Positions 1 to 64,000 of a stretch of DNA of 64,000 nucleotides are shown here, piece after piece; positions within the stretch are counted from its first letter, which is position 1; the number at the start of each line of letters is the position of its first letter. Made by a program: the position numbers and the translations under genes. Location: positions 10,675-74,674 of the forward strand of contig JAKUPZ010000003.1 in NCBI GenBank assembly GCA_022449765.1, given 5' to 3'. The stretch is from Dehalococcoidia bacterium. Its GTDB lineage: Bacteria; Chloroflexota; Dehalococcoidia; Lucifugimonadales; Australimonadaceae. Under the pieces are notes generated by a model. That model did not search any database. It was given only the letters and a program-made list of their open reading frames with translations, and had not been told where the DNA came from.

Positions 1-666
1 ATTGAAAATAGCCTTCAAGGGGCAGTAACAGATACGCTAGATGCTTTATTGCATCAAGAAGGCCTACATATACGAGGGGAATTAGCTTTAAAGATTGAAC
101 ATACCCTTATGGCAAAACCTGGTACAACGATTGCTCAAATTGAACGAATCTACTCTCATCCACAAGCCTTAGGCCAATGCCGAAAGTACCTTTCTGCATT
201 GGGAAATATTGAATTAGCTGCTGCACTTAGCACTGCTGGAGCTGTGAATGACGCGTTAAACTCTGATATACCAGCGGCTGCGATAGCTCCAATAAGAGCA
301 GCGGATCTCTACGGAGCTACAGTACTGAAAAAAGGAATCCAGGATGATAATAATAATTACACCCGCTTTGTGGTTCTGAGTAAAAATGACAGCCCTTCAA
401 CAGGCAATGACCTAACTTCCATTGCCATCTCTTTTTCAGAGGATCGTGCAGGTCAATTATTCTCAGTTTTAAAAGAATTTGCTGCACGTAACATCAATTT
501 GACGAAAATAGAATCGCGCCCTACAAGACTAGGGCTGGGAAAATATTATTTTCTTATGGACTTTGAGGGGCATCGGACGGATACAGAAATTATTAAGCTA
601 CTCAACATTATATCAACACAAGCTTCACTAATGAAAATCCTCGGATCCTATCCAAGGCGGCATTAG
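1..666 (+). CDS. pheA: prephenate dehydratase, C-terminal part (5' end lies upstream of the window)
   Basis: Frame 1 is open from nt 1 (IENSLQGAVTDTLDALL precedes the listed ORF at 49). PDT region is followed by an ACT regulatory domain with the NLTKIESRP motif. Stop TAG at 664-666. Confidence 0.85.
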   Translation: MENSLQGAVTDTLDALLHQEGLHIRGELALKIEHTLMAKPGTTIAQIERIYSHPQALGQCRKYLSALGNIELAAALSTAGAVNDALNSDIPAAAIAPIRAADLYGATVLKKGIQDDNNNYTRFVVLSKNDSPSTGNDLTSIAISFSEDRAGQLFSVLKEFAARNINLTKIESRPTRLGLGKYYFLMDFEGHRTDTEIIKLLNIISTQASLMKILGSYPRRH

Positions 667-1067
667 CCCCATTCTTGTTTTTTCTTACTCTCGCCTTTTC
701 CTTTACCTGATTTGTCCGATTGTTTTTTCGTCGACTTTCCCGTTAATCCAGAAAGGAAACTTGTAGCAAATCCAACAGCATTGCCTGCTGCTGCTGCAAA
801 AGAAAGCCCTTCTTCCAAAGGAGTCACTATACGATCTACAGCGACATCGGAAGCTCGTTCTACGTTGTTAACTACCCGCCCTACTGACTTTATAACACCA
901 AGTACGGCCCTAAAGATTAAGAATGCAAAGACAAAAAGAGCAAGCGCTACAAAAATCCCTACGATTAAATAGGCGCTAATCAAAATATCCGGAACATTAT
1001 TCAAAAAGTCTTCCATTGTTTCTCCATCAAGCATATCTAGGCTAGCATTCATTTCAAAATGCTTCAA
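663..1067 (-). CDS. hypothetical small membrane protein (one TM helix, Lys-rich C-terminal tail)
   Basis: ORF lies 25 nt downstream of the 1432-aa membrane protein gene. Hydrophobic stretch ILISAYLIVGIFVALALFVFAFLIF; tail KSTKKQSDKSGKGKGESKKKQEWG. Listed start is TTG (1067); in-frame ATGs at 1052, 1034 and 1016; no clear SD. The 3' end overlaps the pheA stop by 4 nt (convergent). Confidence 0.45.
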   Translation of the reverse strand: MKHFEMNASLDMLDGETMEDFLNNVPDILISAYLIVGIFVALALFVFAFLIFRAVLGVIKSVGRVVNNVERASDVAVDRIVTPLEEGLSFAAAAGNAVGFATSFLSGLTGKSTKKQSDKSGKGKGESKKKQEWG

Positions 1068-1092
1068 TCTTACGTTGAGTGAGACATAGCTG

Positions 1093-4000
1093 TTATTTCG
1101 CTAAAAATTCGTAAATTGTAACTCCTGGGTTTTGGTAAATCACTTGTAACTGGAGTCCCTCCATCTTGCTAAATTTACCTATTCCTTCTGAATCAAAGTA
1201 AACTCGTTCCGTAGGTCCAATGTATATGTACTGAACCTCATATTTTCTCAATAATTTTTCAACTAATTCCAAATCCTCAGATTCATAGATTGTATATACA
1301 TCCTGCTGCCTTTGCGTCACGAATTCAGGCTCTCTACCACCAGCCCCTCTCTGTTGAATCTGATGCCAATTCCATCCAAGGACCGAAGGTAATCCAGTGT
1401 ATTTTGCAACCCGTGGGTACCATCTATATGCATGTTCAGTGACTCCTTCAAGAAATATGGGAGATCCTTTAATTTCCGATCTAATAAATTCAATAGCGGC
1501 CGCATCTTCTCTAAACCCATAAGGAGTATCATCTATTTCGCTAGAAGTAGGGCCAGGGTCAGTGTAAATCGAGCTATCTTGATAGGCTCGGCCGTTTAAG
1601 GACCATTCCTTGCCAGCATCAAACCTGTCTTTTACACGAGCGTAAGTTCCCATAATTGGGAAAATTCCAGAACTAATTATCGCTAATGCTAAGACAGTAA
1701 GCCAAATACTTTTATATGCAAGGACATTTCGGGTCCCTTCGAAATTTAACACTCCCTTTGCCCACATTACCCACAGGCCAAGACTGCCTGCAATTCCCCA
1801 AAAAATCCAAGCATTGAGGTAGAACTTGAATACGGTATTCATTCGATCGATATCATTTTCCGCCGTAACAAAGTCTACACCGACTCCAATGCCCAAGCTT
1901 AGTAACAGCAATGTAATCAAAAATATAGAAAACGGCATTTCAGGGTTAGATTTTTCTTTTAGCCATGAAAAACCAATAGCGATTATTGGTAGCAATAAAA
2001 TAGATAGGAGTGCAGCATTTAACCATTCTTGGTATGGGCTGAAATTGAGAATAAGTATTCCTGTTACTACGAGAAGCGCACTAGTAAAATATCTTTTTCG
2101 CTTGAAATGAAACCGTTGGTAAAACTGCTGGCTAACCCATGAAATCGCAGTCAATACTAGCAGCGCATGAATCCCCCAATATTGCCAAACTTCGGTCCTC
2201 CATTGGCTCATCCTGAATCCTGAGAATGCAGAATCATAGGATAGATGGAACGGAAACCACAAAAGGTATGCAATGCCTGCAAATGCTACGCAGGCAGCGA
2301 AGCATTTGGCCAAAACCATTAGCAAATTAGGCTCTCTCCCTCTTAAATAAAACAGGAAAATTATCGTGCCAATACTAATCAGTCCGTACGCCGGAACATC
2401 CCATGTATTAATTGCAGCAAGGCTCCCTACTACCAAAGCAAGTACACTTACAGGAAGCAGTAATCGCGACAATAGAGCGTCTTTATATCCAGAGAGAATA
2501 AGGTTCAAAACTAAACCTATAATTAAAAGTTGTACAGGAATAGCGATAAGGTGTGCGTGAAGATCTGCAAACAAAAACGTCCAAAAAGGAAACTCTGTGA
2601 TTGCTATTTCCCCTGGCATCATTCTGCTGCTGCGCCAATAATCAAAGGATCCAAAAGCTTCATTTTGCAGCACTCTTAGAAAGCCCTGCCCTACTTGAAC
2701 AATCCCGTCAATATTTCCAAGCACCATTACAAAAAATGCCACCAACAGTCCGGCAAGGTACGCTGACGAATGTCTCACTTTCAAATTGGCTTTTCGCCTC
2801 ATAGATTGAGCGAAGTTGTACCCTATGCTGAAAGCACTTGAAAACGCGATTGCAAAGAATGTAGGAATAGCTAAGTTGTAGGCTATCTCAGGGATTATTC
2901 CCGTTAATCGAATTATGGACGCCACTATGACAAACCCAAAGTAATAATAATTAATGAATCCGCCCGAAAACCATGGGTCATACGGAGGAAATACCGTGGA
3001 CTTCACAACTGCAAGTAAATACGTAAAATCCATCGGCTTCTCCCCACCTCTCCATGGGTGCCAAAGCTCTGGGTTTGCAGCTCGTATAAGCACAAATGTG
3101 GAATATGCCAAAAGAAACAGTATTTCTACCTTCAGCAAATATCGCCAATTCCGACGAGCTAACTTCAGTAATTGAGGATTCCGATACAAAATCCCCGTTG
3201 ATACGAACGTTATTATTAATACACATATTAGAATGCTAGCGCGAGAAAACTCCCATATTCCTGTACTAGCACCCCACCAAACCAACCAAGACACCAGTAA
3301 AAGACCTAATGGCCGAGCCAGTACAAACCCTCTGTCTGGTAACCATCTCATGACCTTTAGGGCAATAGGAATCGTGATCACATATATTAATTCAATAGCA
3401 AGTAGCCATATTAGCCATGGCGCGAGTTTGTTTAACCCATCATCCGAGAAAATATTTAACCACGTGCCACCTTCGTATTGGATTTTTGCAACATCAGCGG
3501 ACATTAATGCACGCTCTGGTGAACTTGGCGCATTCGTTAAAAGAATCGTACGCAATTTTTCAACGTTAAACCTAGATTTGTTTTGCCAAATAAGAACTAA
3601 CGGGCGATCATAATTGACTACATTCTCATCCGCGTAACCAAGATTGATGTTATAGAAAGAGTCCTCTATCCCTGGAATCAATTCTGGTCGAGTCACTCCA
3701 GCTCTGGTAAAAGGATCATGCGATAAAGTAATGCCTAGGAACGAAGGATTACGTGAAAATCCATGCACTAATTCATACCCTAATTCTCCTGAAAATAGTG
3801 CATGGTAATAGGCACTACTATAAGGATACCTGTCAGGCAATCGTGCAATACTTCCCCAAGGGCGATTACTATAAGACATAATGTAATCTGCATCAGACAA
3901 AAGATTTGTAATTTCGGTTACTTTACGTAAAGAATCTTGTTCATACATTGGTAGCTGAACTACTGAAAACTTTCCTAGATTTGGAAACCCTTCATCCCAG

Positions 4001-5391
4001 TGATTATCCGTAATTAAAAAGTCTCCAGAACGCGCATTAGCATTTATCCATTCTGAGGCTTGAATACCAGGGTGGCTTTGTTTATAGATACCGACGAAAG
4101 AGATCGCATAAAAGAACGTCAGAAGCAAAACTAAAGCTCCCGTTACCCACACTAAATAGGCGCCAAAGTGAGACTTCTTTCTAATCTGATAATAGAGCTG
4201 CACATACCAATAGCTGCCGAATAAAACCATCACTGGTAATACAGGAATTACATATCGTAGAAATTTAACTTCAAAAAAGGGAATGACGCCTACCAGCAAA
4301 AACAATACCCACGAGAGCAACAGCCAATTCTTGTAGGCTGGTTTTTTAAGTGCATGAACTGTAGTTGCAACCAATCCCCCCCAGGCAAGTAATCCGAGAG
4401 GTATACCTAATGCCCAAACGATTGTTTGTTGAAGTTCATACAATCCTGTACGAGTAGTCCCAACGTATTGCAAAGTATAAGGAACCAACCCTGCGGTACG
4501 TGCAATCCCTGTTTCCCATCCCAAATCTCCAAAGTACTTATGGAAATCAAGGAGAGCGTACGGCTGCAAAATTAAAAAAACAAAAAGGCTTGAAATGAAC
4601 GCCAATAATACCGGAGTAAAATTTTGGCGGAGCGCTACCACCCATAGCCCCTTATCTTGATAATTCTTCCATATTAAATACACATAAGTCAGCCCAAGAG
4701 GGGCAAGTATTGGAGCGCTGCTACCTCTAAATGCAAAAGTAACACCTATCACTAGACCTAACGCAATGTGATCAACGAGTCGCCGCTTCTCAACAACGTT
4801 TAACATCCACCAAAACGCCATTATCGCAAGGAGCATCACAAAAGACTCTGGCCTATAGAAATGACTCACCTGAATATTAATTACCATCAGCCCCATCAAT
4901 GCTGCGGCAAATAACCCTGTAGCGACCCCAAATAGTCTGCGCCCGAGAAAGAAAAGAAACGCGACAGAAATAGTATCTACTAATGCAGCAATAATACGGC
5001 CTGCCGTCGCCAAATCCTGAAGTCTGATCTCTTCCATAAAGAAATCTAACCCAAAGCGAACGGCCACTAAAAGGTAGATTATTATTGACCCCAATGGAAA
5101 CCAATGAGGATTTAAAGGGCTTGCATCTTTATCAAAAAATACGCTCACCCCAGGTAAACCAGGGGCATCCTTCGGGAAGTCTCTATTTTGGCAAGATTGC
5201 CACCCTGGTTGCTCAGTCAAAGTTAAATGCATGCACTCAGCCCGCATATATATCGAGCGCTCGTCAGGATGGTAAAAATTTCCTCCATCCCAATCAAGTC
5301 CTTGCATACGCAAAGCAAGAGAAAGAAGCAAAATTAAACCCAAGATTATTTGGGTTTTCCTCTGCTTTATTAGGGCGCGGGAATTATTCAA
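1093..5391 (-). CDS. very large polytopic membrane protein with Chlor_Arch_YYY / DUF2298 domain and GT-C-like N-terminal module
   Basis: 4.3-kb ORF with many hydrophobic segments. Motif GGFINYYYFGF (YYY codons at 2941-2949) is the hallmark I recall for TIGR03662/DUF2298. The N-terminal loop motif FYHPDERS resembles the acidic first-loop motif of ArnT/PMT-type glycosyltransferases. Listed start is TTG 5391 and is uncertain. Confidence 0.75.
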   Translation of the reverse strand: MNNSRALIKQRKTQIILGLILLLSLALRMQGLDWDGGNFYHPDERSIYMRAECMHLTLTEQPGWQSCQNRDFPKDAPGLPGVSVFFDKDASPLNPHWFPLGSIIIYLLVAVRFGLDFFMEEIRLQDLATAGRIIAALVDTISVAFLFFLGRRLFGVATGLFAAALMGLMVINIQVSHFYRPESFVMLLAIMAFWWMLNVVEKRRLVDHIALGLVIGVTFAFRGSSAPILAPLGLTYVYLIWKNYQDKGLWVVALRQNFTPVLLAFISSLFVFLILQPYALLDFHKYFGDLGWETGIARTAGLVPYTLQYVGTTRTGLYELQQTIVWALGIPLGLLAWGGLVATTVHALKKPAYKNWLLLSWVLFLLVGVIPFFEVKFLRYVIPVLPVMVLFGSYWYVQLYYQIRKKSHFGAYLVWVTGALVLLLTFFYAISFVGIYKQSHPGIQASEWINANARSGDFLITDNHWDEGFPNLGKFSVVQLPMYEQDSLRKVTEITNLLSDADYIMSYSNRPWGSIARLPDRYPYSSAYYHALFSGELGYELVHGFSRNPSFLGITLSHDPFTRAGVTRPELIPGIEDSFYNINLGYADENVVNYDRPLVLIWQNKSRFNVEKLRTILLTNAPSSPERALMSADVAKIQYEGGTWLNIFSDDGLNKLAPWLIWLLAIELIYVITIPIALKVMRWLPDRGFVLARPLGLLLVSWLVWWGASTGIWEFSRASILICVLIITFVSTGILYRNPQLLKLARRNWRYLLKVEILFLLAYSTFVLIRAANPELWHPWRGGEKPMDFTYLLAVVKSTVFPPYDPWFSGGFINYYYFGFVIVASIIRLTGIIPEIAYNLAIPTFFAIAFSSAFSIGYNFAQSMRRKANLKVRHSSAYLAGLLVAFFVMVLGNIDGIVQVGQGFLRVLQNEAFGSFDYWRSSRMMPGEIAITEFPFWTFLFADLHAHLIAIPVQLLIIGLVLNLILSGYKDALLSRLLLPVSVLALVVGSLAAINTWDVPAYGLISIGTIIFLFYLRGREPNLLMVLAKCFAACVAFAGIAYLLWFPFHLSYDSAFSGFRMSQWRTEVWQYWGIHALLVLTAISWVSQQFYQRFHFKRKRYFTSALLVVTGILILNFSPYQEWLNAALLSILLLPIIAIGFSWLKEKSNPEMPFSIFLITLLLLSLGIGVGVDFVTAENDIDRMNTVFKFYLNAWIFWGIAGSLGLWVMWAKGVLNFEGTRNVLAYKSIWLTVLALAIISSGIFPIMGTYARVKDRFDAGKEWSLNGRAYQDSSIYTDPGPTSSEIDDTPYGFREDAAAIEFIRSEIKGSPIFLEGVTEHAYRWYPRVAKYTGLPSVLGWNWHQIQQRGAGGREPEFVTQRQQDVYTIYESEDLELVEKLLRKYEVQYIYIGPTERVYFDSEGIGKFSKMEGLQLQVIYQNPGVTIYEFLAK

Positions 5392-5403
5392 AACGAAACC
5401 TAC

Positions 5404-5445
5404 GCATAAAAATAAATACCCGGAGATCCAGGTTACTAGTCTCCG
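5404..5445 (-). terminator. possible weak intrinsic terminator after gap
   Basis: Minus-strand RNA: CGGAGA (5445-5440), 13-nt loop, UCUCCG (5426-5421), then GGUAUUUAUUUUUAUG. The stem is short and the loop long, so it is only moderately convincing. Confidence 0.35.
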
Positions 5446-5459
5446 CTATATCTATTTAT

Positions 5460-6527
<1,068 letters not shown>

Positions 6528-6549
6528 CTAAGCATTGGACAAGAGATCC

Positions 6550-7827
<1,278 letters not shown>

Positions 7828-7853
7828 TCAATCACCATCACTATTTAAAATAT

Positions 7854-8375
7854 TCAATTACTGCGAGCTAAGGCCGCATCAATAGCTTTATTGACTGCTT
7901 CTGAAGGAGAGCTGGCTATTTGCAGTCCTATCGGCAAATCCGAACGCTCTGGCAACTTCCAAGTTTCTAGCCCGATCACGGGGATCCCGTCCCCAAGGGC
8001 GTGACCTATCTCTGAAAGTGTTCCATACGCTCCGTCAATAGCAATTACAGCACGACCAGTTTTTACAACTATTATGTTCCGCGCGTATCCCATGCCTGTC
8101 ATGATGGGAAAATCAATAAATTCATTCGACAAATTTGGATCGTTGCCAGGCAATATCCCAATCGTGATCCCACCTTCGGACTTAGCTCCTCGACATACCG
8201 CTTCCATTACGCCTCGTAATCCTCCACAAACAACAGCTACACCTTTTTTGGCAAGTAATTGACCGACCGAATAGGCCATATCAATTGCATGCTTAGGAGG
8301 ATCTGCGCCACCAATCACCGAAATTATTAGAGTTCTAGGCTTTAAGGCTTCAATATTCAAAGCATCGTCTACCAT
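7854..8375 (-). CDS. TIGR00725-type LOG/SLOG-superfamily Rossmann protein
   Basis: Motifs VVCGGLRGVMEAVCRGA and IAIDGAYGTLSEIG (GGxxGxMxA / GxxGTxxE pattern of LOG-like proteins). Its ATG 8375 overlaps the nuoN stop (TAATG). Confidence 0.75.
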   Translation of the reverse strand: MVDDALNIEALKPRTLIISVIGGADPPKHAIDMAYSVGQLLAKKGVAVVCGGLRGVMEAVCRGAKSEGGITIGILPGNDPNLSNEFIDFPIMTGMGYARNIIVVKTGRAVIAIDGAYGTLSEIGHALGDGIPVIGLETWKLPERSDLPIGLQIASSPSEAVNKAIDAALARSN

Positions 8376-9844
8376 TAGCCCAAAAATGGACCTAAAGCAT
8401 TTGTGGCACTATCTATGGCAGTCATCAAAGGAAGTGGGTATATACCGATAAGAACCATACCAATAAAGAGCAGCCAGATCGGGATTGAAGCCACAATACT
8501 AGGAGAAACTCTCACGCTATTGACCGCCTCATAGACGTACATTTGCTTAATTATTCTGATGTAATAGTAAAGAGAAATTAAGCTATTAACTACAGCAACT
8601 ACCATTAACCATGTCAGGCCTGCTTGAACTGCAGACGTGAACAATAAAAATTTCGTGACGAACCCTGCGTAAATAGGAAGCCCGGCAAGTGAAAAAAGCG
8701 ACGAGGCCATTACCATCGCCATGAAAGGCGAACGTGATGCCAATCCACTAAATCCCTCAATGCTTTCATCTCCTTGCCCTACTTCAATTGCCATAATTAC
8801 AGAAAATGCTGCAAGGTTGGTAAAGGCATAGCCACACATGTGCAAGATAACAGCATTCACACCATTTTCATTAAGTGAAATTAACCCAACGAGAATAAAT
8901 CCAACTTGAGCGATGCTGCTGTATGCAAAAAGCCGTTTTATATTTTGCTGTACCAATGCTGTCAAAGTCCCAATAGTCATTGTGCCAGCAGCAAGTATGG
9001 CAAGTGGGAGTTGCCAATCATCCATGCTTCGATAACCCGCTTCCGCAAGAAAACGAATTAACAAAGCAATAACCGCAGCCTTAGACAGCACCGCTATAAA
9101 AGCGGTAATCGGAGTAGGTGCACCTTCATAAACATCGGGGGCCCACAAATGAAAAGGAACTAAGGACAGCTTGAAACCTATGCCTGCAAAGAATAATGCC
9201 AATCCTAAAATCACTGTCATTGATGGGTCGTTACCAGAGCCTCCCAAGAGAGCGCTCATTACGCTTTCCATGTACCTGAACGTTGTTTCGCCAATTGCAC
9301 CGAAAAGAATAGCAATACCTAAAAGCATCAATGCAGAAGAGAGCGATCCAAGAAGGATATATTTAACTGCCGCTTCTGCAGAACGACCATCTCCTCTACT
9401 TATTGCAACAAGTACGTAGAGGCAAAAAGCCATTACTTCTATGGAAATATAAGCCGTTAGCAATTCACCAGAAGAAGCGACTAAATCGGCCCCTAGTACT
9501 GCAAAAATTATCAGCGCATAGAATTCCCCAGGGTTTCTAATTTTACGATATACATAATCAATCGAAATTAATGTAACTGCAGCGCCAATTCCCATTGCCA
9601 AAATTTTGAAAATTAAGGAAAACCCATCAACAAAAATTAATTGTTCGTATAAATGCTCAGGATCTACTGAACGATTCGCAAAACTGTATATTGCAATAAA
9701 AATAAGCCCAATGGAGGCCAGCAGAGCCAATGTCAGGTTGTGCGCTCTCCGAGAACGCCAAGGAATTGAAAAATCGGCAATAAGTACTACAAATCCTAAA
9801 CCGGCAATCAAAAATTCTGTTATTAAAAGTCCAAAATTAGGCAT
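8375..9844 (-). CDS. nuoN: NADH-quinone oxidoreductase subunit N
   Basis: 489-aa polytopic antiporter-like subunit, last gene of the nuo array; position and composition are typical. Confidence 0.85.
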   Translation of the reverse strand: MPNFGLLITEFLIAGLGFVVLIADFSIPWRSRRAHNLTLALLASIGLIFIAIYSFANRSVDPEHLYEQLIFVDGFSLIFKILAMGIGAAVTLISIDYVYRKIRNPGEFYALIIFAVLGADLVASSGELLTAYISIEVMAFCLYVLVAISRGDGRSAEAAVKYILLGSLSSALMLLGIAILFGAIGETTFRYMESVMSALLGGSGNDPSMTVILGLALFFAGIGFKLSLVPFHLWAPDVYEGAPTPITAFIAVLSKAAVIALLIRFLAEAGYRSMDDWQLPLAILAAGTMTIGTLTALVQQNIKRLFAYSSIAQVGFILVGLISLNENGVNAVILHMCGYAFTNLAAFSVIMAIEVGQGDESIEGFSGLASRSPFMAMVMASSLFSLAGLPIYAGFVTKFLLFTSAVQAGLTWLMVVAVVNSLISLYYYIRIIKQMYVYEAVNSVRVSPSIVASIPIWLLFIGMVLIGIYPLPLMTAIDSATNALGPFLG

Positions 9845-9846
9845 TA

Positions 9847-11355
9847 TTAGGACATCCCTCTCAATATCACATCTACACTAGGCCTAATAACATCTAAAAA
9901 CGGAGCCGGGAAAATTCCAACGACAACTATCGGGGTAAGTAAAAAGGCTCCAACCCCAAATTCTTTAGGCGATAAGTCTTTTAAACTTTCCCACTTAGGG
10001 TCAATAGGACCAAAGAATACCCTCCCTATAAGCCTCAATATGTACGTTGCGGTGATTGCTGCACCAATAATCCCCAGGACCCCAAGTATAGGTTCCGTCC
10101 GAAACGTCCCAATGAAAACCAATAGCTCTGAAACAAATCCACTCAATCCCGGTAGACCCAGTGAAGCTAACCCTGCCACAATAAAAAACCCTGAAGCCCA
10201 ACCCATTCTTGCAGACAGCCCATTTAACACTAGGGTATCGCGGGTATGAGTTCGTTCATAAATAGCTCCAACAATTGCAAAAAATAGAGCGGTCATAACT
10301 CCATGAGAAAACATCTGTAGTGATGCTCCTGTCAGGCCAATTATGTCAACCGTACCTATCCCCATAAGAACATACCCCATATGGCTCACACTGGAATATC
10401 CGATTACATATTTTAAGTCTGTCTGTGAAAGAGCAGAAACTGCGCCATAGACAACGTTAATTGTCCCGAGTATTAACAACGCCAAAGACCATGTCTCAAA
10501 TCCTTCAGGCAAAAGCGTCATCCCGACACGGATAATCCCAAATGCTCCTAATTTCATTAATACGCCTGCATGCAACATGCTTACGGACGTAGGTGCAGCG
10601 ACGTGTCCATCAGGAGACCAAGTATGAAAAGGCCATAAGCCAGCAAGTAAACCAAACCCAATCATCATCAAAGGAAATACTATATTCTGAAAATCTTTTG
10701 AAAGAGGTGCATCGGATGATTGTATTAACTCTCGCAACTCAAGCATATTAAAGGTGAGAGAACCAGTCTGAACATAAATCGTAATAACCCCTATCCAAAC
10801 TAAAACACTTGCCGCCACAATCATCAAAACTAATTTAAGTGCCGAGTATTCTTTGGTCCTAGAAAAGTTTTTGAATTTAGAACTTGATCCCCAAACCGCT
10901 ATCAGCAAATACATTGGCACAATTGCCAATTCGTAAAAGAAGAAGAAAAAGAACAGATCAATAGAAACGAAAGTACCGTAAACACCCGCAATCAACGCAA
11001 AGAGCAGTATGTAGTAATTTTTCGGTTGTTTTACAACATTGGTTGCGACCACAAGCCCAGTAACACTTACAATACCAGTTAGTAACACCATGAGTGCTGC
11101 AATTCCATCAACACCTAAACTAAAACCTATGCCAACACTCTCCAACCACTCGTATTCTTTTACAAATTGGAAGTCGTCGGCACTAGAGTTCTGATCAAAT
11201 CCGATAAACACATATGCAGAAGCGAACATTAATAGCGCTCCAGCACTAATAGAAACCCATCGTATTGCCATAACCCACGCTGCAGGAGTAACCATTAACA
11301 GGGCCGCAGTTAAGGCTGGTAGGAAAATTAGTATTTCAAGAATATAACGATCCAT
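9847..11355 (-). CDS. nuoM: NADH-quinone oxidoreductase subunit M
   Basis: 502-aa antiporter-like subunit between nuoL and nuoN, with WSPDGHVAAPT and LHAGVLMKLG motifs. Confidence 0.88.
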   Translation of the reverse strand: MDRYILEILIFLPALTAALLMVTPAAWVMAIRWVSISAGALLMFASAYVFIGFDQNSSADDFQFVKEYEWLESVGIGFSLGVDGIAALMVLLTGIVSVTGLVVATNVVKQPKNYYILLFALIAGVYGTFVSIDLFFFFFFYELAIVPMYLLIAVWGSSSKFKNFSRTKEYSALKLVLMIVAASVLVWIGVITIYVQTGSLTFNMLELRELIQSSDAPLSKDFQNIVFPLMMIGFGLLAGLWPFHTWSPDGHVAAPTSVSMLHAGVLMKLGAFGIIRVGMTLLPEGFETWSLALLILGTINVVYGAVSALSQTDLKYVIGYSSVSHMGYVLMGIGTVDIIGLTGASLQMFSHGVMTALFFAIVGAIYERTHTRDTLVLNGLSARMGWASGFFIVAGLASLGLPGLSGFVSELLVFIGTFRTEPILGVLGIIGAAITATYILRLIGRVFFGPIDPKWESLKDLSPKEFGVGAFLLTPIVVVGIFPAPFLDVIRPSVDVILRGMS

Positions 11356-11360
11356 GAATA

Positions 11361-13247
11361 TCAGTTACTCAACCTAATGAAAAGTATCAACGCACATATT
11401 CCAATTATCATCCCCAAGCCATAGTCCGAAAAAAATCCTGTTACATGCCTTCGTAATCTATGACCTAGCTGAACGGTCACAAGCCCAGGAGTATCAACTC
11501 CTAAATCATTAACAATTTTTCTGTCAAAGTGACCAAGCAGTTCGCTACTGGTGTTTACGATTCTCTTCACAAGCCATTCATATAAATGATCCATATAAAA
11601 GCGATTAATTAAAACCCTATGCAGAGGTTCAAGCTTCATAGACACCGTGTTTAACAATGTATGATCTTGTACATACAAACGATAACCGAGCAAGATGCCA
11701 GAGAATGCCAAAACTACGCTGATCCCCATCCAGACAAAGTTGAACTCAAATGCATGTGGATGCCCAGCCGAATAAACAAACGACCCTATCCCTCCATACC
11801 CATCAAATAAGGGCAATGCCAAAAAGCCCGTACACAAAGTAAGAATTGCAAGAACAGCAATAGGTGCAGACATTACCCTAGGAGCTTCTCTCACATCCTT
11901 ATTGCTCGCCTTTATGTCTCCACCAAATACTAACCATCCAACTCTAAACATATATAACGCACTTATTACTATCGCGATAAGTAATAGAATTAGAAAAATT
12001 GGATTAAGATTCTCTGCAACTGACAATACAATCTCGTCTTTACTCCAAAAAGCATTCAATGGAGGAATTCCTGCTAAGGACAATGCTCCCACCAAAAATG
12101 CCGCAGAGGTAATTGGCATCCGCGATCTCAGCCCACCCATTTTTGTAATGTCGGTTTGGTCATGCATTGCATGCATAATTGAGCCTGCAGTAAGAAAAAG
12201 CATTGCCTTGGCAACCCCATGCATAAGCAAATGAAACACAGCTGCTGTATACCCCCCCGCACCGAGTGCGAGCATCATAAAACCGAGGTGGCTCATTGTA
12301 GAGTACGCCAAAATTCGCTTCAGATCTGTCATAACCAGGGCCATACTAGCCCCGGCCAGAGCAGTAATAATCCCCACTATTGCGATTGCTAATTGAACAC
12401 TCTCAACGGCCTCGAATAAAGGAAATAGCCTTGCAACAAGAAACACACCTGCAGTTACCATGGTCGCTGCGTGTATCAAGGCGCTTACAGGAGTCGGACC
12501 TTCCATCGCATCTGGAAGCCACACATGCAATGGAAATTGAGCTGATTTCCCCATAGCCCCAAAAAATATTAAAAACGCACTTACAGTCGTAATAGACTGA
12601 TCAGTCTCAGCTGCCGTAACACTGTTTAATATTGTAATGATGTCAAATGACCCAACTTCGACTACCAAAAGAACAATACCTATCAATAAGCCCACATCAC
12701 CTACGCGCGTTGTGATAAATGCTTTTTTTGCAGCTTGTGATGCGGAAGTTCGTTCGTACCAAAATCCAATGAGAAGGTAGGAACATAGGCCAACCAATTC
12801 CCACCCTACGTAGAGAAGCAATAAATTATCCGCTAGCACCAAAGTCAACATACTCGCTGCAAAAAGAGAGTGTGCAGCGAAATACCAACCTATTCGAGGA
12901 TCATCTCTCTCCGTGCCTCCTACATGCCGGCGCATATATCCCAGCGAATACAGCTGTACTACTAATGAAATAAAAGTAACGAGTACTAGCATCACAACTG
13001 TCAGAGGGTCAATAATAATCCCCCATCCAACAGCGATAGAACCTGCACTAAACCATTCTCTGGGATAGTGGTATAAAGCTGGGCCTTGATCAATTAAATC
13101 CAACAAGACCACCCAAGCACCAAGGAAAGCTAATAATGCTGCAACTACAGCAATATATTTTCCTTGCCAGGGTAAGTAATTGCGAAAAAGAGCAAGCGCA
13201 AAGAAAGCGCTAATTCCAAATATTGGTATGACCCAGGCTAGCTCCAC
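11361..13247 (-). CDS. nuoL: NADH-quinone oxidoreductase subunit L
   Basis: 628 aa, WLPDAMEGPTPVSALIHAATMV motif and a long C-terminal helix region. GTG start at 13247. Confidence 0.9.
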   Translation of the reverse strand: MELAWVIPIFGISAFFALALFRNYLPWQGKYIAVVAALLAFLGAWVVLLDLIDQGPALYHYPREWFSAGSIAVGWGIIIDPLTVVMLVLVTFISLVVQLYSLGYMRRHVGGTERDDPRIGWYFAAHSLFAASMLTLVLADNLLLLYVGWELVGLCSYLLIGFWYERTSASQAAKKAFITTRVGDVGLLIGIVLLVVEVGSFDIITILNSVTAAETDQSITTVSAFLIFFGAMGKSAQFPLHVWLPDAMEGPTPVSALIHAATMVTAGVFLVARLFPLFEAVESVQLAIAIVGIITALAGASMALVMTDLKRILAYSTMSHLGFMMLALGAGGYTAAVFHLLMHGVAKAMLFLTAGSIMHAMHDQTDITKMGGLRSRMPITSAAFLVGALSLAGIPPLNAFWSKDEIVLSVAENLNPIFLILLLIAIVISALYMFRVGWLVFGGDIKASNKDVREAPRVMSAPIAVLAILTLCTGFLALPLFDGYGGIGSFVYSAGHPHAFEFNFVWMGISVVLAFSGILLGYRLYVQDHTLLNTVSMKLEPLHRVLINRFYMDHLYEWLVKRIVNTSSELLGHFDRKIVNDLGVDTPGLVTVQLGHRLRRHVTGFFSDYGLGMIIGICALILFIRLSN

Positions 13248-13248
13248 G

Positions 13249-13554
13249 TTATCCCTTCATCTCTGTAATTTCATCGGTGTTTACAGAATCACGCCTTCGA
13301 TAGAGTCGCATAACTATAGCGAGGGCAAGACCCACCTCGGCAGCGGCAATTGTAATAACAAAAATAGCAATTACTTGACCGGTCGCAACGCTCGCTTTGC
13401 CATACGATGCAACCGCTATTACGTATACATTGACCGCATTAAGCATCAGCTCTATGGCCATTAATACAAGAACGCTACTGCGCCTAGCCAACACCCCATA
13501 CAATCCAACGCAAAATAAGAGTGCACTGAGCAACTGGAAATGAAGTAATGTCAC
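13249..13554 (-). CDS. nuoK: NADH-quinone oxidoreductase subunit K
   Basis: 101-aa three-TM protein with the conserved AAAEVGLALAI segment. GTG start overlaps the nuoJ stop (GTGA). Confidence 0.88.
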   Translation of the reverse strand: MTLLHFQLLSALLFCVGLYGVLARRSSVLVLMAIELMLNAVNVYVIAVASYGKASVATGQVIAIFVITIAAAEVGLALAIVMRLYRRRDSVNTDEITEMKG

Positions 13555-14180
13555 TCTACACCTCTACGTCTCTGCCTCTTAGATCTTGAGGATTTTGAAG
13601 CACCAGAACCACCCGATTCATTAGATTTCGGTAATTTCTTTCCTATAAAAGGTATTTGCAGTAGAGGTTCTATATCCGGAAAAGTTTCATCTTCCTCTTT
13701 ATCTGTCCGCCCAATAACGATCGCTCCCACCAAGGCAATCAGCAAGACAATAGAGGCTATCTCAAAAGGAATCACCCAATCGACAAAAAGAGTTTCTGCC
13801 AGCTTATCTAAGCTAATTGATTGCAAGTTTTCACTTTGAAATTTCTCTGCATCCGTTACAAACGCAAACGCCATAAACAAGAAAAGAATTAATGCGGCTG
13901 CAAGTGCAAATGGGCGCCTACGATTGTCTGACTGGTTCTCAAACTCCTCATTCTTCGTAAGCATTAGAGCAAATAAAATTACGATAGTTACGGCACCGCC
14001 GTAAATCAATATTTGAACCAGTGCGAGGAATTCCGCATATAGCAACACAAAAAGGCCTGCAACTCCTGCCAATGAAAGTAAAAGGAAAAGAGCAGCATGT
14101 ACCACATTCCTGGCACTTACTACTCCTATAGCTGAAAACAGCGTAACTGCCGCAGCCAAATAAAAAGCCAATTGCGTCAC
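13551..14180 (-). CDS. nuoJ: NADH-quinone oxidoreductase subunit J
   Basis: Membrane subunit in the expected operon position with the YAEFLALVQILIYGGA motif; basic C-terminal tail. GTG start. Confidence 0.8.
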   Translation of the reverse strand: MTQLAFYLAAAVTLFSAIGVVSARNVVHAALFLLLSLAGVAGLFVLLYAEFLALVQILIYGGAVTIVILFALMLTKNEEFENQSDNRRRPFALAAALILFLFMAFAFVTDAEKFQSENLQSISLDKLAETLFVDWVIPFEIASIVLLIALVGAIVIGRTDKEEDETFPDIEPLLQIPFIGKKLPKSNESGGSGASKSSRSKRQRRRGVE

Positions 14181-14747
14181 TTAGTTCTCATCCTCCGCTG
14201 GTTTTTCTGGATTAGCTTTTACCAACGTCATGGGTGCAGAACTAGTAGCTTTTTTCTTCAACGCAACTCCTGCAACATTTTTTTCAGGGTTCGCAGGGGA
14301 CCAGTTGCTCGCATCCATATATCTACGTCCTTGCACTAATAAGGTTTCAAGGTTAGCCCGAGCACCGGCTCGCGCAAAGCTAGCCAATTCATGCTCGTAT
14401 GACATTTCGATAGCATCAAAAGAGCACACATCTACACAAATACCACAAAGAATGCATCGATTTAAATTAATCTCAAATTCTTGAATTATTTTTCTTCTGT
14501 GACTAGTTCCTTCAGCGTATTGGGGGTTGTCATACATCACTGCTTTCATGCATTGAGTAGGACATTCACGGACGCATACCATACAGCCTGTACAGAATGG
14601 CTCTTCTGCCGTTTGGTCTGTTAATAATGCGGGAAAACCCATATACCTAGGTTGAATCTGCAAATGCTCTTCAGGGTAATGTGCTGTCACAGGCCGTTTA
14701 AATAACCAGCCCAAAGTAGTTAGAAGGCCTTTTACACTAGCTATCAT
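14181..14747 (-). CDS. nuoI: NADH-quinone oxidoreductase subunit I (2x[4Fe-4S] ferredoxin-like)
   Basis: Cys motifs CTGCMVCVRECP and CILCGICVDVC. I moved the start to ATG 14747 (MIASVKGLL) because it is preceded by AAGGAG at a 7-nt spacing; the listed ORF extends to 14813. Confidence 0.88.
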   Translation of the reverse strand: MIASVKGLLTTLGWLFKRPVTAHYPEEHLQIQPRYMGFPALLTDQTAEEPFCTGCMVCVRECPTQCMKAVMYDNPQYAEGTSHRRKIIQEFEINLNRCILCGICVDVCSFDAIEMSYEHELASFARAGARANLETLLVQGRRYMDASNWSPANPEKNVAGVALKKKATSSAPMTLVKANPEKPAEDEN

Positions 14748-15990
14748 TCGATGGCTCCTTGATTCTCTGAACAGCATTAACCTGAACTGCTCGCTCAGCA
14801 TACCTCCGTGCAATAGCGAGTGTGCCCTTGCGCTGGAAGCGTATTTGAATAATTGCAGGTATCGCTATTAGCACCAATGACATCACTGTCAATGTCCACA
14901 CTGGCCATCCATAAAAAATTTGCACCGCAGTGGCGAAAATACTTGCAAAGGCGAGAGGAATTAAAACTTTCCAACCAAAGCTCATTAATTGATCAATTCG
15001 AAGCCGTGGATATGTAGCCCTAATCCAAAAGATTATTGATGCAAGAAAATATGTCTTCGCTACAAACACTAGAAGAGCCAAGATCATTGGCAGGTCTGAA
15101 AATGGCCAATTCCAGCCGCCAAGGAACAATAATGCTCCAAGCGCTGCTATCACAAAAGTATTCACGTATTCTGCGAGGAAGAAAATAGCCCAATGCGCTC
15201 CGCTATATTCCACAAAAGGACCACCCACTACTTCTGATTCAGCAAAGTAAATGTCAAATGGCGTTCGCCCAACTTCAGCCAAACCTGCTATCAAAAACAC
15301 CAAAAAAGCTAAGGGCTGAATCACAATATAAGGCACTTTTGCTTGAGCATCCACTACCGCCAAAAAATTCATTGAATCCGTCATCATCACCACCACAATA
15401 ACTGCCATAATGATCGGAATCTCGTAGCTAACTAGCTGAGCTGCAGATCTAAACCCACCCAAAATTGCATATTTACTATTCGAGCTCCACCCCGCTAAAA
15501 CCAAGCCCACAATACTTAACACTGAAATCGCAATAAAGAAAAACAAACCTAAGTCCAAACTCCTAACAACCAATCCAGGAGAAAGTGGAATAGTAATCCA
15601 TACAACGAAGCTCGGGACAAAAACTAGCAAAGGTGCAACATTAAACAAAATTTTTGAAGATTTATCTGGAGCAACATCTTCCTTTGTTACAAGTTTGATT
15701 CCATCAGCTACGACTTGCAAAAGGCCCAATGGCCCTACACGAGTCGGGCCAACTCTCCCTTGCAAGTGCCCTAATTCTTTCCTTTCAAGCCAAACTAATG
15801 AAATCCCAAATATTGTAACCATAGTTAAGAGAGCAAATAGCGCAATTACAATTTTCAGGATTAAAAATACCGTTAATTGACTAGAGGGATCACCTAACAG
15901 GTTAACGCTTATTACAAAAGCGGAGATGATCGCCAAGAACCCACCTAATATAATTGCGAAAAGCAATAATTGAGCAGGCAAACTCCTCAT
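14737..15990 (-). CDS. nuoH: NADH-quinone oxidoreductase subunit H
   Basis: Motif ERKELGHLQGRVGPTRVGPLGLLQ. Start moved to ATG 15990 (MRSLPAQ), which overlaps the nuoD stop as ATGA; the listed ORF start 16092 would overlap nuoD by 106 nt. Confidence 0.88.
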   Translation of the reverse strand: MRSLPAQLLLFAIILGGFLAIISAFVISVNLLGDPSSQLTVFLILKIVIALFALLTMVTIFGISLVWLERKELGHLQGRVGPTRVGPLGLLQVVADGIKLVTKEDVAPDKSSKILFNVAPLLVFVPSFVVWITIPLSPGLVVRSLDLGLFFFIAISVLSIVGLVLAGWSSNSKYAILGGFRSAAQLVSYEIPIIMAVIVVVMMTDSMNFLAVVDAQAKVPYIVIQPLAFLVFLIAGLAEVGRTPFDIYFAESEVVGGPFVEYSGAHWAIFFLAEYVNTFVIAALGALLFLGGWNWPFSDLPMILALLVFVAKTYFLASIIFWIRATYPRLRIDQLMSFGWKVLIPLAFASIFATAVQIFYGWPVWTLTVMSLVLIAIPAIIQIRFQRKGTLAIARRYAERAVQVNAVQRIKEPSNDS

Positions 15991-17108
15991 CTGTCTACCT
16001 CGCCTAGAACAATATCTAAGGAACCCAATATAGATACAGCATCTGCAATGTATGCCTCTTTCATCATTGGGCGTAATGCTACCAAGTTGCAAAATGAAGG
16101 AGGTCGCACTTTTACGCGATACGGCTTATCACTGCCGTCACTCACCAAAAACACCCCGATATCCCCTCGAGGATTTTCACCATGAACGTATACTTCACCC
16201 TTTGGAGGACGCACTATCCTACGTATTTCTGCAATTACAGGTCCTTTTTCTATTTGCTCAAGGCATTGGCGTATCATTGCGATTGATTCATTGCATTCCA
16301 GAACTCTCATATAATACCGGTCCCAGCAATCTCCGTTCTCTCCGATAGGAACCTTATAATTCAGGTTCCTATAAATTTCATACGTATCATCTTTCCTTAC
16401 ATCATACGGAACACCACTAGCCCTTAAGCTTGGGCCCGTTAATCCACAGGAAATCGCCATAGCGGCGTCAATTTTTCCGACCCCTTGGGTTCGCGCAAGA
16501 AAAACTTCATTGAAAGTCAGTAGCCTATCTAGCTCTGCCACTCCATGCTCAACTCTATCCAATACCTCGCGTGTGCGCTGCATGAAATCGACAGGAACGT
16601 CCTCTTTCACGCCACCTATTCGAATAAAGTTATGCATCATCCGAGCTCCGGTGACCGACTCGAATAAATTTTCAATCCTTTCACGCTCTCGAAATCCATA
16701 CATTATTGGGGTCATTGCCCCTAAATCGATAGCGTATGTACCTATGAATAATAGATGACTTGCTAGACGATTCAACTCAGCCAAGATTACTCGGATATAT
16801 TGCGCTCGGGCTGGAACATCAACAGCCATTAATGACTCTACCGCCCGACAGAATATTAATTCATTATTTAAATTCGAAACGTAGTCAAGTCGATCAAACA
16901 ACGTTATAACCTGACCGTAATTTTCGTTTTCCGCGAGCTTCTCGGATCCCCTATGTAAATAGCCGATATGGGGAGTTACGTCTATCACTTTCTCTCCATC
17001 CACAGTGAGCATCATCCGGAAAACGCCGTGCGTCGCTGGGTGCTGAGGACCCATATTAAGCATCATATCTATAGTTTCAAATGCTTCTTCCGTAGTCACA
17101 GCTACCAC
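15987..17108 (-). CDS. nuoD: NADH-quinone oxidoreductase subunit D
   Basis: Motifs LNMGPQHPATHGV and RVKVRPPSF...GEVDR at the C-terminus. GTG start overlaps the end of nuoC. Confidence 0.92.
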   Translation of the reverse strand: MVAVTTEEAFETIDMMLNMGPQHPATHGVFRMMLTVDGEKVIDVTPHIGYLHRGSEKLAENENYGQVITLFDRLDYVSNLNNELIFCRAVESLMAVDVPARAQYIRVILAELNRLASHLLFIGTYAIDLGAMTPIMYGFRERERIENLFESVTGARMMHNFIRIGGVKEDVPVDFMQRTREVLDRVEHGVAELDRLLTFNEVFLARTQGVGKIDAAMAISCGLTGPSLRASGVPYDVRKDDTYEIYRNLNYKVPIGENGDCWDRYYMRVLECNESIAMIRQCLEQIEKGPVIAEIRRIVRPPKGEVYVHGENPRGDIGVFLVSDGSDKPYRVKVRPPSFCNLVALRPMMKEAYIADAVSILGSLDIVLGEVDR

Positions 17109-17650
17109 TCCTCATAATCGTGAAGAGGGAAACTCCTTAACCCAGGGTTTCCTTCAAATCCATCAAATAGCAGTAGGGGGGAAAGATCGGAGCTCCCATC
17201 AAATTCGACCCCAAACAAATCCCGTGTTTCACGCTCATACCAATTAGCTGAAATCCACAAATGTTCCAACGTACTAACACGTGGCTTTTCAGCAGGAAGA
17301 TGAATTTTCAGAAGTAATTTTTGGTCGTTCTGAATAGAAAACAGTACGTAATTGATCTCGAGATAGTCCTCGTAATCTACGGCAAAAAGACAATGCAGCA
17401 TATCCATGCCAAGGTCCTTTTTACACATACCTGCAATAGCAGTGAGATCATCTTTCTGGATAAGAACACTAGGCATATCACCACGGCCGCCTGAAGTTAC
17501 TTTATATCCAGCCAAAGCCTTATCCATTATTTTGGAAAACTCCTGCCCTTTTGGATTCAAGCCGTCCACTGCTGTTTCTGAAGGCTTACCAGCAGTAAGA
17601 TCAACTATTGATTCATCAAGCTTTTGGTTATCCGTTGGACGTTCTGTCAT
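17102..17650 (-). CDS. nuoC: NADH-quinone oxidoreductase subunit C
   Basis: [15 protein letters not shown] motif; position between nuoB and nuoD. Confidence 0.88.
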
Positions 17651-18332
17651 GCGCCTCGTTCTCTAATTCAGTAGCGGTTTCAAGGTTAATGGGTGCGCTT
17701 CTATACCCATTTTTAGCATCAAATTTAATTTTCTCTTGCAATTTCATAATTCCATCCATCAAAGCTTCTGGCCTTGGGGGGCAGCCCGGTATAAACACGT
17801 CAACCGGTACCAAATGATCTACACCCATAACTACGCTATATGAGCGGTAATATGGTCCCCCGCTAGTAGCGCAAGTACCCATTGCAATAACCCACTTGGG
17901 GTCAGGCATTTGCTCATAAAGAAGCTTTATAGGCTCTGCCATTTTCTTAACTACCGTCCCAGCAACAATCATCACGTCGGATTGCCGAGGCGATGGCCAT
18001 GTGACAACGCCAAACCTATCCAAATCATGATGAGCCATATGAGTAGAAATCATTTCAATTGCACAGCAAGCTAACCCAAAGGTCAATGTCCAAAGTGAAT
18101 TGCTTCTGCCGAGCGCGGCTAATTGATCAACCGTCGAGGTAACCACCCCAGGTGCAGCACTTTTCAATAAATTAGGAGCCGGCGTATTCCCTCGTCCTTC
18201 TGGATTAGATGCATTCTCAGGGCTATCAAAAAACCGGCCTTCACTGTCACGATGCCACGCAGAAGGGCGAAAAATATGAAGCTCGTCTTTGTTGTTACTT
18301 TCTATCGCCAACGTAAAACTCCCTTCCGCCAT
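17628..18332 (-). CDS. nuoB: NADH-quinone oxidoreductase subunit B
   Basis: Motifs [20 protein letters not shown] and IPGCPPRPE (N2 cluster ligands). Long N-terminal extension. ATG 18332 overlaps nuoA by 31 nt, so the true start could be further downstream. Confidence 0.88.
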
Positions 18333-18676
18333 GCATAAACAACTCCTAAAAGTAAGATCAATATGAAAAGGATCATTTCATAAAACACGTACGAAGGAAT
18401 CCCTTTGTCAGCAAAAACTATAGCCCAAGGGAATAGAAACACGGCCTCTACATCGAAGATCAGAAAAAGGATTCCAAAAATATAGTAGCGAACATTGAAT
18501 TGCGTCCAATTCAATTTTGTGGGAAGAATCCCTGACTCGTATGCTATACCTTTCTTTTCCGAAGGGCGGCGGGGCGAAATTAACACAGACGCAAGCAACA
18601 TAAGTCCCATTGCGCCTAGCCCGACAAGAAAAGCTAATACAACTACTGTCCAGTTAATTACATAACCATCAGACAT
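18302..18676 (-). CDS. nuoA: NADH-quinone oxidoreductase subunit A
   Basis: 124-aa three-TM protein with [12 protein letters not shown] motif; first gene of the array. Confidence 0.88.
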
Positions 18677-18723
18677 GATTTCTGTATTGCACCAAAGCTA
18701 TTTTGCTTCCTCAACTATATCCG

Positions 18724-18759
18724 AATGATAACTAATATTTATAGCTATTAGTTATCATT
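18724..18759. repeat. 14-bp perfect inverted repeat (AATGATAACTAATA / TATTAGTTATCATT) with an 8-nt spacer
   Basis: Checked base by base: 18724-18737 is the exact reverse complement of 18746-18759. It lies 16 nt past the trpB stop and 48-83 nt upstream of the nuoA ATG. No U-tract follows it on the minus strand. Confidence 0.9.
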
Positions 18760-18774
18760 TCAATAAGGTTTAGC

Positions 18775-19962
18775 TTATGATTTAACGTTCATGATCGTAT
18801 CGAGATCTTTATCTCCTCGTCCACTCAAGCAAATCAGCACGTTTTGATCTGATCGAAGACTAGGAGCGAGGGTATTAATTACATACGCAACAGCATGGGA
18901 AGATTCTAAGGCCGGGATTATGCCTTCGTATTTACAAATCAATTTAAACGCCTCTATGGCATCGGTATCCGTAACATTTACGTATTCAGCACGACCCGAA
19001 TCTCGAAGCCACGCATGCTCAGGTCCAACCCCAGGGTAATCAAGGCCTGCAGAAATACTGTGCGTATCCTCTATTTGCCCATCGTCATTCTGAACAATGT
19101 ATGACATTGAGCCATGTAATACACCTAACCTGCCCCCTCCAATTGAAGCGGCATGCATATTGGTATCGACTCCATGTCCTGCAGCTTCAACGCCTATTAA
19201 TCTTACAGACTCATCGGGTATAAATTCGTAAAATTGCCCAATTGAGTTAGAACCTCCACCGACGCACGCAACAACAGCATCTGGAAGCTTGCCTAATGTC
19301 GTCAAAACCTGCGTCCTCGATTCCTTACCAATCACGCGCTGTAAGTCTCTTACCATCATAGGATACGGATGCGGTCCTACAGCGCTCCCAATAATGTAAT
19401 GAGTATCTTCTACGTTAGTTACCCAGTCTCTAATGGTTTCACTTACCGCTTCTTTTAATGTACGTGTTCCTGAGGTTACGGGACGAACTTCTGCACCTAG
19501 CATTTTCATCCTGTATACGTTAGGTGCTTGCCTGCGAATATCCTCTTCTCCCATGTAAACAACGCATTGCAGATCTAGAAGCGCACATACGGTTGCCGTT
19601 GCAACCCCATGCTGTCCGGCACCAGTTTCAGCAACTATACGACTCTTGCCCATGCGCTTTGCAAGTAGACCTTGCCCTAACGCATTATTGATTTTATGAG
19701 CTCCGGTATGCGCAAGGTCCTCTCGCTTTAAATAAATACCCGGGCCCCCTCCCAATGAAGTTAGTCGAACGGCATAGTGCAGAGGAGTTGGACGTCCTAC
19801 GTAATTACAAAGAAGATTGGTCAGTTCAGCTTGAAAATCTTCATCGACTTTGGCTGCAAGCCATGCTTCCGTCAATTCATGAAGCGCAGACATCAAAGTT
19901 TCGGGAACATACTGCCCTCCAAATATACCGAATCGTCCATTGCTATCCGGCAAAACGGTCAT
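18775..19962 (-). CDS. trpB: tryptophan synthase beta chain (TrpB1-type)
   Basis: Motifs HTGAHKINN (PLP lysine) and [13 protein letters not shown] shares one base with the trpF stop (TAATG). Confidence 0.95.
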
Positions 19963-20660
19963 TACGTTCTCCTAAAAAACCTAAATAGGCTATTACCCTT
20001 CTTCGCAAGGTCCCTGCCTCTTACTACTGCAGCAAAATCTATGATTTTGGCATGATCTTTCTGGCCATCAGTTTCAACTCCGCTGGAAGTATCGACTCCC
20101 CACGGGCGCACTTGATCCAAAGCCTGCCCGATATTGTCTATCGACACCCCCCCTGCAAGAGTCATTTCAAAAGAGTTGGCTAAATCTGCAGCTAGATCCC
20201 AATCAAAGCTTTGGCCAGTACCGCCAAATTCACCTGAAACTTTCGTATCAATTATGATTTTATGTCCAGCAAGCGCATGCCTTTGCTGCATAAGCATAAT
20301 TCTCGGCATTTGAGCAGCTATAGGAACCAAGGGATCCACAGTGATTACTTTATATATAGGAATGCTTATATGAGAGCAGTAGTCCATACTTTCATTCCCA
20401 CAGAGTTGAACAGCGTCAAGCTTAAGCATCTCTATATATTCATTAACTTGTTCAAAGGGCTGGTCTGCAAATAATCCAACAAACTCCGGTAAGTCCTTGG
20501 ACTTGCTTCTGACTTCTTTCAATACTGCCCCAGCCTCCACAACATTTAAGCTACGAGCCACGCCTTCAACAAATACAAGGCCTATTGAGTCAGCGCCTGC
20601 CTCTATAGCAGTTAGGATATGCTCACTCGTTCGAAACCCGCAGATCTTCAAGTGTGTCAC
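19962..20660 (-). CDS. trpF: phosphoribosylanthranilate isomerase
   Basis: Sequence LKICGF...GADSIGLVF is typical of PRAI, and the operon position fits. GTG start lies 1 nt after the trpC stop. Confidence 0.88.
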
Positions 20661-20661
20661 T

Positions 20662-21456
20662 TTACACTCCTGACAATTCTTGAACCTTCAAAGCTATATT
20701 ATCCGCCTTCATTAATGCCTCGCCAACAAGAATTGCATTAATCCCTTGTTTCTTTAAGGGGCTTACGTCAGCAGAGGAATTAATTCCACTTTCAGCAATA
20801 ATTATTTTCCCTGCGGGAATATAAGGTCGTAATTCTATTGCGAGGTTAGTATTAACCTCAAATGTTTTGAGATCCCTATTGTTAATTCCAATTATTTCTG
20901 CCCCATATTTTAATGCAATCTCTAATTCCGCATAATTATGTACTTCTACCACGCACTGTAACCAAATACTTTTTGCAACCGAAAGCATTTCGCCCAATAA
21001 AGTTTCATCAAGTGCGGCAACGATCAATAATGCCGCGTCGGCTCCATTTGCTCGTGCTTCAAACAGCTGATATGGGTCCAGTAAAAAATCTTTCCTTAGT
21101 ATCGGAGTTCTATGCTTCTCTGTACTTGCCTTTACCTGCCTCAAGTGGGCGAGACTCCCTTGGAAAAAGTCAGTTTCAGTCAGAACTGAAACTGCAGCCG
21201 CTCCATTTTCGCAATACGTTGAGGCTAACAACGCAGGATCATATTTTGTTGCAAGCAAACCTTTAGACGGTGAAGCCTTTTTAACTTCCGCAATAAGCCT
21301 CACTTTTTCACCCATTAACGCTCCACTTAAATTAAAAGGAAAAGGCGTTGTCTTAACTTGTGCCTCAAGTTCCGTCAATGGAATTGTCTCTTGATGACTT
21401 ACAATTTCTTTCCGCTTAGAAGAAAGAATTTTTTGCAGGAAAGTATCTTCAGCCAT
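20662..21456 (-). CDS. trpC: indole-3-glycerol-phosphate synthase
   Basis: Motifs IAEVKKASPSKG and LRKDF. Start moved to ATG 21456 (MAEDTFLQKIL), which overlaps the trpD stop as ATGGCTGA; the listed ORF starts at 21495. Confidence 0.9.
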   Translation of the reverse strand: MAEDTFLQKILSSKRKEIVSHQETIPLTELEAQVKTTPFPFNLSGALMGEKVRLIAEVKKASPSKGLLATKYDPALLASTYCENGAAAVSVLTETDFFQGSLAHLRQVKASTEKHRTPILRKDFLLDPYQLFEARANGADAALLIVAALDETLLGEMLSVAKSIWLQCVVEVHNYAELEIALKYGAEIIGINNRDLKTFEVNTNLAIELRPYIPAGKIIIAESGINSSADVSPLKKQGINAILVGEALMKADNIALKVQELSGV

Positions 21457-22486
21457 CCTTATCAAGCCTCTGAGTGAACTCTGCAAGTTCAGCAACTTTA
21501 TTCATAGCTTCTCCAGAGTTGACAACATCTCGTGAAAGCTCTACCCCTGATTTTAGGCTTTCAACTTTCCCAGAAGTAAACAAGGCAGCTGCCGAGTTTA
21601 GGAGAACTATGTCTCGCTCCGGAGAGTCACTAGATGAGAGTGACACGTCAAATTTTTCAACCCCATCCTCAGTAGTCTCAATTTGTAATTGTGCAAGATC
21701 AGCCAATTGAAGACCTAATTCTGTGGGATCAATCCTAAAATGCCTCACGTTTCCTTGCTTTACCTCCCATACCTGAGAAAAACCGGTAGTAGTGAGCTCA
21801 TCCAAACCATCATCTCCTCTTACTACCCAAGTAGACTTGGTACCTAGGTCCGCTAAAACGTTGGCAAGAGCTTCGGCAACGTCATAGCTAGCATCCTTAG
21901 GCTGGGCAACACCCAATACTTGATATTGTGCCCCTGCGGGGTTAGTTAATGGGCCAAGAAAATTAAAAATAGTCCTAATACCAAGTTCACGACGAGGCGG
22001 CCCAGCGAAACGCATAGCTGGATGAAAGGTTGGAGCAAACATGAACCCGATGCCAATCTCGTCAATACATCTAGCAACTGCACCAGGCGATAATTCCAGT
22101 TTTGTTCCTTTGCTTTCTAAAATGTCTGCTGCCCCCATTCTTCCCGAGGCAGCCCTATTTCCATGCTTAGCTACTTTGATACCTGCCGCAGCGGTAACAA
22201 AAGCAGAAGCAGTCGAAATGTTAAAAGTGTTTAATCCATCACCACCGGTGCCTACAATATCTATTACTTCGCCGACAATATTCACTTTTAAAGATTTTTC
22301 ACGCATTACTTTAGTCATGCCCAAAATTTCTTGAACCGATTCGCCTTTAAGCCGCAGCGCGACCAAAAATCCTGCAATTTGAGTTGGCGTCGCTTCTCCA
22401 GACATAATGGCTTCAGCGGCATCTGAAGCCTCTTTTTCAGTAAGTGCCTTTCCTTGAATTAGTAAATTAATTGCATCCTTAATCAT
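21449..22486 (-). CDS. trpD: anthranilate phosphoribosyltransferase
   Basis: Motifs DIVGTGGDGLNTFNIST and KHGNRA. Confidence 0.93.
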   Translation of the reverse strand: MIKDAINLLIQGKALTEKEASDAAEAIMSGEATPTQIAGFLVALRLKGESVQEILGMTKVMREKSLKVNIVGEVIDIVGTGGDGLNTFNISTASAFVTAAAGIKVAKHGNRAASGRMGAADILESKGTKLELSPGAVARCIDEIGIGFMFAPTFHPAMRFAGPPRRELGIRTIFNFLGPLTNPAGAQYQVLGVAQPKDASYDVAEALANVLADLGTKSTWVVRGDDGLDELTTTGFSQVWEVKQGNVRHFRIDPTELGLQLADLAQLQIETTEDGVEKFDVSLSSSDSPERDIVLLNSAAALFTSGKVESLKSGVELSRDVVNSGEAMNKVAELAEFTQRLDKDG

Positions 22487-23027
22487 CTAGGCTAACCACC
22501 TCAAGATATTCCAAAATAGGTAAATTACCTATTTCGTTAGTCCAAACATCAGGGTCTTGGCTAGATACAGATATTCCAGACGCACCCTTAACAGTAATCG
22601 TAGTACTGCTGCCGCTTTTCCCTTGGACCAAAAATTCCATGATTTCTCGTTTTTTACGAACCGGAATATTTAATCGATTTAACCCCAATCCCCCCAAAAC
22701 TACTACCGCTAAAAGTGGAGTGGAAATGATGCCCCTTTCTGCCCATATATCCTCGGCTAGCATCACAAACAAACCGAACGTAGAAACGATAGCGGCAAAA
22801 AGCATGATTTTGCCATTTCTTCTTTTGATCGATGTTATATCTATTTCACGGGTTGCAATAAAACGGCTTTCAAAATCCGATGCTTCCAAATCAGCAGGCA
22901 ATGAGTCGATTAATTCATATTTTTTATCATTTAGGCGTTCGACCAAATGATTGAAAACTTTAACTGCAGGAGCTTTAAGCACCTTTGATTCAACCCAGGG
23001 GTATTCCTTTGGATATTGATTAGCCAT
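22479..23027 (-). CDS. hypothetical two-TM membrane protein embedded in the trp operon
   Basis: Start set to ATG 23027 (MANQYPKEYPW), overlapping the trpG stop (ATGGCTAA). Its stop overlaps the trpD ATG (ATGATTAA). Two hydrophobic helices sit mid-protein. No family recognised. Confidence 0.6.
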   Translation of the reverse strand: MANQYPKEYPWVESKVLKAPAVKVFNHLVERLNDKKYELIDSLPADLEASDFESRFIATREIDITSIKRRNGKIMLFAAIVSTFGLFVMLAEDIWAERGIISTPLLAVVVLGGLGLNRLNIPVRKKREIMEFLVQGKSGSSTTITVKGASGISVSSQDPDVWTNEIGNLPILEYLEVVSLDD

Positions 23028-23595
23028 CAACGTTAATTTCAAGAAAGTTCTGCAATAATTTCTTCCCGTACTCGGTAATGATTGATTCCGGATGAAATTG
23101 AATACCTTCAACCTTTAATTGATTATGGCGGATCCCCATTATCACACCTGATTCAGAGGTCGCAGTGACAGACAAAACAGAAGGAAGCGTGTCTTTTTGA
23201 ACAGCAAGCGAATGATAGCGTATCGCTTTAAATTCATTCGGTATCCCTGCAAAAACCCCTTTCCCATCATGGGATATTTTACTGGTTTTTCCGTGGATTA
23301 TTTCACCTGCATTACTAATTTTGGCGCCATATGCACTTGCGATGCACTGGTGGCCCAAACAAACACCCAAAATTGGTACATATTGACCAATTTGAGTAAT
23401 TAATTCTGTTGAGATCCCCGCTTCACTCGGAGTACAGGGGCCCGGTGATATTACTATTTTTTCAGGCGAAAGGGACTTAATGTCTTTTACCATTAAATCG
23501 TCATTCCGAATCACCCGAATATCTGAACCAAGTTCGCCAAAAAATTGGTATAAATTATAGGTGAAGCTATCATAATTATCGATTATCAGTAGCAC
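23020..23595 (-). CDS. trpG: anthranilate synthase component II (glutamine amidotransferase)
   Basis: Class-I GATase motifs GVCLGHQ (catalytic Cys) and IQFHPES. GTG start at 23595. Confidence 0.93.
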   Translation of the reverse strand: MLLIIDNYDSFTYNLYQFFGELGSDIRVIRNDDLMVKDIKSLSPEKIVISPGPCTPSEAGISTELITQIGQYVPILGVCLGHQCIASAYGAKISNAGEIIHGKTSKISHDGKGVFAGIPNEFKAIRYHSLAVQKDTLPSVLSVTATSESGVIMGIRHNQLKVEGIQFHPESIITEYGKKLLQNFLEINVDG

Positions 23596-23609
23596 GATTT
23601 AATAACCCT

Positions 23610-25088
23610 TCACAAAGACTCTTGCTCTGCTAATGCAATTACTCGAAGAAGTGCATTCATTTTATGAAATGACTCTTGCCTTTCAAATTCTGGGTCCGAA
23701 TCAAAGACTACTCCGCCACCAGCTTGAACATACGCAATACCATTATTTATTACCATTGTTCTAATAGCTATGGCCGTATCCATATTGCCCGAATAACTAA
23801 AATACCCAACAGCTCCGGCGTAAAGACCCCGGTTCTCACCTTCAAGTTCTGAAATTATTTGCATCGCTCTAATTTTAGGCGCTCCAGAAACTGTTCCTGC
23901 CGGAAAGCATGCGCGAAGAGCGTCAAAACAGGACATCTCTTCCTTAAGCTGTCCCGTCACATGCGATACTAAATGCATGACATGTGAGTATTTTTCAACC
24001 TCTAACATCTGCGTTACCTGAACGGTACCTGGCTTACTGACGCGACCGATATCATTTCGGCCCAGATCTAAAAGCATTACATGTTCAGCTATTTCTTTTC
24101 CGTCCTGAAGAAGCTCTTGCTCTAACGCATTATCCTCTTCATTATCCTTCCCGCGACGTCTGGTCCCCGCAATTGGATGCGTCTCTACCATCCCATTCTC
24201 GGAGCGTACAAGCATTTCAGGAGAGGCTCCTACTATTGAATAATCCTCTATTTGTAAAAAATACATATAGGGGGAAGGATTTATTGCTCGCAAGGAACGA
24301 TAGAAATTAAAAGGGGCTGACTTAACTTTTATTGCAAGCCTTTGGGAAGGCACTACTTGTATTATATCGCCCGCAACTATGTATTCTTTAGCGCGATCAA
24401 CCATCTCATGGTACTCGGCTTTTGTCTTATTGGACTGAAGATGAAAATCCATTGCATCCGGATTAGACATTTGGCCTGGGAAAATATGATTCTCATCCGA
24501 AGGCAAAGGACTATTCAACCTCTCAATTAGTTCGTCGATTCGATCTATTGCGGATTCATAGGCTTTACTAGGATTATCTTGAATTCTTGCGATGGCAATA
24601 ACTTTTATTTTATGCGTGACATGATCAAAAATTAGCAAAGAATCCGTAAAAAAGAATACTGATTCAGGGATAGAATATGCTCCGGAGCTAAATGTATCTA
24701 CTGTGGGCTCAAAATGACGAATTGTCTCATACGATAAAAATCCCACTGCTCCGCCTACAAATGGAGGTAAACCCTCTATCTCTGCAATTTTATGGCGGCT
24801 TAATTCTGTTTCTATTTCGCAAAGAGGATCAACGTTTTGAGAATCCATATCCGTCTTGAGAATCTTGTAAGGGTTTGTCCCCATGAAGCTATAGCGCGCA
24901 AGCCGCTCGCCTCCTTCCGCGCTTTCTAAGAGGAAGGAATTTTGGCGGTTGGAACCTTGCGTTATTTTTAAATATGCGGAAACCGGCGTTTCAAGATCAG
25001 CTAAGACTTCTTTGTATACCGGTATAAGGGTATAACCTTCTAAGCCTAGCTTTAAAAATTCGTCAATTGAAATAGAATATTGCGTCAT
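23610..25088 (-). CDS. trpE: anthranilate synthase component I
   Basis: 492 aa; chorismate-binding C-terminal region with RGLYAGAVGYF and IRTMV...AYVQAGGGVV. Confidence 0.93.
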   Translation of the reverse strand: MTQYSISIDEFLKLGLEGYTLIPVYKEVLADLETPVSAYLKITQGSNRQNSFLLESAEGGERLARYSFMGTNPYKILKTDMDSQNVDPLCEIETELSRHKIAEIEGLPPFVGGAVGFLSYETIRHFEPTVDTFSSGAYSIPESVFFFTDSLLIFDHVTHKIKVIAIARIQDNPSKAYESAIDRIDELIERLNSPLPSDENHIFPGQMSNPDAMDFHLQSNKTKAEYHEMVDRAKEYIVAGDIIQVVPSQRLAIKVKSAPFNFYRSLRAINPSPYMYFLQIEDYSIVGASPEMLVRSENGMVETHPIAGTRRRGKDNEEDNALEQELLQDGKEIAEHVMLLDLGRNDIGRVSKPGTVQVTQMLEVEKYSHVMHLVSHVTGQLKEEMSCFDALRACFPAGTVSGAPKIRAMQIISELEGENRGLYAGAVGYFSYSGNMDTAIAIRTMVINNGIAYVQAGGGVVFDSDPEFERQESFHKMNALLRVIALAEQESL

Positions 25089-25122
25089 ACTTAGTCCAGG
25101 GATACTACTAGCAAGTCTAATT

Positions 25123-28100
25123 CTAACCTATTGCGCGAGGAGTACTCGCTTTTAGAAGAGCGTCTCTCTTTGCTCGTTGCTGCTCCCTAGGAAGAGGAGG
25201 AGCAACATGCGGAAGTGGCGAAATTTTACGGAATTTTGGTAAGTAGATTGACCAGTTAGCTAAAATTTCATCTGCTCTTTGGCTATGTGTAAGTTCAGCA
25301 TGTCGCGAAACAAGGGCATACAACAAGTCTTCATCATCGGCGTCAGAAATGGTTGTGGCACCAACCATTTCAGGATTTATGTTGTGCTGTAACTCTTCAT
25401 CCAAATCCAAAACATACACGATGCCGCCAGACATCCCTGCACCAAGGTTCCTGCCAGTAGAGCCTAGAATCACTACCACTCCGCCCGTCATATATTCACA
25501 AGCGTGATCCCCTGCGCCCTCGACTACACTCCAAGCACCCGAGTTCCGTACTGCAAAGCGTTCTCCCGCAATACCTGCGGCAAACATTCTCCCGCCTGTA
25601 GCTCCATATAAAACCGTATTCCCCAGGATCACATTGTCATGAGCGTGGAATTTTGCTTTTGAAGAAGGCCTTATAACCAATTCACCCCCATGCATACCTT
25701 TACCAACATAGTCATTTGCCTCTCCTTCTAAAAGCAGATGCATGCCGTTGATCAAAAAGGCACCAAAACTTTGGCCAGCAGAACCTGTGAGCCTCATTTC
25801 TATACTATTTTCAGGCAATCCTTCATCGCCATGTATTCTTGCTATCTCGCCTGAGATTCTAGCTCCCACAGTTCGATGTACGTTGCGTATTTCATGCTCG
25901 ATTTTCACGGGTTCTTGCAATGTAATTGCAGACTTTACAAGCGGCATTAATTTGTCATCAAGAATTTCATCACTCTCGTCATCATTGCGCTCAATTATTT
26001 TAGTCCTTGGCTTGCTTCCGGAAGGGTCAGGAACCGCGAGTAATTTAGACAAATCAACCAAATTTGCTTTTTCATTACCCGGAATATGCTTTTGGGAAAG
26101 CAAGTCAGAGCGCCCTATCATCTCTTCTACCGTACGAAACCCAAGCTGAGCCATCAATTCTCGCAACTCTTCAGCTACGTAAAAGAGATAGCGAATAAGC
26201 ATCTCTGAACTACCCCAGAACTTTTTACGCAAGTCCTCATCTTGGGTCGCGACCCCAACAGGGCAAGTATTCAAATGGCACTGCCGTGCAACTTGACAAC
26301 CAACCGCAACCATAGCCTGAGTGCCAAATCCAAATTCTTCGGCACCAAGAAGCGCAGCGACCGCAACATCTCTACCACGCCTGAACCCGCCATCTGTTCT
26401 TAATGTAACGCGACCACGGAGATCGTTCATAACCAAAACTTGGTTAGCTTCTGCCAAACCTAATTCCCATGGAGAGCCTGTATATTTTATTGAAATCCAA
26501 GGTGACGCACCTGTTCCGCCATCGGCGCCTGAGATCAATACGTAATCTGCGTACCCTTTTGCCACTCCTGCAGCAACTGTACCAACGCCGGCTTCAGCAA
26601 CAAGTTTTACAGCTACAGTAGCTCTTGGATTAACTATCTTAAGATCGTAAATTAGCTGTTTAAGGTCTTCTATCGAATAGATATCGTGATGGGGTGGGGG
26701 TGATATAAGAGGAACACCCGGCTGCGTCTGCCGTGCACGTGCAATAATTTCTGTAACCTTATGTCCAGGGAGCTGCCCACCTTCACCTGGCTTAGATCCT
26801 TGAGCCATTTTAATTTCTAAAACCTCAGCCATTGCCAAATATTCAGGAGTGACGCCAAAACGACCTGAGGCTATTTGTTTCATTTTGCTTCCGGTTTGTT
26901 CTCCGTTTCGAAGCTCTCTAAATCTTCTGGGATCTTCTCCCCCTTCTCCACTCCCACTTTTACTACCAATGCGATTAAATGCAACCGCAATGGCTTCGTG
27001 CGCCTCTATGCTAAGCGCCCCGAAGGACATTGAGCCCCCATTAAATCTTTTGACGATTTCTTTCGCCGGTTCAACTTCCTCCAGAGGGACAGGTGTTCCT
27101 TGAGGTTTAATTTCTAGTAAGTCCCGTAACGCAATGGGATCGGTATTGCCGATTTGTTCAAGGTAGTTATTGTAGCCATCACGGCCGGTCCCATTTTCTT
27201 CGAGCGACTTGTGCAAAGTTCTGACACTTATTGGGGAAAAAGCATGAGGCTCGCCATTTCTTCGGTATCGGTAAAACCCAAAGTCATCAAGTTTTAATTG
27301 ATCCTCAGCAGCAAATCCTGACTGATGAAGCGCTATAGTCTCCCGAGCAATTTCATCAAACCCGATCCCTGCAACTGGGGAAGTGGTACCAGAGAAACAG
27401 TAATCCACTACCTCTTGATCTAATCCAATTGCTTCAAAAATCTGAGCCCCGTGGTATCCCGTAACAGTAGAAATTCCCATTTTCGACATTATTTTTAGAA
27501 GCTGCTTATTGATTGTTTTTATGTATGTCGCAAGAGCTCTATCTTCTCCCAATTCTTGATCATGCCCTTGTTCTATTAACTCTTTAATAGTGTCAAATGC
27601 CATATAGGGATTGATTGCACTAACTCCATAACCTATCAGCAGTGCAAACTGATGCATTTCTCTTGCATCTGCAACTTCAGCAATCAAAGATGCCTGCAAT
27701 CGTTTTCTAACTTTGATGAGGTGATGATGTACTGCACCAGCAGCAACAAGCATAGGAATAGCAGCGAAATCCTTATTGACCCCTCTGTCACTTAAAATTA
27801 TTAGCTCTTTACCTTGATCTATCGCAGTTTCAGCGCCTTGGCATATTTGTTCAATCGCATTCTTAAAACCATCCGAACCTTTACCTACGGAGAATAGGGT
27901 AGGTATTGTGGCTGTGCTCAGTGAGTTCCTATCTGTCTTGATTGCACTCAATTCCTCGTTCGTGAGAATTGGCGAGCTCAATCGTATAAGTGCTGCATGA
28001 TCTTCCGTATCCGATAATAAGGATTTGCGAGCTCCTAAATATGTAAATAGAGACATAACTAAATGTTCTCGGTACGAATCAATAGGAGGATTCGTAACTT

Positions 28101-29646
28101 GAGCAAACCGCTGGCGGAAATAGCTGTATATTAACCTTGGCTTGGTTGCCAAAACGGACAAGGGCGTATCATCGCCGAGGGAACCCACCGGCTCAACTCC
28201 CTCAAGGTATAGAGGCCGCAGTATTAAATGTGCCTCTTCTGTCGTATAAGCAAAGCTCTTTTGAATAGCCTGTAGGTCTGCTCCCGTAAAGGTTTTTTCC
28301 TGTTTTTTAGTTTTTAAGCCATCTATTGAAATCATTTTATTCTGAATCCAATTACCGAACGGCTGTGCAGCAGCAAGCGAAGCCTTTATTTCGTCATTCT
28401 TAAGAAGCTTCCTATTAACCGTATCAACTGCAATCATTTGGCCTGGGCCCAACCGTCCTTTTTCAACGACTTTGGCATCATCTATAGCCGTTGCCCCTAC
28501 TTCGGAAGACATCACAAAATTGTTATCTTCATCAATCTTGTACCGTGCAGGCCTTAACCCATTCCGGTCTAATACGGCTGCAGCAGTAATCCCATCCGTA
28601 AATGAAACTGCTGCAGGACCATCCCAAGGCTCTGTAAGACATGCACCATACTCATAGAAAGCACGGAGAGCGGGATCCATATTAGGCATATTTTCCCATG
28701 CTTCAGGGATTAAAACCGCCATCGAATGCAAGAGTCCTCTACCTGAAAGCGCTAAGAGTTCTAATGCATTATCTAAGCTTGCTGAATCACTGAAAGCTTC
28801 TTGAATAACCGGGAAGATTTCCGCAGCTTCGTTACCCCATATAGACTCTTCAAATTCACGCGCACGCATCCACCCACGGTTACCGTCAAGCGTATTAATT
28901 TCACCATTATGAGCTAGCATTCTGAACGGTTGTGATAATTCCCAATTGGGAAATGTATTCGTGCTATACCGCTGGTGGAGCAAGGCAATTGCCGTTCGAA
29001 AGTTCTTGTCAGCAAGGTCGAGGTAAAACTCTTCTAGCTGAGGCGCTACTAATAGTCCTTTATATACAATAGTGCGGCAAGATAGCGATGCAATATAACA
29101 CTCGATTTGATTTGCAAGAAACGCTCGTTCTGCAATTTTCCTTGCCACAAAAAGCTTGCGCTCAAACCAAATAGGATCGTGAGAATGGGGAGAAGACACT
29201 AAAATATGCTCAATTTGAGGCAAAGTAGCCAATGCTTGCTCGCCGAGAATAGATTCATCTACTGGAACTGGTCTCCATCCAATAATATTTAAGCCCCTAC
29301 CGGATATAGCTTCCTCTACTATTTTGCGAGCTCTAGGTTGATCACTCTGAGGAAGGAAAATAACACCTACGCCCAGATCTCCATCATTCTTTATATCGGC
29401 TTCAAATTTTTTAGCAGCCGGTATAAAAATCTCTGAAGGAATCTGGGTAAGAACTCCTGCCCCATCCCCTGTCTTTGCATCAGAAGAAACTGCCCCTCGG
29501 TGAGTTACATTAACAACCGTCTCCAATGCTTTATCCAAAACATCACGGCTCCTTTCACCTGAGATGTTGGCAACAACACCGACCCCACAAGCATCGTGCT
29601 CGTACTTGGGTGAATATAATGTCCCTTTTGATTTTGGATAGTTCAA
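25123..29646 (-). CDS. gltB: glutamate synthase large chain (GOGAT alpha / ferredoxin-type candidate)
   Basis: 1507 aa. N-terminal Ntn Cys (HDACGVG), central FMN/Fe-S domain and C-terminal GXGXG beta-helix domain. Listed start is TTG 29646 with GGAG 9 nt upstream. Confidence 0.93.
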   Translation of the reverse strand: MNYPKSKGTLYSPKYEHDACGVGVVANISGERSRDVLDKALETVVNVTHRGAVSSDAKTGDGAGVLTQIPSEIFIPAAKKFEADIKNDGDLGVGVIFLPQSDQPRARKIVEEAISGRGLNIIGWRPVPVDESILGEQALATLPQIEHILVSSPHSHDPIWFERKLFVARKIAERAFLANQIECYIASLSCRTIVYKGLLVAPQLEEFYLDLADKNFRTAIALLHQRYSTNTFPNWELSQPFRMLAHNGEINTLDGNRGWMRAREFEESIWGNEAAEIFPVIQEAFSDSASLDNALELLALSGRGLLHSMAVLIPEAWENMPNMDPALRAFYEYGACLTEPWDGPAAVSFTDGITAAAVLDRNGLRPARYKIDEDNNFVMSSEVGATAIDDAKVVEKGRLGPGQMIAVDTVNRKLLKNDEIKASLAAAQPFGNWIQNKMISIDGLKTKKQEKTFTGADLQAIQKSFAYTTEEAHLILRPLYLEGVEPVGSLGDDTPLSVLATKPRLIYSYFRQRFAQVTNPPIDSYREHLVMSLFTYLGARKSLLSDTEDHAALIRLSSPILTNEELSAIKTDRNSLSTATIPTLFSVGKGSDGFKNAIEQICQGAETAIDQGKELIILSDRGVNKDFAAIPMLVAAGAVHHHLIKVRKRLQASLIAEVADAREMHQFALLIGYGVSAINPYMAFDTIKELIEQGHDQELGEDRALATYIKTINKQLLKIMSKMGISTVTGYHGAQIFEAIGLDQEVVDYCFSGTTSPVAGIGFDEIARETIALHQSGFAAEDQLKLDDFGFYRYRRNGEPHAFSPISVRTLHKSLEENGTGRDGYNNYLEQIGNTDPIALRDLLEIKPQGTPVPLEEVEPAKEIVKRFNGGSMSFGALSIEAHEAIAVAFNRIGSKSGSGEGGEDPRRFRELRNGEQTGSKMKQIASGRFGVTPEYLAMAEVLEIKMAQGSKPGEGGQLPGHKVTEIIARARQTQPGVPLISPPPHHDIYSIEDLKQLIYDLKIVNPRATVAVKLVAEAGVGTVAAGVAKGYADYVLISGADGGTGASPWISIKYTGSPWELGLAEANQVLVMNDLRGRVTLRTDGGFRRGRDVAVAALLGAEEFGFGTQAMVAVGCQVARQCHLNTCPVGVATQDEDLRKKFWGSSEMLIRYLFYVAEELRELMAQLGFRTVEEMIGRSDLLSQKHIPGNEKANLVDLSKLLAVPDPSGSKPRTKIIERNDDESDEILDDKLMPLVKSAITLQEPVKIEHEIRNVHRTVGARISGEIARIHGDEGLPENSIEMRLTGSAGQSFGAFLINGMHLLLEGEANDYVGKGMHGGELVIRPSSKAKFHAHDNVILGNTVLYGATGGRMFAAGIAGERFAVRNSGAWSVVEGAGDHACEYMTGGVVVILGSTGRNLGAGMSGGIVYVLDLDEELQHNINPEMVGATTISDADDEDLLYALVSRHAELTHSQRADEILANWSIYLPKFRKISPLPHVAPPLPREQQRAKRDALLKASTPRAIG

Positions 29647-29674
29647 AAAAATACTCCGAGCTAATCAAGCCTCG

Positions 29675-31021
29675 TTATAAATTCGGCAAATACCTTTTTA
29701 GTTCATAATCAGTAACTGCCGACCGATAACGATCCCACTCAATCCGCTTATTCTGCATAAGAGATTCATACGTATAGTCGCCTAATGCAAGACGTAGCAC
29801 ATCACTAGTTTCTGCTAGTTGCAATGCCTCGTATAAACTTCCTGGAAGATGACGGATCCCTTTATTTTTCCGTTCAGCCTCCGTCATTTCATTAACATCC
29901 ATGTCTGCAGGCTGTACTTCAGGATATTCCTTAATTATACCCTCGAGACCGGCCGTCAGCATTGAAGCAAACGCCAAATAGGGATTGCAAGCCGGATCTG
30001 GCTGGCGAAATTCTATTCGCACCGAACTTTCTTTCCCCGGTCTGTACGCAGGAATTCTAATTAAATCGGACCTATTCACTGGGGCCCATGTAGTAAATGA
30101 CGGTGCTTCAAAGCCAGGAACTAAGCGCTTATACGAATTAACCCATTGATTGCAAACACACGCGATTTCAGGAGCATGCCACAAAAGACCTGCAATAAAT
30201 TTTTGAGCAACTGCGGATAGTTTAAATTCAGCAGAAGAATCAAAAAATATATTTTCTTCTCCTTTTGATAGAGACATGTTTACATGCATTCCATTGCCAT
30301 TTTGGCCTTCAAAGGGTTTGGGCATAAAGGTAGCGTAAACACCACGGCTCATTGCAACTTCTTTGACAACTTGCCTGTACGTCATCACCGTGTCGGCCAT
30401 AGTAAGTGCATCTGTATGACGCAGGTCAATTTCATGCTGGCTATTAGCTACTTCATGATGGCTATACTCTACCGGAATACCCATCTCTTCCAAGGACAAT
30501 ACCGTCTCACGTCGAAGGTCAGATGCGGTATCCAAAGGCGTGGTCAGATCAAAATACCCTCCCACATCAAGAGGCGTCGGATCATCCGCAGACTTCAGAT
30601 AAAAATGCTCTAGCTCAGGACCAACCTGAAATTCGAAGCCCAAGTCTGCAGCACGTCCTAACGCAATCTTCAAAACATGCCTAGGGTCTCCTTCAAATGG
30701 TTCTCCGGTTGGCCGAAGAATATCGCAAAACATTCTTGCAACTGCATTTTGCCTCGGTCTCCAAGGAAGAATAGAAAATGTCGTAGGGTCAGGCATTGCC
30801 ACCATGTCACTTTCATCGCGGCGAGCAAAACCTGCAACAGTAGAACCATCGAAGGACATGCCTTTTTCCATTGCTCCTTCAAGTTCAGCGACCGTTATAG
30901 CAAACCCCTTTAAGTTACCTAAAATATCTGTAAACCAAAGGCGAATAAATTTAACGTCGTTCTCTTGTGCACTCCTGAGAACATACTGTCGTGCTTCTTC
31001 GCTATTATTATCAGCGGCCAT
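29675..31021 (-). CDS. glnA: glutamine synthetase, type I (B. subtilis-like GSI-alpha pattern)
   Basis: Beta-grasp plus catalytic domains. The segment EMTEAERKNKGIRHLPGSLYEAL resembles the non-adenylylated GSI-alpha form. Start moved to ATG 31021 (MAADNNSEE); the listed TTG 31042 lies next to the terminator U-tract. Confidence 0.9.
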   Translation of the reverse strand: MAADNNSEEARQYVLRSAQENDVKFIRLWFTDILGNLKGFAITVAELEGAMEKGMSFDGSTVAGFARRDESDMVAMPDPTTFSILPWRPRQNAVARMFCDILRPTGEPFEGDPRHVLKIALGRAADLGFEFQVGPELEHFYLKSADDPTPLDVGGYFDLTTPLDTASDLRRETVLSLEEMGIPVEYSHHEVANSQHEIDLRHTDALTMADTVMTYRQVVKEVAMSRGVYATFMPKPFEGQNGNGMHVNMSLSKGEENIFFDSSAEFKLSAVAQKFIAGLLWHAPEIACVCNQWVNSYKRLVPGFEAPSFTTWAPVNRSDLIRIPAYRPGKESSVRIEFRQPDPACNPYLAFASMLTAGLEGIIKEYPEVQPADMDVNEMTEAERKNKGIRHLPGSLYEALQLAETSDVLRLALGDYTYESLMQNKRIEWDRYRSAVTDYELKRYLPNL

Positions 31022-31044
31022 CGGCCCCCCGTAACTTCCCAACC

Positions 31045-31072
31045 AAATAAGAAAACCGGGGCGTCGCCCCGG
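31045..31072 (-). terminator. rho-independent terminator downstream of ppdK (inside the glnA leader region)
   Basis: Minus-strand RNA CCGGGGCG-A-CGCCCCGG (31072-31056), a 6-7 bp GC stem, followed immediately by UUUUCUUAUUU (31055-31045). Confidence 0.65.
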
Positions 31073-31082
31073 CGGCTACAAA

Positions 31083-31111
31083 ATCCTAGGAGATTGTGAA
31101 ACTTGTGTCAA
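31083..31111 (-). promoter_or_regulatory. sigma70-like promoter candidate for glnA
   Basis: Minus strand: TTGACA (31111-31106), 17-nt spacer, TAGGAT (31088-31083). Hexamer match only, with no experimental support. Confidence 0.35.
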
Positions 31112-31146
31112 TTATTTTGTGATATTTTTCACGACACTGAAGTTGC

Positions 31147-34110
31147 TTATGATTTAATCAAGCCCAAAGAGCTCTGTGCGGCAGCTAGCCTAGCAACAGG
31201 CACCCGGAAAGGAGACGCACTTACATAGTTCAAGCCAAGCTCATTGCAAAATGCAATGCTTAAAGGATCACCTCCATGCTCACCACAAATCCCAATTGTG
31301 AAATCGGGGTTTACCTGCCTAGCTTCGTAAGTTGCCATAGACATTAGCTTCCCAACCCCTGAAACATCAAGGCTATTAAATGGATTCTTGGGAAGAATGT
31401 CTGTATCAACGTAATGATTCAGGAATTTACTTTCAGCATCATCTCGGCTAAATGCAAAGGTCATTTGCGTCAAATCATTAGAGCCGAATGAAAAAAATTC
31501 TGCCTCTAAAGCAATCTCCCCTGCAGTGAGTGCCGCCCGAGGTACTTCAATCATTGTTCCAAATAAATATGAGACTTTAACTCCTAGTGCATCTCTGGTT
31601 CTACTTGCCATTTCTCTTAGCCGCGGACGCAGCCATTTCAACTCATTAACATGAGAAACAATAGGAATCATTATTTCCGGTGAAACGTCCAACCCTTCTT
31701 CCTTGAGTCTACAGGCGGCAGTTACGATCGCACGGACCTGCATTTCGTATATTTCAGGCATTGTTAAACCTACTCTGCATCCTCGATGACCAAGCATAGG
31801 ATTAGACTCATGAAGCTTTTCCACAAGTTCTAGCATTTCTTCTTTCTCATCAAGCAATCGATGGAGCTTCTCTTCACTCAAGACATCCACATGATCAGCA
31901 TGTTCGGAAAGCCAATCTACTATTTTCTCACCTGATGGAACCTTCATTAACTCGCTAGCAGCCTCATTCAATAGGTCTCTGCCCCGTTCAACCCAGGCTG
32001 AAGCTTTACCCTCTCCTTCTAATCTGCGCTGTAAGTCCGAAACTTGGTGCAGCAAGGATTCATAGCTAGGTAAAAATTCATGTAAGGGAGCGTCTAATAA
32101 TCTAATTACAACAGGTAAGCCTGCCATTGCCTTGAAAATGCCATAAAAGTCGCCTGTCTGGAAGCTCTCTAATTTGGATAATTCCTGATGGAAATTTATT
32201 ACAGCTTCAGAATTATCAATTTCTTCATTGGCAATTTTTAGTTTTTTCTGTAGTGCGTGGCGTTCAGATGCTGGTGCATCTTGAAGAAGATGCTCGATTG
32301 ACTTTGCATGATCAATTAGCTGTGAAGCTTCGGGTCCAATCGCCAGCAATTTTTGTATGTGTGGAAGCCTTTCTTCTGCAAAAAACATATGCTCTGTTCT
32401 GCAAAGACCTATTCCCTCGGCTCCATTGGCCCTTGCAAGAGAAGCATCCTCAGGCGTATCAGCATTCGCCCAAACTTTTAATCTCCTTGCGCTATCGGCC
32501 CAGCTTAGAAGCTCATTTAATTCTTCTAGATCCTCTGATAAAGGTGCTACTGTATCGATTAGTCCTAAAAACACTTCACCGGTGGCCCCATCAATACTGA
32601 TGAGATCACCTTCTTTAATTAATTTCCCACGTGACGTCGCAGACATCCCATCTTGTTCAAAATGTAATTCTTCACAACCTACTACGCACGGCTTTCCTAG
32701 ACCTCGTGTCACCACCGCAGCATGACTCGTCATGCCTCCTCTGCTAGTAAGGACACCTGATGCTTTAATTATTCCATGCACATCATCGGGATTTGTTTCA
32801 TGACGTACGAGAATAACCTTCTCCCCAGACTCTGCCTTCAAAACTGCCCTATCAGGGTCCATAACGGCAATCCCTGAGGCTGCCCCTGGGGACCCTCCTA
32901 CTCCGACTGCAAATAAGTCTCCGCTTTTCATTGAAGCTTGCTTTGCAGTAGGATCAAAATGGGGCATTAATACTGCAGAAACCTCAGATGCTTCAATCCT
33001 TCCGAGTGCCTGCTCTTTGGAAATTACCCCTTCATGTACAAGCTCAACTCCTATTCGGACAGCGGCGGGAGCAGTTCGTTTAGCTGCTCTAGTTTGTAGG
33101 ATGTATAACTTGCCACGCTCTACGGTAAATTCAATATCTTGAACATCTTTGTAATGCTGCTCAAGCAGTCGCGCCGTCTGCTCTATTTCTTCAAATATTT
33201 TGGGCCAAGTGTCCTTGAGGCTTTCTATCCTGTGAGGGGTCCTGATGCCAGCAACAACATCCTCGCCTTGCGCGTTGGGTAAAAATTCACCATAAAGCAT
33301 CTTTTGACCCGTTGCTGGGCTTCGAGAAAAAAGAACCCCTGTTCCACTATCGTCACCTAAATTGCCGAAAACCATTGCCATGATTACACAAGCAGTCCCG
33401 ACGTCATGTGAAATACCTTGAAAATCTCTGTAAGTAATAGCGCGAGGGTTATTCCAAGAATCAAAAACGGCATCAACTGCTGCTTTCAGTAATTCCCAAG
33501 GATCTTGTGACAGTTCACTACCCGTATCCTCTTTTATTACGTCTTTAAATTCAGAGATTAGCCCTTTGAGCGCATCGGGCTGGAGTTGGTAGTCAAATTC
33601 AACCCCAAGTTTATTTTTTGTTATCTCTAAAAGTTCTTCAAATCGATGTTTTTCTATGCCGAGCACAACATTACCGAATCCTTGAATAAGCCGACGATAT
33701 GCATCCAAGGCCGGCCGTTCGTCACCCATCATCTCAGCTACGCCTTGAACAGTGCTATCTACAACTCCCATATTGAGAATGGTGTCCATCATGCCTGGCA
33801 TCGATACTGGGGCTCCGGAGCGAACAGAAATAACCAATGGCGCCTTAGGGTCGCCAAATTTTCGGCCTGTCTGTTCTTCCAAAATGCTTACATGGCGTAC
33901 AATTTCGTCCCATAAACCTGAAGGAAATTGATGGCCTAAACGAAAATACTCTAGTGATGTTTCAGTAGTTATGACGAAACCAGGAGGAACTGAAATTCCT
34001 ATCCTAGCCATTTCACTTGCGTGAGCCCCTTTTCCACCGAGAAGGTTCACCATGGTGGCTCCGCCTTCCTGGAGGCGGTATATCATCTTGCCGACCGAAG
34101 TGGTCGTCAT
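31147..34110 (-). CDS. ppdK: pyruvate, phosphate dikinase (unusually long, 987 aa)
   Basis: Motifs GGKGAHASEM, phosphohistidine GGMTSHAAVV, NPMLGHRGCR and catalytic GICGEHGG. ATG 34110 is preceded by GGAG. Confidence 0.93.
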   Translation of the reverse strand: MTTTSVGKMIYRLQEGGATMVNLLGGKGAHASEMARIGISVPPGFVITTETSLEYFRLGHQFPSGLWDEIVRHVSILEEQTGRKFGDPKAPLVISVRSGAPVSMPGMMDTILNMGVVDSTVQGVAEMMGDERPALDAYRRLIQGFGNVVLGIEKHRFEELLEITKNKLGVEFDYQLQPDALKGLISEFKDVIKEDTGSELSQDPWELLKAAVDAVFDSWNNPRAITYRDFQGISHDVGTACVIMAMVFGNLGDDSGTGVLFSRSPATGQKMLYGEFLPNAQGEDVVAGIRTPHRIESLKDTWPKIFEEIEQTARLLEQHYKDVQDIEFTVERGKLYILQTRAAKRTAPAAVRIGVELVHEGVISKEQALGRIEASEVSAVLMPHFDPTAKQASMKSGDLFAVGVGGSPGAASGIAVMDPDRAVLKAESGEKVILVRHETNPDDVHGIIKASGVLTSRGGMTSHAAVVTRGLGKPCVVGCEELHFEQDGMSATSRGKLIKEGDLISIDGATGEVFLGLIDTVAPLSEDLEELNELLSWADSARRLKVWANADTPEDASLARANGAEGIGLCRTEHMFFAEERLPHIQKLLAIGPEASQLIDHAKSIEHLLQDAPASERHALQKKLKIANEEIDNSEAVINFHQELSKLESFQTGDFYGIFKAMAGLPVVIRLLDAPLHEFLPSYESLLHQVSDLQRRLEGEGKASAWVERGRDLLNEAASELMKVPSGEKIVDWLSEHADHVDVLSEEKLHRLLDEKEEMLELVEKLHESNPMLGHRGCRVGLTMPEIYEMQVRAIVTAACRLKEEGLDVSPEIMIPIVSHVNELKWLRPRLREMASRTRDALGVKVSYLFGTMIEVPRAALTAGEIALEAEFFSFGSNDLTQMTFAFSRDDAESKFLNHYVDTDILPKNPFNSLDVSGVGKLMSMATYEARQVNPDFTIGICGEHGGDPLSIAFCNELGLNYVSASPFRVPVARLAAAQSSLGLIKS

Positions 34111-34263
34111 TAACTAGGCTCCTTAAAATATGTTTTCAGTACCAACTTACGAGTGTCCATCGCCATATTTTGACTACCGGCGACGGCAAAAGATGCTAGC
34201 ACTATCGATGCCCGCAGTCTAGCGCCGTACAGCGAAAATAGAAAAGCATTTTCGCATCATCTA

Positions 34264-34905
34264 TTAATCATTATTGCCTAAATACTCGCCGCGATAATTG
34301 GGAGGTAATAGCTGCGCAATACTGCGCATAATGAGTTCTGTGTTATGCGTAAGTACGGATCGCTCCAATTTCGTATCGCGTGCTTCCAAGTAAAATGGCT
34401 CACCTATAAAAACTTTTACTTTTTTGAAATGGAATGGAATCCTAATAAACGACGTAATACTTTCAGTTCCTGTAATTCCCACCGGCACAACAGGAACTTT
34501 CGCTTGCATAGCAATATATGCAATTCCATCATTTCCTTTACTTAAATGGAATGGGCTTCTAGTTCCTTCTGGAAAAATTAATAACACATGACCTTTCGTT
34601 AAAATAGCTTGGGCCCATTTAATTGCCTCGATGTCTACTCCCGTCCTGTTAACGGGATAGACGTGTAAGGCACGTAGCATGCGTGAAATTGCTCTGGTTT
34701 TGAAAAGGCTCTTCTTAGCCATAAAAAAGACTGGCCTGTTAATGGAGTAAACAATGAGAGGAGGATCAGCGATGCTTTGATGGTTGCACGCAATTATAAA
34801 TCCTCCTTCTCGAGGAATATGGTGCCTCCCTATTACTTGCACTTGACCAAATATTGGAAGAAAAATAAACGAAAGGATTCGGCCTAGTCGGTAGAGTAAG
34901 TCCAA
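34264..34905 (-). CDS. plsC: 1-acyl-sn-glycerol-3-phosphate acyltransferase
   Basis: Motifs NHQSIAD (HX4D) and FPEGTRS. TTG start 34905 is preceded by GGAAGGAGG and abuts the cmk stop. Confidence 0.85.
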   Translation of the reverse strand: MDLLYRLGRILSFIFLPIFGQVQVIGRHHIPREGGFIIACNHQSIADPPLIVYSINRPVFFMAKKSLFKTRAISRMLRALHVYPVNRTGVDIEAIKWAQAILTKGHVLLIFPEGTRSPFHLSKGNDGIAYIAMQAKVPVVPVGITGTESITSFIRIPFHFKKVKVFIGEPFYLEARDTKLERSVLTHNTELIMRSIAQLLPPNYRGEYLGNND

Positions 34906-35574
34906 TTAGCCTCCTTCCGCTATAGTAAAAGCTTGGAGGATGTGGCCAACTACGCCCTCAACATCGTTCTCGCCAGTTGGTATTACTACTGATCCTTCTG
35001 CAACTCTAAGCGGTGCTTCATCCCTCTCAGAATCTAAGGTGTCCCTTGACTGTAGGTTTAACTTGATGCGCTCCCTAGAAAGCTCAGACCCTTTGGCCTG
35101 AACTTCAGTAAATCGACGGCGAATCCTTTCATCTAAAGAGGCTTCAAGGAAAATTTTTGCCGCATCAGGAACAACTATAGTCCCTATGTCCCTGCCAACC
35201 ATTACGACGTTTCCTTCCTCCGCTATACTTCGTTGGATCCCGAGCAATTCCTGACGAACAGCTTTTACTTTTGCAACCAAAGAGACTATTTCCTCAACTT
35301 GAGGCGTTCTTAATTGCTCTGTGACATCAACGCCGTCACAAAAAATCATTTCACCTGCAGCAGATAGTGTAAATCGTGTTTCATGCGCAAGCTGAACTAA
35401 CCGTTTCTCTTCTGAGGGATTGATTTGTGCTTGAATAGAACAATATGCCAACGCGCGATAAAGCATGCCCGTATCAACAAACCTATAGCCTAATTGCCTA
35501 GCAAGCTCTCGTCCCACTGTAGTTTTACCAGAGGCAACTGGACCATCAATTGCAAATATGCTCGGATATGGCAT
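34906..35574 (-). CDS. cmk: cytidylate kinase
   Basis: P-loop IDGPVASGKTTVG and the DTGMLYRA motif. Confidence 0.92.
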   Translation of the reverse strand: MPYPSIFAIDGPVASGKTTVGRELARQLGYRFVDTGMLYRALAYCSIQAQINPSEEKRLVQLAHETRFTLSAAGEMIFCDGVDVTEQLRTPQVEEIVSLVAKVKAVRQELLGIQRSIAEEGNVVMVGRDIGTIVVPDAAKIFLEASLDERIRRRFTEVQAKGSELSRERIKLNLQSRDTLDSERDEAPLRVAEGSVVIPTGENDVEGVVGHILQAFTIAEGG

Positions 35575-35653
35575 GCGAGCATCTTGCGTCCGAACTTTCT
35601 ATACGTCAAGTAAGCGAACATTAGTGTAAATCCACAATATATATCCATTTCCT

Positions 35654-35682
35654 TTGACCATTACTCGTATATTTAGTAGAAT
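35654..35682 (+). promoter_or_regulatory. sigma70-like promoter candidate for gyrB
   Basis: TTGACC (35654-35659), 17-nt spacer, TAGAAT (35677-35682). The gyrB ATG at 35768 has AGGAG 7 nt upstream. Confidence 0.4.
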
Positions 35683-35767
35683 AATGCATGATAATTGCAT
35701 ACTTTATGGATAGGAATTTATTAAGATGCAGTTCTTATTCACCTTCACCGGCCAATAGGAGCATTGG

Positions 35768-38200
35768 ATGGCAAAGAGGAAAGAAGATCAATACGATGCT
35801 AGTGACATTCAAGTACTGGAAGGGCTTGAAGCTGTCAGGCGACGCCCCGGAATGTATATCGGCTCCACCGACCACCGAGGGTTACATCATTTAGTTTATG
35901 AGATCGTAGATAATTCGATAGATGAAGCAATGGCAGGGTACTGCGATCACATTTTGATCACCTTGCACATGAATAACGAAATTTCCGTCAGGGACAATGG
36001 GCGTGGAATCCCTATCGACAAGCATGAGAAAACTGGGCGACCTGCGGTAGAAACCATTATGACAACCCTTCATGCGGGAGGAAAATTTGATAGCCAGGCC
36101 TACTCCGTCTCAGGAGGTTTGCATGGAGTAGGAGCTTCCGTAGTAAATGCACTTGCTGAAAGCATGCGAGTTGAAATTAGAAGAGATGGTCGTATTTATT
36201 CCCAAGAATATACACGCGGTGCTCCTACCGGTGATTTAGTAAATGAAGGAGCCATAGACTCAGCCGATACCTATATTCAGGGAACATTCGTTCGTTTTCA
36301 AGCAGATTCTGAAATTTTTACAACTACCAATTACGATCGTGATGTCTTAGTGCAACGATTTAGGGAAATGGCGTACCTCAACAAAGGAGTCAGGCTTTCT
36401 TTTGTTGCAGAGGCTCACCCTGAAACAGATCGAACTTTTTACTTTGAAGGCGGAATAGCAAGTTTTGTACGGCACCTTAACCAAAACCGTGAAGTCTTAC
36501 AGGATGAACCCTTCTATTATGAACTAGATATTGAAACAGGAGTACCAAAGGAAAACAGTAAAGCTAAAGTTGAAATCGCAATGCAGTACAACTCTGGTTT
36601 CTACGAATCAACATTAACTTTCGCGAATTGTATCAATACAGCTGACGGTGGCACTCATTTGGTAGGTTTCAGAACAGGCCTGACTCGTGCCATCAACAAC
36701 TACGCCAAAAAGAGCAAAATTTTCAAAGATGATTTCGTTAATTTCAGCGGCGATGATGCTCGTGAAGGACTCACTGCAATAATCAGTGTACGCCTTGAAG
36801 AGCCACAATTTGAAGGGCAAACGAAAGGAAAGCTAGGTAACGCCGAAATAAAAAATGCTGTTGAGCAAAGCGTTGTTCAAGGTTTAGAGTTTTACCTTGA
36901 AGAACACCCTCACGAAGGACGTCGGATTCTCGAAAAGTGCCTTACTTCACAGCGTGCACGAGAAGCTGCACGCAAGGCGAGGGATCTAGTTATTCGTAAA
37001 AATGCAATGGAGGGGGGTTCCCTTCCCGGCAAGCTTGCAGATTGTGCAGAGAGAAACCCTGAGCTTTCTGAGCTTTATGTCGTAGAAGGTGACTCTGCGG
37101 GTGGTTCTGCAAAGATGGGACGAGACAGGAAGTACCAAGCTATCCTGCCACTTCGAGGGAAAATCCTAAATGTTGAAAAAGCACGCCCCGACAGAATGCT
37201 TGCGCATGAAGAAATTCGCGCTCTCATCACGGCTCTAGGTGCCGGGCTGGGCGAAGATTTTAATCTTACGAAACTTCGTTACCACAAAGTCATCATCATG
37301 ACAGACGCAGATGTCGATGGTGCTCACATCAGGACACTTCTACTCACTTTCTTCTTTAGGAATATGCCTACCCTTATCAACGCAGGGCATTTATATATTG
37401 CCCAGCCTCCTTTGTACCGAACATCCAAAGGCCGTGCTGTTGAGTACAAATATTCGGAAAATGACAAGGATGCCTGGTTAGCCAAGCAACTTTTTGGCAG
37501 AATCGCAGTCTCTTCTAGTGACGGTAGCGTCTCGATGTCTGGGGCTAAATTGCAGGGGCTCGTAGAACGATTAAAGGAATTTTCTAGTTGGACGCAACCA
37601 TTACTTAATCTTGGATTGGCACCCGAATTAATCGGACCATTTATGCAAGGAACTCAACATGGTGCATATCGCTTAGCCTTTGAAGGAGAAGAAACTCTCA
37701 ATACTGTTGCAAGTTGGATGCAAAAACAAGGCTTTGAATGCAAGCCAATCATAAACGCAAAGAAAAATGAATTTCTTCTTGAATTCCCTGGTTATGGCAC
37801 GATAAATGTCCCTAGGGTCTTGGAGTCAGCCGCAGCTCATAGAGCTCAGCAACTATTTCCTTCTTTAGCCGATTGGGTTAACGGGCACACCTACAAAGTT
37901 TCTCGACGGGATAGTGACGTTGCAGATGATGTTAAATGGCAAGACTTGGCCCAAATCCTTGAAAGAAATTCAGAGCGACAGGGGATTGGTCTGCAACGCT
38001 ATAAAGGACTTGGGGAAATGAACCCTGATCAACTTTGGGAAACAACTATGGATCCTTCCTCACGAACCTTGCTCCAAGTAGGAGTCCCTGATGAGCCTGA
38101 TGCCGATAAGGCATTTAGCGAACTAATGGGAGATTTAGTTCAACCTAGAAAAGAATGGATTCAAGCTCATGCTCGGCAGGTTAAAAACTTGGACGTCTAA
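35768..38200 (+). CDS. gyrB: DNA gyrase subunit B (long form with about 165-aa insert in the Toprim/tail region)
   Basis: Motifs GLHHLVYEIVDNSIDEA, GGLHGVG, EGDSAGGSAK, DADVDGAHI and QRYKGLGEMNPDQLWETTMDP. 192 residues lie between PPLY and QRYKG. Confidence 0.95.
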   Translation: MAKRKEDQYDASDIQVLEGLEAVRRRPGMYIGSTDHRGLHHLVYEIVDNSIDEAMAGYCDHILITLHMNNEISVRDNGRGIPIDKHEKTGRPAVETIMTTLHAGGKFDSQAYSVSGGLHGVGASVVNALAESMRVEIRRDGRIYSQEYTRGAPTGDLVNEGAIDSADTYIQGTFVRFQADSEIFTTTNYDRDVLVQRFREMAYLNKGVRLSFVAEAHPETDRTFYFEGGIASFVRHLNQNREVLQDEPFYYELDIETGVPKENSKAKVEIAMQYNSGFYESTLTFANCINTADGGTHLVGFRTGLTRAINNYAKKSKIFKDDFVNFSGDDAREGLTAIISVRLEEPQFEGQTKGKLGNAEIKNAVEQSVVQGLEFYLEEHPHEGRRILEKCLTSQRAREAARKARDLVIRKNAMEGGSLPGKLADCAERNPELSELYVVEGDSAGGSAKMGRDRKYQAILPLRGKILNVEKARPDRMLAHEEIRALITALGAGLGEDFNLTKLRYHKVIIMTDADVDGAHIRTLLLTFFFRNMPTLINAGHLYIAQPPLYRTSKGRAVEYKYSENDKDAWLAKQLFGRIAVSSSDGSVSMSGAKLQGLVERLKEFSSWTQPLLNLGLAPELIGPFMQGTQHGAYRLAFEGEETLNTVASWMQKQGFECKPIINAKKNEFLLEFPGYGTINVPRVLESAAAHRAQQLFPSLADWVNGHTYKVSRRDSDVADDVKWQDLAQILERNSERQGIGLQRYKGLGEMNPDQLWETTMDPSSRTLLQVGVPDEPDADKAFSELMGDLVQPRKEWIQAHARQVKNLDV

Positions 38201-38205
38201 TTCGT

Positions 38206-38793
38206 TTAGCCTGGATTCTCAGCAAGGGTAACTTCGCCAGCGTCATTAGCACGAAAAATAGTATGAAACGTATACCCGTCAGATGTGAGTCGATCCCTTC
38301 CGCCTTGATCCCGGTCGAGAATACTAGCGACCACCGCAACTTTGTACCCGGCCTCTTCTACCGCATTGATAGCCATGTACAAAGATCCTGCCGTTGAACA
38401 AGTATCATCAACTATTGCTACGGGATTTTTATTTTGAAGAGGTCCTTCAATAGCGTTTCCTAATCCATAGGCTTTTGCTTCTTTCCTTACAAAAAACCCA
38501 GGAAGAGGATTTCCGCCATCAAGACCACTCAGCATGGCTATTTCTGTGACTAAAGGCACAGCTCCAACCGCCGGCCCTCCGACCGCTTGGGCCCCATACC
38601 TTCGTAAAGCAGGTAATAGTAATCCAGCAATTAAGTTAGCACCCGCAGGAGAAAGCGTTAAGAGTCGGCCATCAAAATAATATGTGCTTCTCTGGCCCGA
38701 GGCCAACACAAAATCTCCAAACCTCAATGCGCCTAATTCTGTAGCCAAAAGCAGTAATTCTTCAGCTTTAGCAATTTCCTGTTGAGTACTCAT
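38206..38793 (-). CDS. pyrE: orotate phosphoribosyltransferase
   Basis: PRPP-binding motif VAIVDDTCSTAGS; 195 aa. Confidence 0.88.
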   Translation of the reverse strand: MSTQQEIAKAEELLLLATELGALRFGDFVLASGQRSTYYFDGRLLTLSPAGANLIAGLLLPALRRYGAQAVGGPAVGAVPLVTEIAMLSGLDGGNPLPGFFVRKEAKAYGLGNAIEGPLQNKNPVAIVDDTCSTAGSLYMAINAVEEAGYKVAVVASILDRDQGGRDRLTSDGYTFHTIFRANDAGEVTLAENPG

Positions 38794-38811
38794 TTAAATG
38801 CCCCATAGAAA

Positions 38812-39414
38812 CTAAGATCGATACAAACCTTGCTGGTCAATATACTCTGCAACTTGGCCGGGAACCAAGTATCTAATTGATTCTCCATGACTAGCGCGCC
38901 TTCGTAGTTCCTTGCCGCTTATTTCTATGAGCGGCATTTGTACTGTCATAATCCTCTCTGCTGCCGTGGGATCAATTTCAAGCAAAGGATCTAAGTTGAT
39001 AGGACCATACCCTGGACGCAGGGCCACAATAATTCTAGCTAGCTCAAGGATTCGTTTCGGTTCCTTCCAGAGGTGTAGAGTATGTAATGTGTCTGCACCC
39101 ATTACAAATAAAAGCTCATCTTCCGCCATATCTCCTGAACGCATTTCTTCAAGCGTATCCACCGTATACGTTTCCCCTGGTCTGTTCAGCTCTGAGGTAG
39201 AAAGGAAAAAAGCATTATTTTCCTTAATTGCAAGCTCTACCATTGCTCGCCGATGATATCCGTCTGTAATTGTTTCGTCCCGCTTCATCCAAGGAAGACC
39301 CGTAGGAACAAACCAGAGTTGATCTAGGCCAAACCTCCAAAGGACCTCTTGTGCGAGGATCAAATGCCCTGTATGGATAGGATCGAAGGTGCCCCCTAAT
39401 ATTCCTCTACGCAT
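38812..39414 (-). CDS. nadD: nicotinate-nucleotide adenylyltransferase
   Basis: N-terminal GGTFDPIHTGH motif; 200 aa. Confidence 0.9.
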   Translation of the reverse strand: MRRGILGGTFDPIHTGHLILAQEVLWRFGLDQLWFVPTGLPWMKRDETITDGYHRRAMVELAIKENNAFFLSTSELNRPGETYTVDTLEEMRSGDMAEDELLFVMGADTLHTLHLWKEPKRILELARIIVALRPGYGPINLDPLLEIDPTAAERIMTVQMPLIEISGKELRRRASHGESIRYLVPGQVAEYIDQQGLYRS

Positions 39415-39417
39415 TTT

Positions 39418-40683
39418 TCATTCCCACGTAAATTCATACCCCCCAAGAAAAACGGTATCGCCTTCTTCTATTTTTGCACGGATTAGGGCCTCCATCACCC
39501 CCATCTTTTTCAGATGGTTGTGAAATTGTAAGCGCGCACGCCAATTGTTTAAATTAATTGTAGCTAAAATCCGGTCCGCAGGCGGACATGTGACGATAAA
39601 GCCACTCTCGTCCTTTGTTACTCTGGGGCGCTGCGAAACCGGCGGTAAAGGTTTTATGTATTTGAGCCCGCGTGGCTGCATTTCCCCTACGCTCGTATCC
39701 GTATAGTTATCTAAAAGATGATATAAATCATCAAGTCCTTCACCCGTGGCTGACGATAGTAAAAAAGGCTCCGCACCTATTTCTGCCCGCAACAGTTCTC
39801 TCTGTGCTTCAAATCGTTCTTTGACTTCAGGGATGTCCGCTTTTGTAACAATTACAAACCTTGGTTTCTCAATTAGACCTGCATTATGAAGAATAAGCTC
39901 TTGATTAATTGTCTTGTAATCAAGAACAAAATCGTCTGAAAGCCCATCAATTAGCTGAAGCAAAATAGCAGACCGTTCGCAATGGCGAAGAAACTCTAAC
40001 CCAAGTCCTTTGCCCAAATGTGCATTTTCGATAAGTCCGGGAATATCTAACATGACTAGAGAACCTGTTGAAACTTTGACCACCCCTAAAATAGGCTCAA
40101 GAGTGGTAAACGGATAATCTCCTATTTTTGAATTCGCTCTGGTGACAACATTCAGTAATGAAGACTTCCCTGCATTGGGCAATCCGACTAAGCCAACGTC
40201 CGCTAATAATTTAATTTCCAGATAAATGTCCCTCTCTTCACCTGGCTCTCCACCAATAGCAATTAACGGTTCTTGATTAACCGAGCTTGCAAAGTGAGTG
40301 TTCCCTATTCCACCTTGCCCCCCATAAGCTATTAAGATTTTTTCCCCATCTTCTAAAACTTCTGTAAGCCTTTGTTTTTCCTCATTTAAATCAATGGACC
40401 AAACAACTGTTCCAAGAGGGACATCCAAAAAAGAGGGCTTGCCCTTACGCCCGGTTCTTTGTTTACTTTTACCTGGGAGGCCATCTTCTCCAATTATTTT
40501 ATTAACCCCTTCGAGATGATTAAGTGATCTTAGGTTCTGCCTACCTCTAAGAATAATAGGCCCACCATCGCCACCATCGCCACCATCAGGTCCTCCGTTC
40601 GGTCTAAATTTTTCACGTAAAAAAGAAACAGATCCGTTTCCACCTGCTCCTGCTATTACCATTAATCTTTTTGTATCTTCCAT
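39418..40683 (-). CDS. obg: GTPase Obg
   Basis: Gly-rich Obg fold (GGPDGGDGGDGG), G-domain GLPNAGKSSLL and a C-terminal OCT-like domain. Confidence 0.93.
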   Translation of the reverse strand: MEDTKRLMVIAGAGGNGSVSFLREKFRPNGGPDGGDGGDGGPIILRGRQNLRSLNHLEGVNKIIGEDGLPGKSKQRTGRKGKPSFLDVPLGTVVWSIDLNEEKQRLTEVLEDGEKILIAYGGQGGIGNTHFASSVNQEPLIAIGGEPGEERDIYLEIKLLADVGLVGLPNAGKSSLLNVVTRANSKIGDYPFTTLEPILGVVKVSTGSLVMLDIPGLIENAHLGKGLGLEFLRHCERSAILLQLIDGLSDDFVLDYKTINQELILHNAGLIEKPRFVIVTKADIPEVKERFEAQRELLRAEIGAEPFLLSSATGEGLDDLYHLLDNYTDTSVGEMQPRGLKYIKPLPPVSQRPRVTKDESGFIVTCPPADRILATINLNNWRARLQFHNHLKKMGVMEALIRAKIEEGDTVFLGGYEFTWE

Positions 40684-40691
40684 AGTACTTA

Positions 40692-40729
40692 AGTAATTAT
40701 ATAGAGTAATAAGAATAGTAATAGGATAG
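40692..40729 (+). repeat. three AGTAAT-initiated 12-13-mers forming a run of NAN trinucleotides (DnaA-trio-like)
   Basis: AGTAATTATATAG / AGTAATAAGAAT / AGTAATAGGATAG. In the phase starting at 40704 it reads GAG TAA TAA GAA TAG TAA TAG GAT. It lies in the 97-bp AT-rich spacer between the dnaA stop and the obg start. Confidence 0.5.
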
Positions 40730-40780
40730 GTTTTCGGGGAAAAGTAGAGGGAAAACTATAATATCCTTCCTGAATATCAC

Positions 40781-42154
40781 CTAAGCGGACTCTATATTTT
40801 TGTTGAAATGACCTGAATGTTGTTTATTTTTTTCCAATGAAAGGACAAATTCTTTGAACTGAGGGTCTGTTATTAATGCTTCCTTTGCTTGTCCTATAGC
40901 ATAAGTAATTGTAGTTCTGTCTCTTTTCCCCAAAATTTGCCCTATTTGATCAGGGCTAAAACGGAGTTTAGAGTTCAAGAGGTATGCAGCAAGTTGCCTG
41001 GCTTTAGATGCTTCTTTAGTTCTTTGTGGGCTGATCAGTGCCTTCACCGAGATACCATATGCTTTTGAAGAAAAATCTAAGATCATTCCTTGGTCTAAGA
41101 TAGGGGGTGTTTCTTTTAATGCAGATGGGCCTAGCGCCATTTTTGCCAATTCATAGCTGGGTTCTTGCCCTGTGAACTCAATAAATGCAAGGAGGCGATT
41201 GTGAACTCCTTGAAGGGTTCTAACATTGTCATGAACATGCGTTGCTATGAATTCTAAATATTCGCGAGCGATAGGGTTCGATATTTTCTCAGTGAGGGCA
41301 TTTAAAATCGCAAGCTTTGTTTCGAATTCTGGCGCACTTAAATCTGCTTGCAAACCAGCCTCAAACCGTGAGCGTAGACGGGCTTCTAAAAGCCGTAGCT
41401 CGCCCGCGGGGCGATCACTGCTCATGACCAACTTTCCGCCGGAACGATGAAGTTCATTAAATGTATGGAAAAGACCATCTTGGGTTGCTTCTTTACCATT
41501 TAAGAACTGAATATCGTCAACCATAAGAAGATCTACGGATCGATAACGATCTCTAAAGCCATCGGTTTTACGCTCCTTGATTGCACGCAGGTATTCATTG
41601 GTAAATTGTTCTGCAGAAACGTAAATTACCCGCTTCCCGATTGAAGTAGCAAACTGCCCGATTGCATTCATAAGGTGTGTTTTTCCAAGTCCGACGCCAC
41701 CATAAAGGAAAAGAGGGTTATATGCTGAAGGCGAACCAGAGGCTAAGGCATATGCAGCTGCGTAGGCGAGTTGATTAGAAGGCCCAACTATAAAATTTTT
41801 AAATGTATATTCTGGATAGAATGCAGTCCCTCCTAAGGGGTTATTTATGCTAGAGGGAGCGTTAGGGTTTACGGGTTCCGAGAAGGAATTACCCCGAGGA
41901 TTTTCAGTGCCGACTACAAACGCCACCGTAATCTCCTGGCTTGAAATTGAAGATAACGTTTTTAGGATTAGTTTCTGTAGCCGGTCTTCAAGCCATTGGG
42001 CCGTAAACGTAGATGGAACAGAGACAACCAAATGGTTGCCTTCGAGGCGCAACGCATGGGTATTGCGGAGCCAAGTGTCGAAAGTTGGCCGGGGTATTTG
42101 TAGTTGAATCCTGCCGAGGGCAGCGTCCCAAAGACGGTTTGCCGGTTCTGACAA
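40781..42154 (-). CDS. dnaA: chromosomal replication initiator protein DnaA
   Basis: AAA+ motif GGVGLGKTHLMNAIG and a C-terminal DNA-binding domain. I prefer the TTG start at 42154 (MSEPANRLWDAAL) because GGAGG lies 5 nt upstream. The listed start 42205 is also TTG, with no SD. Confidence 0.9.
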   Translation of the reverse strand: MSEPANRLWDAALGRIQLQIPRPTFDTWLRNTHALRLEGNHLVVSVPSTFTAQWLEDRLQKLILKTLSSISSQEITVAFVVGTENPRGNSFSEPVNPNAPSSINNPLGGTAFYPEYTFKNFIVGPSNQLAYAAAYALASGSPSAYNPLFLYGGVGLGKTHLMNAIGQFATSIGKRVIYVSAEQFTNEYLRAIKERKTDGFRDRYRSVDLLMVDDIQFLNGKEATQDGLFHTFNELHRSGGKLVMSSDRPAGELRLLEARLRSRFEAGLQADLSAPEFETKLAILNALTEKISNPIAREYLEFIATHVHDNVRTLQGVHNRLLAFIEFTGQEPSYELAKMALGPSALKETPPILDQGMILDFSSKAYGISVKALISPQRTKEASKARQLAAYLLNSKLRFSPDQIGQILGKRDRTTITYAIGQAKEALITDPQFKEFVLSLEKNKQHSGHFNKNIESA

Positions 42155-42360
42155 CCTAGCCTCCGAAAGATAAATTATTAAAAGTGTTGAAGGAGAAACC
42201 TTCAAGTTTTAATAACCTATCTTAGAAACCGAAGCGAAACCAAGGACAGAATTGGAGGGATTTTGGTGATGTTTTCACTTGCAAGATTGGAAACTATAGA
42301 TGAAGCAGATAATGGCCATAAAAATGAAATGGGCTTGAATTCCAATGGTAAAATCAGAGC

Positions 42361-43311
42361 ATGAAGCAAATGAACGTTGTATTTATGGGTACCCCCGCAT
42401 TTGTGGTGCCAGTTCTCAATGTAGTAAATCAAATATGTAAAGAAGAAAAATGGAAACTGACCTGTGTCTATACGGCCCCAGATAAGCCAAAAGGTAGAGG
42501 CCAGGTACTTACTGCATCTCCGGTAAAGGAACGAGCTCAAGAGTTAGGAATCGAAGTTCTATCACCTCCTAAACTAACGGAGGCAGGTACAATAGCGCAA
42601 TTTAGAAGATTAGAACCAACAGTGGTAATTCTTGCGGCGTTCGGTTTACTTTTACCTCCTCCTTTTTTATTTGACCCTCCTTTTGGAGCAATTAATATTC
42701 ACCCCTCCCTATTACCAAAATATAGAGGAGCTGCTCCTGTCGCGGGGGCAATTTTGGAAGGAGCGATGGAAACGGGAACGTCAATAATTCGCATGGACGA
42801 AGGCTTGGACACGGGCCCTTTACTGAGCCAAAGAAAAGTAGCACTTCAAGGCAATGAAACTAGCGAAAAGCTAACGCGGCAATTGTTTTCTCTGGGGGCA
42901 GAGATGCTAAAAGAACTACTGCCAAAATTGATACGAGAAGGAGTTATGGAGGAGCCTCAAAATGAGAAGGGGGCTTCATTTTATGGTAGATGGTCAAAAA
43001 AAGACGGGACAATAAATTGGCAAGAGTCGGCAGAGATAATTGAGCGTAAAATACGTGCATTTGACCAATGGCCTGGGGCTTCGACCCAGTGGAAGGGTCT
43101 AAAATTAGAAATTTTAGAAGCGCAGGTATCTACGCAGATATTAAGTTTGAAAGTAGGCGAAGTCAGGTTGTCCAATACCGAGATACTAGTAGGAACAGGC
43201 GCAGGGTCCTTAGCACTGAAGGTAGTCAAACCCGAAGGGAAGCAAGGCATGTCAATAAAAGACTTTATCCTAAGCCGAAAAGAATTTGTTAATTCAACGC
43301 TTCCTTCTTAA
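42361..43311 (+). CDS. fmt: methionyl-tRNA formyltransferase
   Basis: Motifs VVFMGTPAF and HPSLLPKYRGAAP. The start could be ATG 42370 (MNVVFMGTP). Confidence 0.9.
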   Translation: MKQMNVVFMGTPAFVVPVLNVVNQICKEEKWKLTCVYTAPDKPKGRGQVLTASPVKERAQELGIEVLSPPKLTEAGTIAQFRRLEPTVVILAAFGLLLPPPFLFDPPFGAINIHPSLLPKYRGAAPVAGAILEGAMETGTSIIRMDEGLDTGPLLSQRKVALQGNETSEKLTRQLFSLGAEMLKELLPKLIREGVMEEPQNEKGASFYGRWSKKDGTINWQESAEIIERKIRAFDQWPGASTQWKGLKLEILEAQVSTQILSLKVGEVRLSNTEILVGTGAGSLALKVVKPEGKQGMSIKDFILSRKEFVNSTLPS

Positions 43312-44015
43312 TCAGCTTCTTCGGTAGAAACTTCAGCTTCCTCTGATGAGCCTTCGGAGCTTTCTGGTTCAGTGGTGTCGCTAACAGTGTTAGTACTCAC
43401 TGCTATTTCTTCACCGGAAGGGGCGGTAGCTTCTTCGGCTGAGGTCGCGGCAGTAGCCCCTCTCCGTTGTATAACACGAGCAATGAAAGAATCAGGGTCT
43501 GTAACCAACGTTACACCCGCCGGTAATGAGAGATCACCAGCACGAATTACAGAGTCAGGTGAATCCATAACGGAGATATCAACAATAAGATCGTGTGGGA
43601 TTTCAGAAGGCAATGCTTCGACTTCAACTTCGTGCAGGTCTTCAGAGAGGTGAGCTCCACCCCGTGCACCTAGGGACTCACCTTGGAAATGTAGAGGTAC
43701 TGACGCATGAACTTTCTCAGTTCTAGAAATACGAAGCAGATCTACATGGAGTAACCTCTCCGTAACTGGGTGTCTTTGTATACCCTGAACCATGACAAAA
43801 TGCTCATCGTTACCTACACGAACGGTGAGTGGTGAAGTGTGGCCAACTATGCCGAGTGTTTTGATGAGATTATAGGTATCTGCTTGGAGTGAAAGCGATT
43901 CGCCTCCTTTACCATATACATGAATAGGAGTGATCCCAGATCGTCGGAGTGCTCCGACTTTTTTACCGAGAGCGACCCGGTTTTCTGCTTCTACTATAGC
44001 CTCTTCCATTTTCAT
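43308..44015 (-). CDS. rplY: 50S ribosomal protein L25 / general stress protein Ctc form
   Basis: The L25 N-terminal domain, second beta domain and acidic Ser/Thr/Glu-rich tail are typical of long Ctc-type L25. An alternative ATG lies at 44009. Confidence 0.85.
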   Translation of the reverse strand: MKMEEAIVEAENRVALGKKVGALRRSGITPIHVYGKGGESLSLQADTYNLIKTLGIVGHTSPLTVRVGNDEHFVMVQGIQRHPVTERLLHVDLLRISRTEKVHASVPLHFQGESLGARGGAHLSEDLHEVEVEALPSEIPHDLIVDISVMDSPDSVIRAGDLSLPAGVTLVTDPDSFIARVIQRRGATAATSAEEATAPSGEEIAVSTNTVSDTTEPESSEGSSEEAEVSTEEAD

Positions 44016-44175
44016 TGCCTTTACAAAAAAACTGCCCCGCGATCAGGGCCATCTAAGGATATCAGAATAGCTGTTCTCTTTCCAGTAACTTGCTTGCCAA
44101 TAACCTATTGTCGATCTATTAAGTGGACTTTAAGTGAAATGGGCATGTATCATCATTTTGGCAGGAGGTGGTCAA

Positions 44176-44622
44176 ATGCGAATTCCTATGAAAGTGGACT
44201 ATGGGGTAAGGGCATTAATTGAACTTGCTCAGAATATAGAATCAGGAAAGCTTGTGCGAACTGCAGAAATTGCAGAGAGGCAAGGAATACCTGAACCGTA
44301 CCTTGACCAAGTACTCACTACGCTAAATAAATTTGGTTTTATTCGCAGCCGGCGAGGCCCTCAAGGAGGGCATGTTCTTGCGCGACCTTCTTTTGAAATC
44401 ACGCTGGATGAAGTGGTGGCCACCCTCGAAGGAAGAACACCGCCATTAGAATGCTTTGATGATTCTTCGTGTTGTGCTGTTTCAGATGACTGCGCACAAA
44501 GAGATATATGGCGCGACGTTGAAGAGGCTATCAACGCAGTTCTAACGACCACTTCGATTGGCGAGCTTGCGTTTCGGCAAAAGAAGAAGGTAGTTCAACC
44601 GCTTAATTTTGTTAATTATTAA
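44176..44622 (+). CDS. Rrf2-family transcriptional regulator with Cys cluster
   Basis: N-terminus MRIPMKVDYGVRALIELA is typical of Rrf2 wHTH proteins. Cys pattern C-x5-CC-x5-C (ECFDDSSCCAVSDDC). Start set to ATG 44176, with AGGAGG 7 nt upstream. Confidence 0.85.
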   Translation: MRIPMKVDYGVRALIELAQNIESGKLVRTAEIAERQGIPEPYLDQVLTTLNKFGFIRSRRGPQGGHVLARPSFEITLDEVVATLEGRTPPLECFDDSSCCAVSDDCAQRDIWRDVEEAINAVLTTTSIGELAFRQKKKVVQPLNFVNY

Positions 44623-44660
44623 TTAAAAAGCCTAGATTTGTTTAAAGAATAGGAGATTCA

Positions 44661-45500
44661 ATGGCTACGGCATTGCAACTGACACCAGAACAAGTAAAAA
44701 GGTATAGCAGGCACATAATCATGCCTCAAATAGGTAGTGGTGGTCAGCGGAAACTAATCGATTCAAAAGTGTTGGTTGTTGGTGCTGGCGGACTGGGCGG
44801 ACCTGTCGCTTTGTACCTAGCGTTGGCAGGCGTCGGAACTATTGGATTGGTAGATTTCGATACAGTAGATTTAAGCAATCTACAACGACAGGTTTTACAT
44901 AATAGTGAAACGGTAGGCATGCCAAAAGTTGAATCTGCAATTTTAACGCTTTCTCGCTACAACCCAGAAGTAAATGTGATTCCTCACGAATTCCCAATTA
45001 ACTCAGAGAACGCAATGGAATTGATCTCTCAGTACGATATTGTTGTTAATGGAGCAGACAACTTTGCCACAAGATACTTGGTCAATGATGCGGCTTATCT
45101 CAGTAGTAAGCCTGTGGTCGATGGCAGCATTTTAATTTTTGATGGACAAGTAACGGTATATGAACCCGGTAAAGGGTGCTATCGCTGCTTATTTCCAGAA
45201 CCTCCTCCTCCAGGACTTGTGCCCAACTGCGCTGAAGCTGGTGTTTTAGGGGCATTAACAGGCACTATCGGTAGTATTCAAGCTACAGAAGTTGCAAAGC
45301 TCATTTTAGGAGTGGGAGAAACCCTGACGGAGCGACTGTTGCTCGTAGATGGGCTCAACATGGAATTTAGAGTAGTACGGACAAGAAGAAACCCTAATTG
45401 CCCTCTTTGTGGCGACACACCAACGGTTACTGAGCTCATAGACTATGAAATATTTTGTGGTTTAGTTCCAACTGAGGAGGCATCTTCTCCGACTCACTAA
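44661..45500 (+). CDS. MoeB/ThiF-family E1-like adenylyltransferase (no rhodanese domain)
   Basis: Motifs RYSRHI...GQRKL, VVGAGGLGGPVALYLALAGVG and DLSNLQRQ; two CxxC pairs (CYRC, CPLC); AGGAG SD. Confidence 0.88.
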   Translation: MATALQLTPEQVKRYSRHIIMPQIGSGGQRKLIDSKVLVVGAGGLGGPVALYLALAGVGTIGLVDFDTVDLSNLQRQVLHNSETVGMPKVESAILTLSRYNPEVNVIPHEFPINSENAMELISQYDIVVNGADNFATRYLVNDAAYLSSKPVVDGSILIFDGQVTVYEPGKGCYRCLFPEPPPPGLVPNCAEAGVLGALTGTIGSIQATEVAKLILGVGETLTERLLLVDGLNMEFRVVRTRRNPNCPLCGDTPTVTELIDYEIFCGLVPTEEASSPTH

Positions 45501-45528
45501 GGGACTAATACAAGCCAGCGGTCCAGAG

Positions 45529-46482
45529 ATGAATCGGTATAACGTCATGCGTAGCAATAACCTTATAGATTCAATAGGGAACACACCGATAGTTGAATTA
45601 CCTTCACTAAGTCCCAAAAAAGAAGTGCATATTTTTGCAAAACTTGAAGGTTCTAATCCTACAGGTTCAGTAAAAGATCGAATTGCTCGAGGTATGATCC
45701 AGTCAGCCGAAAGAGCAGGTCAGTTATCCAAGGAAAAAACTATCCTGGAACCGACTAGTGGTAATACAGGTATTTCCTTAGCAATGGTTACGCAGAGGTT
45801 AGGCTATAAGTTCACGGCTGTTATGCCTGACAATGTAAGCAAAGAGAGAAGTGATTTGCTTACGGCCTACGGAGCCGAAATTGTGTACTCCCCCGGAGAG
45901 CAAGGGTCTAACGGATCTATTGTGATGGCTAAGGAGATGGCTGGTAGAGACAGTAAATTTTTTATGCTTTATCAGTATGGAAACAATGAAAACCCACGAG
46001 CGCATTATGAAACTACCGGACCTGAAATCTACAGAGATGTTCCAGAGATAACACATTTTGTAGCGGGGCTTGGTACAGGTGGGACGCTAATGGGGGTTGG
46101 GCGCTACCTGAAAGAAATTAATCCCGCAATAGAAATAATTGCTGCTGCTCCTGAAGTGGACGATCGTATTCAAGGACTAAGAAGTTTGGAAGAAGGATTT
46201 GTTCCTCCGATCTTAGATTTGTCGCTGTTAGACTCGAGAATAATGATTAGCGGAGAAGAGAGTTTTCGAATGACTTCGCTATTGTTGAAAAATGAAGGTG
46301 TTTTTGCTGGAGTTTCGTCCGGAGCTGTATTAGGTGCTGCTCGCCGAATTGCAAGCAGAGTGCAACAAGCTAATATCGTTTGCCTGTTTGCGGACGGTGG
46401 CTGGAAATATCTGAGCACAGGCTTGTGGTCTAAAGAGTATGAGGATCTTCAAGAAGAAATAGAAGGTAAGGTTTGGTGGTAA
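45529..46482 (+). CDS. cysM: PLP-dependent cysteine synthase, CysM-like (candidate thiocarboxylate-dependent type)
   Basis: PLP lysine motif NPTGSVKDR, plus EPTSGNTGISLA. The blocks MLYQYGN, PEITHFVAGLGTGGTLMG and ADGGWKYLSTG match my memory of M. tuberculosis CysM (not verified by alignment). Confidence 0.85.
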   Translation: MNRYNVMRSNNLIDSIGNTPIVELPSLSPKKEVHIFAKLEGSNPTGSVKDRIARGMIQSAERAGQLSKEKTILEPTSGNTGISLAMVTQRLGYKFTAVMPDNVSKERSDLLTAYGAEIVYSPGEQGSNGSIVMAKEMAGRDSKFFMLYQYGNNENPRAHYETTGPEIYRDVPEITHFVAGLGTGGTLMGVGRYLKEINPAIEIIAAAPEVDDRIQGLRSLEEGFVPPILDLSLLDSRIMISGEESFRMTSLLLKNEGVFAGVSSGAVLGAARRIASRVQQANIVCLFADGGWKYLSTGLWSKEYEDLQEEIEGKVWW

Positions 46483-47165
46483 GGAAATTTGATAGCTTTC
46501 CCGGAGACGCCAATGGGAGGCAAAGATTGCGATTTCATGTTTCTGTCCGCACTTTTTCACATAGTCCCAGTAAAATGCTTATTGAAGCAATGGAGCGAGA
46601 GAATGTGAATTTTGGGATGGAAGAGCAGTCGTTTAATAGTGATGCCCTTCTTTTAGATCTGCTGGATATTCATCCGCATGAAATGGGTAATATACTTCGG
46701 CATCTGCAGCCTTCCAAAATACCGGTAATTGCAGCCATTGCTTCAGCCCAGATCGGCCTTGTGGATTCCTCCTTAGATGTTTCAGATTTTATAGTTGTTC
46801 CATGGTCCAAAGGGGAATTATCGCTTAGGATATCGCAGCAGATCGGGCGCAACACGGTAATTGAGCGGCCTGGGGTTATTCAGGTAGAGGATTTGGTCAT
46901 TGATACTGGTCGCTATGACGTATATTTAGGAGGTCGACCTGTCTTTCTGACTTTCAAAGAATACGAATTACTTAAGCTTTTGGCATCTTCGCCTGGGCAT
47001 GTTTATAGTCGAGAGACATTACTTGAGCAAGTTTGGGGATATCAATATTTCGGGGGAACTCGAACTGTGGATGTCCATGTTCGTCGGCTGAGAAGTAAAA
47101 TAGAGGATGCAGATCATTCTTTTATTGAGACTGTCTGGAATGTGGGTTATCGATTGCGAGGATGA
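46473..47165 (+). CDS. OmpR/PhoB-family regulator with degenerate (pseudo-)receiver domain
   Basis: C-terminal wHTH (LTFKEYELLKLLASSPGHVYSRETLLEQVWG...VDVHVRRLRSKIE). The receiver-like N-terminus lacks the acidic pair, Thr and Lys. Start is ambiguous: TTG 46473 or GTG 46476 overlapping the cysM stop (a full receiver fold), or ATG 46575 (truncated). Confidence 0.75.
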   Translation: MVVRKFDSFPGDANGRQRLRFHVSVRTFSHSPSKMLIEAMERENVNFGMEEQSFNSDALLLDLLDIHPHEMGNILRHLQPSKIPVIAAIASAQIGLVDSSLDVSDFIVVPWSKGELSLRISQQIGRNTVIERPGVIQVEDLVIDTGRYDVYLGGRPVFLTFKEYELLKLLASSPGHVYSRETLLEQVWGYQYFGGTRTVDVHVRRLRSKIEDADHSFIETVWNVGYRLRG

Positions 47166-47183
47166 GATCACGGGAGTTTGCTG

Positions 47184-47393
47184 ATGCCTCTATATGAGTA
47201 CGTGTGCCGGTCGTGTCAAAGTAATTTTGAGAAGCGACTTCCAATGGCTTCTAGCAGTATTGCTGTCGGCTGTCCTGAATGTGGGACTGAGGCAGTAAAA
47301 ACTTTTTCGATGTTTGCTTCAAATATCAAAAATAATTTTGGGTCAACTTCTCCACTTGGTGGCTGCTGTGGAGGGAGTTGCGGTTGTGGTTAG
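47184..47393 (+). CDS. FmdB-family zinc-ribbon protein (CxxC_CxxC_SSSS type)
   Basis: MPLYEYVCRSCQ...CPECG with a Gly/Cys-rich tail GGCCGGSCGCG. Start set to ATG 47184, with GGGAG 8 nt upstream. Confidence 0.8.
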   Translation: MPLYEYVCRSCQSNFEKRLPMASSSIAVGCPECGTEAVKTFSMFASNIKNNFGSTSPLGGCCGGSCGCG

Positions 47394-48091
47394 CTTTTAG
47401 GTTTCCATATGCGTGGTACAAATTGGCCGAATGAGACACAGAGCAACGCCTCAAATATGGATAAGGATGCAATAACGAAGGTCATATCGCGCCAGAATCC
47501 CAGTGGGAAAATTTGAACTAGAGCAGAAGTGCGTGGATTAAAGGTCCAATTTCCCTGAGGGAAACCAATGTAGTGAAATAGAGTAAAAAGTGGCTCAAAA
47601 GCTACAACACTTATTACTCCAATAAATAGAATCAAAAAAATAGTAACTACCCCTCCGTATTTGATCCATCTTGCAATAGCTACATATGCACTTTTTTTTA
47701 AAAACAAATATGACAGTACGGCACAGATGAAAATAATTGAAACTAAGTAATTTTGTGCAGTAAATAAAAAGTGGAATAACTTTTTCACATCGGCCATATG
47801 CGAGGCTTCATCTTTAGTGAATAAATTTAGAGTCTTGTTATTACCAGCTAAAGTGACGACTAAAGGCTCTGAATCATCATTAAAATAAGCTTGTATCTGC
47901 TTTGAAACATCGCGTAAATCAGATGGTGACAGATTACTAACAGCAGATACATTATTCCGCTCGAATAAGGTTTCTTGCAAAGGTAAGCTATTTACTGCAA
48001 AGCGTACATTTAGCATTACTAATATGAAGGCTATAAAAATGGGGAGAGTGACATTTAAAATTTTTAAGACTTGATTAATTGATGAACTCAT
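47390..48091 (-). CDS. integral membrane protein, TIGR01906/DUF1461 family
   Basis: N-terminal TM, large external segment and C-terminal TM bundle with LFTLFHYIGFPQGNWTF. As I recall, this family includes the lipoprotein intramolecular transacylase Lit. Confidence 0.65.
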   Translation of the reverse strand: MSSSINQVLKILNVTLPIFIAFILVMLNVRFAVNSLPLQETLFERNNVSAVSNLSPSDLRDVSKQIQAYFNDDSEPLVVTLAGNNKTLNLFTKDEASHMADVKKLFHFLFTAQNYLVSIIFICAVLSYLFLKKSAYVAIARWIKYGGVVTIFLILFIGVISVVAFEPLFTLFHYIGFPQGNWTFNPRTSALVQIFPLGFWRDMTFVIASLSIFEALLCVSFGQFVPRIWKPKS

Positions 48092-48128
48092 AAACGTATA
48101 GTAACAATTATTACATGGAGTAAATTGT

Positions 48129-48917
48129 ATGTCAGAGCCATTTAAGCGGTTAATTCAAATTATGTCAGATTTGAGAAACCCTGATAGCGGATGTCCTTGG
48201 GATTTAGAGCAAACCCACAATAGCTTGAAAGGAGCCTTACTCGAAGAAACATATGAATTATTAGATGCATTAGATTTCGCTGGGAATGTAGAAATTATTG
48301 AAGAATTAGGGGATTTGCTTTTACAAGTGATTTTTCATGCCCAAATTGGATCGGATAATGAAGCTTTTGATATTAATGATGTTATCCAGAACTTGAACGA
48401 AAAGTTGATTAGGAGGCATCCTCATGTTTTCGGAGAGAATCATGTAAAAACCTCTAAAGAAGTTGTGGGTCAGTGGGAGAAAGTGAAAGCAGCAGAACGA
48501 GCAGAAAAGGGAGAAGGTAAAAAATCGATGCTTGCAGGTATTTCAACTTCAATGCCTGCCCTGGCTTATGCTTATGCAGCTATTGCAAGAGCTCGTCGTG
48601 CCGGATTTGATTGGGAAAAACCAGAAGATGCATATTTCAAAGTGCTTGAGGAAGTCCAAGAGTTTGAGAACGCCGTCTATACACAAGACAAAGAAGCTGA
48701 ATTTGGTGATATTCTCCTTTCTTTAGTGGGAGTCGCTTACCAAAAAGGAATTGACCCCGAGCAAGCATTAAGATCTGCGAATAATCGGTTTTTCTCCCGA
48801 TTTAGCAAAATAGAGGATGGCGCTCGAGAGCATAATTTAACTATTGCAGAACTTACGATGGAGCAAAAACTTGCATTGTGGCAAGAAGCGAAGAATTCTG
48901 AAGAACGCGTAAAATAG
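48129..48917 (+). CDS. mazG: nucleoside triphosphate pyrophosphohydrolase MazG
   Basis: Tandem MazG domains: CPWDLEQTHNSLKGALLEETYELLDA, EELGDLLLQV, and a second EExxE/D repeat. Confidence 0.9.
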   Translation: MSEPFKRLIQIMSDLRNPDSGCPWDLEQTHNSLKGALLEETYELLDALDFAGNVEIIEELGDLLLQVIFHAQIGSDNEAFDINDVIQNLNEKLIRRHPHVFGENHVKTSKEVVGQWEKVKAAERAEKGEGKKSMLAGISTSMPALAYAYAAIARARRAGFDWEKPEDAYFKVLEEVQEFENAVYTQDKEAEFGDILLSLVGVAYQKGIDPEQALRSANNRFFSRFSKIEDGAREHNLTIAELTMEQKLALWQEAKNSEERVK

Positions 48918-48950
48918 ACTGAGACAACCGACTAGGAAGGAAATTACATA

Positions 48951-50249
48951 ATGAAACGCCAGGTTACAGGGGCAATCCTAATTTGCTTGTTAGCAATTAC
49001 CACTTTTTCTGTGAGTGTTTTTGCTTTTCACGAAGCTCACATAACGGACGATTACACTACTGTGGATTCAGATGACGTAAAAATGGATTCATCTGTTCGT
49101 ACTTTTGAAATGGGGTCACGAGAGGTAAGAGCCGATTTAACAATTGATTTGTATAACTTGAGCGAAGCGACAAAGCCGGTAGATGTTATTGATAGTCGAA
49201 GGAAAGTGAAACTAGAGCTGCATGACGTACCTGAGGACTGGGATATTGCAGTATGGGATAGGTTTTTTGATATCAAAATCAATGAAATAGTATTAGATCC
49301 TCCTATAGTAAGAGACACGCCAAGCCAAAGCCTCAGATTAAGAATTAACTTCCCGGACGATCGGCCAGACCCAGGCGAATACACTTTTCAGTTAAAGGTT
49401 CTTTCGCCTGATGCAAAAACGATATATGACACAGCGCGATATACAGTAATTGTTCCCGAACCCCCCAAAAGCACGGATACAGGTGTTTCAGTGAATTCTA
49501 CTTTCCCTGTTTTGACGGGCTCGGTTAGTAGTGAATTCGAATTTGAAATTGTCATTGTCAATGACACAGGAGCAGATTCCTCGTTTAAGCTTGAAGGGGA
49601 AGTGCTTAATAGTAATGCACAGGCTTTAACAGGATGGGAAATAACGTATGCTCCATCTTTTGGAGGGGATCGATTAATTGCTAGTGTCAGCGTTAAAGAT
49701 GCGCTCTCAGAAAGAGTAGACGTTAATGTAAATCCCCCGAGTAATACAGAGCCGGGTGATTACTTTATTCCAGTAAAAATTTCGGACGATGCGGGGTTTG
49801 AAGCTACTACGTTGCTTCAAATCACATTAAAAGGCCGAGGGGAAGTAATTACCAGCACGGACACAGGGCTTTTAAATGTCGATGCTGTTGCCGGTGAAGA
49901 AGCTCTAACCAAGATCAGAATTACCAATATAGGTACAGCTGAGCTGAACAATATTTCGCTTTTAGCGGACGCTCCTCAAGGCTGGGATGTTAGTTTCAAT
50001 CCTGCTGATATCGTTTCACTGCCGGTTGCTAATATGATTGATATTCCAGTGACTATTATTCCTACTAAGGATGCTATTCCAGGGGACTACTTAATTACAT
50101 TGAGAACCATTCATCCGGAAACCACAGATTTTTTGGAAATGAGGGTTACGGTAGCACAGTCCACAATTTGGGGATGGTTAGGGATAGTCTTAGTTTTTGC
50201 AGTTATAGGTGGCCTAGCAGGGCTTTACTGGAGGATTGGTCGTAGATGA
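48951..50249 (+). CDS. secreted/anchored NEW3-domain (COG1470-like) protein
   Basis: Signal-peptide-like N-terminus, repeated beta-rich modules (PGEYTFQLKV, PGDYFIPVKI, PGDYLITLRT) and a C-terminal TM anchor WLGIVLVFAVIGGLAGLYW. Its stop overlaps the ABC ATPase start (ATGA). Confidence 0.7.
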   Translation: MKRQVTGAILICLLAITTFSVSVFAFHEAHITDDYTTVDSDDVKMDSSVRTFEMGSREVRADLTIDLYNLSEATKPVDVIDSRRKVKLELHDVPEDWDIAVWDRFFDIKINEIVLDPPIVRDTPSQSLRLRINFPDDRPDPGEYTFQLKVLSPDAKTIYDTARYTVIVPEPPKSTDTGVSVNSTFPVLTGSVSSEFEFEIVIVNDTGADSSFKLEGEVLNSNAQALTGWEITYAPSFGGDRLIASVSVKDALSERVDVNVNPPSNTEPGDYFIPVKISDDAGFEATTLLQITLKGRGEVITSTDTGLLNVDAVAGEEALTKIRITNIGTAELNNISLLADAPQGWDVSFNPADIVSLPVANMIDIPVTIIPTKDAIPGDYLITLRTIHPETTDFLEMRVTVAQSTIWGWLGIVLVFAVIGGLAGLYWRIGRR

Positions 50250-51184
50250 GCGAGATTGTTATTGAGGCTAAGAATTTAAATAAAGCCTACGGGCATATCC
50301 ATGCGGTAGATGGTATTAATTTATCCATAGAGCAAGGGGAAGTATATGGATTTCTAGGACCAAATGGCTCGGGCAAAAGCACCACTATCTTAATGATGCT
50401 GGGGTATACAGAGCCTTCCGGCGGAAGTATTCGTGTCTTTGGAAAAGATCCTGCAAGAGAACCGATTGAAGTGAAACGAATTGTTGGATATTTACCCGAA
50501 ACTGTAGGATTTTATGGAGACATGTCGGGCCTAGAAAATTTGCTGTTTACAGCCGAACTCAATCAAATCCCCTCAGAAGAAGCATATTCTAAAAGCATTG
50601 AATTACTGGAAATGGTTGAATTGTTAGCCTCTAAGGACCAGCCGGTTAATCAATACTCAAGAGGGATGAAGCAGCGGCTGGGGATTGCTGACGTCTTAAT
50701 TAAAGATCCGCAAATCGTGATTCTTGATGATCCTACTTTGGGGCTTGATCCCGCTGGTATTCAATGGCTACTTGCACTAATAGAGAGATTGAGCCAGCAA
50801 AGAAACATAACCATTTTTCTTTCGTCGCACCAACTGCATGAAGTTCAACGGATATGTAACAGAGTGGGGATCATGTCTCATGGAGCTTTAGTACTAGAAG
50901 GAAAAGTCGCAGATTTGGTCCAAGAAACTGAATCCCACGGCTACGAGACCAAGCTTGAAATAGAGGGCGAAACTTCAGTTCTAGAGGGGAAAATAAAATC
51001 TATTTCAAGCGTTGAGAAGGTTTCAGTGGAGGGATCTCAATTAATAATAGAAAGTACTAGTGACGTAAGATCTCAAATTGCACTAGAGGTGATCCAGAGC
51101 GGTGCACAACTTTTGGAGCTTCAGGCTCATAGAAATTCACTTCAAGAAATATATATGAGGTATTTTCAAGAGGCATTGGTATGA
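50246..51184 (+). CDS. ABC transporter ATP-binding protein (ABC-2 type)
   Basis: Walker A GPNGSGKST, signature YSRGMKQRLG, Walker B IVILDDPT. Confidence 0.92.
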   Translation: MSEIVIEAKNLNKAYGHIHAVDGINLSIEQGEVYGFLGPNGSGKSTTILMMLGYTEPSGGSIRVFGKDPAREPIEVKRIVGYLPETVGFYGDMSGLENLLFTAELNQIPSEEAYSKSIELLEMVELLASKDQPVNQYSRGMKQRLGIADVLIKDPQIVILDDPTLGLDPAGIQWLLALIERLSQQRNITIFLSSHQLHEVQRICNRVGIMSHGALVLEGKVADLVQETESHGYETKLEIEGETSVLEGKIKSISSVEKVSVEGSQLIIESTSDVRSQIALEVIQSGAQLLELQAHRNSLQEIYMRYFQEALV

Positions 51185-52101
51185 AGGCATTATTCTGGAA
51201 AGAGCTGGCGGATCATTTTGGGCGCCGCCGCTTCGTCCTCCTCCTTGGACTGGTTGGAATAGGGTTGTTATGGGGATCATTTGTAGATGTCTCAAGGCTA
51301 ATTGATGAAGGCCGGGCGTTCATTTTTCTAGACGTATTCTCAACTAGTACAGGCGTGCCAATTTCCTTACTTTCCTTTATTAGCTTTTTTGGCCCTGTGA
51401 TCGGAATTGCACTTGGGTTTGATTCGATTAACGGGGAAAGAACGCAGGGAACACTCTCAAGATTGCTTGCCCAGCCGATTTATCGGGATAGCGTTTTTAA
51501 TGCTAAATTGCTGGCTGCTATTTTAACCCTTAGTTTGGTTGTTGCTAGTGTGATGATGGTTGTTGTAGGGATTACTATGTTTCGACTAGGTATTCCTCCA
51601 ACCCCTGAAGAGATCCTGCGATTAGTTGGGTTTTATTCAGTTACGATGATGTATTTATCTTTTTGGCTTGCGCTTTCTATCACAACCTCAGTGCTGTTTA
51701 GAAATACCGTTACTTCTGCATTAGCGTCTATTGGAGCATGGTTTTCATTGGGATTCTTGGTTACTTTGTTTGGCGGGGTTATTGCAGATCGCATAGTTCC
51801 TGAAATAAAAGTCTCTGCAGATGCGATTAGGCATTTGTCTATAGAATCTTGGATTAATAGAGCCTCGCCCTCCGGGCTCTTTTCTGAGGCTACAACAATC
51901 TTGCTAGATCCTATGGGCGGAAGGGCTTTGAATTTTTTCTCGATTGACCAGAGCAGGCTTTCTGGTTTGTTATCTACTCCTGTATCTGCTGTCCAGAGCT
52001 TACAATTAATATGGCCTCATATTGTTGTGCTACTTGGGATGGTTGCTTTGTTAATTGCGCTTTCCTATTTGAAATTTATGCGTGAAGAAATACGTGCGTA
52101 A
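51181..52101 (+). CDS. ABC-2 family transporter permease
   Basis: 306-aa polytopic protein; ATGA overlap with the ATPase gene. Confidence 0.8.
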   Translation: MKALFWKELADHFGRRRFVLLLGLVGIGLLWGSFVDVSRLIDEGRAFIFLDVFSTSTGVPISLLSFISFFGPVIGIALGFDSINGERTQGTLSRLLAQPIYRDSVFNAKLLAAILTLSLVVASVMMVVVGITMFRLGIPPTPEEILRLVGFYSVTMMYLSFWLALSITTSVLFRNTVTSALASIGAWFSLGFLVTLFGGVIADRIVPEIKVSADAIRHLSIESWINRASPSGLFSEATTILLDPMGGRALNFFSIDQSRLSGLLSTPVSAVQSLQLIWPHIVVLLGMVALLIALSYLKFMREEIRA

Positions 52102-53188
52102 AGCTGAGGGCAAAAAGGAGTTAGTTCGCGAAATTTTAGAAAAGCGCGAATTCGATACGCTTTCTCCGAATGCAAGCTTCAGCGCTCTCACAAAAGGCCG
52201 ATCGATTGCTGAGCCGAAGGACGGGCTTCGAACGGAGTTCCAACGAGATAGGGATCGAGTAATTCATACTAATGCTTTTAGACGGATGAAGCATAAAACT
52301 CAAGTTTTTATTGCACCTGTGGGGGATCATTTTGTCACAAGATTGACGCACACTCTTGAGGTTACTCAGATAGCGAGGACGATTGCACGATCTCTCAACT
52401 TAAATGAAGACCTTGCGGAGGCAGCAGCTCTTGGGCATGACGTAGGGCATACACCTTTTGGCCATGTTGGAGAGCAAGTACTTGATTCTATCCATCCAGG
52501 TGGTTTCAGGCATAACGAGCAGAGCTTACGAACTATTGATGTCTTGGAAAAAAATGGAAAAGGCTTGAATTTAACTTACGAAACAAGGCAGGCAATATTG
52601 CACCATTCAAAACCTCGTGGCAATTTCATGAACGCCACCGATCTAGGGTTCCTTTCTTTGGAAGCACAAATAGTTCGAGTGTCTGATGCTATTGCGTACC
52701 TTGCTCATGACATAGGAGATGCCATTCGTGCAGGTATTTTGGATGAGTCGGATTTACCGGTTGAGGCCAGAGAGATTTTAGGTACACGCCATTCTCAGCG
52801 TGTGGATACTATGGTAAACGACGTTGTTTCTGCTTCTTGGAATGCTGTGGTTTCTGAGGGAGTTCAAGACCAAAAGAAACCGCTTTTGGCAATGAGCGCA
52901 GAGGTAAATGGGGTAGTTACAAGGCTCCGGGAATTTATGTTTGATCATGTGTATATGCCTGCTGGTGAAGGCATGGAAGGCAGGAATGCAAGAGAAGTTA
53001 TCGAATTTTTGTATGGATACTTCTTAAGTAATCACGTGGAAATACCAGAGAGGTACTTTGCCTCACAAGATAATGTTGAAAGAGTGGTGTTGGACTATAT
53101 AGCAGGAATGACTGATCAATTTGCATTGCATACAGCGGAAGGTTTGAAGCCAGGTATTGCATCGGATGTTTTTTTGGGCAGAGTATAG
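52082..53188 (+). CDS. dgt: dGTPase-like HD-domain triphosphohydrolase
   Basis: Motifs FQRDRDRVIHTNAFRRMKHKTQVF, RLTHTLEV and GHDVGHTPFGH. Listed start is GTG 52082, overlapping the end of the permease gene; the exact start is uncertain. Confidence 0.85.
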   Translation: MKKYVRKAEGKKELVREILEKREFDTLSPNASFSALTKGRSIAEPKDGLRTEFQRDRDRVIHTNAFRRMKHKTQVFIAPVGDHFVTRLTHTLEVTQIARTIARSLNLNEDLAEAAALGHDVGHTPFGHVGEQVLDSIHPGGFRHNEQSLRTIDVLEKNGKGLNLTYETRQAILHHSKPRGNFMNATDLGFLSLEAQIVRVSDAIAYLAHDIGDAIRAGILDESDLPVEAREILGTRHSQRVDTMVNDVVSASWNAVVSEGVQDQKKPLLAMSAEVNGVVTRLREFMFDHVYMPAGEGMEGRNAREVIEFLYGYFLSNHVEIPERYFASQDNVERVVLDYIAGMTDQFALHTAEGLKPGIASDVFLGRV

Positions 53189-53250
53189 AGAAAATAATCA
53201 GGCGTTTACCTCTTGCGTCGATACCTTTGCCTATAGTCTAAAATAACCTT

Positions 53251-55080
53251 ATGGGCGCACCAGATGAGATAAAAGCAAAAATAGACATTGTCGATCTTGT
53301 TTTAGACTATGTTCCCGAGCTAAAAAGAGCTGGCAAAAATTTTCAAGCACCGTGCCCATTTCATAACGAGCGAACTCCTTCGTTTATTGTTTTTCCAGAA
53401 AAGCAAACATGGCGTTGTTTCGGTGCATGTTCTACAGGCGGAGATATATTTGAGTTTGTAATGAAAAAAGAAGGCACAAGCTTTCCAGGTGCATTAACAA
53501 TCCTAGCTGATAAAGCAGGAATTCAATTAACGCAGGTGAGTAAGAATGACCAACCGCATCCTCTATATGTTTTGAATCGGGTGGCCCAAAAATTTTTTAC
53601 TGATTCATTTATTGCAGACAGGGGGGCGCAAGCACGTACTTATGCAAAGAGCCGATACATATCAGATGAGTCAATAGCTACTTTTGGGATTGGATATTCG
53701 CCTAGTTCTGGCGATGAACTTTTGAAGCACCTTAAGACACTGGGCTACTCAGATGAGCTGATTCTTGGATCGGGCTTGGTGACTCAGTCTGAAAGCGGAA
53801 ATATTAGAGATATGTTCCATGGCCGTTTGATGTTTCCGCTCCGTGATATACAAGGCAATATAGCGGGCTTTTCTGGGAGATCTATGGACGGTACTAACCC
53901 GAAGTACATTAATACAGCGAAGACGGCAGTATTTGATAAAGGCCAACTTCTATATGGGATTGATCAAGCGAAGGATTCTATATCACGGGAGAGCACAGTC
54001 ATTGTTGTCGAAGGGTACATGGACGTAATCACCGCACATGAGTATGGATATACAAACGTAGTTGCCTCTATGGGAACGGCATTAACGGAGCAACAGATTC
54101 TTTTAGTCAAATCTAAAGCGAACAAAGTAATTCTTGCCTTGGATGCCGATATTGCTGGCCAAGAAGCTATGCTTCGGAGTCTCAATGCATCATGGAAGTT
54201 GCTTGGCGATATAGTGGGATCTGGTTATCGAAAACAAAGCCTTCGTAATCGTTCTGACGATTTATCCATATTGCGAATTGCATTGATAACAGAGGGTAAA
54301 GACCCTGATCAGCTCATACGAAATGATCAATCTAAGTGGAATAATATTCTATCCAACGCTGTTTCAGCGATTGACTTTCTGATTGAGGCTGAAGCGAAAA
54401 AATTAGATTTATCATCCTCTCAAGGGAAATCAGAACTAGTAGAGCGTGTCTTACCTTTGGTTTTTTCTATACCTGATTGGAATGAACAAGATCGGTATTT
54501 ACAAAAACTAGCCGATACAACTGCAATTTCTAGAGATCAGCTCAGGATGATTGCAGGGAGTTGGAGCCGTAAGCAACAGTATGTATCAAGGAACGCCTCA
54601 TCTAAAGCAAGGGCAGAAGATAAAGTAGAGTCTGTTTTTGCGGTAGCATCTGAAGATCCATTAGAAAAAAGAGCTATTACTCTTCTTTTGCAGCACGAGG
54701 ATCTTTGGGACTATCGCTTTGACTTAAAAATAGATTTTTTCATGCATGCGGCGAATCGGGCAATATTGAGTGCGATTCACGCGGAGAGTACAATGATAGG
54801 CGCACAGGCTGAATTAGATCAGCAATTTAAAGAACGATGGACGCATTTGTCGCAGTTGCAATCACCCCCCTCAGACAAAAAAATGCGTGATGAAGAATGG
54901 GCAGCGTGCTTACGCCGATTAGAAGAGAGGTACCTTCGCGAGCTTAAATCTTTAGAAGGAGCTGCATTCGAAAACGGCGGTGATGATTCTGGGTCTGCAG
55001 AATACATCGGGAATGTTGAGCAGCAGGCATTAGAGACAAATAATCGTCTTCGTGAGTTGTTCGCTGGTAATTCACATTAA
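53251..55080 (+). CDS. dnaG: DNA primase
   Basis: Zinc ribbon [11 protein letters not shown]...WRCFGC and Toprim VVEGYMDV...LDADIAGQ. Confidence 0.93.
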
Positions 55081-55112
55081 ATAGTCAATATGTGTATATA
55101 AATGAGGTAAAT

Positions 55113-56756
55113 GTGGCAACTAAAACTGAAATGGATAAGGATAAAAAATCCAAACCAATCGCAGAAGCAAAACCTAAAAAAGCGCAAGGAAAGGTTTCTG
55201 CGGCTAAGGCGAAGCCATCTACCGCCCAAAATGCCAATAAAAAAGTAAGCGAATCGAATGCTGATGACGAACAACAACTTGCTGAAGAGCAATTTAGTGC
55301 ATCGAATAACGATCAACCGGAGGAGATAAATCCCTCGGAGGCAATTGCTACCTTAGCGGCCGCTATCGCCGGAGGTGGAATTGAAGAGCCGGGTCATGAC
55401 GAAATTAAGGCTACCGAAGAAGAAGCTAAAGAAGCGAGTGAAGATGCTCAGCAAGACGAAATTGAAGGGTCAGAGCTTATCGATGATCCTGTCCGGATGT
55501 ATTTGAGGGAAATAGGTAGAGTCACCCTCCTAACGGCAGCTGATGAAAGACGATTAGCATTGCAGTTGGCGGCATATAAGCATATTGATAAAGGAGAGCA
55601 AGAATTCTTAGCAGATACTGATCGACCTGCCAGTGCTTCAGATGTCGCAAAACTTTTATTATCTAGGCTTCAGGATCAAGGAGACTTGATAGAAGCAGTT
55701 TCTGAATATTTGGCCATTGATGAAAAAATGACTATTAGCGAACTGCTACTAAATGAAAAAATGCGTTCAGGTGTAGACGGGGAAATCAATTTTGACATGC
55801 TAGAGCAATTAGGTGAACGCTACGGTCAGGACTCTATGGAAGTGGCTCCTGAGATCGTAAAACTTTCTTTGAATAGTCATGTTTTACCTCAGGATATTTT
55901 AGGCATTATCGGCCCGGATGTTGAGATATCGGAGCTTCAAGACCTTATTCGAGACGCGGATATGGGACAACGGATCGATGCTAATGAATTTATATTAAGA
56001 CGACATTTCAATCAGGTTAAACAAGACGGGATTCGCGCGCAGAGGCACCTTGCAGAGGCAAACTTAAGATTGGTCGTAAGCGTTGCCAAAAAATACATTG
56101 GACGTGGCATGTCTCTCCTGGATTTAATACAAGAGGGTAACATTGGTTTAATCCGGGCTGTTGAGAAATTTGATTACCGAAAGGGATATAAATTTTCGAC
56201 CTATGCAACTTGGTGGATAAGGCAGGCAATAACTCGTGCTATAGCTGATCAAGCACGAACAATTCGGATACCAGTCCATATGGTTGAGACTATTAACAAA
56301 TTAATGAGGGTTAGTCGCCGATTGGTGCAAGAATACGGTCGGGAGCCAACGACATTGGAAATTGCTGAGGGAATGGAAGTGCCACCAGAGAGAGTACGTG
56401 AGATTTTGAAAGTTTCACAAGAGCCTGTATCCCTAGAGACCCCTATTGGTGAAGAAGAAGACTCACATTTAGGTGATTTCATTGAAGACAGTAGTGCTCC
56501 GGCTCCTGCAGACGCTGCTACTTTTCAATTGATGAGGGAACAAGTGGAAGAGGTTCTCGAATCCCTGAGTGATCGTGAGCGACGAGTACTTCAATTGAGA
56601 TTTGGCCTAGAAGATGGCCGTAGTAGAACCCTTGAAGAAGTAGGGCGGGATTTTGGGGTTACGCGGGAGCGGATTCGCCAAATTGAAGCAAAAGCATTAA
56701 GAAAACTGAGACATCCGAGCAGGTCTAGAAAACTGAGAGATTTCTTAGATAGCTAG
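55113..56756 (+). CDS. sigA: RNA polymerase primary sigma factor
   Basis: Regions 1.2 to 4.2 are present ([68 protein letters not shown]). Start is uncertain: GTG 55113 (GAGGT 4 nt upstream), ATG 55131, or the listed GTG 55092. Confidence 0.92.
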
Positions 56757-56758
56757 AT

Positions 56759-57427
56759 TTAGTGTTTTTTGTACTCATCAAAAAGAGTGATTTCTACACT
56801 TGCTGAAAGTGGAGCTACCAGCGATTGCGCGAGGGATTGCAGTAGCAATGTAACCCACATGTTTTCACCAATTGATCGCATCAAAATTGAGAACAAGACA
56901 AAGACAATTATTGAGAACGAGATTACTATAAATTGAACGGTAAACGTTCTAACCCAATTTCCTTCTATTAATTTCCAACTTTCAAGCACAGCTTGCAGAG
57001 GCATAGTATTTTCAAGGACGATAAAAGGCCTTATTAAGCTGAGGCGTACCCCCACATAAATTACTATAAAGATGCCAAAAATTGTGGGAATAAGGAGAAG
57101 AGCTGCAGCTGATGTAATCAGTGCTAACAAAAAGAGCTTTGGACCGAAAGCAACTAATGCACTTACTGAAGAGCTGATTTGTAATTTTCGCTGGCGTGAA
57201 GCTAAAACAACTAAATAAAAGGTGGATGTATGGAATCCGATAATAATTGAATTAATTACTGTTACCCTAAAGCTTGCTAGGTACAAATTATCAGTATTTG
57301 GGATGACTACTTGTCCGATTATATTAATCAATACTGCCGGTAGCAGTGAGACCAAAATAAAGAGGATAGGGGCGCGTGCATATAGGGCAATCGCCTCTCC
57401 CAGAAGTTCACCGAGTGAAGATTTCAT
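56759..57427 (-). CDS. hypothetical polytopic membrane protein
   Basis: Five to six hydrophobic segments and no family recognised. Start is ambiguous (ATG 57427, ATG 57466, TTG 57511). I chose 57427 because it leaves room for divergent promoters with alkA. Confidence 0.55.
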   Translation of the reverse strand: MKSSLGELLGEAIALYARAPILFILVSLLPAVLINIIGQVVIPNTDNLYLASFRVTVINSIIIGFHTSTFYLVVLASRQRKLQISSSVSALVAFGPKLFLLALITSAAALLLIPTIFGIFIVIYVGVRLSLIRPFIVLENTMPLQAVLESWKLIEGNWVRTFTVQFIVISFSIIVFVLFSILMRSIGENMWVTLLLQSLAQSLVAPLSASVEITLFDEYKKH

Positions 57428-57521
57428 AGGGCCATTATTATGTTCAGTAGGGTGAAGGAAGTTCATATAAAATATCGTAGAGGGAAGTAAACTTAGAGTC
57501 CATACTTTCAAGGATAAAATA

Positions 57522-58469
57522 GTGGAGACAACGAAGATACAAGCACTTATCCAAATTCCATCCCCGATCCCTTTTGACTATTTTAAAACCATGCGGTTTC
57601 AAGCTAATTACCGAAAGCGTTCCGGGTCAGATTATTTTGAAAATGGGATTTATATGAAGGCGATGAGAATTAAAGGCCAACCTGTAATTCTTGAAATTCG
57701 CCAATCGCAAGAGTCCGAATCAATAGAGCTTCGGATTGTATCTCCAAGCGTGTTTACAGAACACCGTGCCGCAGCTGAGGCGTTATCGCAACTTTTAGGG
57801 TTTGATTTGGATTTAACGGAATTTGATAACTTTGTAAAGCGAGATGAGGTGCTTAATCCACTAATAGGAGACTTAAAAGGGCTTAGGCTTACTCGTACTG
57901 CAACAGTATATGAAGCTTTGGTGAGTGCAATTATAGGCCAACAAATCTCTGCTGCGGTTGCAGGGGTAATTAGAGAGAATTTTTTGGAGCGCTACGGTTC
58001 CCCCCTAGTAACAAGGCAAGGGACGACTCTTTATGTCTTTCCTGAACCAGAAGTGATATGCAAAGAGGGGATTGATGTTCTGCGCACGCTTAAATTAAGC
58101 GGCAAAAAGGCTGAGTATATATATGAAATTTCTCAAAGAGCCGCGTTAAAAGAACTGGATTACGATGTACTATGCCCGCTGACAAATGATGAAGTGATCG
58201 ATCAGCTGACCCAAATTCGAGGGATTGGGCGATGGACTGCAGAGTGGGTATTACTAAGGTCGTTAGGAAGGTTAGATGCAATTCCATCTGGAGACTTAGC
58301 ATTACAGCGCATGGTGGGGATGTATTATTTTGGAACGGATAGAGTCACCGAAGAAGAATTAGGAGCCTTTGCATTGAAGTATTGGGCTCCTTTTAGAGGA
58401 TTAATAACGCTATATTTATTTGCATTTTTACGGGAGAGTCGAGAAAGACTGCTGGAAGCAGCTAACTAA
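57522..58469 (+). CDS. alkA: DNA-3-methyladenine glycosylase II (AlkA-like, HhH-GPD)
   Basis: HhH-GPD motif IRGIGRWTAEWVLLRSLG with a downstream catalytic Asp (PSGDLALQR). GTG start with AAGGA upstream. Confidence 0.8.
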   Translation: METTKIQALIQIPSPIPFDYFKTMRFQANYRKRSGSDYFENGIYMKAMRIKGQPVILEIRQSQESESIELRIVSPSVFTEHRAAAEALSQLLGFDLDLTEFDNFVKRDEVLNPLIGDLKGLRLTRTATVYEALVSAIIGQQISAAVAGVIRENFLERYGSPLVTRQGTTLYVFPEPEVICKEGIDVLRTLKLSGKKAEYIYEISQRAALKELDYDVLCPLTNDEVIDQLTQIRGIGRWTAEWVLLRSLGRLDAIPSGDLALQRMVGMYYFGTDRVTEEELGAFALKYWAPFRGLITLYLFAFLRESRERLLEAAN

Positions 58470-58851
58470 ATCGCTGCCAGTCTTCGTGTAGTACATTAAT
58501 CACATGTATTGGTGTGCCTAAACGTTTAGCTAAGGCAATTGCATGCTGTGTTCCTGGACTAACGCCATCCCATATTGCGAAGACTTCTTCAGTGTTTTCG
58601 ATAACAGTACTGTTCCGATGCATAAAAAATTTTGGGTCATTATCAAAGTCATTGCCTTCAAAAAGTATTGTAATTTTTAACCCACGTTCTGTTGCTAATC
58701 TCACTGCTTCCTGATCGGTTCCAGGTGCACCATTGACAAAAATTTCAACATCGTTTGGCAAAGAATCAATAATACTTTGAAGCTGAGATTTCCATTCTGG
58801 ACTATGTAATTCCGTAAATCGCGTTCCTACAATACCTATACGCTTAGCCAC
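58462..58851 (-). CDS. SLOG-superfamily protein, DUF2493-like
   Basis: The pattern IGIVGTR...NGAPGTDQEAVRLA...FAIWDGVSPGTQHAIALAKRLG matches the DUF2493 pattern as I recall it. GTG start with AAGGA 7 nt upstream. Confidence 0.6.
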   Translation of the reverse strand: MAKRIGIVGTRFTELHSPEWKSQLQSIIDSLPNDVEIFVNGAPGTDQEAVRLATERGLKITILFEGNDFDNDPKFFMHRNSTVIENTEEVFAIWDGVSPGTQHAIALAKRLGTPIHVINVLHEDWQRFS

Positions 58852-58879
58852 TATGTCATCCTTGTGATTGCAAAATTAG

Positions 58880-60220
58880 CTAAAATCCATTGATGCCAAA
58901 TCCGGATAATCCTCGCTTAGACCCCGTTGCAAACTGCTTCATCATTTTTTGCATGTGCTTGAATTGATTGAGTAATTGATTAAGATCCGCTGGTGTCATT
59001 CCACTACCTTGCGCGATTCTTCTTCGACGGCTTCCGTTAATACGATCGGGGTGTTGTCGTTCCCACATAGTCATTGACGATATCATAGCCTTAGTACGCC
59101 GAAGCTTTTGCTCACTTAAGTCTGCCGATGGTAACTGTGATTTTACTTTGCTTGCACCTGGCAACATATCAAGAATGGAACTAATTGAGCCCATTTTTTG
59201 GACTTGCTCTAATTGACCAAGGAAATCATTCAAATCAAATTGCGATTTTCTTATTTTTTTTTCTATCTCGGCTGCTGCTTCTTGGTCTATTTCCTGCTGG
59301 GCTCGTTCTACTAAACTAACAATATCTCCCATTCCCAGGATTCTCGAGGCCATGCGCTCAGCATGAAATATTTCGAGTTCATGAATTTTTTCCCCAGTGC
59401 CCACGAATTTTATAGGGACTCCAGTAACGTGATTTGCAGTTAGTGCTGCTCCTCCCCGAGTATCACCATCTAGCTTTGAAAGTACCAAGCCTGTAAGCCC
59501 AATTTGTTCATTAAACTCTGAGGCGGTATTCACCGCATCTTGTCCGGTCATTGCATCTACAACTAGTAATGAATCAGATGGTTCTAGGCTAGTTTTTAAG
59601 GTTTTTAGTTCTTTCATCAATTGCTTGTCAGTTTGTAATCGTCCGCCAGTATCAAGTATTACCCACTGGTGGCCTGATTTTCGCGCAAGCTCAATCCCAT
59701 TCTTGCAGACGTTCAAAGGATCAAGGGTTTCAGAGTTCTCAGCGTAAACAGGGATTTCTAATTGTGACCCGAGTGCTTGGAGTTGATCTATAGCAGCGGC
59801 CCTACGCAGGTCAGCTGCAACCAGAAGAGGAGATTCATTTTTCTTTTTTAATAGCGCTGCTATCTTGGCTGCAGTTGTGGTTTTACCGGAGCCTTGTAAT
59901 CCAATGAGCATAATTACATTTGGCTTTGATTTACTAGTTAGAAGCTCGTGATTTCCTGTTCCTAAGAGTGTAATTATTTCATCGTTGACAAGCTTTATAA
60001 TCTGCTGTCCCGGGGAGATCCCTTTTAGCAGATCTAGGTCTAATGCTTTTGCGCGGACTTGGGAGATAAACTCTCGGGCAATTTTGAAATTTACGTCCGC
60101 TTCGAGCAAGGCTAAACGAATTTCACGCATAGTATCGTCTACATCTGCTTCTGTGATGCGCCCTTTTTTCCTAAGGCGCTCAAATACTAGTGAAAATTTT
60201 CCTGACAAATTGTCAAACAT
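58880..60220 (-). CDS. ffh: signal recognition particle protein Ffh
   Basis: N domain, G domain (GLQGSGKTTTAAK, DTGGRL) and Met-rich M domain. Start moved to ATG 60220 (MFDNLSGKF), the canonical Ffh N-terminus; the listed start 60232 is GTG. Confidence 0.93.
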   Translation of the reverse strand: MFDNLSGKFSLVFERLRKKGRITEADVDDTMREIRLALLEADVNFKIAREFISQVRAKALDLDLLKGISPGQQIIKLVNDEIITLLGTGNHELLTSKSKPNVIMLIGLQGSGKTTTAAKIAALLKKKNESPLLVAADLRRAAAIDQLQALGSQLEIPVYAENSETLDPLNVCKNGIELARKSGHQWVILDTGGRLQTDKQLMKELKTLKTSLEPSDSLLVVDAMTGQDAVNTASEFNEQIGLTGLVLSKLDGDTRGGAALTANHVTGVPIKFVGTGEKIHELEIFHAERMASRILGMGDIVSLVERAQQEIDQEAAAEIEKKIRKSQFDLNDFLGQLEQVQKMGSISSILDMLPGASKVKSQLPSADLSEQKLRRTKAMISSMTMWERQHPDRINGSRRRRIAQGSGMTPADLNQLLNQFKHMQKMMKQFATGSKRGLSGFGINGF

Positions 60221-60252
60221 ACTATGTCCCACTGCGGAAAGGGCAGCCTTTC

Positions 60253-60882
60253 TTAGAAATCCTGTCTTCCTTCGAATGCTCTTGTTAAAGTGAGATCATC
60301 GGCGTATTCAAGATCGCCACCAGCGGGCAAGCCACGCGCTAGGCGAGTCACTCGAGGACCTAGTGGTTGTATTAACTTGCTCAAATACATTGCTGTTGCC
60401 TCTCCTTCTACCGTGGTATTAGTGGCAATAATAATCTCCTGAGGAGAATTATGATGAATTCGCTCTAATAGTTCACTGATTTTTAAGTCTTCAGGCCCTA
60501 TGTTGCTCATAGGGTCGATTACTCCATTAAGCACATGATACAGGCCGTTGAAGATACCTATTTTATCTAGTGATAAAACATCAAGAGGTTCTTGGACAAC
60601 GCAAATTCTGGAATGGTCTCTTGCGGGATTAGCACAAAGATTACAGGGGTCTGACTCGGCTATATTTTGGCATGTTGTGCAGAAAACGATCCGATTTTTT
60701 ACGGATCCGATTATTTCAGCAAGATCTAAAGCTTCTTGGGCAGGCATTCGAATTAGGTAATAGGCGATGCGTTGAGCAGTTTTGGGGCCTATGCCTGGAA
60801 GCTTATTGAATTGATCAATTAACCTTGAAACAGCGGGTGCGGTTGATGAATTGGTATTTTCTGGAGAAGGGAAGTTATTCAA
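60253..60882 (-). CDS. recR: recombination protein RecR
   Basis: HhH LPGIGPKTAQRIA, C4 zinc finger CTTCQNIAESDPCNLC and a Toprim domain. TTG start 2 nt after the ybaB stop. Confidence 0.92.
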   Translation of the reverse strand: MNNFPSPENTNSSTAPAVSRLIDQFNKLPGIGPKTAQRIAYYLIRMPAQEALDLAEIIGSVKNRIVFCTTCQNIAESDPCNLCANPARDHSRICVVQEPLDVLSLDKIGIFNGLYHVLNGVIDPMSNIGPEDLKISELLERIHHNSPQEIIIATNTTVEGEATAMYLSKLIQPLGPRVTRLARGLPAGGDLEYADDLTLTRAFEGRQDF

Positions 60883-60884
60883 AA

Positions 60885-61187
60885 TTACATCCCTGGGAAA
60901 TTCAGACCACCAGTTAGAGCGCCAATTCTTTTAGCCGCTAATTCCTGTGACTGCGTAAGTGCGTCGTTAATTCCGACTAAAAGCATATCTTGTAATATTT
61001 CTAAGTCTTCAGGATCTACTGCATCGGGATCGATTAGTATTGATGTAATTACTTGCTTTCCGGTTGCAACTACTTTGACGGCGCCTCCGCCAGCTGTGGC
61101 CTCCACAGTTTCAAGAGCAAGTTCTTCTTGTGCTTTTGCGAATTTAGCTTGTAGCTGCTGCGCTTGTTTGATCATATTTCTATTCAT
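60885..61187 (-). CDS. ybaB: nucleoid-associated protein YbaB/EbfC
   Basis: 100 aa with the typical MIKQAQQLQ...GGGAVKV...INDA pattern. AGGAGG 9 nt upstream; overlaps the dnaX stop by 8 nt. Confidence 0.9.
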   Translation of the reverse strand: MNRNMIKQAQQLQAKFAKAQEELALETVEATAGGGAVKVVATGKQVITSILIDPDAVDPEDLEILQDMLLVGINDALTQSQELAAKRIGALTGGLNFPGM

Positions 61188-62865
61188 CAGTCACTTCCTC
61201 CTGATCAACGGGATTGAGTTGGGGTTCTTCACTAGGAAGATTTTCAGCCCGCGTTTCTATCGTATTTTTTGAAATGACATGGCCTTGGTACAGATTAACA
61301 GCTGCTCTAACCAAATGAGAGTCTGCCCCGTTTACCTGACTGGATTGAGTACTATTAACACTTTCAATTTTTAGATTAATAGGCTTGCCATAAATCTCTT
61401 CCAATATTTTTTCAACTTCAATGCGTATAGGAGGATGTTCTAGCTCTTTTTCCAGACGCTCGCTATTGGATTTAGTGCTGAATGAAATAGTGAGAATTGC
61501 GTCATTGAGTTCGTGGGATTTTGAGCTTCTTACTAAGGCAGCTACATCAAATTGCCTTTTCGGGACCCTAGTTTTGAGAGCAGTGATGAAGTTTTTCCAG
61601 TCGTCATCTATTTTTGCACCTAGCCCATTTGAGGGCGGAACAGCATTGAATGGTTTGGTAGGAGGTGTATTAAAGGAGGGAGGTTGCGTAACGGGACGAG
61701 GCTTAGGTGTGGGTTGTGGAGGAATAGCTTGTGGTGTGTTGTTTGCTGAAGCGTTTTGAAGCCCAGGGGAAGCAGGTTGCTCCTTCGAGGCCAACTCTAA
61801 TTCTACGATGGCTAGTTCAAATAATAGTGGGCCGGAGAGAGACTCTTCATGTCGGAACTGGTTGAATAAACGCAGAGCATTCATTATTTTGGAAAGAGAA
61901 ACGCTTTCTGCAATGAAGCTAAGCTGACTGGCTATATCCTTGGAGAATTCTGCGGTGTCTGCGACTCCTGTTTTTTCTAATAATGCGGCTCTGAGTAAAG
62001 CAATAGTCATTTGCTGAAAAGGTTGTAGATCATGGCCTTCTGAGGATACAGAATTTATGGTTTCTAGTGCTTGAGGAGTAGAGCCTGTAAGCAAATGCTT
62101 CACGAATACCATTGCTCGGTCTTCACTTTGGAGTCCAAGAAGTTCCCGTGCATTTTCTACTCGTATTGAACTCCCGAACGAAGTGATTAGTTGATCTAAG
62201 ATATTAGTACCATCACGAAGGCTTCCTTTAGCTGTTTGAGCGATTATTCGCAATGCCTCTGGAGGGATATCCACGCCCTCATGAGTTGCAATTTCTTTGA
62301 GATGGTCAACCATGTCGGTAATGGAGATTTTCCTAAAATCGAAACGTTGACATCTTGAAAGGATAGTGGGACTGAGTTTATGAGGCTCTGTAGTGGCAAG
62401 TATAAAAACTGTTTGGGGAGGTGGCTCTTCAAGGGTTTTTAAGAATGCCTCAGATGCGGCGTCAGTTAATTGATGGACCTCATCAATTATATAGACTTTA
62501 TATTGCCCTGCAGTTGGGGAGAAACGTACTTTTTCTCGTAACTCTCGCATTTCTTCAATTCGTCGATTGCTTGCAGCATCAACCTCAATTACATCTATGA
62601 AGCTTCCTGTTTCAATCGCGGTGCAGTTATTGCACGCACTGCAAGGATCTCCAATTGCAGGTGGCCGCATCGTGCAATTCAAGGCTTTAGCTATCACGCG
62701 TGCAGTACTTGTTTTGCCTGTACCTCTCGGCCCGCAAAGTAAATAGGCATGTGATGTTCGATTGTTGGCAATTGCTTGGGTTAAAGTTTGAGTAATGGGT
62801 CCCTGGCCAATGATATTCGAGAATCTAGAAGGGCGCCATTTTCTATAGAGTACGTCATTTGCCAT
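61180..62865 (-). CDS. dnaX: DNA polymerase III subunit gamma/tau
   Basis: Motifs YRKWRPSRF, GPRGTGKTSTARV, Zn module CSACNNCTAIETG and SRCQRF; Pro-rich linker. Start set to ATG 62865 (MANDVLYRKWRP). Confidence 0.92.
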   Translation of the reverse strand: MANDVLYRKWRPSRFSNIIGQGPITQTLTQAIANNRTSHAYLLCGPRGTGKTSTARVIAKALNCTMRPPAIGDPCSACNNCTAIETGSFIDVIEVDAASNRRIEEMRELREKVRFSPTAGQYKVYIIDEVHQLTDAASEAFLKTLEEPPPQTVFILATTEPHKLSPTILSRCQRFDFRKISITDMVDHLKEIATHEGVDIPPEALRIIAQTAKGSLRDGTNILDQLITSFGSSIRVENARELLGLQSEDRAMVFVKHLLTGSTPQALETINSVSSEGHDLQPFQQMTIALLRAALLEKTGVADTAEFSKDIASQLSFIAESVSLSKIMNALRLFNQFRHEESLSGPLLFELAIVELELASKEQPASPGLQNASANNTPQAIPPQPTPKPRPVTQPPSFNTPPTKPFNAVPPSNGLGAKIDDDWKNFITALKTRVPKRQFDVAALVRSSKSHELNDAILTISFSTKSNSERLEKELEHPPIRIEVEKILEEIYGKPINLKIESVNSTQSSQVNGADSHLVRAAVNLYQGHVISKNTIETRAENLPSEEPQLNPVDQEEVTDE

Positions 62866-63388
62866 GGTTTGCACTCTTCGCATTCTCAAGGAAGGACCTA
62901 AGGATTTTGGATTGAGAATCCGTCATCAAAATTTCTTGATCATTTGTATGATGCTCGTAGCCAAGTAAATGAAGGATCCCGTGAATCACAAGTAACGCAA
63001 TTTCTGAATCAATCGAGACAGTGTTTTCTAGTGCTTGCCTCTGAGCCTGAGGGTATGAAAGTACAACTTCTCCTAAGTGAGATAAGAGGTCTTCAGGATT
63101 TGGGAATTCGACTGCTTCTAAAGAAGAATCAACTGTTTCATCCTCAAATTCGCCATGATTGCCAAATGCAAGAACGTCTGTAACCTCGTCAAAATTTCTG
63201 AATTGTTGATTAAGACTACGAATAGTGTCGTCATTAGTTATTGCAAGACTTATGCTGCAGGATCCCGTAGGATTCGTCTGTTGTAAGGTATGCTGAATTA
63301 TGCTTCGTAGCCAAGAGGACTTTACGTAAGGTTTGAATTCAGGCTGAATTGTTATTTCAATTGAACGTTTTTTGATTTCGGCAGTCAT
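62855..63388 (-). CDS. ybeY: rRNA maturation endoribonuclease YbeY
   Basis: Metal motif HGILHLLGYEH. Three in-frame ATGs (63433, 63400, 63388), none with an SD; I chose the shortest on family length. The 3' end overlaps dnaX by 11 nt. Confidence 0.85.
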   Translation of the reverse strand: MTAEIKKRSIEITIQPEFKPYVKSSWLRSIIQHTLQQTNPTGSCSISLAITNDDTIRSLNQQFRNFDEVTDVLAFGNHGEFEDETVDSSLEAVEFPNPEDLLSHLGEVVLSYPQAQRQALENTVSIDSEIALLVIHGILHLLGYEHHTNDQEILMTDSQSKILRSFLENAKSANHGK

Positions 63389-63530
63389 TTTGATGTCCAT
63401 TAGGATGGTAGCACAGCGCGAGGTACATCTCATTCAAAAATTTATGAATATCCCATCAGTTTAAGTACTCGGAGTATCGATACAGCAGTTAACGTATAAG
63501 CAGATTAGAACTTGAAAGGAAAAGCAGCTA

Positions 63531-64000
63531 ATGGAAAGCAATGAACTTATAATTGACGGTTTGGGAAGAGTTAATCAGCTATTACATCGAGTTTTGAAAG
63601 ATCTCCCGTTTGAAATGTTGAATGAGATGCCGTCTAAAGATACAAATTCGATAAGTTGGCTTTTATGGCATCTAACGCGAGTGCAGGATCATCACCTTTC
63701 TGATTTGGAAGGAGTCCCGCAGCTGTGGGTTTCATCAAATTTTTATGCCCAATTTGAGATGGACCCCAATGGAGATGAAACAGGTAATGGCCATACGATA
63801 GAGCAGGTAAAAGCATTTAATGTTAAAGACAGTATGCTTTTGACTGGATACAATGATGCGGTTTTTGCAAGGACGAAAAGGTATTTGCCCCAACTAACGT
63901 ATAAAGATTTCAATAGAGTTTTGGATGAGCCTCAATATGACCCTATGCCGACGGTCGGAGTAAGGTTGGTAAGTGTACTTTCTGATAATACTCAGCATGT
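63531..64000 (+). CDS. DinB-family (DinB_2-like) protein, 3' end beyond the window
   Basis: The frame is open from ATG 63531 to the window end and is absent from the ORF track because no stop is reached. Translation MESNELIIDGLGRVNQLLHRVLKDLPFEMLNEMP...ISWLLWHLTRVQDHH shows the DinB four-helix pattern (conserved His). Confidence 0.6.
   Translation, partial: MESNELIIDGLGRVNQLLHRVLKDLPFEMLNEMPSKDTNSISWLLWHLTRVQDHHLSDLEGVPQLWVSSNFYAQFEMDPNGDETGNGHTIEQVKAFNVKDSMLLTGYNDAVFARTKRYLPQLTYKDFNRVLDEPQYDPMPTVGVRLVSVLSDNTQH

Follow-up and report, generated by a model that had tools for sequence, protein, structure and literature searches.

The window, by which we mean the whole 64-kb stretch of DNA analysed here, contains a tryptophan operon in the order trpE-trpG-X-trpD-trpC-trpF-trpB, with nuoA next (Table 1). 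The host is a member of the Chloroflexota, represented by a SAR202 metagenome-assembled genome. Few operons have been studied as thoroughly as that of the tryptophan pathway, which textbooks present as a set of seven soluble activities; gene X, inserted between trpG and trpD, would encode a membrane protein (MANQYPKEYPW...LEVVSLDD). There is no convincing terminator between trpG and trpD, and promoter-like sequences that might isolate X within the operon are fewer than expected from shuffled DNA. A search for trpA in the 64-kb window found none.

Table 1. Features of the trp locus and of gene X (window coordinates; residue ranges refer to the X protein).
Feature	Position	Strand	Remarks
trpE, anthranilate synthase component I	23610..25088	(-)	ORF
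trpG, anthranilate synthase glutaminase subunit, 191 aa	23020..23595	(-)	ORF; Pfam GATase domain in orthologues
trpG/X overlap, 8 nt, ATGGCTAA	23020..23027	(-)	X ATG 23027-23025; trpG TAA 23022-23020
Gene X, 182-aa membrane protein	22479..23027	(-)	ORF; stop codon included; family undescribed
X residues 1-63, N-terminal cytoplasmic half (predicted)	22839..23027	(-)	AF2: beta 11-17, helix 21-34, beta 38-40, beta 51-63
X residues 66-91, juxtamembrane KRRNGK motif and TM helix 1	22755..22832	(-)	AF2; R69, G72 invariant
X residues 102-119, TM helix 2, invariant GG-x-G motif	22671..22724	(-)	AF2; most conserved segment
X residues 120-182, C-terminal cytoplasmic half (predicted)	22482..22670	(-)	AF2: beta 124-137, 142-154, three short helices
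GAGGTGG, trpD Shine-Dalgarno within X 3' end	22496..22502	(-)	duplex -10.1 kcal/mol
X/trpD overlap, 8 nt, ATGATTAA	22479..22486	(-)	trpD start 22486-22484; X stop 22481-22479
trpD, anthranilate phosphoribosyltransferase, 345 aa	21449..22486	(-)	ORF
trpC	20662..21456	(-)	
trpF	19962..20660	(-)	
trpB	18775..19962	(-)	nuoA next

The first-pass annotation had described 8-nt overlaps of X with both trpG and trpD, and a trpD/trpC junction of similar design. All three are present in the sequence: the start codon of X precedes the trpG stop by 5 nt, and at the trpD/trpC junction (ATGGCTGA, 21456-21449) TrpD ends in ...LDKDG and TrpC begins with MAEDTF. The 8-nt X/trpD overlap is also found in two related loci, L001 and L007, and coupling is seen across relatives, as 8-nt overlaps in the low-GC clade and, in high-GC relatives, as a 4-nt ATGA overlap with trpD and a trpG stop that abuts or overlaps X. 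The region upstream of X lacks a Shine-Dalgarno sequence (at -0.4 kcal/mol, no other gene of the operon in the window scores more weakly), and X is therefore probably reliant on re-initiation after trpG. From the coupling, stoichiometric expression of X with the Trp enzymes had been argued. The tight coupling stands, whereas stoichiometry would be a deduction from it, and trpD has a strong Shine-Dalgarno sequence of its own where X has none.

With ~0.058 stops per codon at 43% GC, we calculate a probability of ~2e-5 for 182 open codons, and a chance open frame of this length is excluded. An HMM of the X family has one match only within the window. Full-length orthologues share 73% and 58% identity with X, and dN/dS over the whole ORF is 0.10-0.21 (dS 1.1-3.2). 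The earlier claim of a real ORF within the trp operon is thereby borne out, as is the expectation that relatives would reveal purifying selection: most SAR202-type loci keep X and, judged by these comparisons, the gene is under purifying selection. The missing Shine-Dalgarno sequence in the window would suit an ORF that is never translated, whether it arose by chance or through faulty annotation. However, such an ORF would not be expected to show this dN/dS or to be conserved in 36 clusters at 90% identity, with length, start position and predicted fold (AF2 pLDDT 82) common to relatives. The comparative data effectively refute this explanation, to which we give next to no credence, and we conclude that X is almost certainly a real gene, selected and dedicated to the trp operon.

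Among 1.84 billion proteins searched there were 16 X representatives, and orthologues (181-231 aa, nearly all 181-198 aa) were found only in SAR202-type Chloroflexota. They always lie in the order trpE-trpG-X-trpD-trpC-trpF-trpB, on the same strand and coupled at both ends; in all eight of the eight diverse family members that were looked up, X fills the trpG-trpD slot. When 80 metagenome loci were surveyed with TrpD as the anchor, X was present at 15 of the 16 assessable loci of the SAR202-type clade and at none of the 63 loci outside it. The one loss, L032, is nested within the X-bearing clade, and there trpG directly abuts trpD; X is dispensable, not essential. As trpG also lies directly beside trpD in about half of the other Chloroflexota loci, the pathway evidently works without any such protein.

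In Dehalococcoidia and other Chloroflexota the same slot is used by a second family, Y (194 clusters), whose context is the trpG-trpD slot in 18/18 cases and which was found nowhere else. Its members are predicted to have 1-3 N-terminal TM helices, variable in number and poorly conserved, followed by one contiguous cytoplasmic beta-rich domain with RNxGxGPA and YRDIY motifs and no Pfam match. Homology between X and Y is rejected because hhalign probabilities were only 0.4-0.5%, whether the Y alignment was small or large and even after circular permutation of X. The two families are alike in slot, strand, 4-nt trpD overlap and membrane anchorage. They differ in that the TM helices of Y are N-terminal, whereas the hairpin of X is central and splits its soluble domain, and in that Y-bearing operons retain trpA, whereas SAR202 loci are without trpA after trpB. 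A link between X and operons lacking trpA, which the first-pass annotation had raised, thus dissolves into a clade effect. X as a substitute for TrpA is ruled out by size and fold, and by the operons in which Y stands alongside trpA.

The presence of an unrelated family in the same slot suggests that the shared asset is a membrane anchor with a cytoplasmic domain beside both enzymes. On the basis of gene context we tentatively propose, as a possibility short of a probable one, that X is a dispensable membrane accessory that docks or organises TrpG and/or TrpD. The slot is, however, also a permissive insertion site, since in other lineages it is occupied by ParE toxins, an Amidohydro_2 enzyme and a TsaA-like gene. 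X may instead be a hitchhiker, or 'moron', whose role at the membrane has nothing to do with tryptophan and which inserted once at trpG-trpD in the SAR202 ancestor and was kept by entanglement, its frame being meshed with the stop codon of trpG and with both the start codon and the ribosome-binding site of trpD. Deletion of X would be constrained by the trpD Shine-Dalgarno sequence inside it, and the loss in L032 shows that a SAR202-type cell can do without the protein. Non-trp genes of unassigned role are already known inside trp operons (Xie et al., 2003, cited in Kagan et al., 2008, PMC2395257) and, in the part of the latter paper drawn on here, are discussed as possible morons and also as aids to catalysis or complex formation. 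Entanglement nevertheless shields only the ends of a gene, and the low dN/dS of X spans the whole ORF; its length is steady in nearly all members, and neither X nor Y turned up elsewhere in the genomes. Chance insertion would also hardly account for two membrane-anchored families that are unrelated and yet each confined to this slot. We regard hitchhiking as unlikely, though still the most serious competitor of docking.

The AF2 model of X (pLDDT 82.4, pTM 0.67) has the order beta-alpha-beta-beta, transmembrane helical hairpin, beta-beta, short helices. The two hydrophobic helices that had been noted from the sequence are recovered both by AF2 (Table 1) and by 15-residue Kyte-Doolittle means of ~2.3 and ~2.0, and the hydrophobic segments are conserved family-wide. 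Mean K+R is 4.0 before TM1, 1.0 in the loop and 3.9 after TM2; because positive charge thus flanks the hairpin on both sides, the N- and C-terminal halves are both predicted to be cytoplasmic. Our reading of this architecture is that the two halves would pack as a single small alpha+beta domain.

Conservation within X peaks in the hairpin and in the juxtamembrane residues on either side of it. Pairwise identity within the family is 56% in TM2 and 16-24% in the soluble halves (24% in the N-terminal one). R69, G72, G112 and G113 are invariant in both of our alignments, A2 and A3; G115 is invariant in A2 only, and V109, P122 and R127 in A3, the last two within a basic stretch of the C-terminal half. 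R98, in the external loop, is nearly invariant in A2. X itself has the features that define the family, namely R-x-x-G-K before TM1, GG-x-G-L in TM2, and P and R after TM2. Conservation of the hairpin above that of the soluble halves is unexpected for a mere anchor and fits a function within the membrane. X might, for example, form an oligomeric hairpin channel or gate for anthranilate, indole or tryptophan, acting in salvage, overflow or cross-feeding. The invariant glycines and R98 would suit such a role, as would the position of the gene, flanked directly by those for making and for using anthranilate, and a weak Foldseek match to TraT (9fs5_A; E 3.1e-3, probability 0.75). That match has a TMq of just 0.25, however, X has no similarity to transporter or channel families, and the helices of Y in the same slot, poorly conserved and variable in number, look anchor-like rather than pore-like. 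We therefore think a channel improbable. Identity as a TraT-like surface-exclusion lipoprotein is rejected, the match falling short of E < 1e-3 and TM > 0.5.

That X has no recognisable family, as the first-pass annotation had stated, has held up in every library searched. Scans of Pfam (X and all 35 family members, at E <= 10), NCBIfam (0 families), PDB sequences, PADLOC and PHROGs gave no match at threshold, and the defence (PADLOC) and phage (PHROGs) families matched at noise level (E >= 0.012). Foldseek searches with two AF2 models, against PDB twice and BFVD once, gave nothing at E < 1e-3, with TMq <= 0.38. DUF6232 (PF19744; 12.6 bits against a gathering threshold of 27.4, E 0.19, residues 63-145) was rejected because its signal stays below that threshold and shows up just among the closest relatives (2/35 members). 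PF09534 (Trp_oprn_chp, TIGR02234), which we take to be the Rv1610-type membrane protein of actinobacterial trp operons, was absent at E <= 10 from the Pfam scans of X and the 35 members; it belongs beside trpE and trpC in Actinobacteria, whereas X is found at trpG-trpD in SAR202 Chloroflexota. Weak likenesses to the AMPK core chain (2oox_A), the BamC N-terminal domain (2yh6) and DUF4468 (4e6f), with TMt 0.37-0.51, point weakly toward alpha+beta protein-interaction modules. Family X is, on these searches, undescribed, with no annotated relatives.

Many of the low-scoring Foldseek matches are to helix-grip domains (START, Bet v 1, PYL, CoxG), which brings to mind a membrane-bound sensor or regulator whose alpha+beta domain would bind Trp, anthranilate or indole and modulate the activity or stability of anthranilate synthase or TrpD. 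Within 18000-35000 Rfam found no attenuator, T-box or other known RNA leader, so that another regulatory layer is conceivable, and X evolves fast, as many regulators do. Against this, the helix-grip matches reach a best E of 1.5e-3, with TMq 0.21-0.30 and probabilities mostly < 0.6, and with Pfam blank, and an SRPBCC/START identity is rejected; very few invariant residues of the soluble domain are available for a pocket; and TrpE normally carries its own Trp feedback site. We consider a sensor less probable again than a channel.

The evolutionary rate of X is roughly double that of the Trp enzymes (identities of 21-38% against 58-67% for TrpD), a pace more in keeping with binding or scaffolding than with catalysis, and the data weakly favour the anchor or docking role. 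We envisage that X would be translated by re-initiation when ribosomes finish trpG and would insert into the cytoplasmic membrane, probably as an oligomer formed through the conserved GG-x-G helix. Its cytoplasmic domain may then dock or organise TrpG (anthranilate synthase) and/or TrpD at the membrane, the TrpG side producing anthranilate and TrpD consuming it, with X as an accessory that is neither an enzyme nor essential. Nothing known of the biochemistry of anthranilate synthase or TrpD calls for placing either at a membrane.

The locus suggests a trp-linked membrane accessory in SAR202 that has so far gone unrecognised; a literature search gave nothing relevant on SAR202 tryptophan genes, membrane-associated anthranilate synthase or membrane proteins of Chloroflexi trp operons. 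Taken together, X in an abundant deep-ocean clade and the analogous Y in sister lineages appear to indicate that selection has repeatedly favoured a membrane-anchored partner for the anthranilate step. A broader reading would be that Chloroflexota handle this step at the cytoplasmic membrane, with X and Y as dedicated accessory subunits that would either bring anthranilate synthase and TrpD together in a membrane-bound metabolon or gate the passage of anthranilate or indole to and from the environment; we find this doubtful, giving it less weight than hitchhiking and more than a channel formed by X. If gating were true, it would bear on metabolite cross-feeding among ocean oligotrophs. Should X be a hitchhiker, the locus would still be a clear case of a permissive operon junction that gathers genes for membrane proteins, toxins and enzymes.

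Several known systems resemble X in part. TraT is an outer-membrane lipoprotein in which an alpha+beta domain carries an inserted helical hairpin and which forms a decameric membrane ring. It shares with the AMPK core chain, BamC, DUF4468 and the X model a similar beta-alpha-beta-beta...beta-beta-alpha order, but this is a resemblance of fold class and non-significant (E 3e-3 to 0.1, TMq 0.25-0.38). In E. coli and other enteric bacteria, TrpG and TrpD are fused in one protein. This fusion, at the same junction, shows that proximity of the two activities can be selected; it differs from the present case in being covalent, with no extra domain and no membrane segment, whereas X is a separate protein. 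The inserted genes described in the part of PMC2395257 drawn on here sit at the trpB-trpA or the trpF-trpB junction, with none reported there at trpG-trpD, and the word 'membrane' does not occur in the paper's main text. A membrane protein had been called foreign to the textbook Trp pathway in the first-pass annotation, but a precedent inside a trp operon exists in Mycobacterium, where the order is trpE, Rv1610, trpC, trpB, trpA (PMC5573416). Rv1610 occupies a different slot (trpE-trpC) in another phylum, and has another architecture and no sequence relationship to X. Like X, however, it is an integral membrane protein without an assigned function, encoded by a gene of a trp operon and conserved in a single phylum, and the role of X, once known, would be the first functional handle on this similar actinobacterial protein.

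The 182-codon open frame between trpG and trpD, here called X (22479-23027, minus strand; product MANQYPKEYPW...LEVVSLDD), lies within a same-strand series of genes in the window: glnA, gltB, trpE, trpG, X, trpD, trpC, trpF, trpB, then nuoA and the rest of nuo. The first-pass annotation placed the start of X inside the end of trpG and its stop inside the start of trpD, and described the trpD/trpC junction as having the same form; all three junctions were confirmed at the positions listed in the table. The wider PPDK-glnA-gltB-trp-nuo array is kept across low-GC SAR202 loci, and several high-GC loci lack gltB.

Database searches and substitution rates indicate that X is a real, selected gene, predicted to encode a membrane protein, that is restricted to one clade and has no detectable relatives outside its own family. 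Word-indexed searching across 5.8 billion proteins returned four clusters, one represented by a fragment (97% identity) and three by complete proteins of 182 aa (99%, 73% and 58%). When 1.84 billion representatives were searched exhaustively with an HMM, only 16 proteins reached E < 1e-3 (fifteen of 180-231 aa and a 104-aa fragment), and a profile search gave 36 clusters at 90% identity (181-198 aa, except for one 119-aa fragment), which are named only 'hypothetical protein' and carry no Pfam domain. The sole GTDB genome match is a SAR202 cluster MAG, and the nearest metagenome matches are marine, Tara Oceans included. No family had been recognised for X at first sight, and Pfam, NCBIfam, PDB sequences, PADLOC and PHROGs likewise gave no match at threshold. 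Membership of Trp_oprn_chp, the Pfam family of the mycobacterial protein Rv1610, was excluded by negative HMM tests. Purifying selection, proposed as a check on the gene, is evident from dN/dS values of 0.10-0.21 against the 73% and 58% orthologues (Nei-Gojobori; dS 1.1-3.2).

Coupling on both sides had been taken to mean real, stoichiometric expression with the Trp enzymes. The dN/dS values uphold X as a real coding gene; equal stoichiometry is not assured, since no Shine-Dalgarno pairing is seen at the X start in the window (-0.4 kcal/mol, the poorest value among ten starts tested), and trpD is served by its own GAGGTGG (-10.1 kcal/mol) in the 3'-terminal part of X. Translation of X is therefore probably tied to ribosomes terminating at trpG, and that of trpD would not depend strictly on X. 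By eye, a purine-rich GAGGA or GGAGG precedes X in the high-GC relatives L012 and L013. No Rfam elements or convincing internal terminators separate the trp genes around X.

Features of the window, of the metagenome loci compared with it (L numbers), and of the predicted X protein
Feature	Location	Strand	Remarks
X start ATG	23027-23025	-	5 nt upstream of trpG stop TAA (23022-23020)
X stop TAA	22481-22479	-	within trpD codons 2 and 3; trpD ATG 22486-22484
trpD/trpC junction	21456-21449	-	ATGGCTGA; same form as X junctions
PPDK, glnA, gltB	25123-34110		upstream of trp genes, same strand; nuo downstream
Terminator-like hairpin	31055-31073		between PPDK gene and glnA
X N-terminal elements (AF2)	residues 11-17, 21-34, 38-40, 51-63		strand, helix, strand, strand
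X long helices (AF2)	residues 66-91, 102-119		coincide with the two hydrophobic peaks
X C-terminal elements (AF2)	residues 124-137, 142-154		two strands; also three short helices
Junction lacking X	L032:440-460		trpG TGA and trpD ATG share one base
Truncated second X copy	L012:6770-7072		100-aa ORF between full X and trpD; TM2 plus beta4-beta5
Y copies	L033:3370-4011, L046:861-1442, L082:3483-4004, L093:595-1149, L095:3306-4004, L097-L100		
Amidohydro_2 gene, ~280 aa	L059:1608-2447, L066:3162-4004, L070:1341-2180		one clade; overlaps trpD start by 4 nt; in L059 follows a Y copy (820-1536)
ParE/RelE-type toxin genes	L038:852-1223, L072:3683-3964, L092:154-429		directly upstream of trpD, some Chloroflexota; Pfam-confirmed for L072, by visible similarity for L038 and L092
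TsaA-like (TsaA/YaeB) ORF, 158 aa	L056:707-1183		overlaps trpD start by 8 nt; identified by eye
SNF gene	L014:2160-3431, L015:1985-2458, contig of X-family protein P0034		directly upstream of trpE
dCTP deaminase (DCD) gene	L013:7618-8205		between trpD and trpC

The order trpE-trpG-X-trpD-trpC-trpF-trpB was found in all eight diverse X members examined (21-73% identity to the X of the window), followed by nuoA wherever the contig reaches. L012, where a short ORF intervenes, is the only one of these loci in which the X stop does not overlap the trpD start. At the other junction L016 alone has a gap, its called trpG stopping 13 nt short of the X start; everywhere else the end of trpG and the start of X abut or overlap. 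Because ascertainment through X was to be avoided, we retrieved 80 metagenome loci via TrpD and scanned them with X and TrpG HMMs. In a neighbour-joining tree of TrpD, the loci with X group as a single clade; the survey of trpG-trpD junctions suggested by the first-pass annotation found X in 15 of the 16 assessable loci of this clade and in none of 63 outside it. We regard it as established that X is found only in the trpG-trpD slot. The exception, L032, has a TrpD 72-76% identical to those of X-bearing neighbours, which indicates secondary loss in a lineage nested within the clade. L032 also has a 350-nt stretch between trpD and trpC containing only a low-complexity ORF.

X has diverged at roughly double the rate of the neighbouring enzymes (21-38% identity, vs 58-67% for TrpD and 73-79% for TrpB). 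The intervening ORF of L012 matches the X-family protein P0008, of a different subfamily, most closely (BLASTP 3e-9; hhalign against A3, one of two X-family alignments used for conservation, E 1.4e-4), and is the remnant of a tandem duplication of X in the slot. Several high-GC SAR202-type loci carry a gene for an SNF (sodium:neurotransmitter symporter) protein upstream of trpE, fragmented in two of them, which possibly belongs with the operon as a transporter of tryptophan or amino acids; the DCD gene of one SAR202-type contig is a further non-trp insertion.

A link between the membrane protein and absence of trpA had also been suggested. tblastn with E. coli TrpA, a query that detects trpA in other loci, found no trpA in the window, where trpB is directly followed by nuoA (18302-19962), as in L001, L007 and L012-L015. 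In Chloroflexota loci outside SAR202, trpB is followed by trpA, also in operons carrying a second slot family, Y, whereas SAR202 operons lack trpA there; the proposed link therefore reduces to a clade effect.

Outside the X clade, trpG and trpD are adjacent or overlapping in many survey loci, and in 14 the slot holds Y. This is a second undescribed membrane-anchored family, in Dehalococcoidia and other Chloroflexota, found only at this junction: its 194 clusters, a number of them labelled Chloroflexi or Dehalococcoidales, have no Pfam match, and four additional members on long contigs all lie directly upstream of trpD (trpE-trpG-Y-trpD in all three reaching upstream). Most Y proteins have 170-280 aa (62 aa in L039). 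TM helices, one to three in number, lie at the N terminus; Y also has a basic helix (KMAKEMREQRY) and a beta-rich domain with the motifs RNxGxGPA and Y(R/K)D(I/V)Y (e.g. YRDIY), and its gene usually overlaps trpD by 4 nt. By hhalign, X and Y showed no relationship, even with X circularly permuted. A few lineages have in the slot, sometimes with Y, a gene of Amidohydro_2, a family that includes aromatic-acid decarboxylases such as ACMSD; the TsaA-like ORF of L056 is another occupant. ParE/RelE-type genes upstream of trpD indicate that the junction accepts selfish modules too; L038 and L072 also have a trpG match, farther upstream than the toxin gene. X might be a hitchhiker in a permissive slot, a reading favoured by its loss in L032 and by the many lineages in which the slot is empty; the exclusivity of both X and Y to this slot leads us to consider it rather unlikely.

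The AF2 model of X (35-sequence alignment; pLDDT 82.4, pTM 0.67) contains, as a hairpin, the two hydrophobic helices anticipated by the first-pass annotation, and both hydrophobic peaks are conserved family-wide. Mean K+R counts are 4.0 directly before TM1 and 3.9 directly after TM2, against 1.0 in the loop between the helices, so that the positive-inside rule predicts a cytoplasmic location for both soluble halves. Since the halves share a membrane side and each supplies strands, we infer that they may belong to a single small alpha+beta domain, which the hairpin would split in two. Conservation is uneven: mean pairwise identity is 56% in TM2, 39-43% in the juxtamembrane flanks, 33% in TM1 and 16-24% in the soluble halves. 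R69 and G72 (RRxGK motif), G112 and G113 are invariant in both alignments (A2 and A3), G115 in A2 (at least 90% in A3), and V109, P122 and R127 in A3. This unexpectedly good conservation of the transmembrane hairpin would suit a channel or gate, which we think quite improbable. Foldseek of X models against PDB and BFVD gave nothing at E < 1e-3; the best, non-significant resemblances (DUF4468, AMPK core chain 2oox_A, BamC N-terminal domain, TraT and START-like domains; TMq 0.38 or lower) are to generic alpha+beta modules, and the likeness is weak. The data lend little support to a ligand-sensing regulator, a reading less likely still than a channel or gate.

From gene context we tentatively propose, with less than even confidence, that X is a dispensable accessory that would position or organise TrpG and/or TrpD at the membrane. 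We favour this reading because X and Y, though unrelated, share a membrane anchor with a small cytoplasmic domain and little else, and each is exclusive to the slot; because the soluble domain of X changes rapidly and has none of the invariant residues expected of an enzyme; because its weak fold resemblances point to protein-interaction modules; and because the slot separates two activities that are fused in one polypeptide in enteric bacteria. Hairpin conservation, slot permissiveness, the L032 loss and the empty slots count against it.

The gene-context pattern of X is clean, directly testable and likely to surprise trp-operon specialists; our literature search found no paper on X, Y or a trpG-trpD membrane protein in Chloroflexota. 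Non-trp genes of unidentified role inside trp operons have been noted earlier, PMC2395257 (citing Xie et al. 2003) suggesting that they might aid catalysis or complex formation. In mycobacteria, the membrane-protein gene Rv1610 lies between trpE and trpC (PMC5573416), a different slot, in a different phylum, from that of X between trpG and trpD in Chloroflexota.

Follow-up and report, generated by a model that had tools for sequence, protein, structure and literature searches.

A conserved Rrf2-E1-CysM gene cluster in SAR202 bacteria without an adjacent carrier gene: a possible reduced and dispersed form of the tuberculosis-type cysteine pathway

The window analysed here, 64,000 nt of the Dehalococcoidia bacterium (SAR202) assembly GCA_022449765.1 (contig JAKUPZ010000003.1, positions 10,675-74,674, forward strand), contains three consecutive genes encoding an Rrf2-family transcription regulator (44176..44622, + strand, 148 aa; Pfam Rrf2, 1.2e-34), a MoeB/MoeZ-lineage E1-like adenylyltransferase (44661..45500, + strand, 279 aa; Pfam ThiF, 1.3e-82), and an M. 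tuberculosis-type CysM-like PLP synthase (45529..46482, + strand, 317 aa; PALP, 1.3e-69). They are followed by genes for an atypical OmpR-family regulator (46476..47165, + strand, 229 aa; Pfam Trans_reg_C only) and an FmdB-type zinc-ribbon protein (47184..47393, + strand; Pfam Zn_ribbon_8 and TIGR02605). An earlier note on this DNA had described the first three genes as co-directional with spacers of 38 and 28 nt, and rechecking the coordinates gave exactly these values; when CysM is started from Met7, by analogy with its relatives, the E1-CysM spacer becomes 46 nt. GGAGG lies 8 nt upstream of the Rrf2 gene, and no terminator-like site was found between the genes of the cluster. In the 160-nt region 5′ of the Rrf2 gene, there were no inverted repeats and no clear promoter, as promoter-like matches were no commoner than in shuffled sequence. 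Since the start of the OmpR-like gene overlaps the cysM stop, the operon of the SAR202/Dehalococcoidia clade probably has this gene in last or next-to-last place.

The synthase was identified as a fold-type II PLP enzyme by its catalytic Lys49 and TSGNTG loop (T76-G81), both invariant in the alignment. The sequence blocks MLYQYGN, PEITHFVAGLGTGGTLMG and ADGGWKYLSTG and the tail EGKVWW were all found in it, and it aligned over its full length with M. tuberculosis CysM at 49% identity. Comparison with PDB entries gave 303 bits for 3DWG/3DKI over residues 7-316, compared to 236 bits for E. coli CysM, where the alignment stops at residue 304. The NCBIfam cysKM subfamily model was passed (350 vs 344), and the cysM and cysK equivalogs were not. 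These scores, together with the C-terminal tail, place the protein in the M. tuberculosis CysM lineage rather than with ordinary CysK or E. coli-type CysM, as had been proposed. The alignment check proposed along with it, for the O-phosphoserine phosphate ligand Arg220 of the M. tuberculosis enzyme, found the equivalent residue (Arg218); because E. coli CysM likewise has Arg there, we rejected this position as a discriminator. In the pathway proposed below, the substrates of the window CysM would be O-phosphoserine and a carrier thiocarboxylate.

The E1 has the P-loop of a ThiF adenylation domain, two CxxC zinc motifs (C172/C175 and C247/C250), and Cys190 on the catalytic loop, and it has a conserved C-terminal motif, TELIDYExFCG. 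ThiF was the sole domain in Pfam, with no rhodanese or fused ThiS domain, so the initial description of a MoeB/ThiF-type enzyme with two CxxC pairs and no rhodanese stands. MoeB 1JW9 was its best PDB match. It scored below the cut-offs of three NCBIfam models, PRK08762 (379 bits, cut-off 449), MoeZ (356, 647) and UbaA (338, 450), and above that of PRK05690, the MoeB subfamily (294.6 vs 266 bits), a subfamily model for which passing the cut-off leaves a molybdopterin role unestablished. Across loci L007-L013, E1 identity was 83-95%, compared to 43-61% for DnaA where present, and this unusually strong constraint is in keeping with a role as hub for several partners. Among E1s encoded in carrier clusters, the window E1 scored highest against those of type D (420-450 bits; other types 300-360). 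Its closest E1 relatives are thus located within carrier-CysM operons, in agreement with its proposed membership of the carrier-activating class.

In homologous loci elsewhere, a ThiS-family carrier adjoins this type of synthase in 57 cases, accompanied by a JAMM gene, an E1 gene or both. Ktedonobacteraceae have a full operon of rhodanese-E1, carrier (PF02597), CysM and Prok-JAB (JAMM), while type-D clusters have the order Rrf2, CysK-like, ThiS-fused E1, carrier and CysM, then JAMM; the N-terminal extension of the type-D E1s, considered as a possible rhodanese, proved by Pfam to be the fused ThiS domain. The (Rrf2-)E1-CysM module without a carrier occurs in at least 17 loci and in two unrelated genomic contexts, near L25/oriC in SAR202 and upstream of nusA-infB in the RE2 loci, and it is tightly linked in both, with spacers of 14-100 nt. 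Grouping of RE1 with RE2 had 65% bootstrap on concatenated E1 and CysM sequences. Monophyly of all CysMs with Asp or Glu at a lid-loop position described below was unsupported (neighbour-joining bootstrap 1-2%).

The earlier note had also stated that no ThiS/MoaD/CysO-like ORF lies near the cluster, and searches by ORFs, tblastn and HMM bore this out for the window and for every orthologous cluster examined. No ThiS-like ORF ending in Gly-Gly was present in the 64 kb window, tblastn with the Ktedonobacteraceae carrier gave no match there, and a clean 54-sequence carrier HMM, which scores control carriers at 124-131 bits, had no six-frame match at E<=10 in the window. The clean HMM likewise found nothing in the corresponding TARA scaffold over approximately 75 kb (192-267 kb). 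No carrier was found in the at least 17 carrier-less loci. A first carrier HMM, contaminated with alternative-frame and E1 sequence, had given weak alternative-frame matches over the 3′ end of the E1 gene; these were artefacts, and the clean HMM removed all of them. Searching proteins with the Ktedonobacteraceae carrier as query yielded no matches beyond close relatives in that family. The conserved ORFs following cysM in RE2 loci were rejected as carriers, being nusA, ylxR-like, infB and truB, and so were ORFs of about 100 aa adjoining cysM in L051, L063 and L073, which had no carrier features.

A JAMM gene had likewise been reported as missing nearby. This holds for the 64 kb window, where no match was found, but not for its surroundings, since 2.6 kb past the window end, at window-equivalent 66.6-67.0 kb, there is an intact Prok-JAB gene. 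New here is an intact Mec-type JAMM gene following a selenocysteine-containing selD, approximately 20 kb downstream of the cluster. It was located at L131:4190-4621, outside the window, and scored 140 bits against the HMM of cluster JAMMs. Its metal site is intact (Glu, HxH, Ser, Asp), and the protein carries NECCG and HSHTGSEARLSDTD. The type-D JAMMs are its closest relatives, at 43% identity; the next relatives, which share 39-48% identity with it, bear the JGI name CysO-cysteine hydrolase, and the gene is conserved in other SAR202 MAGs. Its position indicates that the pathway is dispersed, rather than simply without accessories. We know of no use for a Mec-type hydrolase in the absence of a carrier.

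We believe, with a probability of roughly 0.5, that the cluster is a reduced and dispersed variant of the M. tuberculosis thiocarboxylate cysteine pathway (CysO, CysM, Mec and MoeZ), with the carrier encoded elsewhere. As part of this same reading, and with about even confidence, Rrf2, E1 and CysM, joined by the OmpR-like regulator in the SAR202/Dehalococcoidia clade, would form a conserved operon. The E1 would adenylate the C-terminal Gly of a distant ThiS/MoaD-family carrier, which may be one common to molybdopterin or thiamine synthesis. Sulfide or a separate persulfide donor would supply the sulfur, a separate donor being proposed because the E1 lacks a rhodanese domain. CysM would form the PLP-aminoacrylate, probably from O-phosphoserine, and take the sulfur from the carrier thiocarboxylate, and the Mec-type JAMM, approximately 20 kb away beside selD, would free cysteine from the carrier. 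The failure to find a carrier in the window, in the 75 kb of TARA scaffold and in the at least 17 carrier-less loci counts against this explanation, as does the physical linkage of the JAMM gene to selD and not to E1-CysM.

Both remaining enzymes show signature changes. In the lid loop of the window CysM (PEVDDRIQGLR), Asp211 is at the position of M. tuberculosis Gly213. Of 57 carrier-linked CysMs, 56 have Gly at this position, as does E. coli CysM, compared to Asp or Glu in 17 of 17 sequences of groups RE1, RE2 and E3, plus L063 and L085. Locus L068, with its carrier merely 3.5 kb away, retains Gly, which suggests a functional shift in the carrier-less CysMs, not simple relocation of the carrier gene. 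Since the sulfide- and thiosulfate-using E. coli CysM also has Gly, Asp is not simply the state of enzymes without a carrier. Another candidate marker, Lys204 (Glu in the SAR202 clade), was inconsistent across carrier-less clades and was dropped. The E1s of the carrier-less module have Ser189 replaced by Asn and Asp244 by Asn, with clade-specific changes beside the catalytic Cys; Asn244 matches E. coli MoeB, and Asn189 matches ThiF. The Asp/Glu of the CysM lid loop and the E1 changes beside the catalytic Cys also count against the dispersed thiocarboxylate pathway.

These changes could instead mean that CysM has become carrier-independent and gone back to small-molecule donors (sulfide, thiosulfate, or a low-molecular-weight persulfide), while the E1 serves only the carriers of molybdopterin, thiamine or tRNA thiolation, and the two genes stay adjacent as a relic of an ancestral operon, jointly controlled by Rrf2. 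We regard this as possible, although on the unlikely side. M. tuberculosis CysM accepts sulfide in vitro, and the confinement of the Gly to Asp/Glu change to carrier-less CysMs, the MoeB- and ThiF-like residues of the E1 and its score above the MoeB subfamily cut-off are all consistent with such a change of donor. So are the lack of a carrier in every orthologous cluster and the absence of the ThiS or rhodanese modules that are fused to related E1s. The same scaffold also encodes a subunit of a Moco-type enzyme (CO_deh_flav_C), so that MoeB function is needed anyway, and in Table 3 of PMC3227635 M. avium has entries for cysM and moeZR and none for cysO. However, the E1-CysM linkage has been held in two unrelated contexts over deep divergence, the Mec-type JAMM is retained and conserved, and Gly at the signature position of the E. 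coli enzyme does not fit a simple return to sulfide or thiosulfate. In addition, sulfite reductase was reportedly not found in SAR202 genomes (PMC5864207), so that abundant free sulfide is not expected. SAR202 are among the most abundant dark-ocean cells, and with sulfite reductase reported missing, the source of their cysteine is a practical question. The module, conserved in a form without an adjacent carrier gene and with matching signature changes in both remaining enzymes, gives a well-defined example, open to testing, of an E1 system that either shares a carrier or no longer depends on one.

Compared to the M. tuberculosis system (mec-cysO-cysM and moeZ; EC 2.5.1.113), SAR202 has a CysM of the same subfamily with the same tail and the Arg220 equivalent, a MoeB/MoeZ-lineage E1 and a Mec-type JAMM, and in neither organism are all the parts of the pathway in one operon. 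In contrast to M. tuberculosis, no cysO adjoins cysM or lies within approximately 75 kb; the E1 gene adjoins cysM and its product has no rhodanese domain; the JAMM gene is beside selD rather than cysM; an Rrf2 regulator takes the place of the actinomycete factor AosR; and the lid-loop Gly213 is Asp. Operons of ThiS/MoaD, E1-rhodanese, JAB and cysteine synthase (Iyer, Burroughs and Aravind 2006, type 4c), represented by Ktedonobacteraceae loci L014-L016 of the same phylum, Chloroflexota, encode homologous E1 (53% identity) upstream of homologous CysM (55-57%). Relative to these, SAR202 has lost the carrier between E1 and CysM, the N-terminal rhodanese and the downstream JAB, and has gained Rrf2. 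Type-D clusters encode the closest carrier-linked E1s (~71% identity), with the same TELIDYExFCG tail, and have an upstream Rrf2 gene and the nearest JAMMs, whereas their CysK-like gene, fused ThiS domain and free-standing carrier are missing from SAR202. The reduced pathway would also resemble shared-E1 relays (Thermus TtuC, Haloferax UbaA and mycobacterial MoeZR), in that one rhodanese-less or multi-purpose E1 could serve several distant carriers; mycobacteria use MoeZR for MoaD as well as CysO (PMC3227635), which is a precedent for such sharing. Those relays are, however, unlinked to a cysteine synthase gene, and for SAR202 we infer the use of multiple carriers. A recent review confines the tuberculosis-type cysteine pathway to actinobacteria (PMC9547175); the loci described here indicate that it is not so confined.

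The neighbor of the JAMM gene also deserves attention. In SAR202, selD lies 18 nt upstream of the JAMM gene and carries TGA in frame where the active-site residue is encoded (selenocysteine), and the pair is kept in a second SAR202 lineage. selD was also directly upstream of JAMM-E1-carrier-CysM in all 6 of the type-C loci having upstream sequence, and near JAMM-carrier-CysM in 4 further loci. The linked selD genes are bona fide, in that they exceed the cut-offs of TIGR00476 and PRK00943 and their active site has Sec or Cys, and the selD-linked E1s have no rhodanese domain. No mention of this recurrent linkage was found in the literature searched. It points to a possible sulfur-selenium connection, in which E1, CysM, JAMM and the adjacent SelD would move selenium instead of, or besides, sulfur, either via a carrier selenocarboxylate that leads to free selenocysteine or by delivery of selenium to SelD. 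In line with this, a list of marine selenoprotein families includes MoeB (PMC2398784). We nevertheless consider selenium handling improbable: a SelD with Sec implies that the ordinary Sec-tRNA pathway is there, and this by itself suffices to explain the presence of selD; in SAR202, 20 kb separate the selD-JAMM pair from E1-CysM; no selD is found within 7 kb of type-B and type-D clusters; and no such chemistry was documented in the literature searched. Equally speculative is a specific form of this idea, a chalcogen relay of E1, CysM-type synthase, JAMM and SelD, perhaps without a ubiquitin-like carrier in SAR202, in which SelD would replace rhodanese as the donor to the E1-activated carboxylate and the resulting seleno- or thio-carboxylate would give free selenocysteine or a protected selenium pool. 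If true, this relay would bear on selenium trafficking to or from SelD, and the selD-JAMM-E1-carrier-CysM operon would be a new selenium-utilisation trait.

An Rrf2 gene is found upstream of E1 in RE1, RE2 and type-D loci. The window Rrf2 passed the NCBIfam rrf2_super model and was below the equivalog cut-offs of CymR, IscR, RirA and NsrR. Its cysteines (C93-x5-C99, then C100-x5-C106) had been read as a C-x5-CC-x5-C cluster typical of Fe-S-sensing members. Three of them, C93, C100 and C106 (C-x6-C-x5-C), recur in every one of the 8 orthologues, with conservation seen across L007-L013, and form a motif typical of Rrf2 proteins with Fe-S clusters; Cys99, the additional residue of the "CC", is specific to the window protein. 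Cys93, Cys100 and Cys106 are thus candidate Fe-S ligands, as in the IscR, NsrR and RirA types, and within the dispersed cysteine pathway Rrf2 would adjust expression to Fe-S, redox or cysteine demand, probably via an Fe-S cluster on these residues.

At the other end of the cluster, the zinc-ribbon protein has a C-terminal tail, CCGGxCGCG, that ends in Gly and is conserved across L007-L013. The E1 might in principle adenylate this tail, or the CysM C-terminus, in place of a beta-grasp carrier; MccB is an E1-like enzyme that acts on peptide C-termini, and the C-terminal tail of M. tuberculosis CysM sits in its own active site. This seems very improbable, because RE2 loci have the same E1-CysM module with nusA-infB after cysM and no zinc-ribbon gene, the WW tail is also found in carrier-linked CysMs, and low-complexity tails are general in the FmdB family. 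As the zinc-ribbon gene is syntenic only in the SAR202/Dehalococcoidia clade, its membership of the module is doubtful. The OmpR-like gene is syntenic in L007-L009, L011-L013 and L050. Its product had no Response_reg match in Pfam even at E<=5, which indicates a degenerate receiver domain, and the L050 orthologue showed a weak GlnR_1st match.

The window comes from a marine bacterium of the SAR202 clade (Chloroflexota, Dehalococcoidia). Its CysM-like protein has exact copies on marine contigs including a 281-kb TARA Oceans scaffold, and among genome records a SAR202 MAG comes closest (91% identity). As the earlier note had described, three co-directional genes with spacers of 38 and 28 nt were found, encoding an Rrf2 regulator (44176-44622), an E1 adenylyltransferase of 279 aa (44661-45500) and a CysM-like PLP enzyme of 317 aa (45529-46482). 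They are followed on the plus strand by a fourth gene, for an OmpR-family regulator (46476-47165), whose start overlaps the cysM stop codon, suggesting translational coupling, and by an FmdB-type zinc-ribbon gene (47184-47393, plus strand). No terminator-like site was found between the cluster genes, which would make up an operon.

The resemblance of the synthase to M. tuberculosis CysM, which the earlier note had pointed out, was confirmed by alignment. The best solved relatives were M. tuberculosis CysM structures 3DWG, 3DKI and 3DWI (303 bits, 49% identity), aligned over residues 7-316 including the C-terminal tail (EGKVWW versus EGQLWA), whereas E. coli CysM scored 236 bits and CysK enzymes lower. 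The phosphoserine-binding arginine proposed as a check is present (Arg218, aligned with Mtb Arg220); since E. coli CysM shares it, this position cannot separate phosphoserine- from acetylserine-type enzymes, and substrate preferences of the synthase are predictions from sequence. A further CysM-like protein, a divergent paralogue of 312 aa (42% identity to the window CysM), is encoded 2.3-3.3 kb before the window start on its minus strand (L049:20178-21116); it has no adjoining carrier and retains the WW tail and a Gly-type lid loop (EPRLGEKLQGLR).

The E1 consists of a ThiF domain alone, with two CxxC motifs and a catalytic-loop cysteine and without a rhodanese domain, in agreement with its description as a MoeB/ThiF-type enzyme. 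It passes the MoeB subfamily model; its top-scoring models were MoeB PRK08762, MoeZ and UbaA, and it is below the equivalog cut-off of all three. Across the orthologous SAR202/Dehalococcoidia loci (L007-L013) the E1 is 83-95% identical, compared with 43-61% for DnaA (40781-42205 in the window) and 50-73% for Obg (39418-40683) where these are present (three of the loci). Constraint on the E1 is thus unusually strong for a MoeB-like enzyme. The Rrf2 protein falls below the equivalog cut-offs of CymR, IscR, RirA and NsrR. Of the C-x5-CC-x5-C cluster noted in it before, Cys93, Cys100 and Cys106 are kept in orthologues, while only the window protein has the second cysteine of the CC pair; the protein may bind an Fe-S cluster.

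Loci encoding this synthase subfamily, 10 from genomes and 80 from metagenomes, were typed by their neighbours. In 57 of them cysM adjoins the gene of a ThiS-family carrier marked by the conserved signature HRFVN...LPAxAGG, in four architectures. Type A (JAMM, carrier, CysM) is that of M. tuberculosis; type B, the Ktedonobacteraceae type (rhodanese-E1, carrier, CysM, JAMM; domains confirmed), corresponds to operon type 4c of Iyer et al. 2006 (PMC1779556); type C consists of JAMM, bare E1, carrier and CysM; and type D consists of Rrf2, a CysK-like enzyme, E1, carrier and CysM, sometimes followed by JAMM. The type-D E1 (L053, L067, L100, L116 and others) has an N-terminal fused ThiS domain (PF02597) besides the free-standing carrier, and the operon also holds an Rrf2 gene and a second, CysK-like PLP enzyme. 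A fifth, carrier-less architecture ((Rrf2), bare E1, CysM) comprises group RE1 (the window and eight SAR202/Dehalococcoidia loci), group RE2 (six loci with the module upstream of nusA-infB), L112 and L122; in L085, 1.2 kb separates E1 and CysM with no carrier in between. Since the E1s closest to that of the window are those of RE2 and type D (~70% identity), the carrier-less module was probably derived from a type-D-like operon, which would imply that the CysK-like gene, the ThiS fusion and the separate carrier were all lost. Neighbour-joining bootstraps were 100% for RE1 and, with E1 and CysM concatenated, 65% for RE1 with RE2; support was lacking for uniting every carrier-less form in one clade. 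A 2022 review placed Mtb-type CysM only in actinobacteria (PMC9547175); here it was also met in Chloroflexota, in genome records of SAR202, Dehalococcoidia and Ktedonobacteraceae, and in many more metagenome contigs from unknown taxa.

A carrier gene was not found near the cluster. No carrier-size ORF ending in Gly-Gly occurs anywhere in the 64-kb window, tblastn with a Ktedonobacteraceae carrier gave no match in the window or SAR202-type loci, and a profile of 54 carriers from homologous clusters, run on six-frame translations, had no match at E<=10 to the window, to the scaffold around it (192-267 kb for the two together) or to any carrier-less locus; control carriers scored 124-131 bits with it. 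Alternative-frame matches given by a previous, contaminated profile were spurious and were set aside. That the E1 acts on a substrate other than a beta-grasp protein is very unlikely.

The module belongs to the lineage of thiocarboxylate-type cysteine pathways, and an ordinary CysK/CysM gene or a chance neighbour pair was rejected. The gene-level observation of the earlier note was thus confirmed, and its pathway reading was borne out in part and refined. Most likely, with a probability of about one half, the pathway is dispersed: the E1 would charge a carrier whose gene lies elsewhere, perhaps one also used in making molybdopterin or thiamine, as MoeZR does in mycobacteria (PMC3227635); the carrier thiocarboxylate would be the sulfur donor for CysM; and cysteine would be freed by a distant Mec-type JAMM. 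This is favoured because a JAMM is retained, because E1-CysM linkage persists in two genomic contexts, and because SAR202 reportedly lacks sulfite reductase (PMC5864207).

The main rival, that CysM is now carrier-independent and the E1 serves other carriers, is possible though less likely, and two observations speak for it: every beta-grasp element is lost from the cluster, and both proteins carry signature substitutions. The Mtb Gly213 position is Asp or Glu in all carrier-less synthases (all 17 from RE1, RE2 and E3, and also L063 and L085; in the window it is Asp211, seven residues ahead of the Arg in the loop PEVDDRIQGLR) and Gly in 56 of 57 carrier-linked synthases and in E. coli CysM; Gly is retained in L068, where the carrier is displaced by only 3.5 kb. 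Carrier-less E1s have Asn189 immediately before the catalytic Cys (Ser in 25/28 carrier-linked E1s) and Asn244 before the second CxxC (Asp in 29/29); E. coli ThiF has Asn at position 189 and MoeB at position 244. E1 and CysM thus changed together with loss of the neighbouring carrier; given that the clades may have a common ancestry, this correlation does not prove that function shifted.

The JAMM of the dispersed pathway has a candidate. The claim that no JAMM protease occurs nearby is correct inside the window, but an intact Prok-JAB gene (143 aa) lies outside it, ~20 kb downstream of cysM, at 66.6-67.0 kb in window coordinates on the matching scaffold. It has the motifs NECCG and HSHTGSEARLSDTD, scored 140 bits against the cluster-JAMM profile and shares 43% identity with type-D JAMMs; more distant homologues bear the name CysO-cysteine hydrolase. 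The gene starts 18 nt after selD, which has an in-frame TGA (Sec) at its active-site position (MEKDEFRLTDLATCAG-U-AGK). The pair lies at L131:3122-4621 (~66.6-68.1 kb in window coordinates, minus strand) and occurs also in L130 and L132-L136; a second lineage of SAR202 has the order FtsH, selD, JAB, RecO as well, with a selD product of 349 aa annotated in its record.

This selD linkage was the most surprising by-product. Bona fide selD (equivalog cut-offs passed, Sec or Cys at the active site) is directly upstream of JAMM-E1-carrier-CysM in 6/6 type-C loci with upstream sequence (L068, L078, L079, L080, L092, L123) and within 3 kb of JAMM-carrier-CysM in four others (L058, L066, L070, L101). 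The active-site residue is Sec in two of these loci (L068, L092) and Cys in three (L058, L079, L080), and the linked E1s have no rhodanese domain. A selenium-related role for the module is improbable, and no literature connecting selD or selenophosphate to this cysteine pathway was found.

In the surroundings, upstream neighbours are the housekeeping genes L25, fmt and dnaA, and downstream are Lit and MazG. The OmpR-family regulator has no detectable receiver domain, and its L050 orthologue gave a weak match to GlnR_1st; the zinc-ribbon tail CCGGxCGCG is kept across SAR202/Dehalococcoidia genomes (L007-L009, L011-L013). Given dnaA on the minus strand (40781-42205) and a GC skew sign switch around ~36-42 kb, the cluster is likely within a few kb of the replication origin. 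Directly upstream of the start codon of L25, which is TL5-type (235 aa), a GC-rich hairpin followed by a T run (44034-44049, minus strand) may be a leader element.
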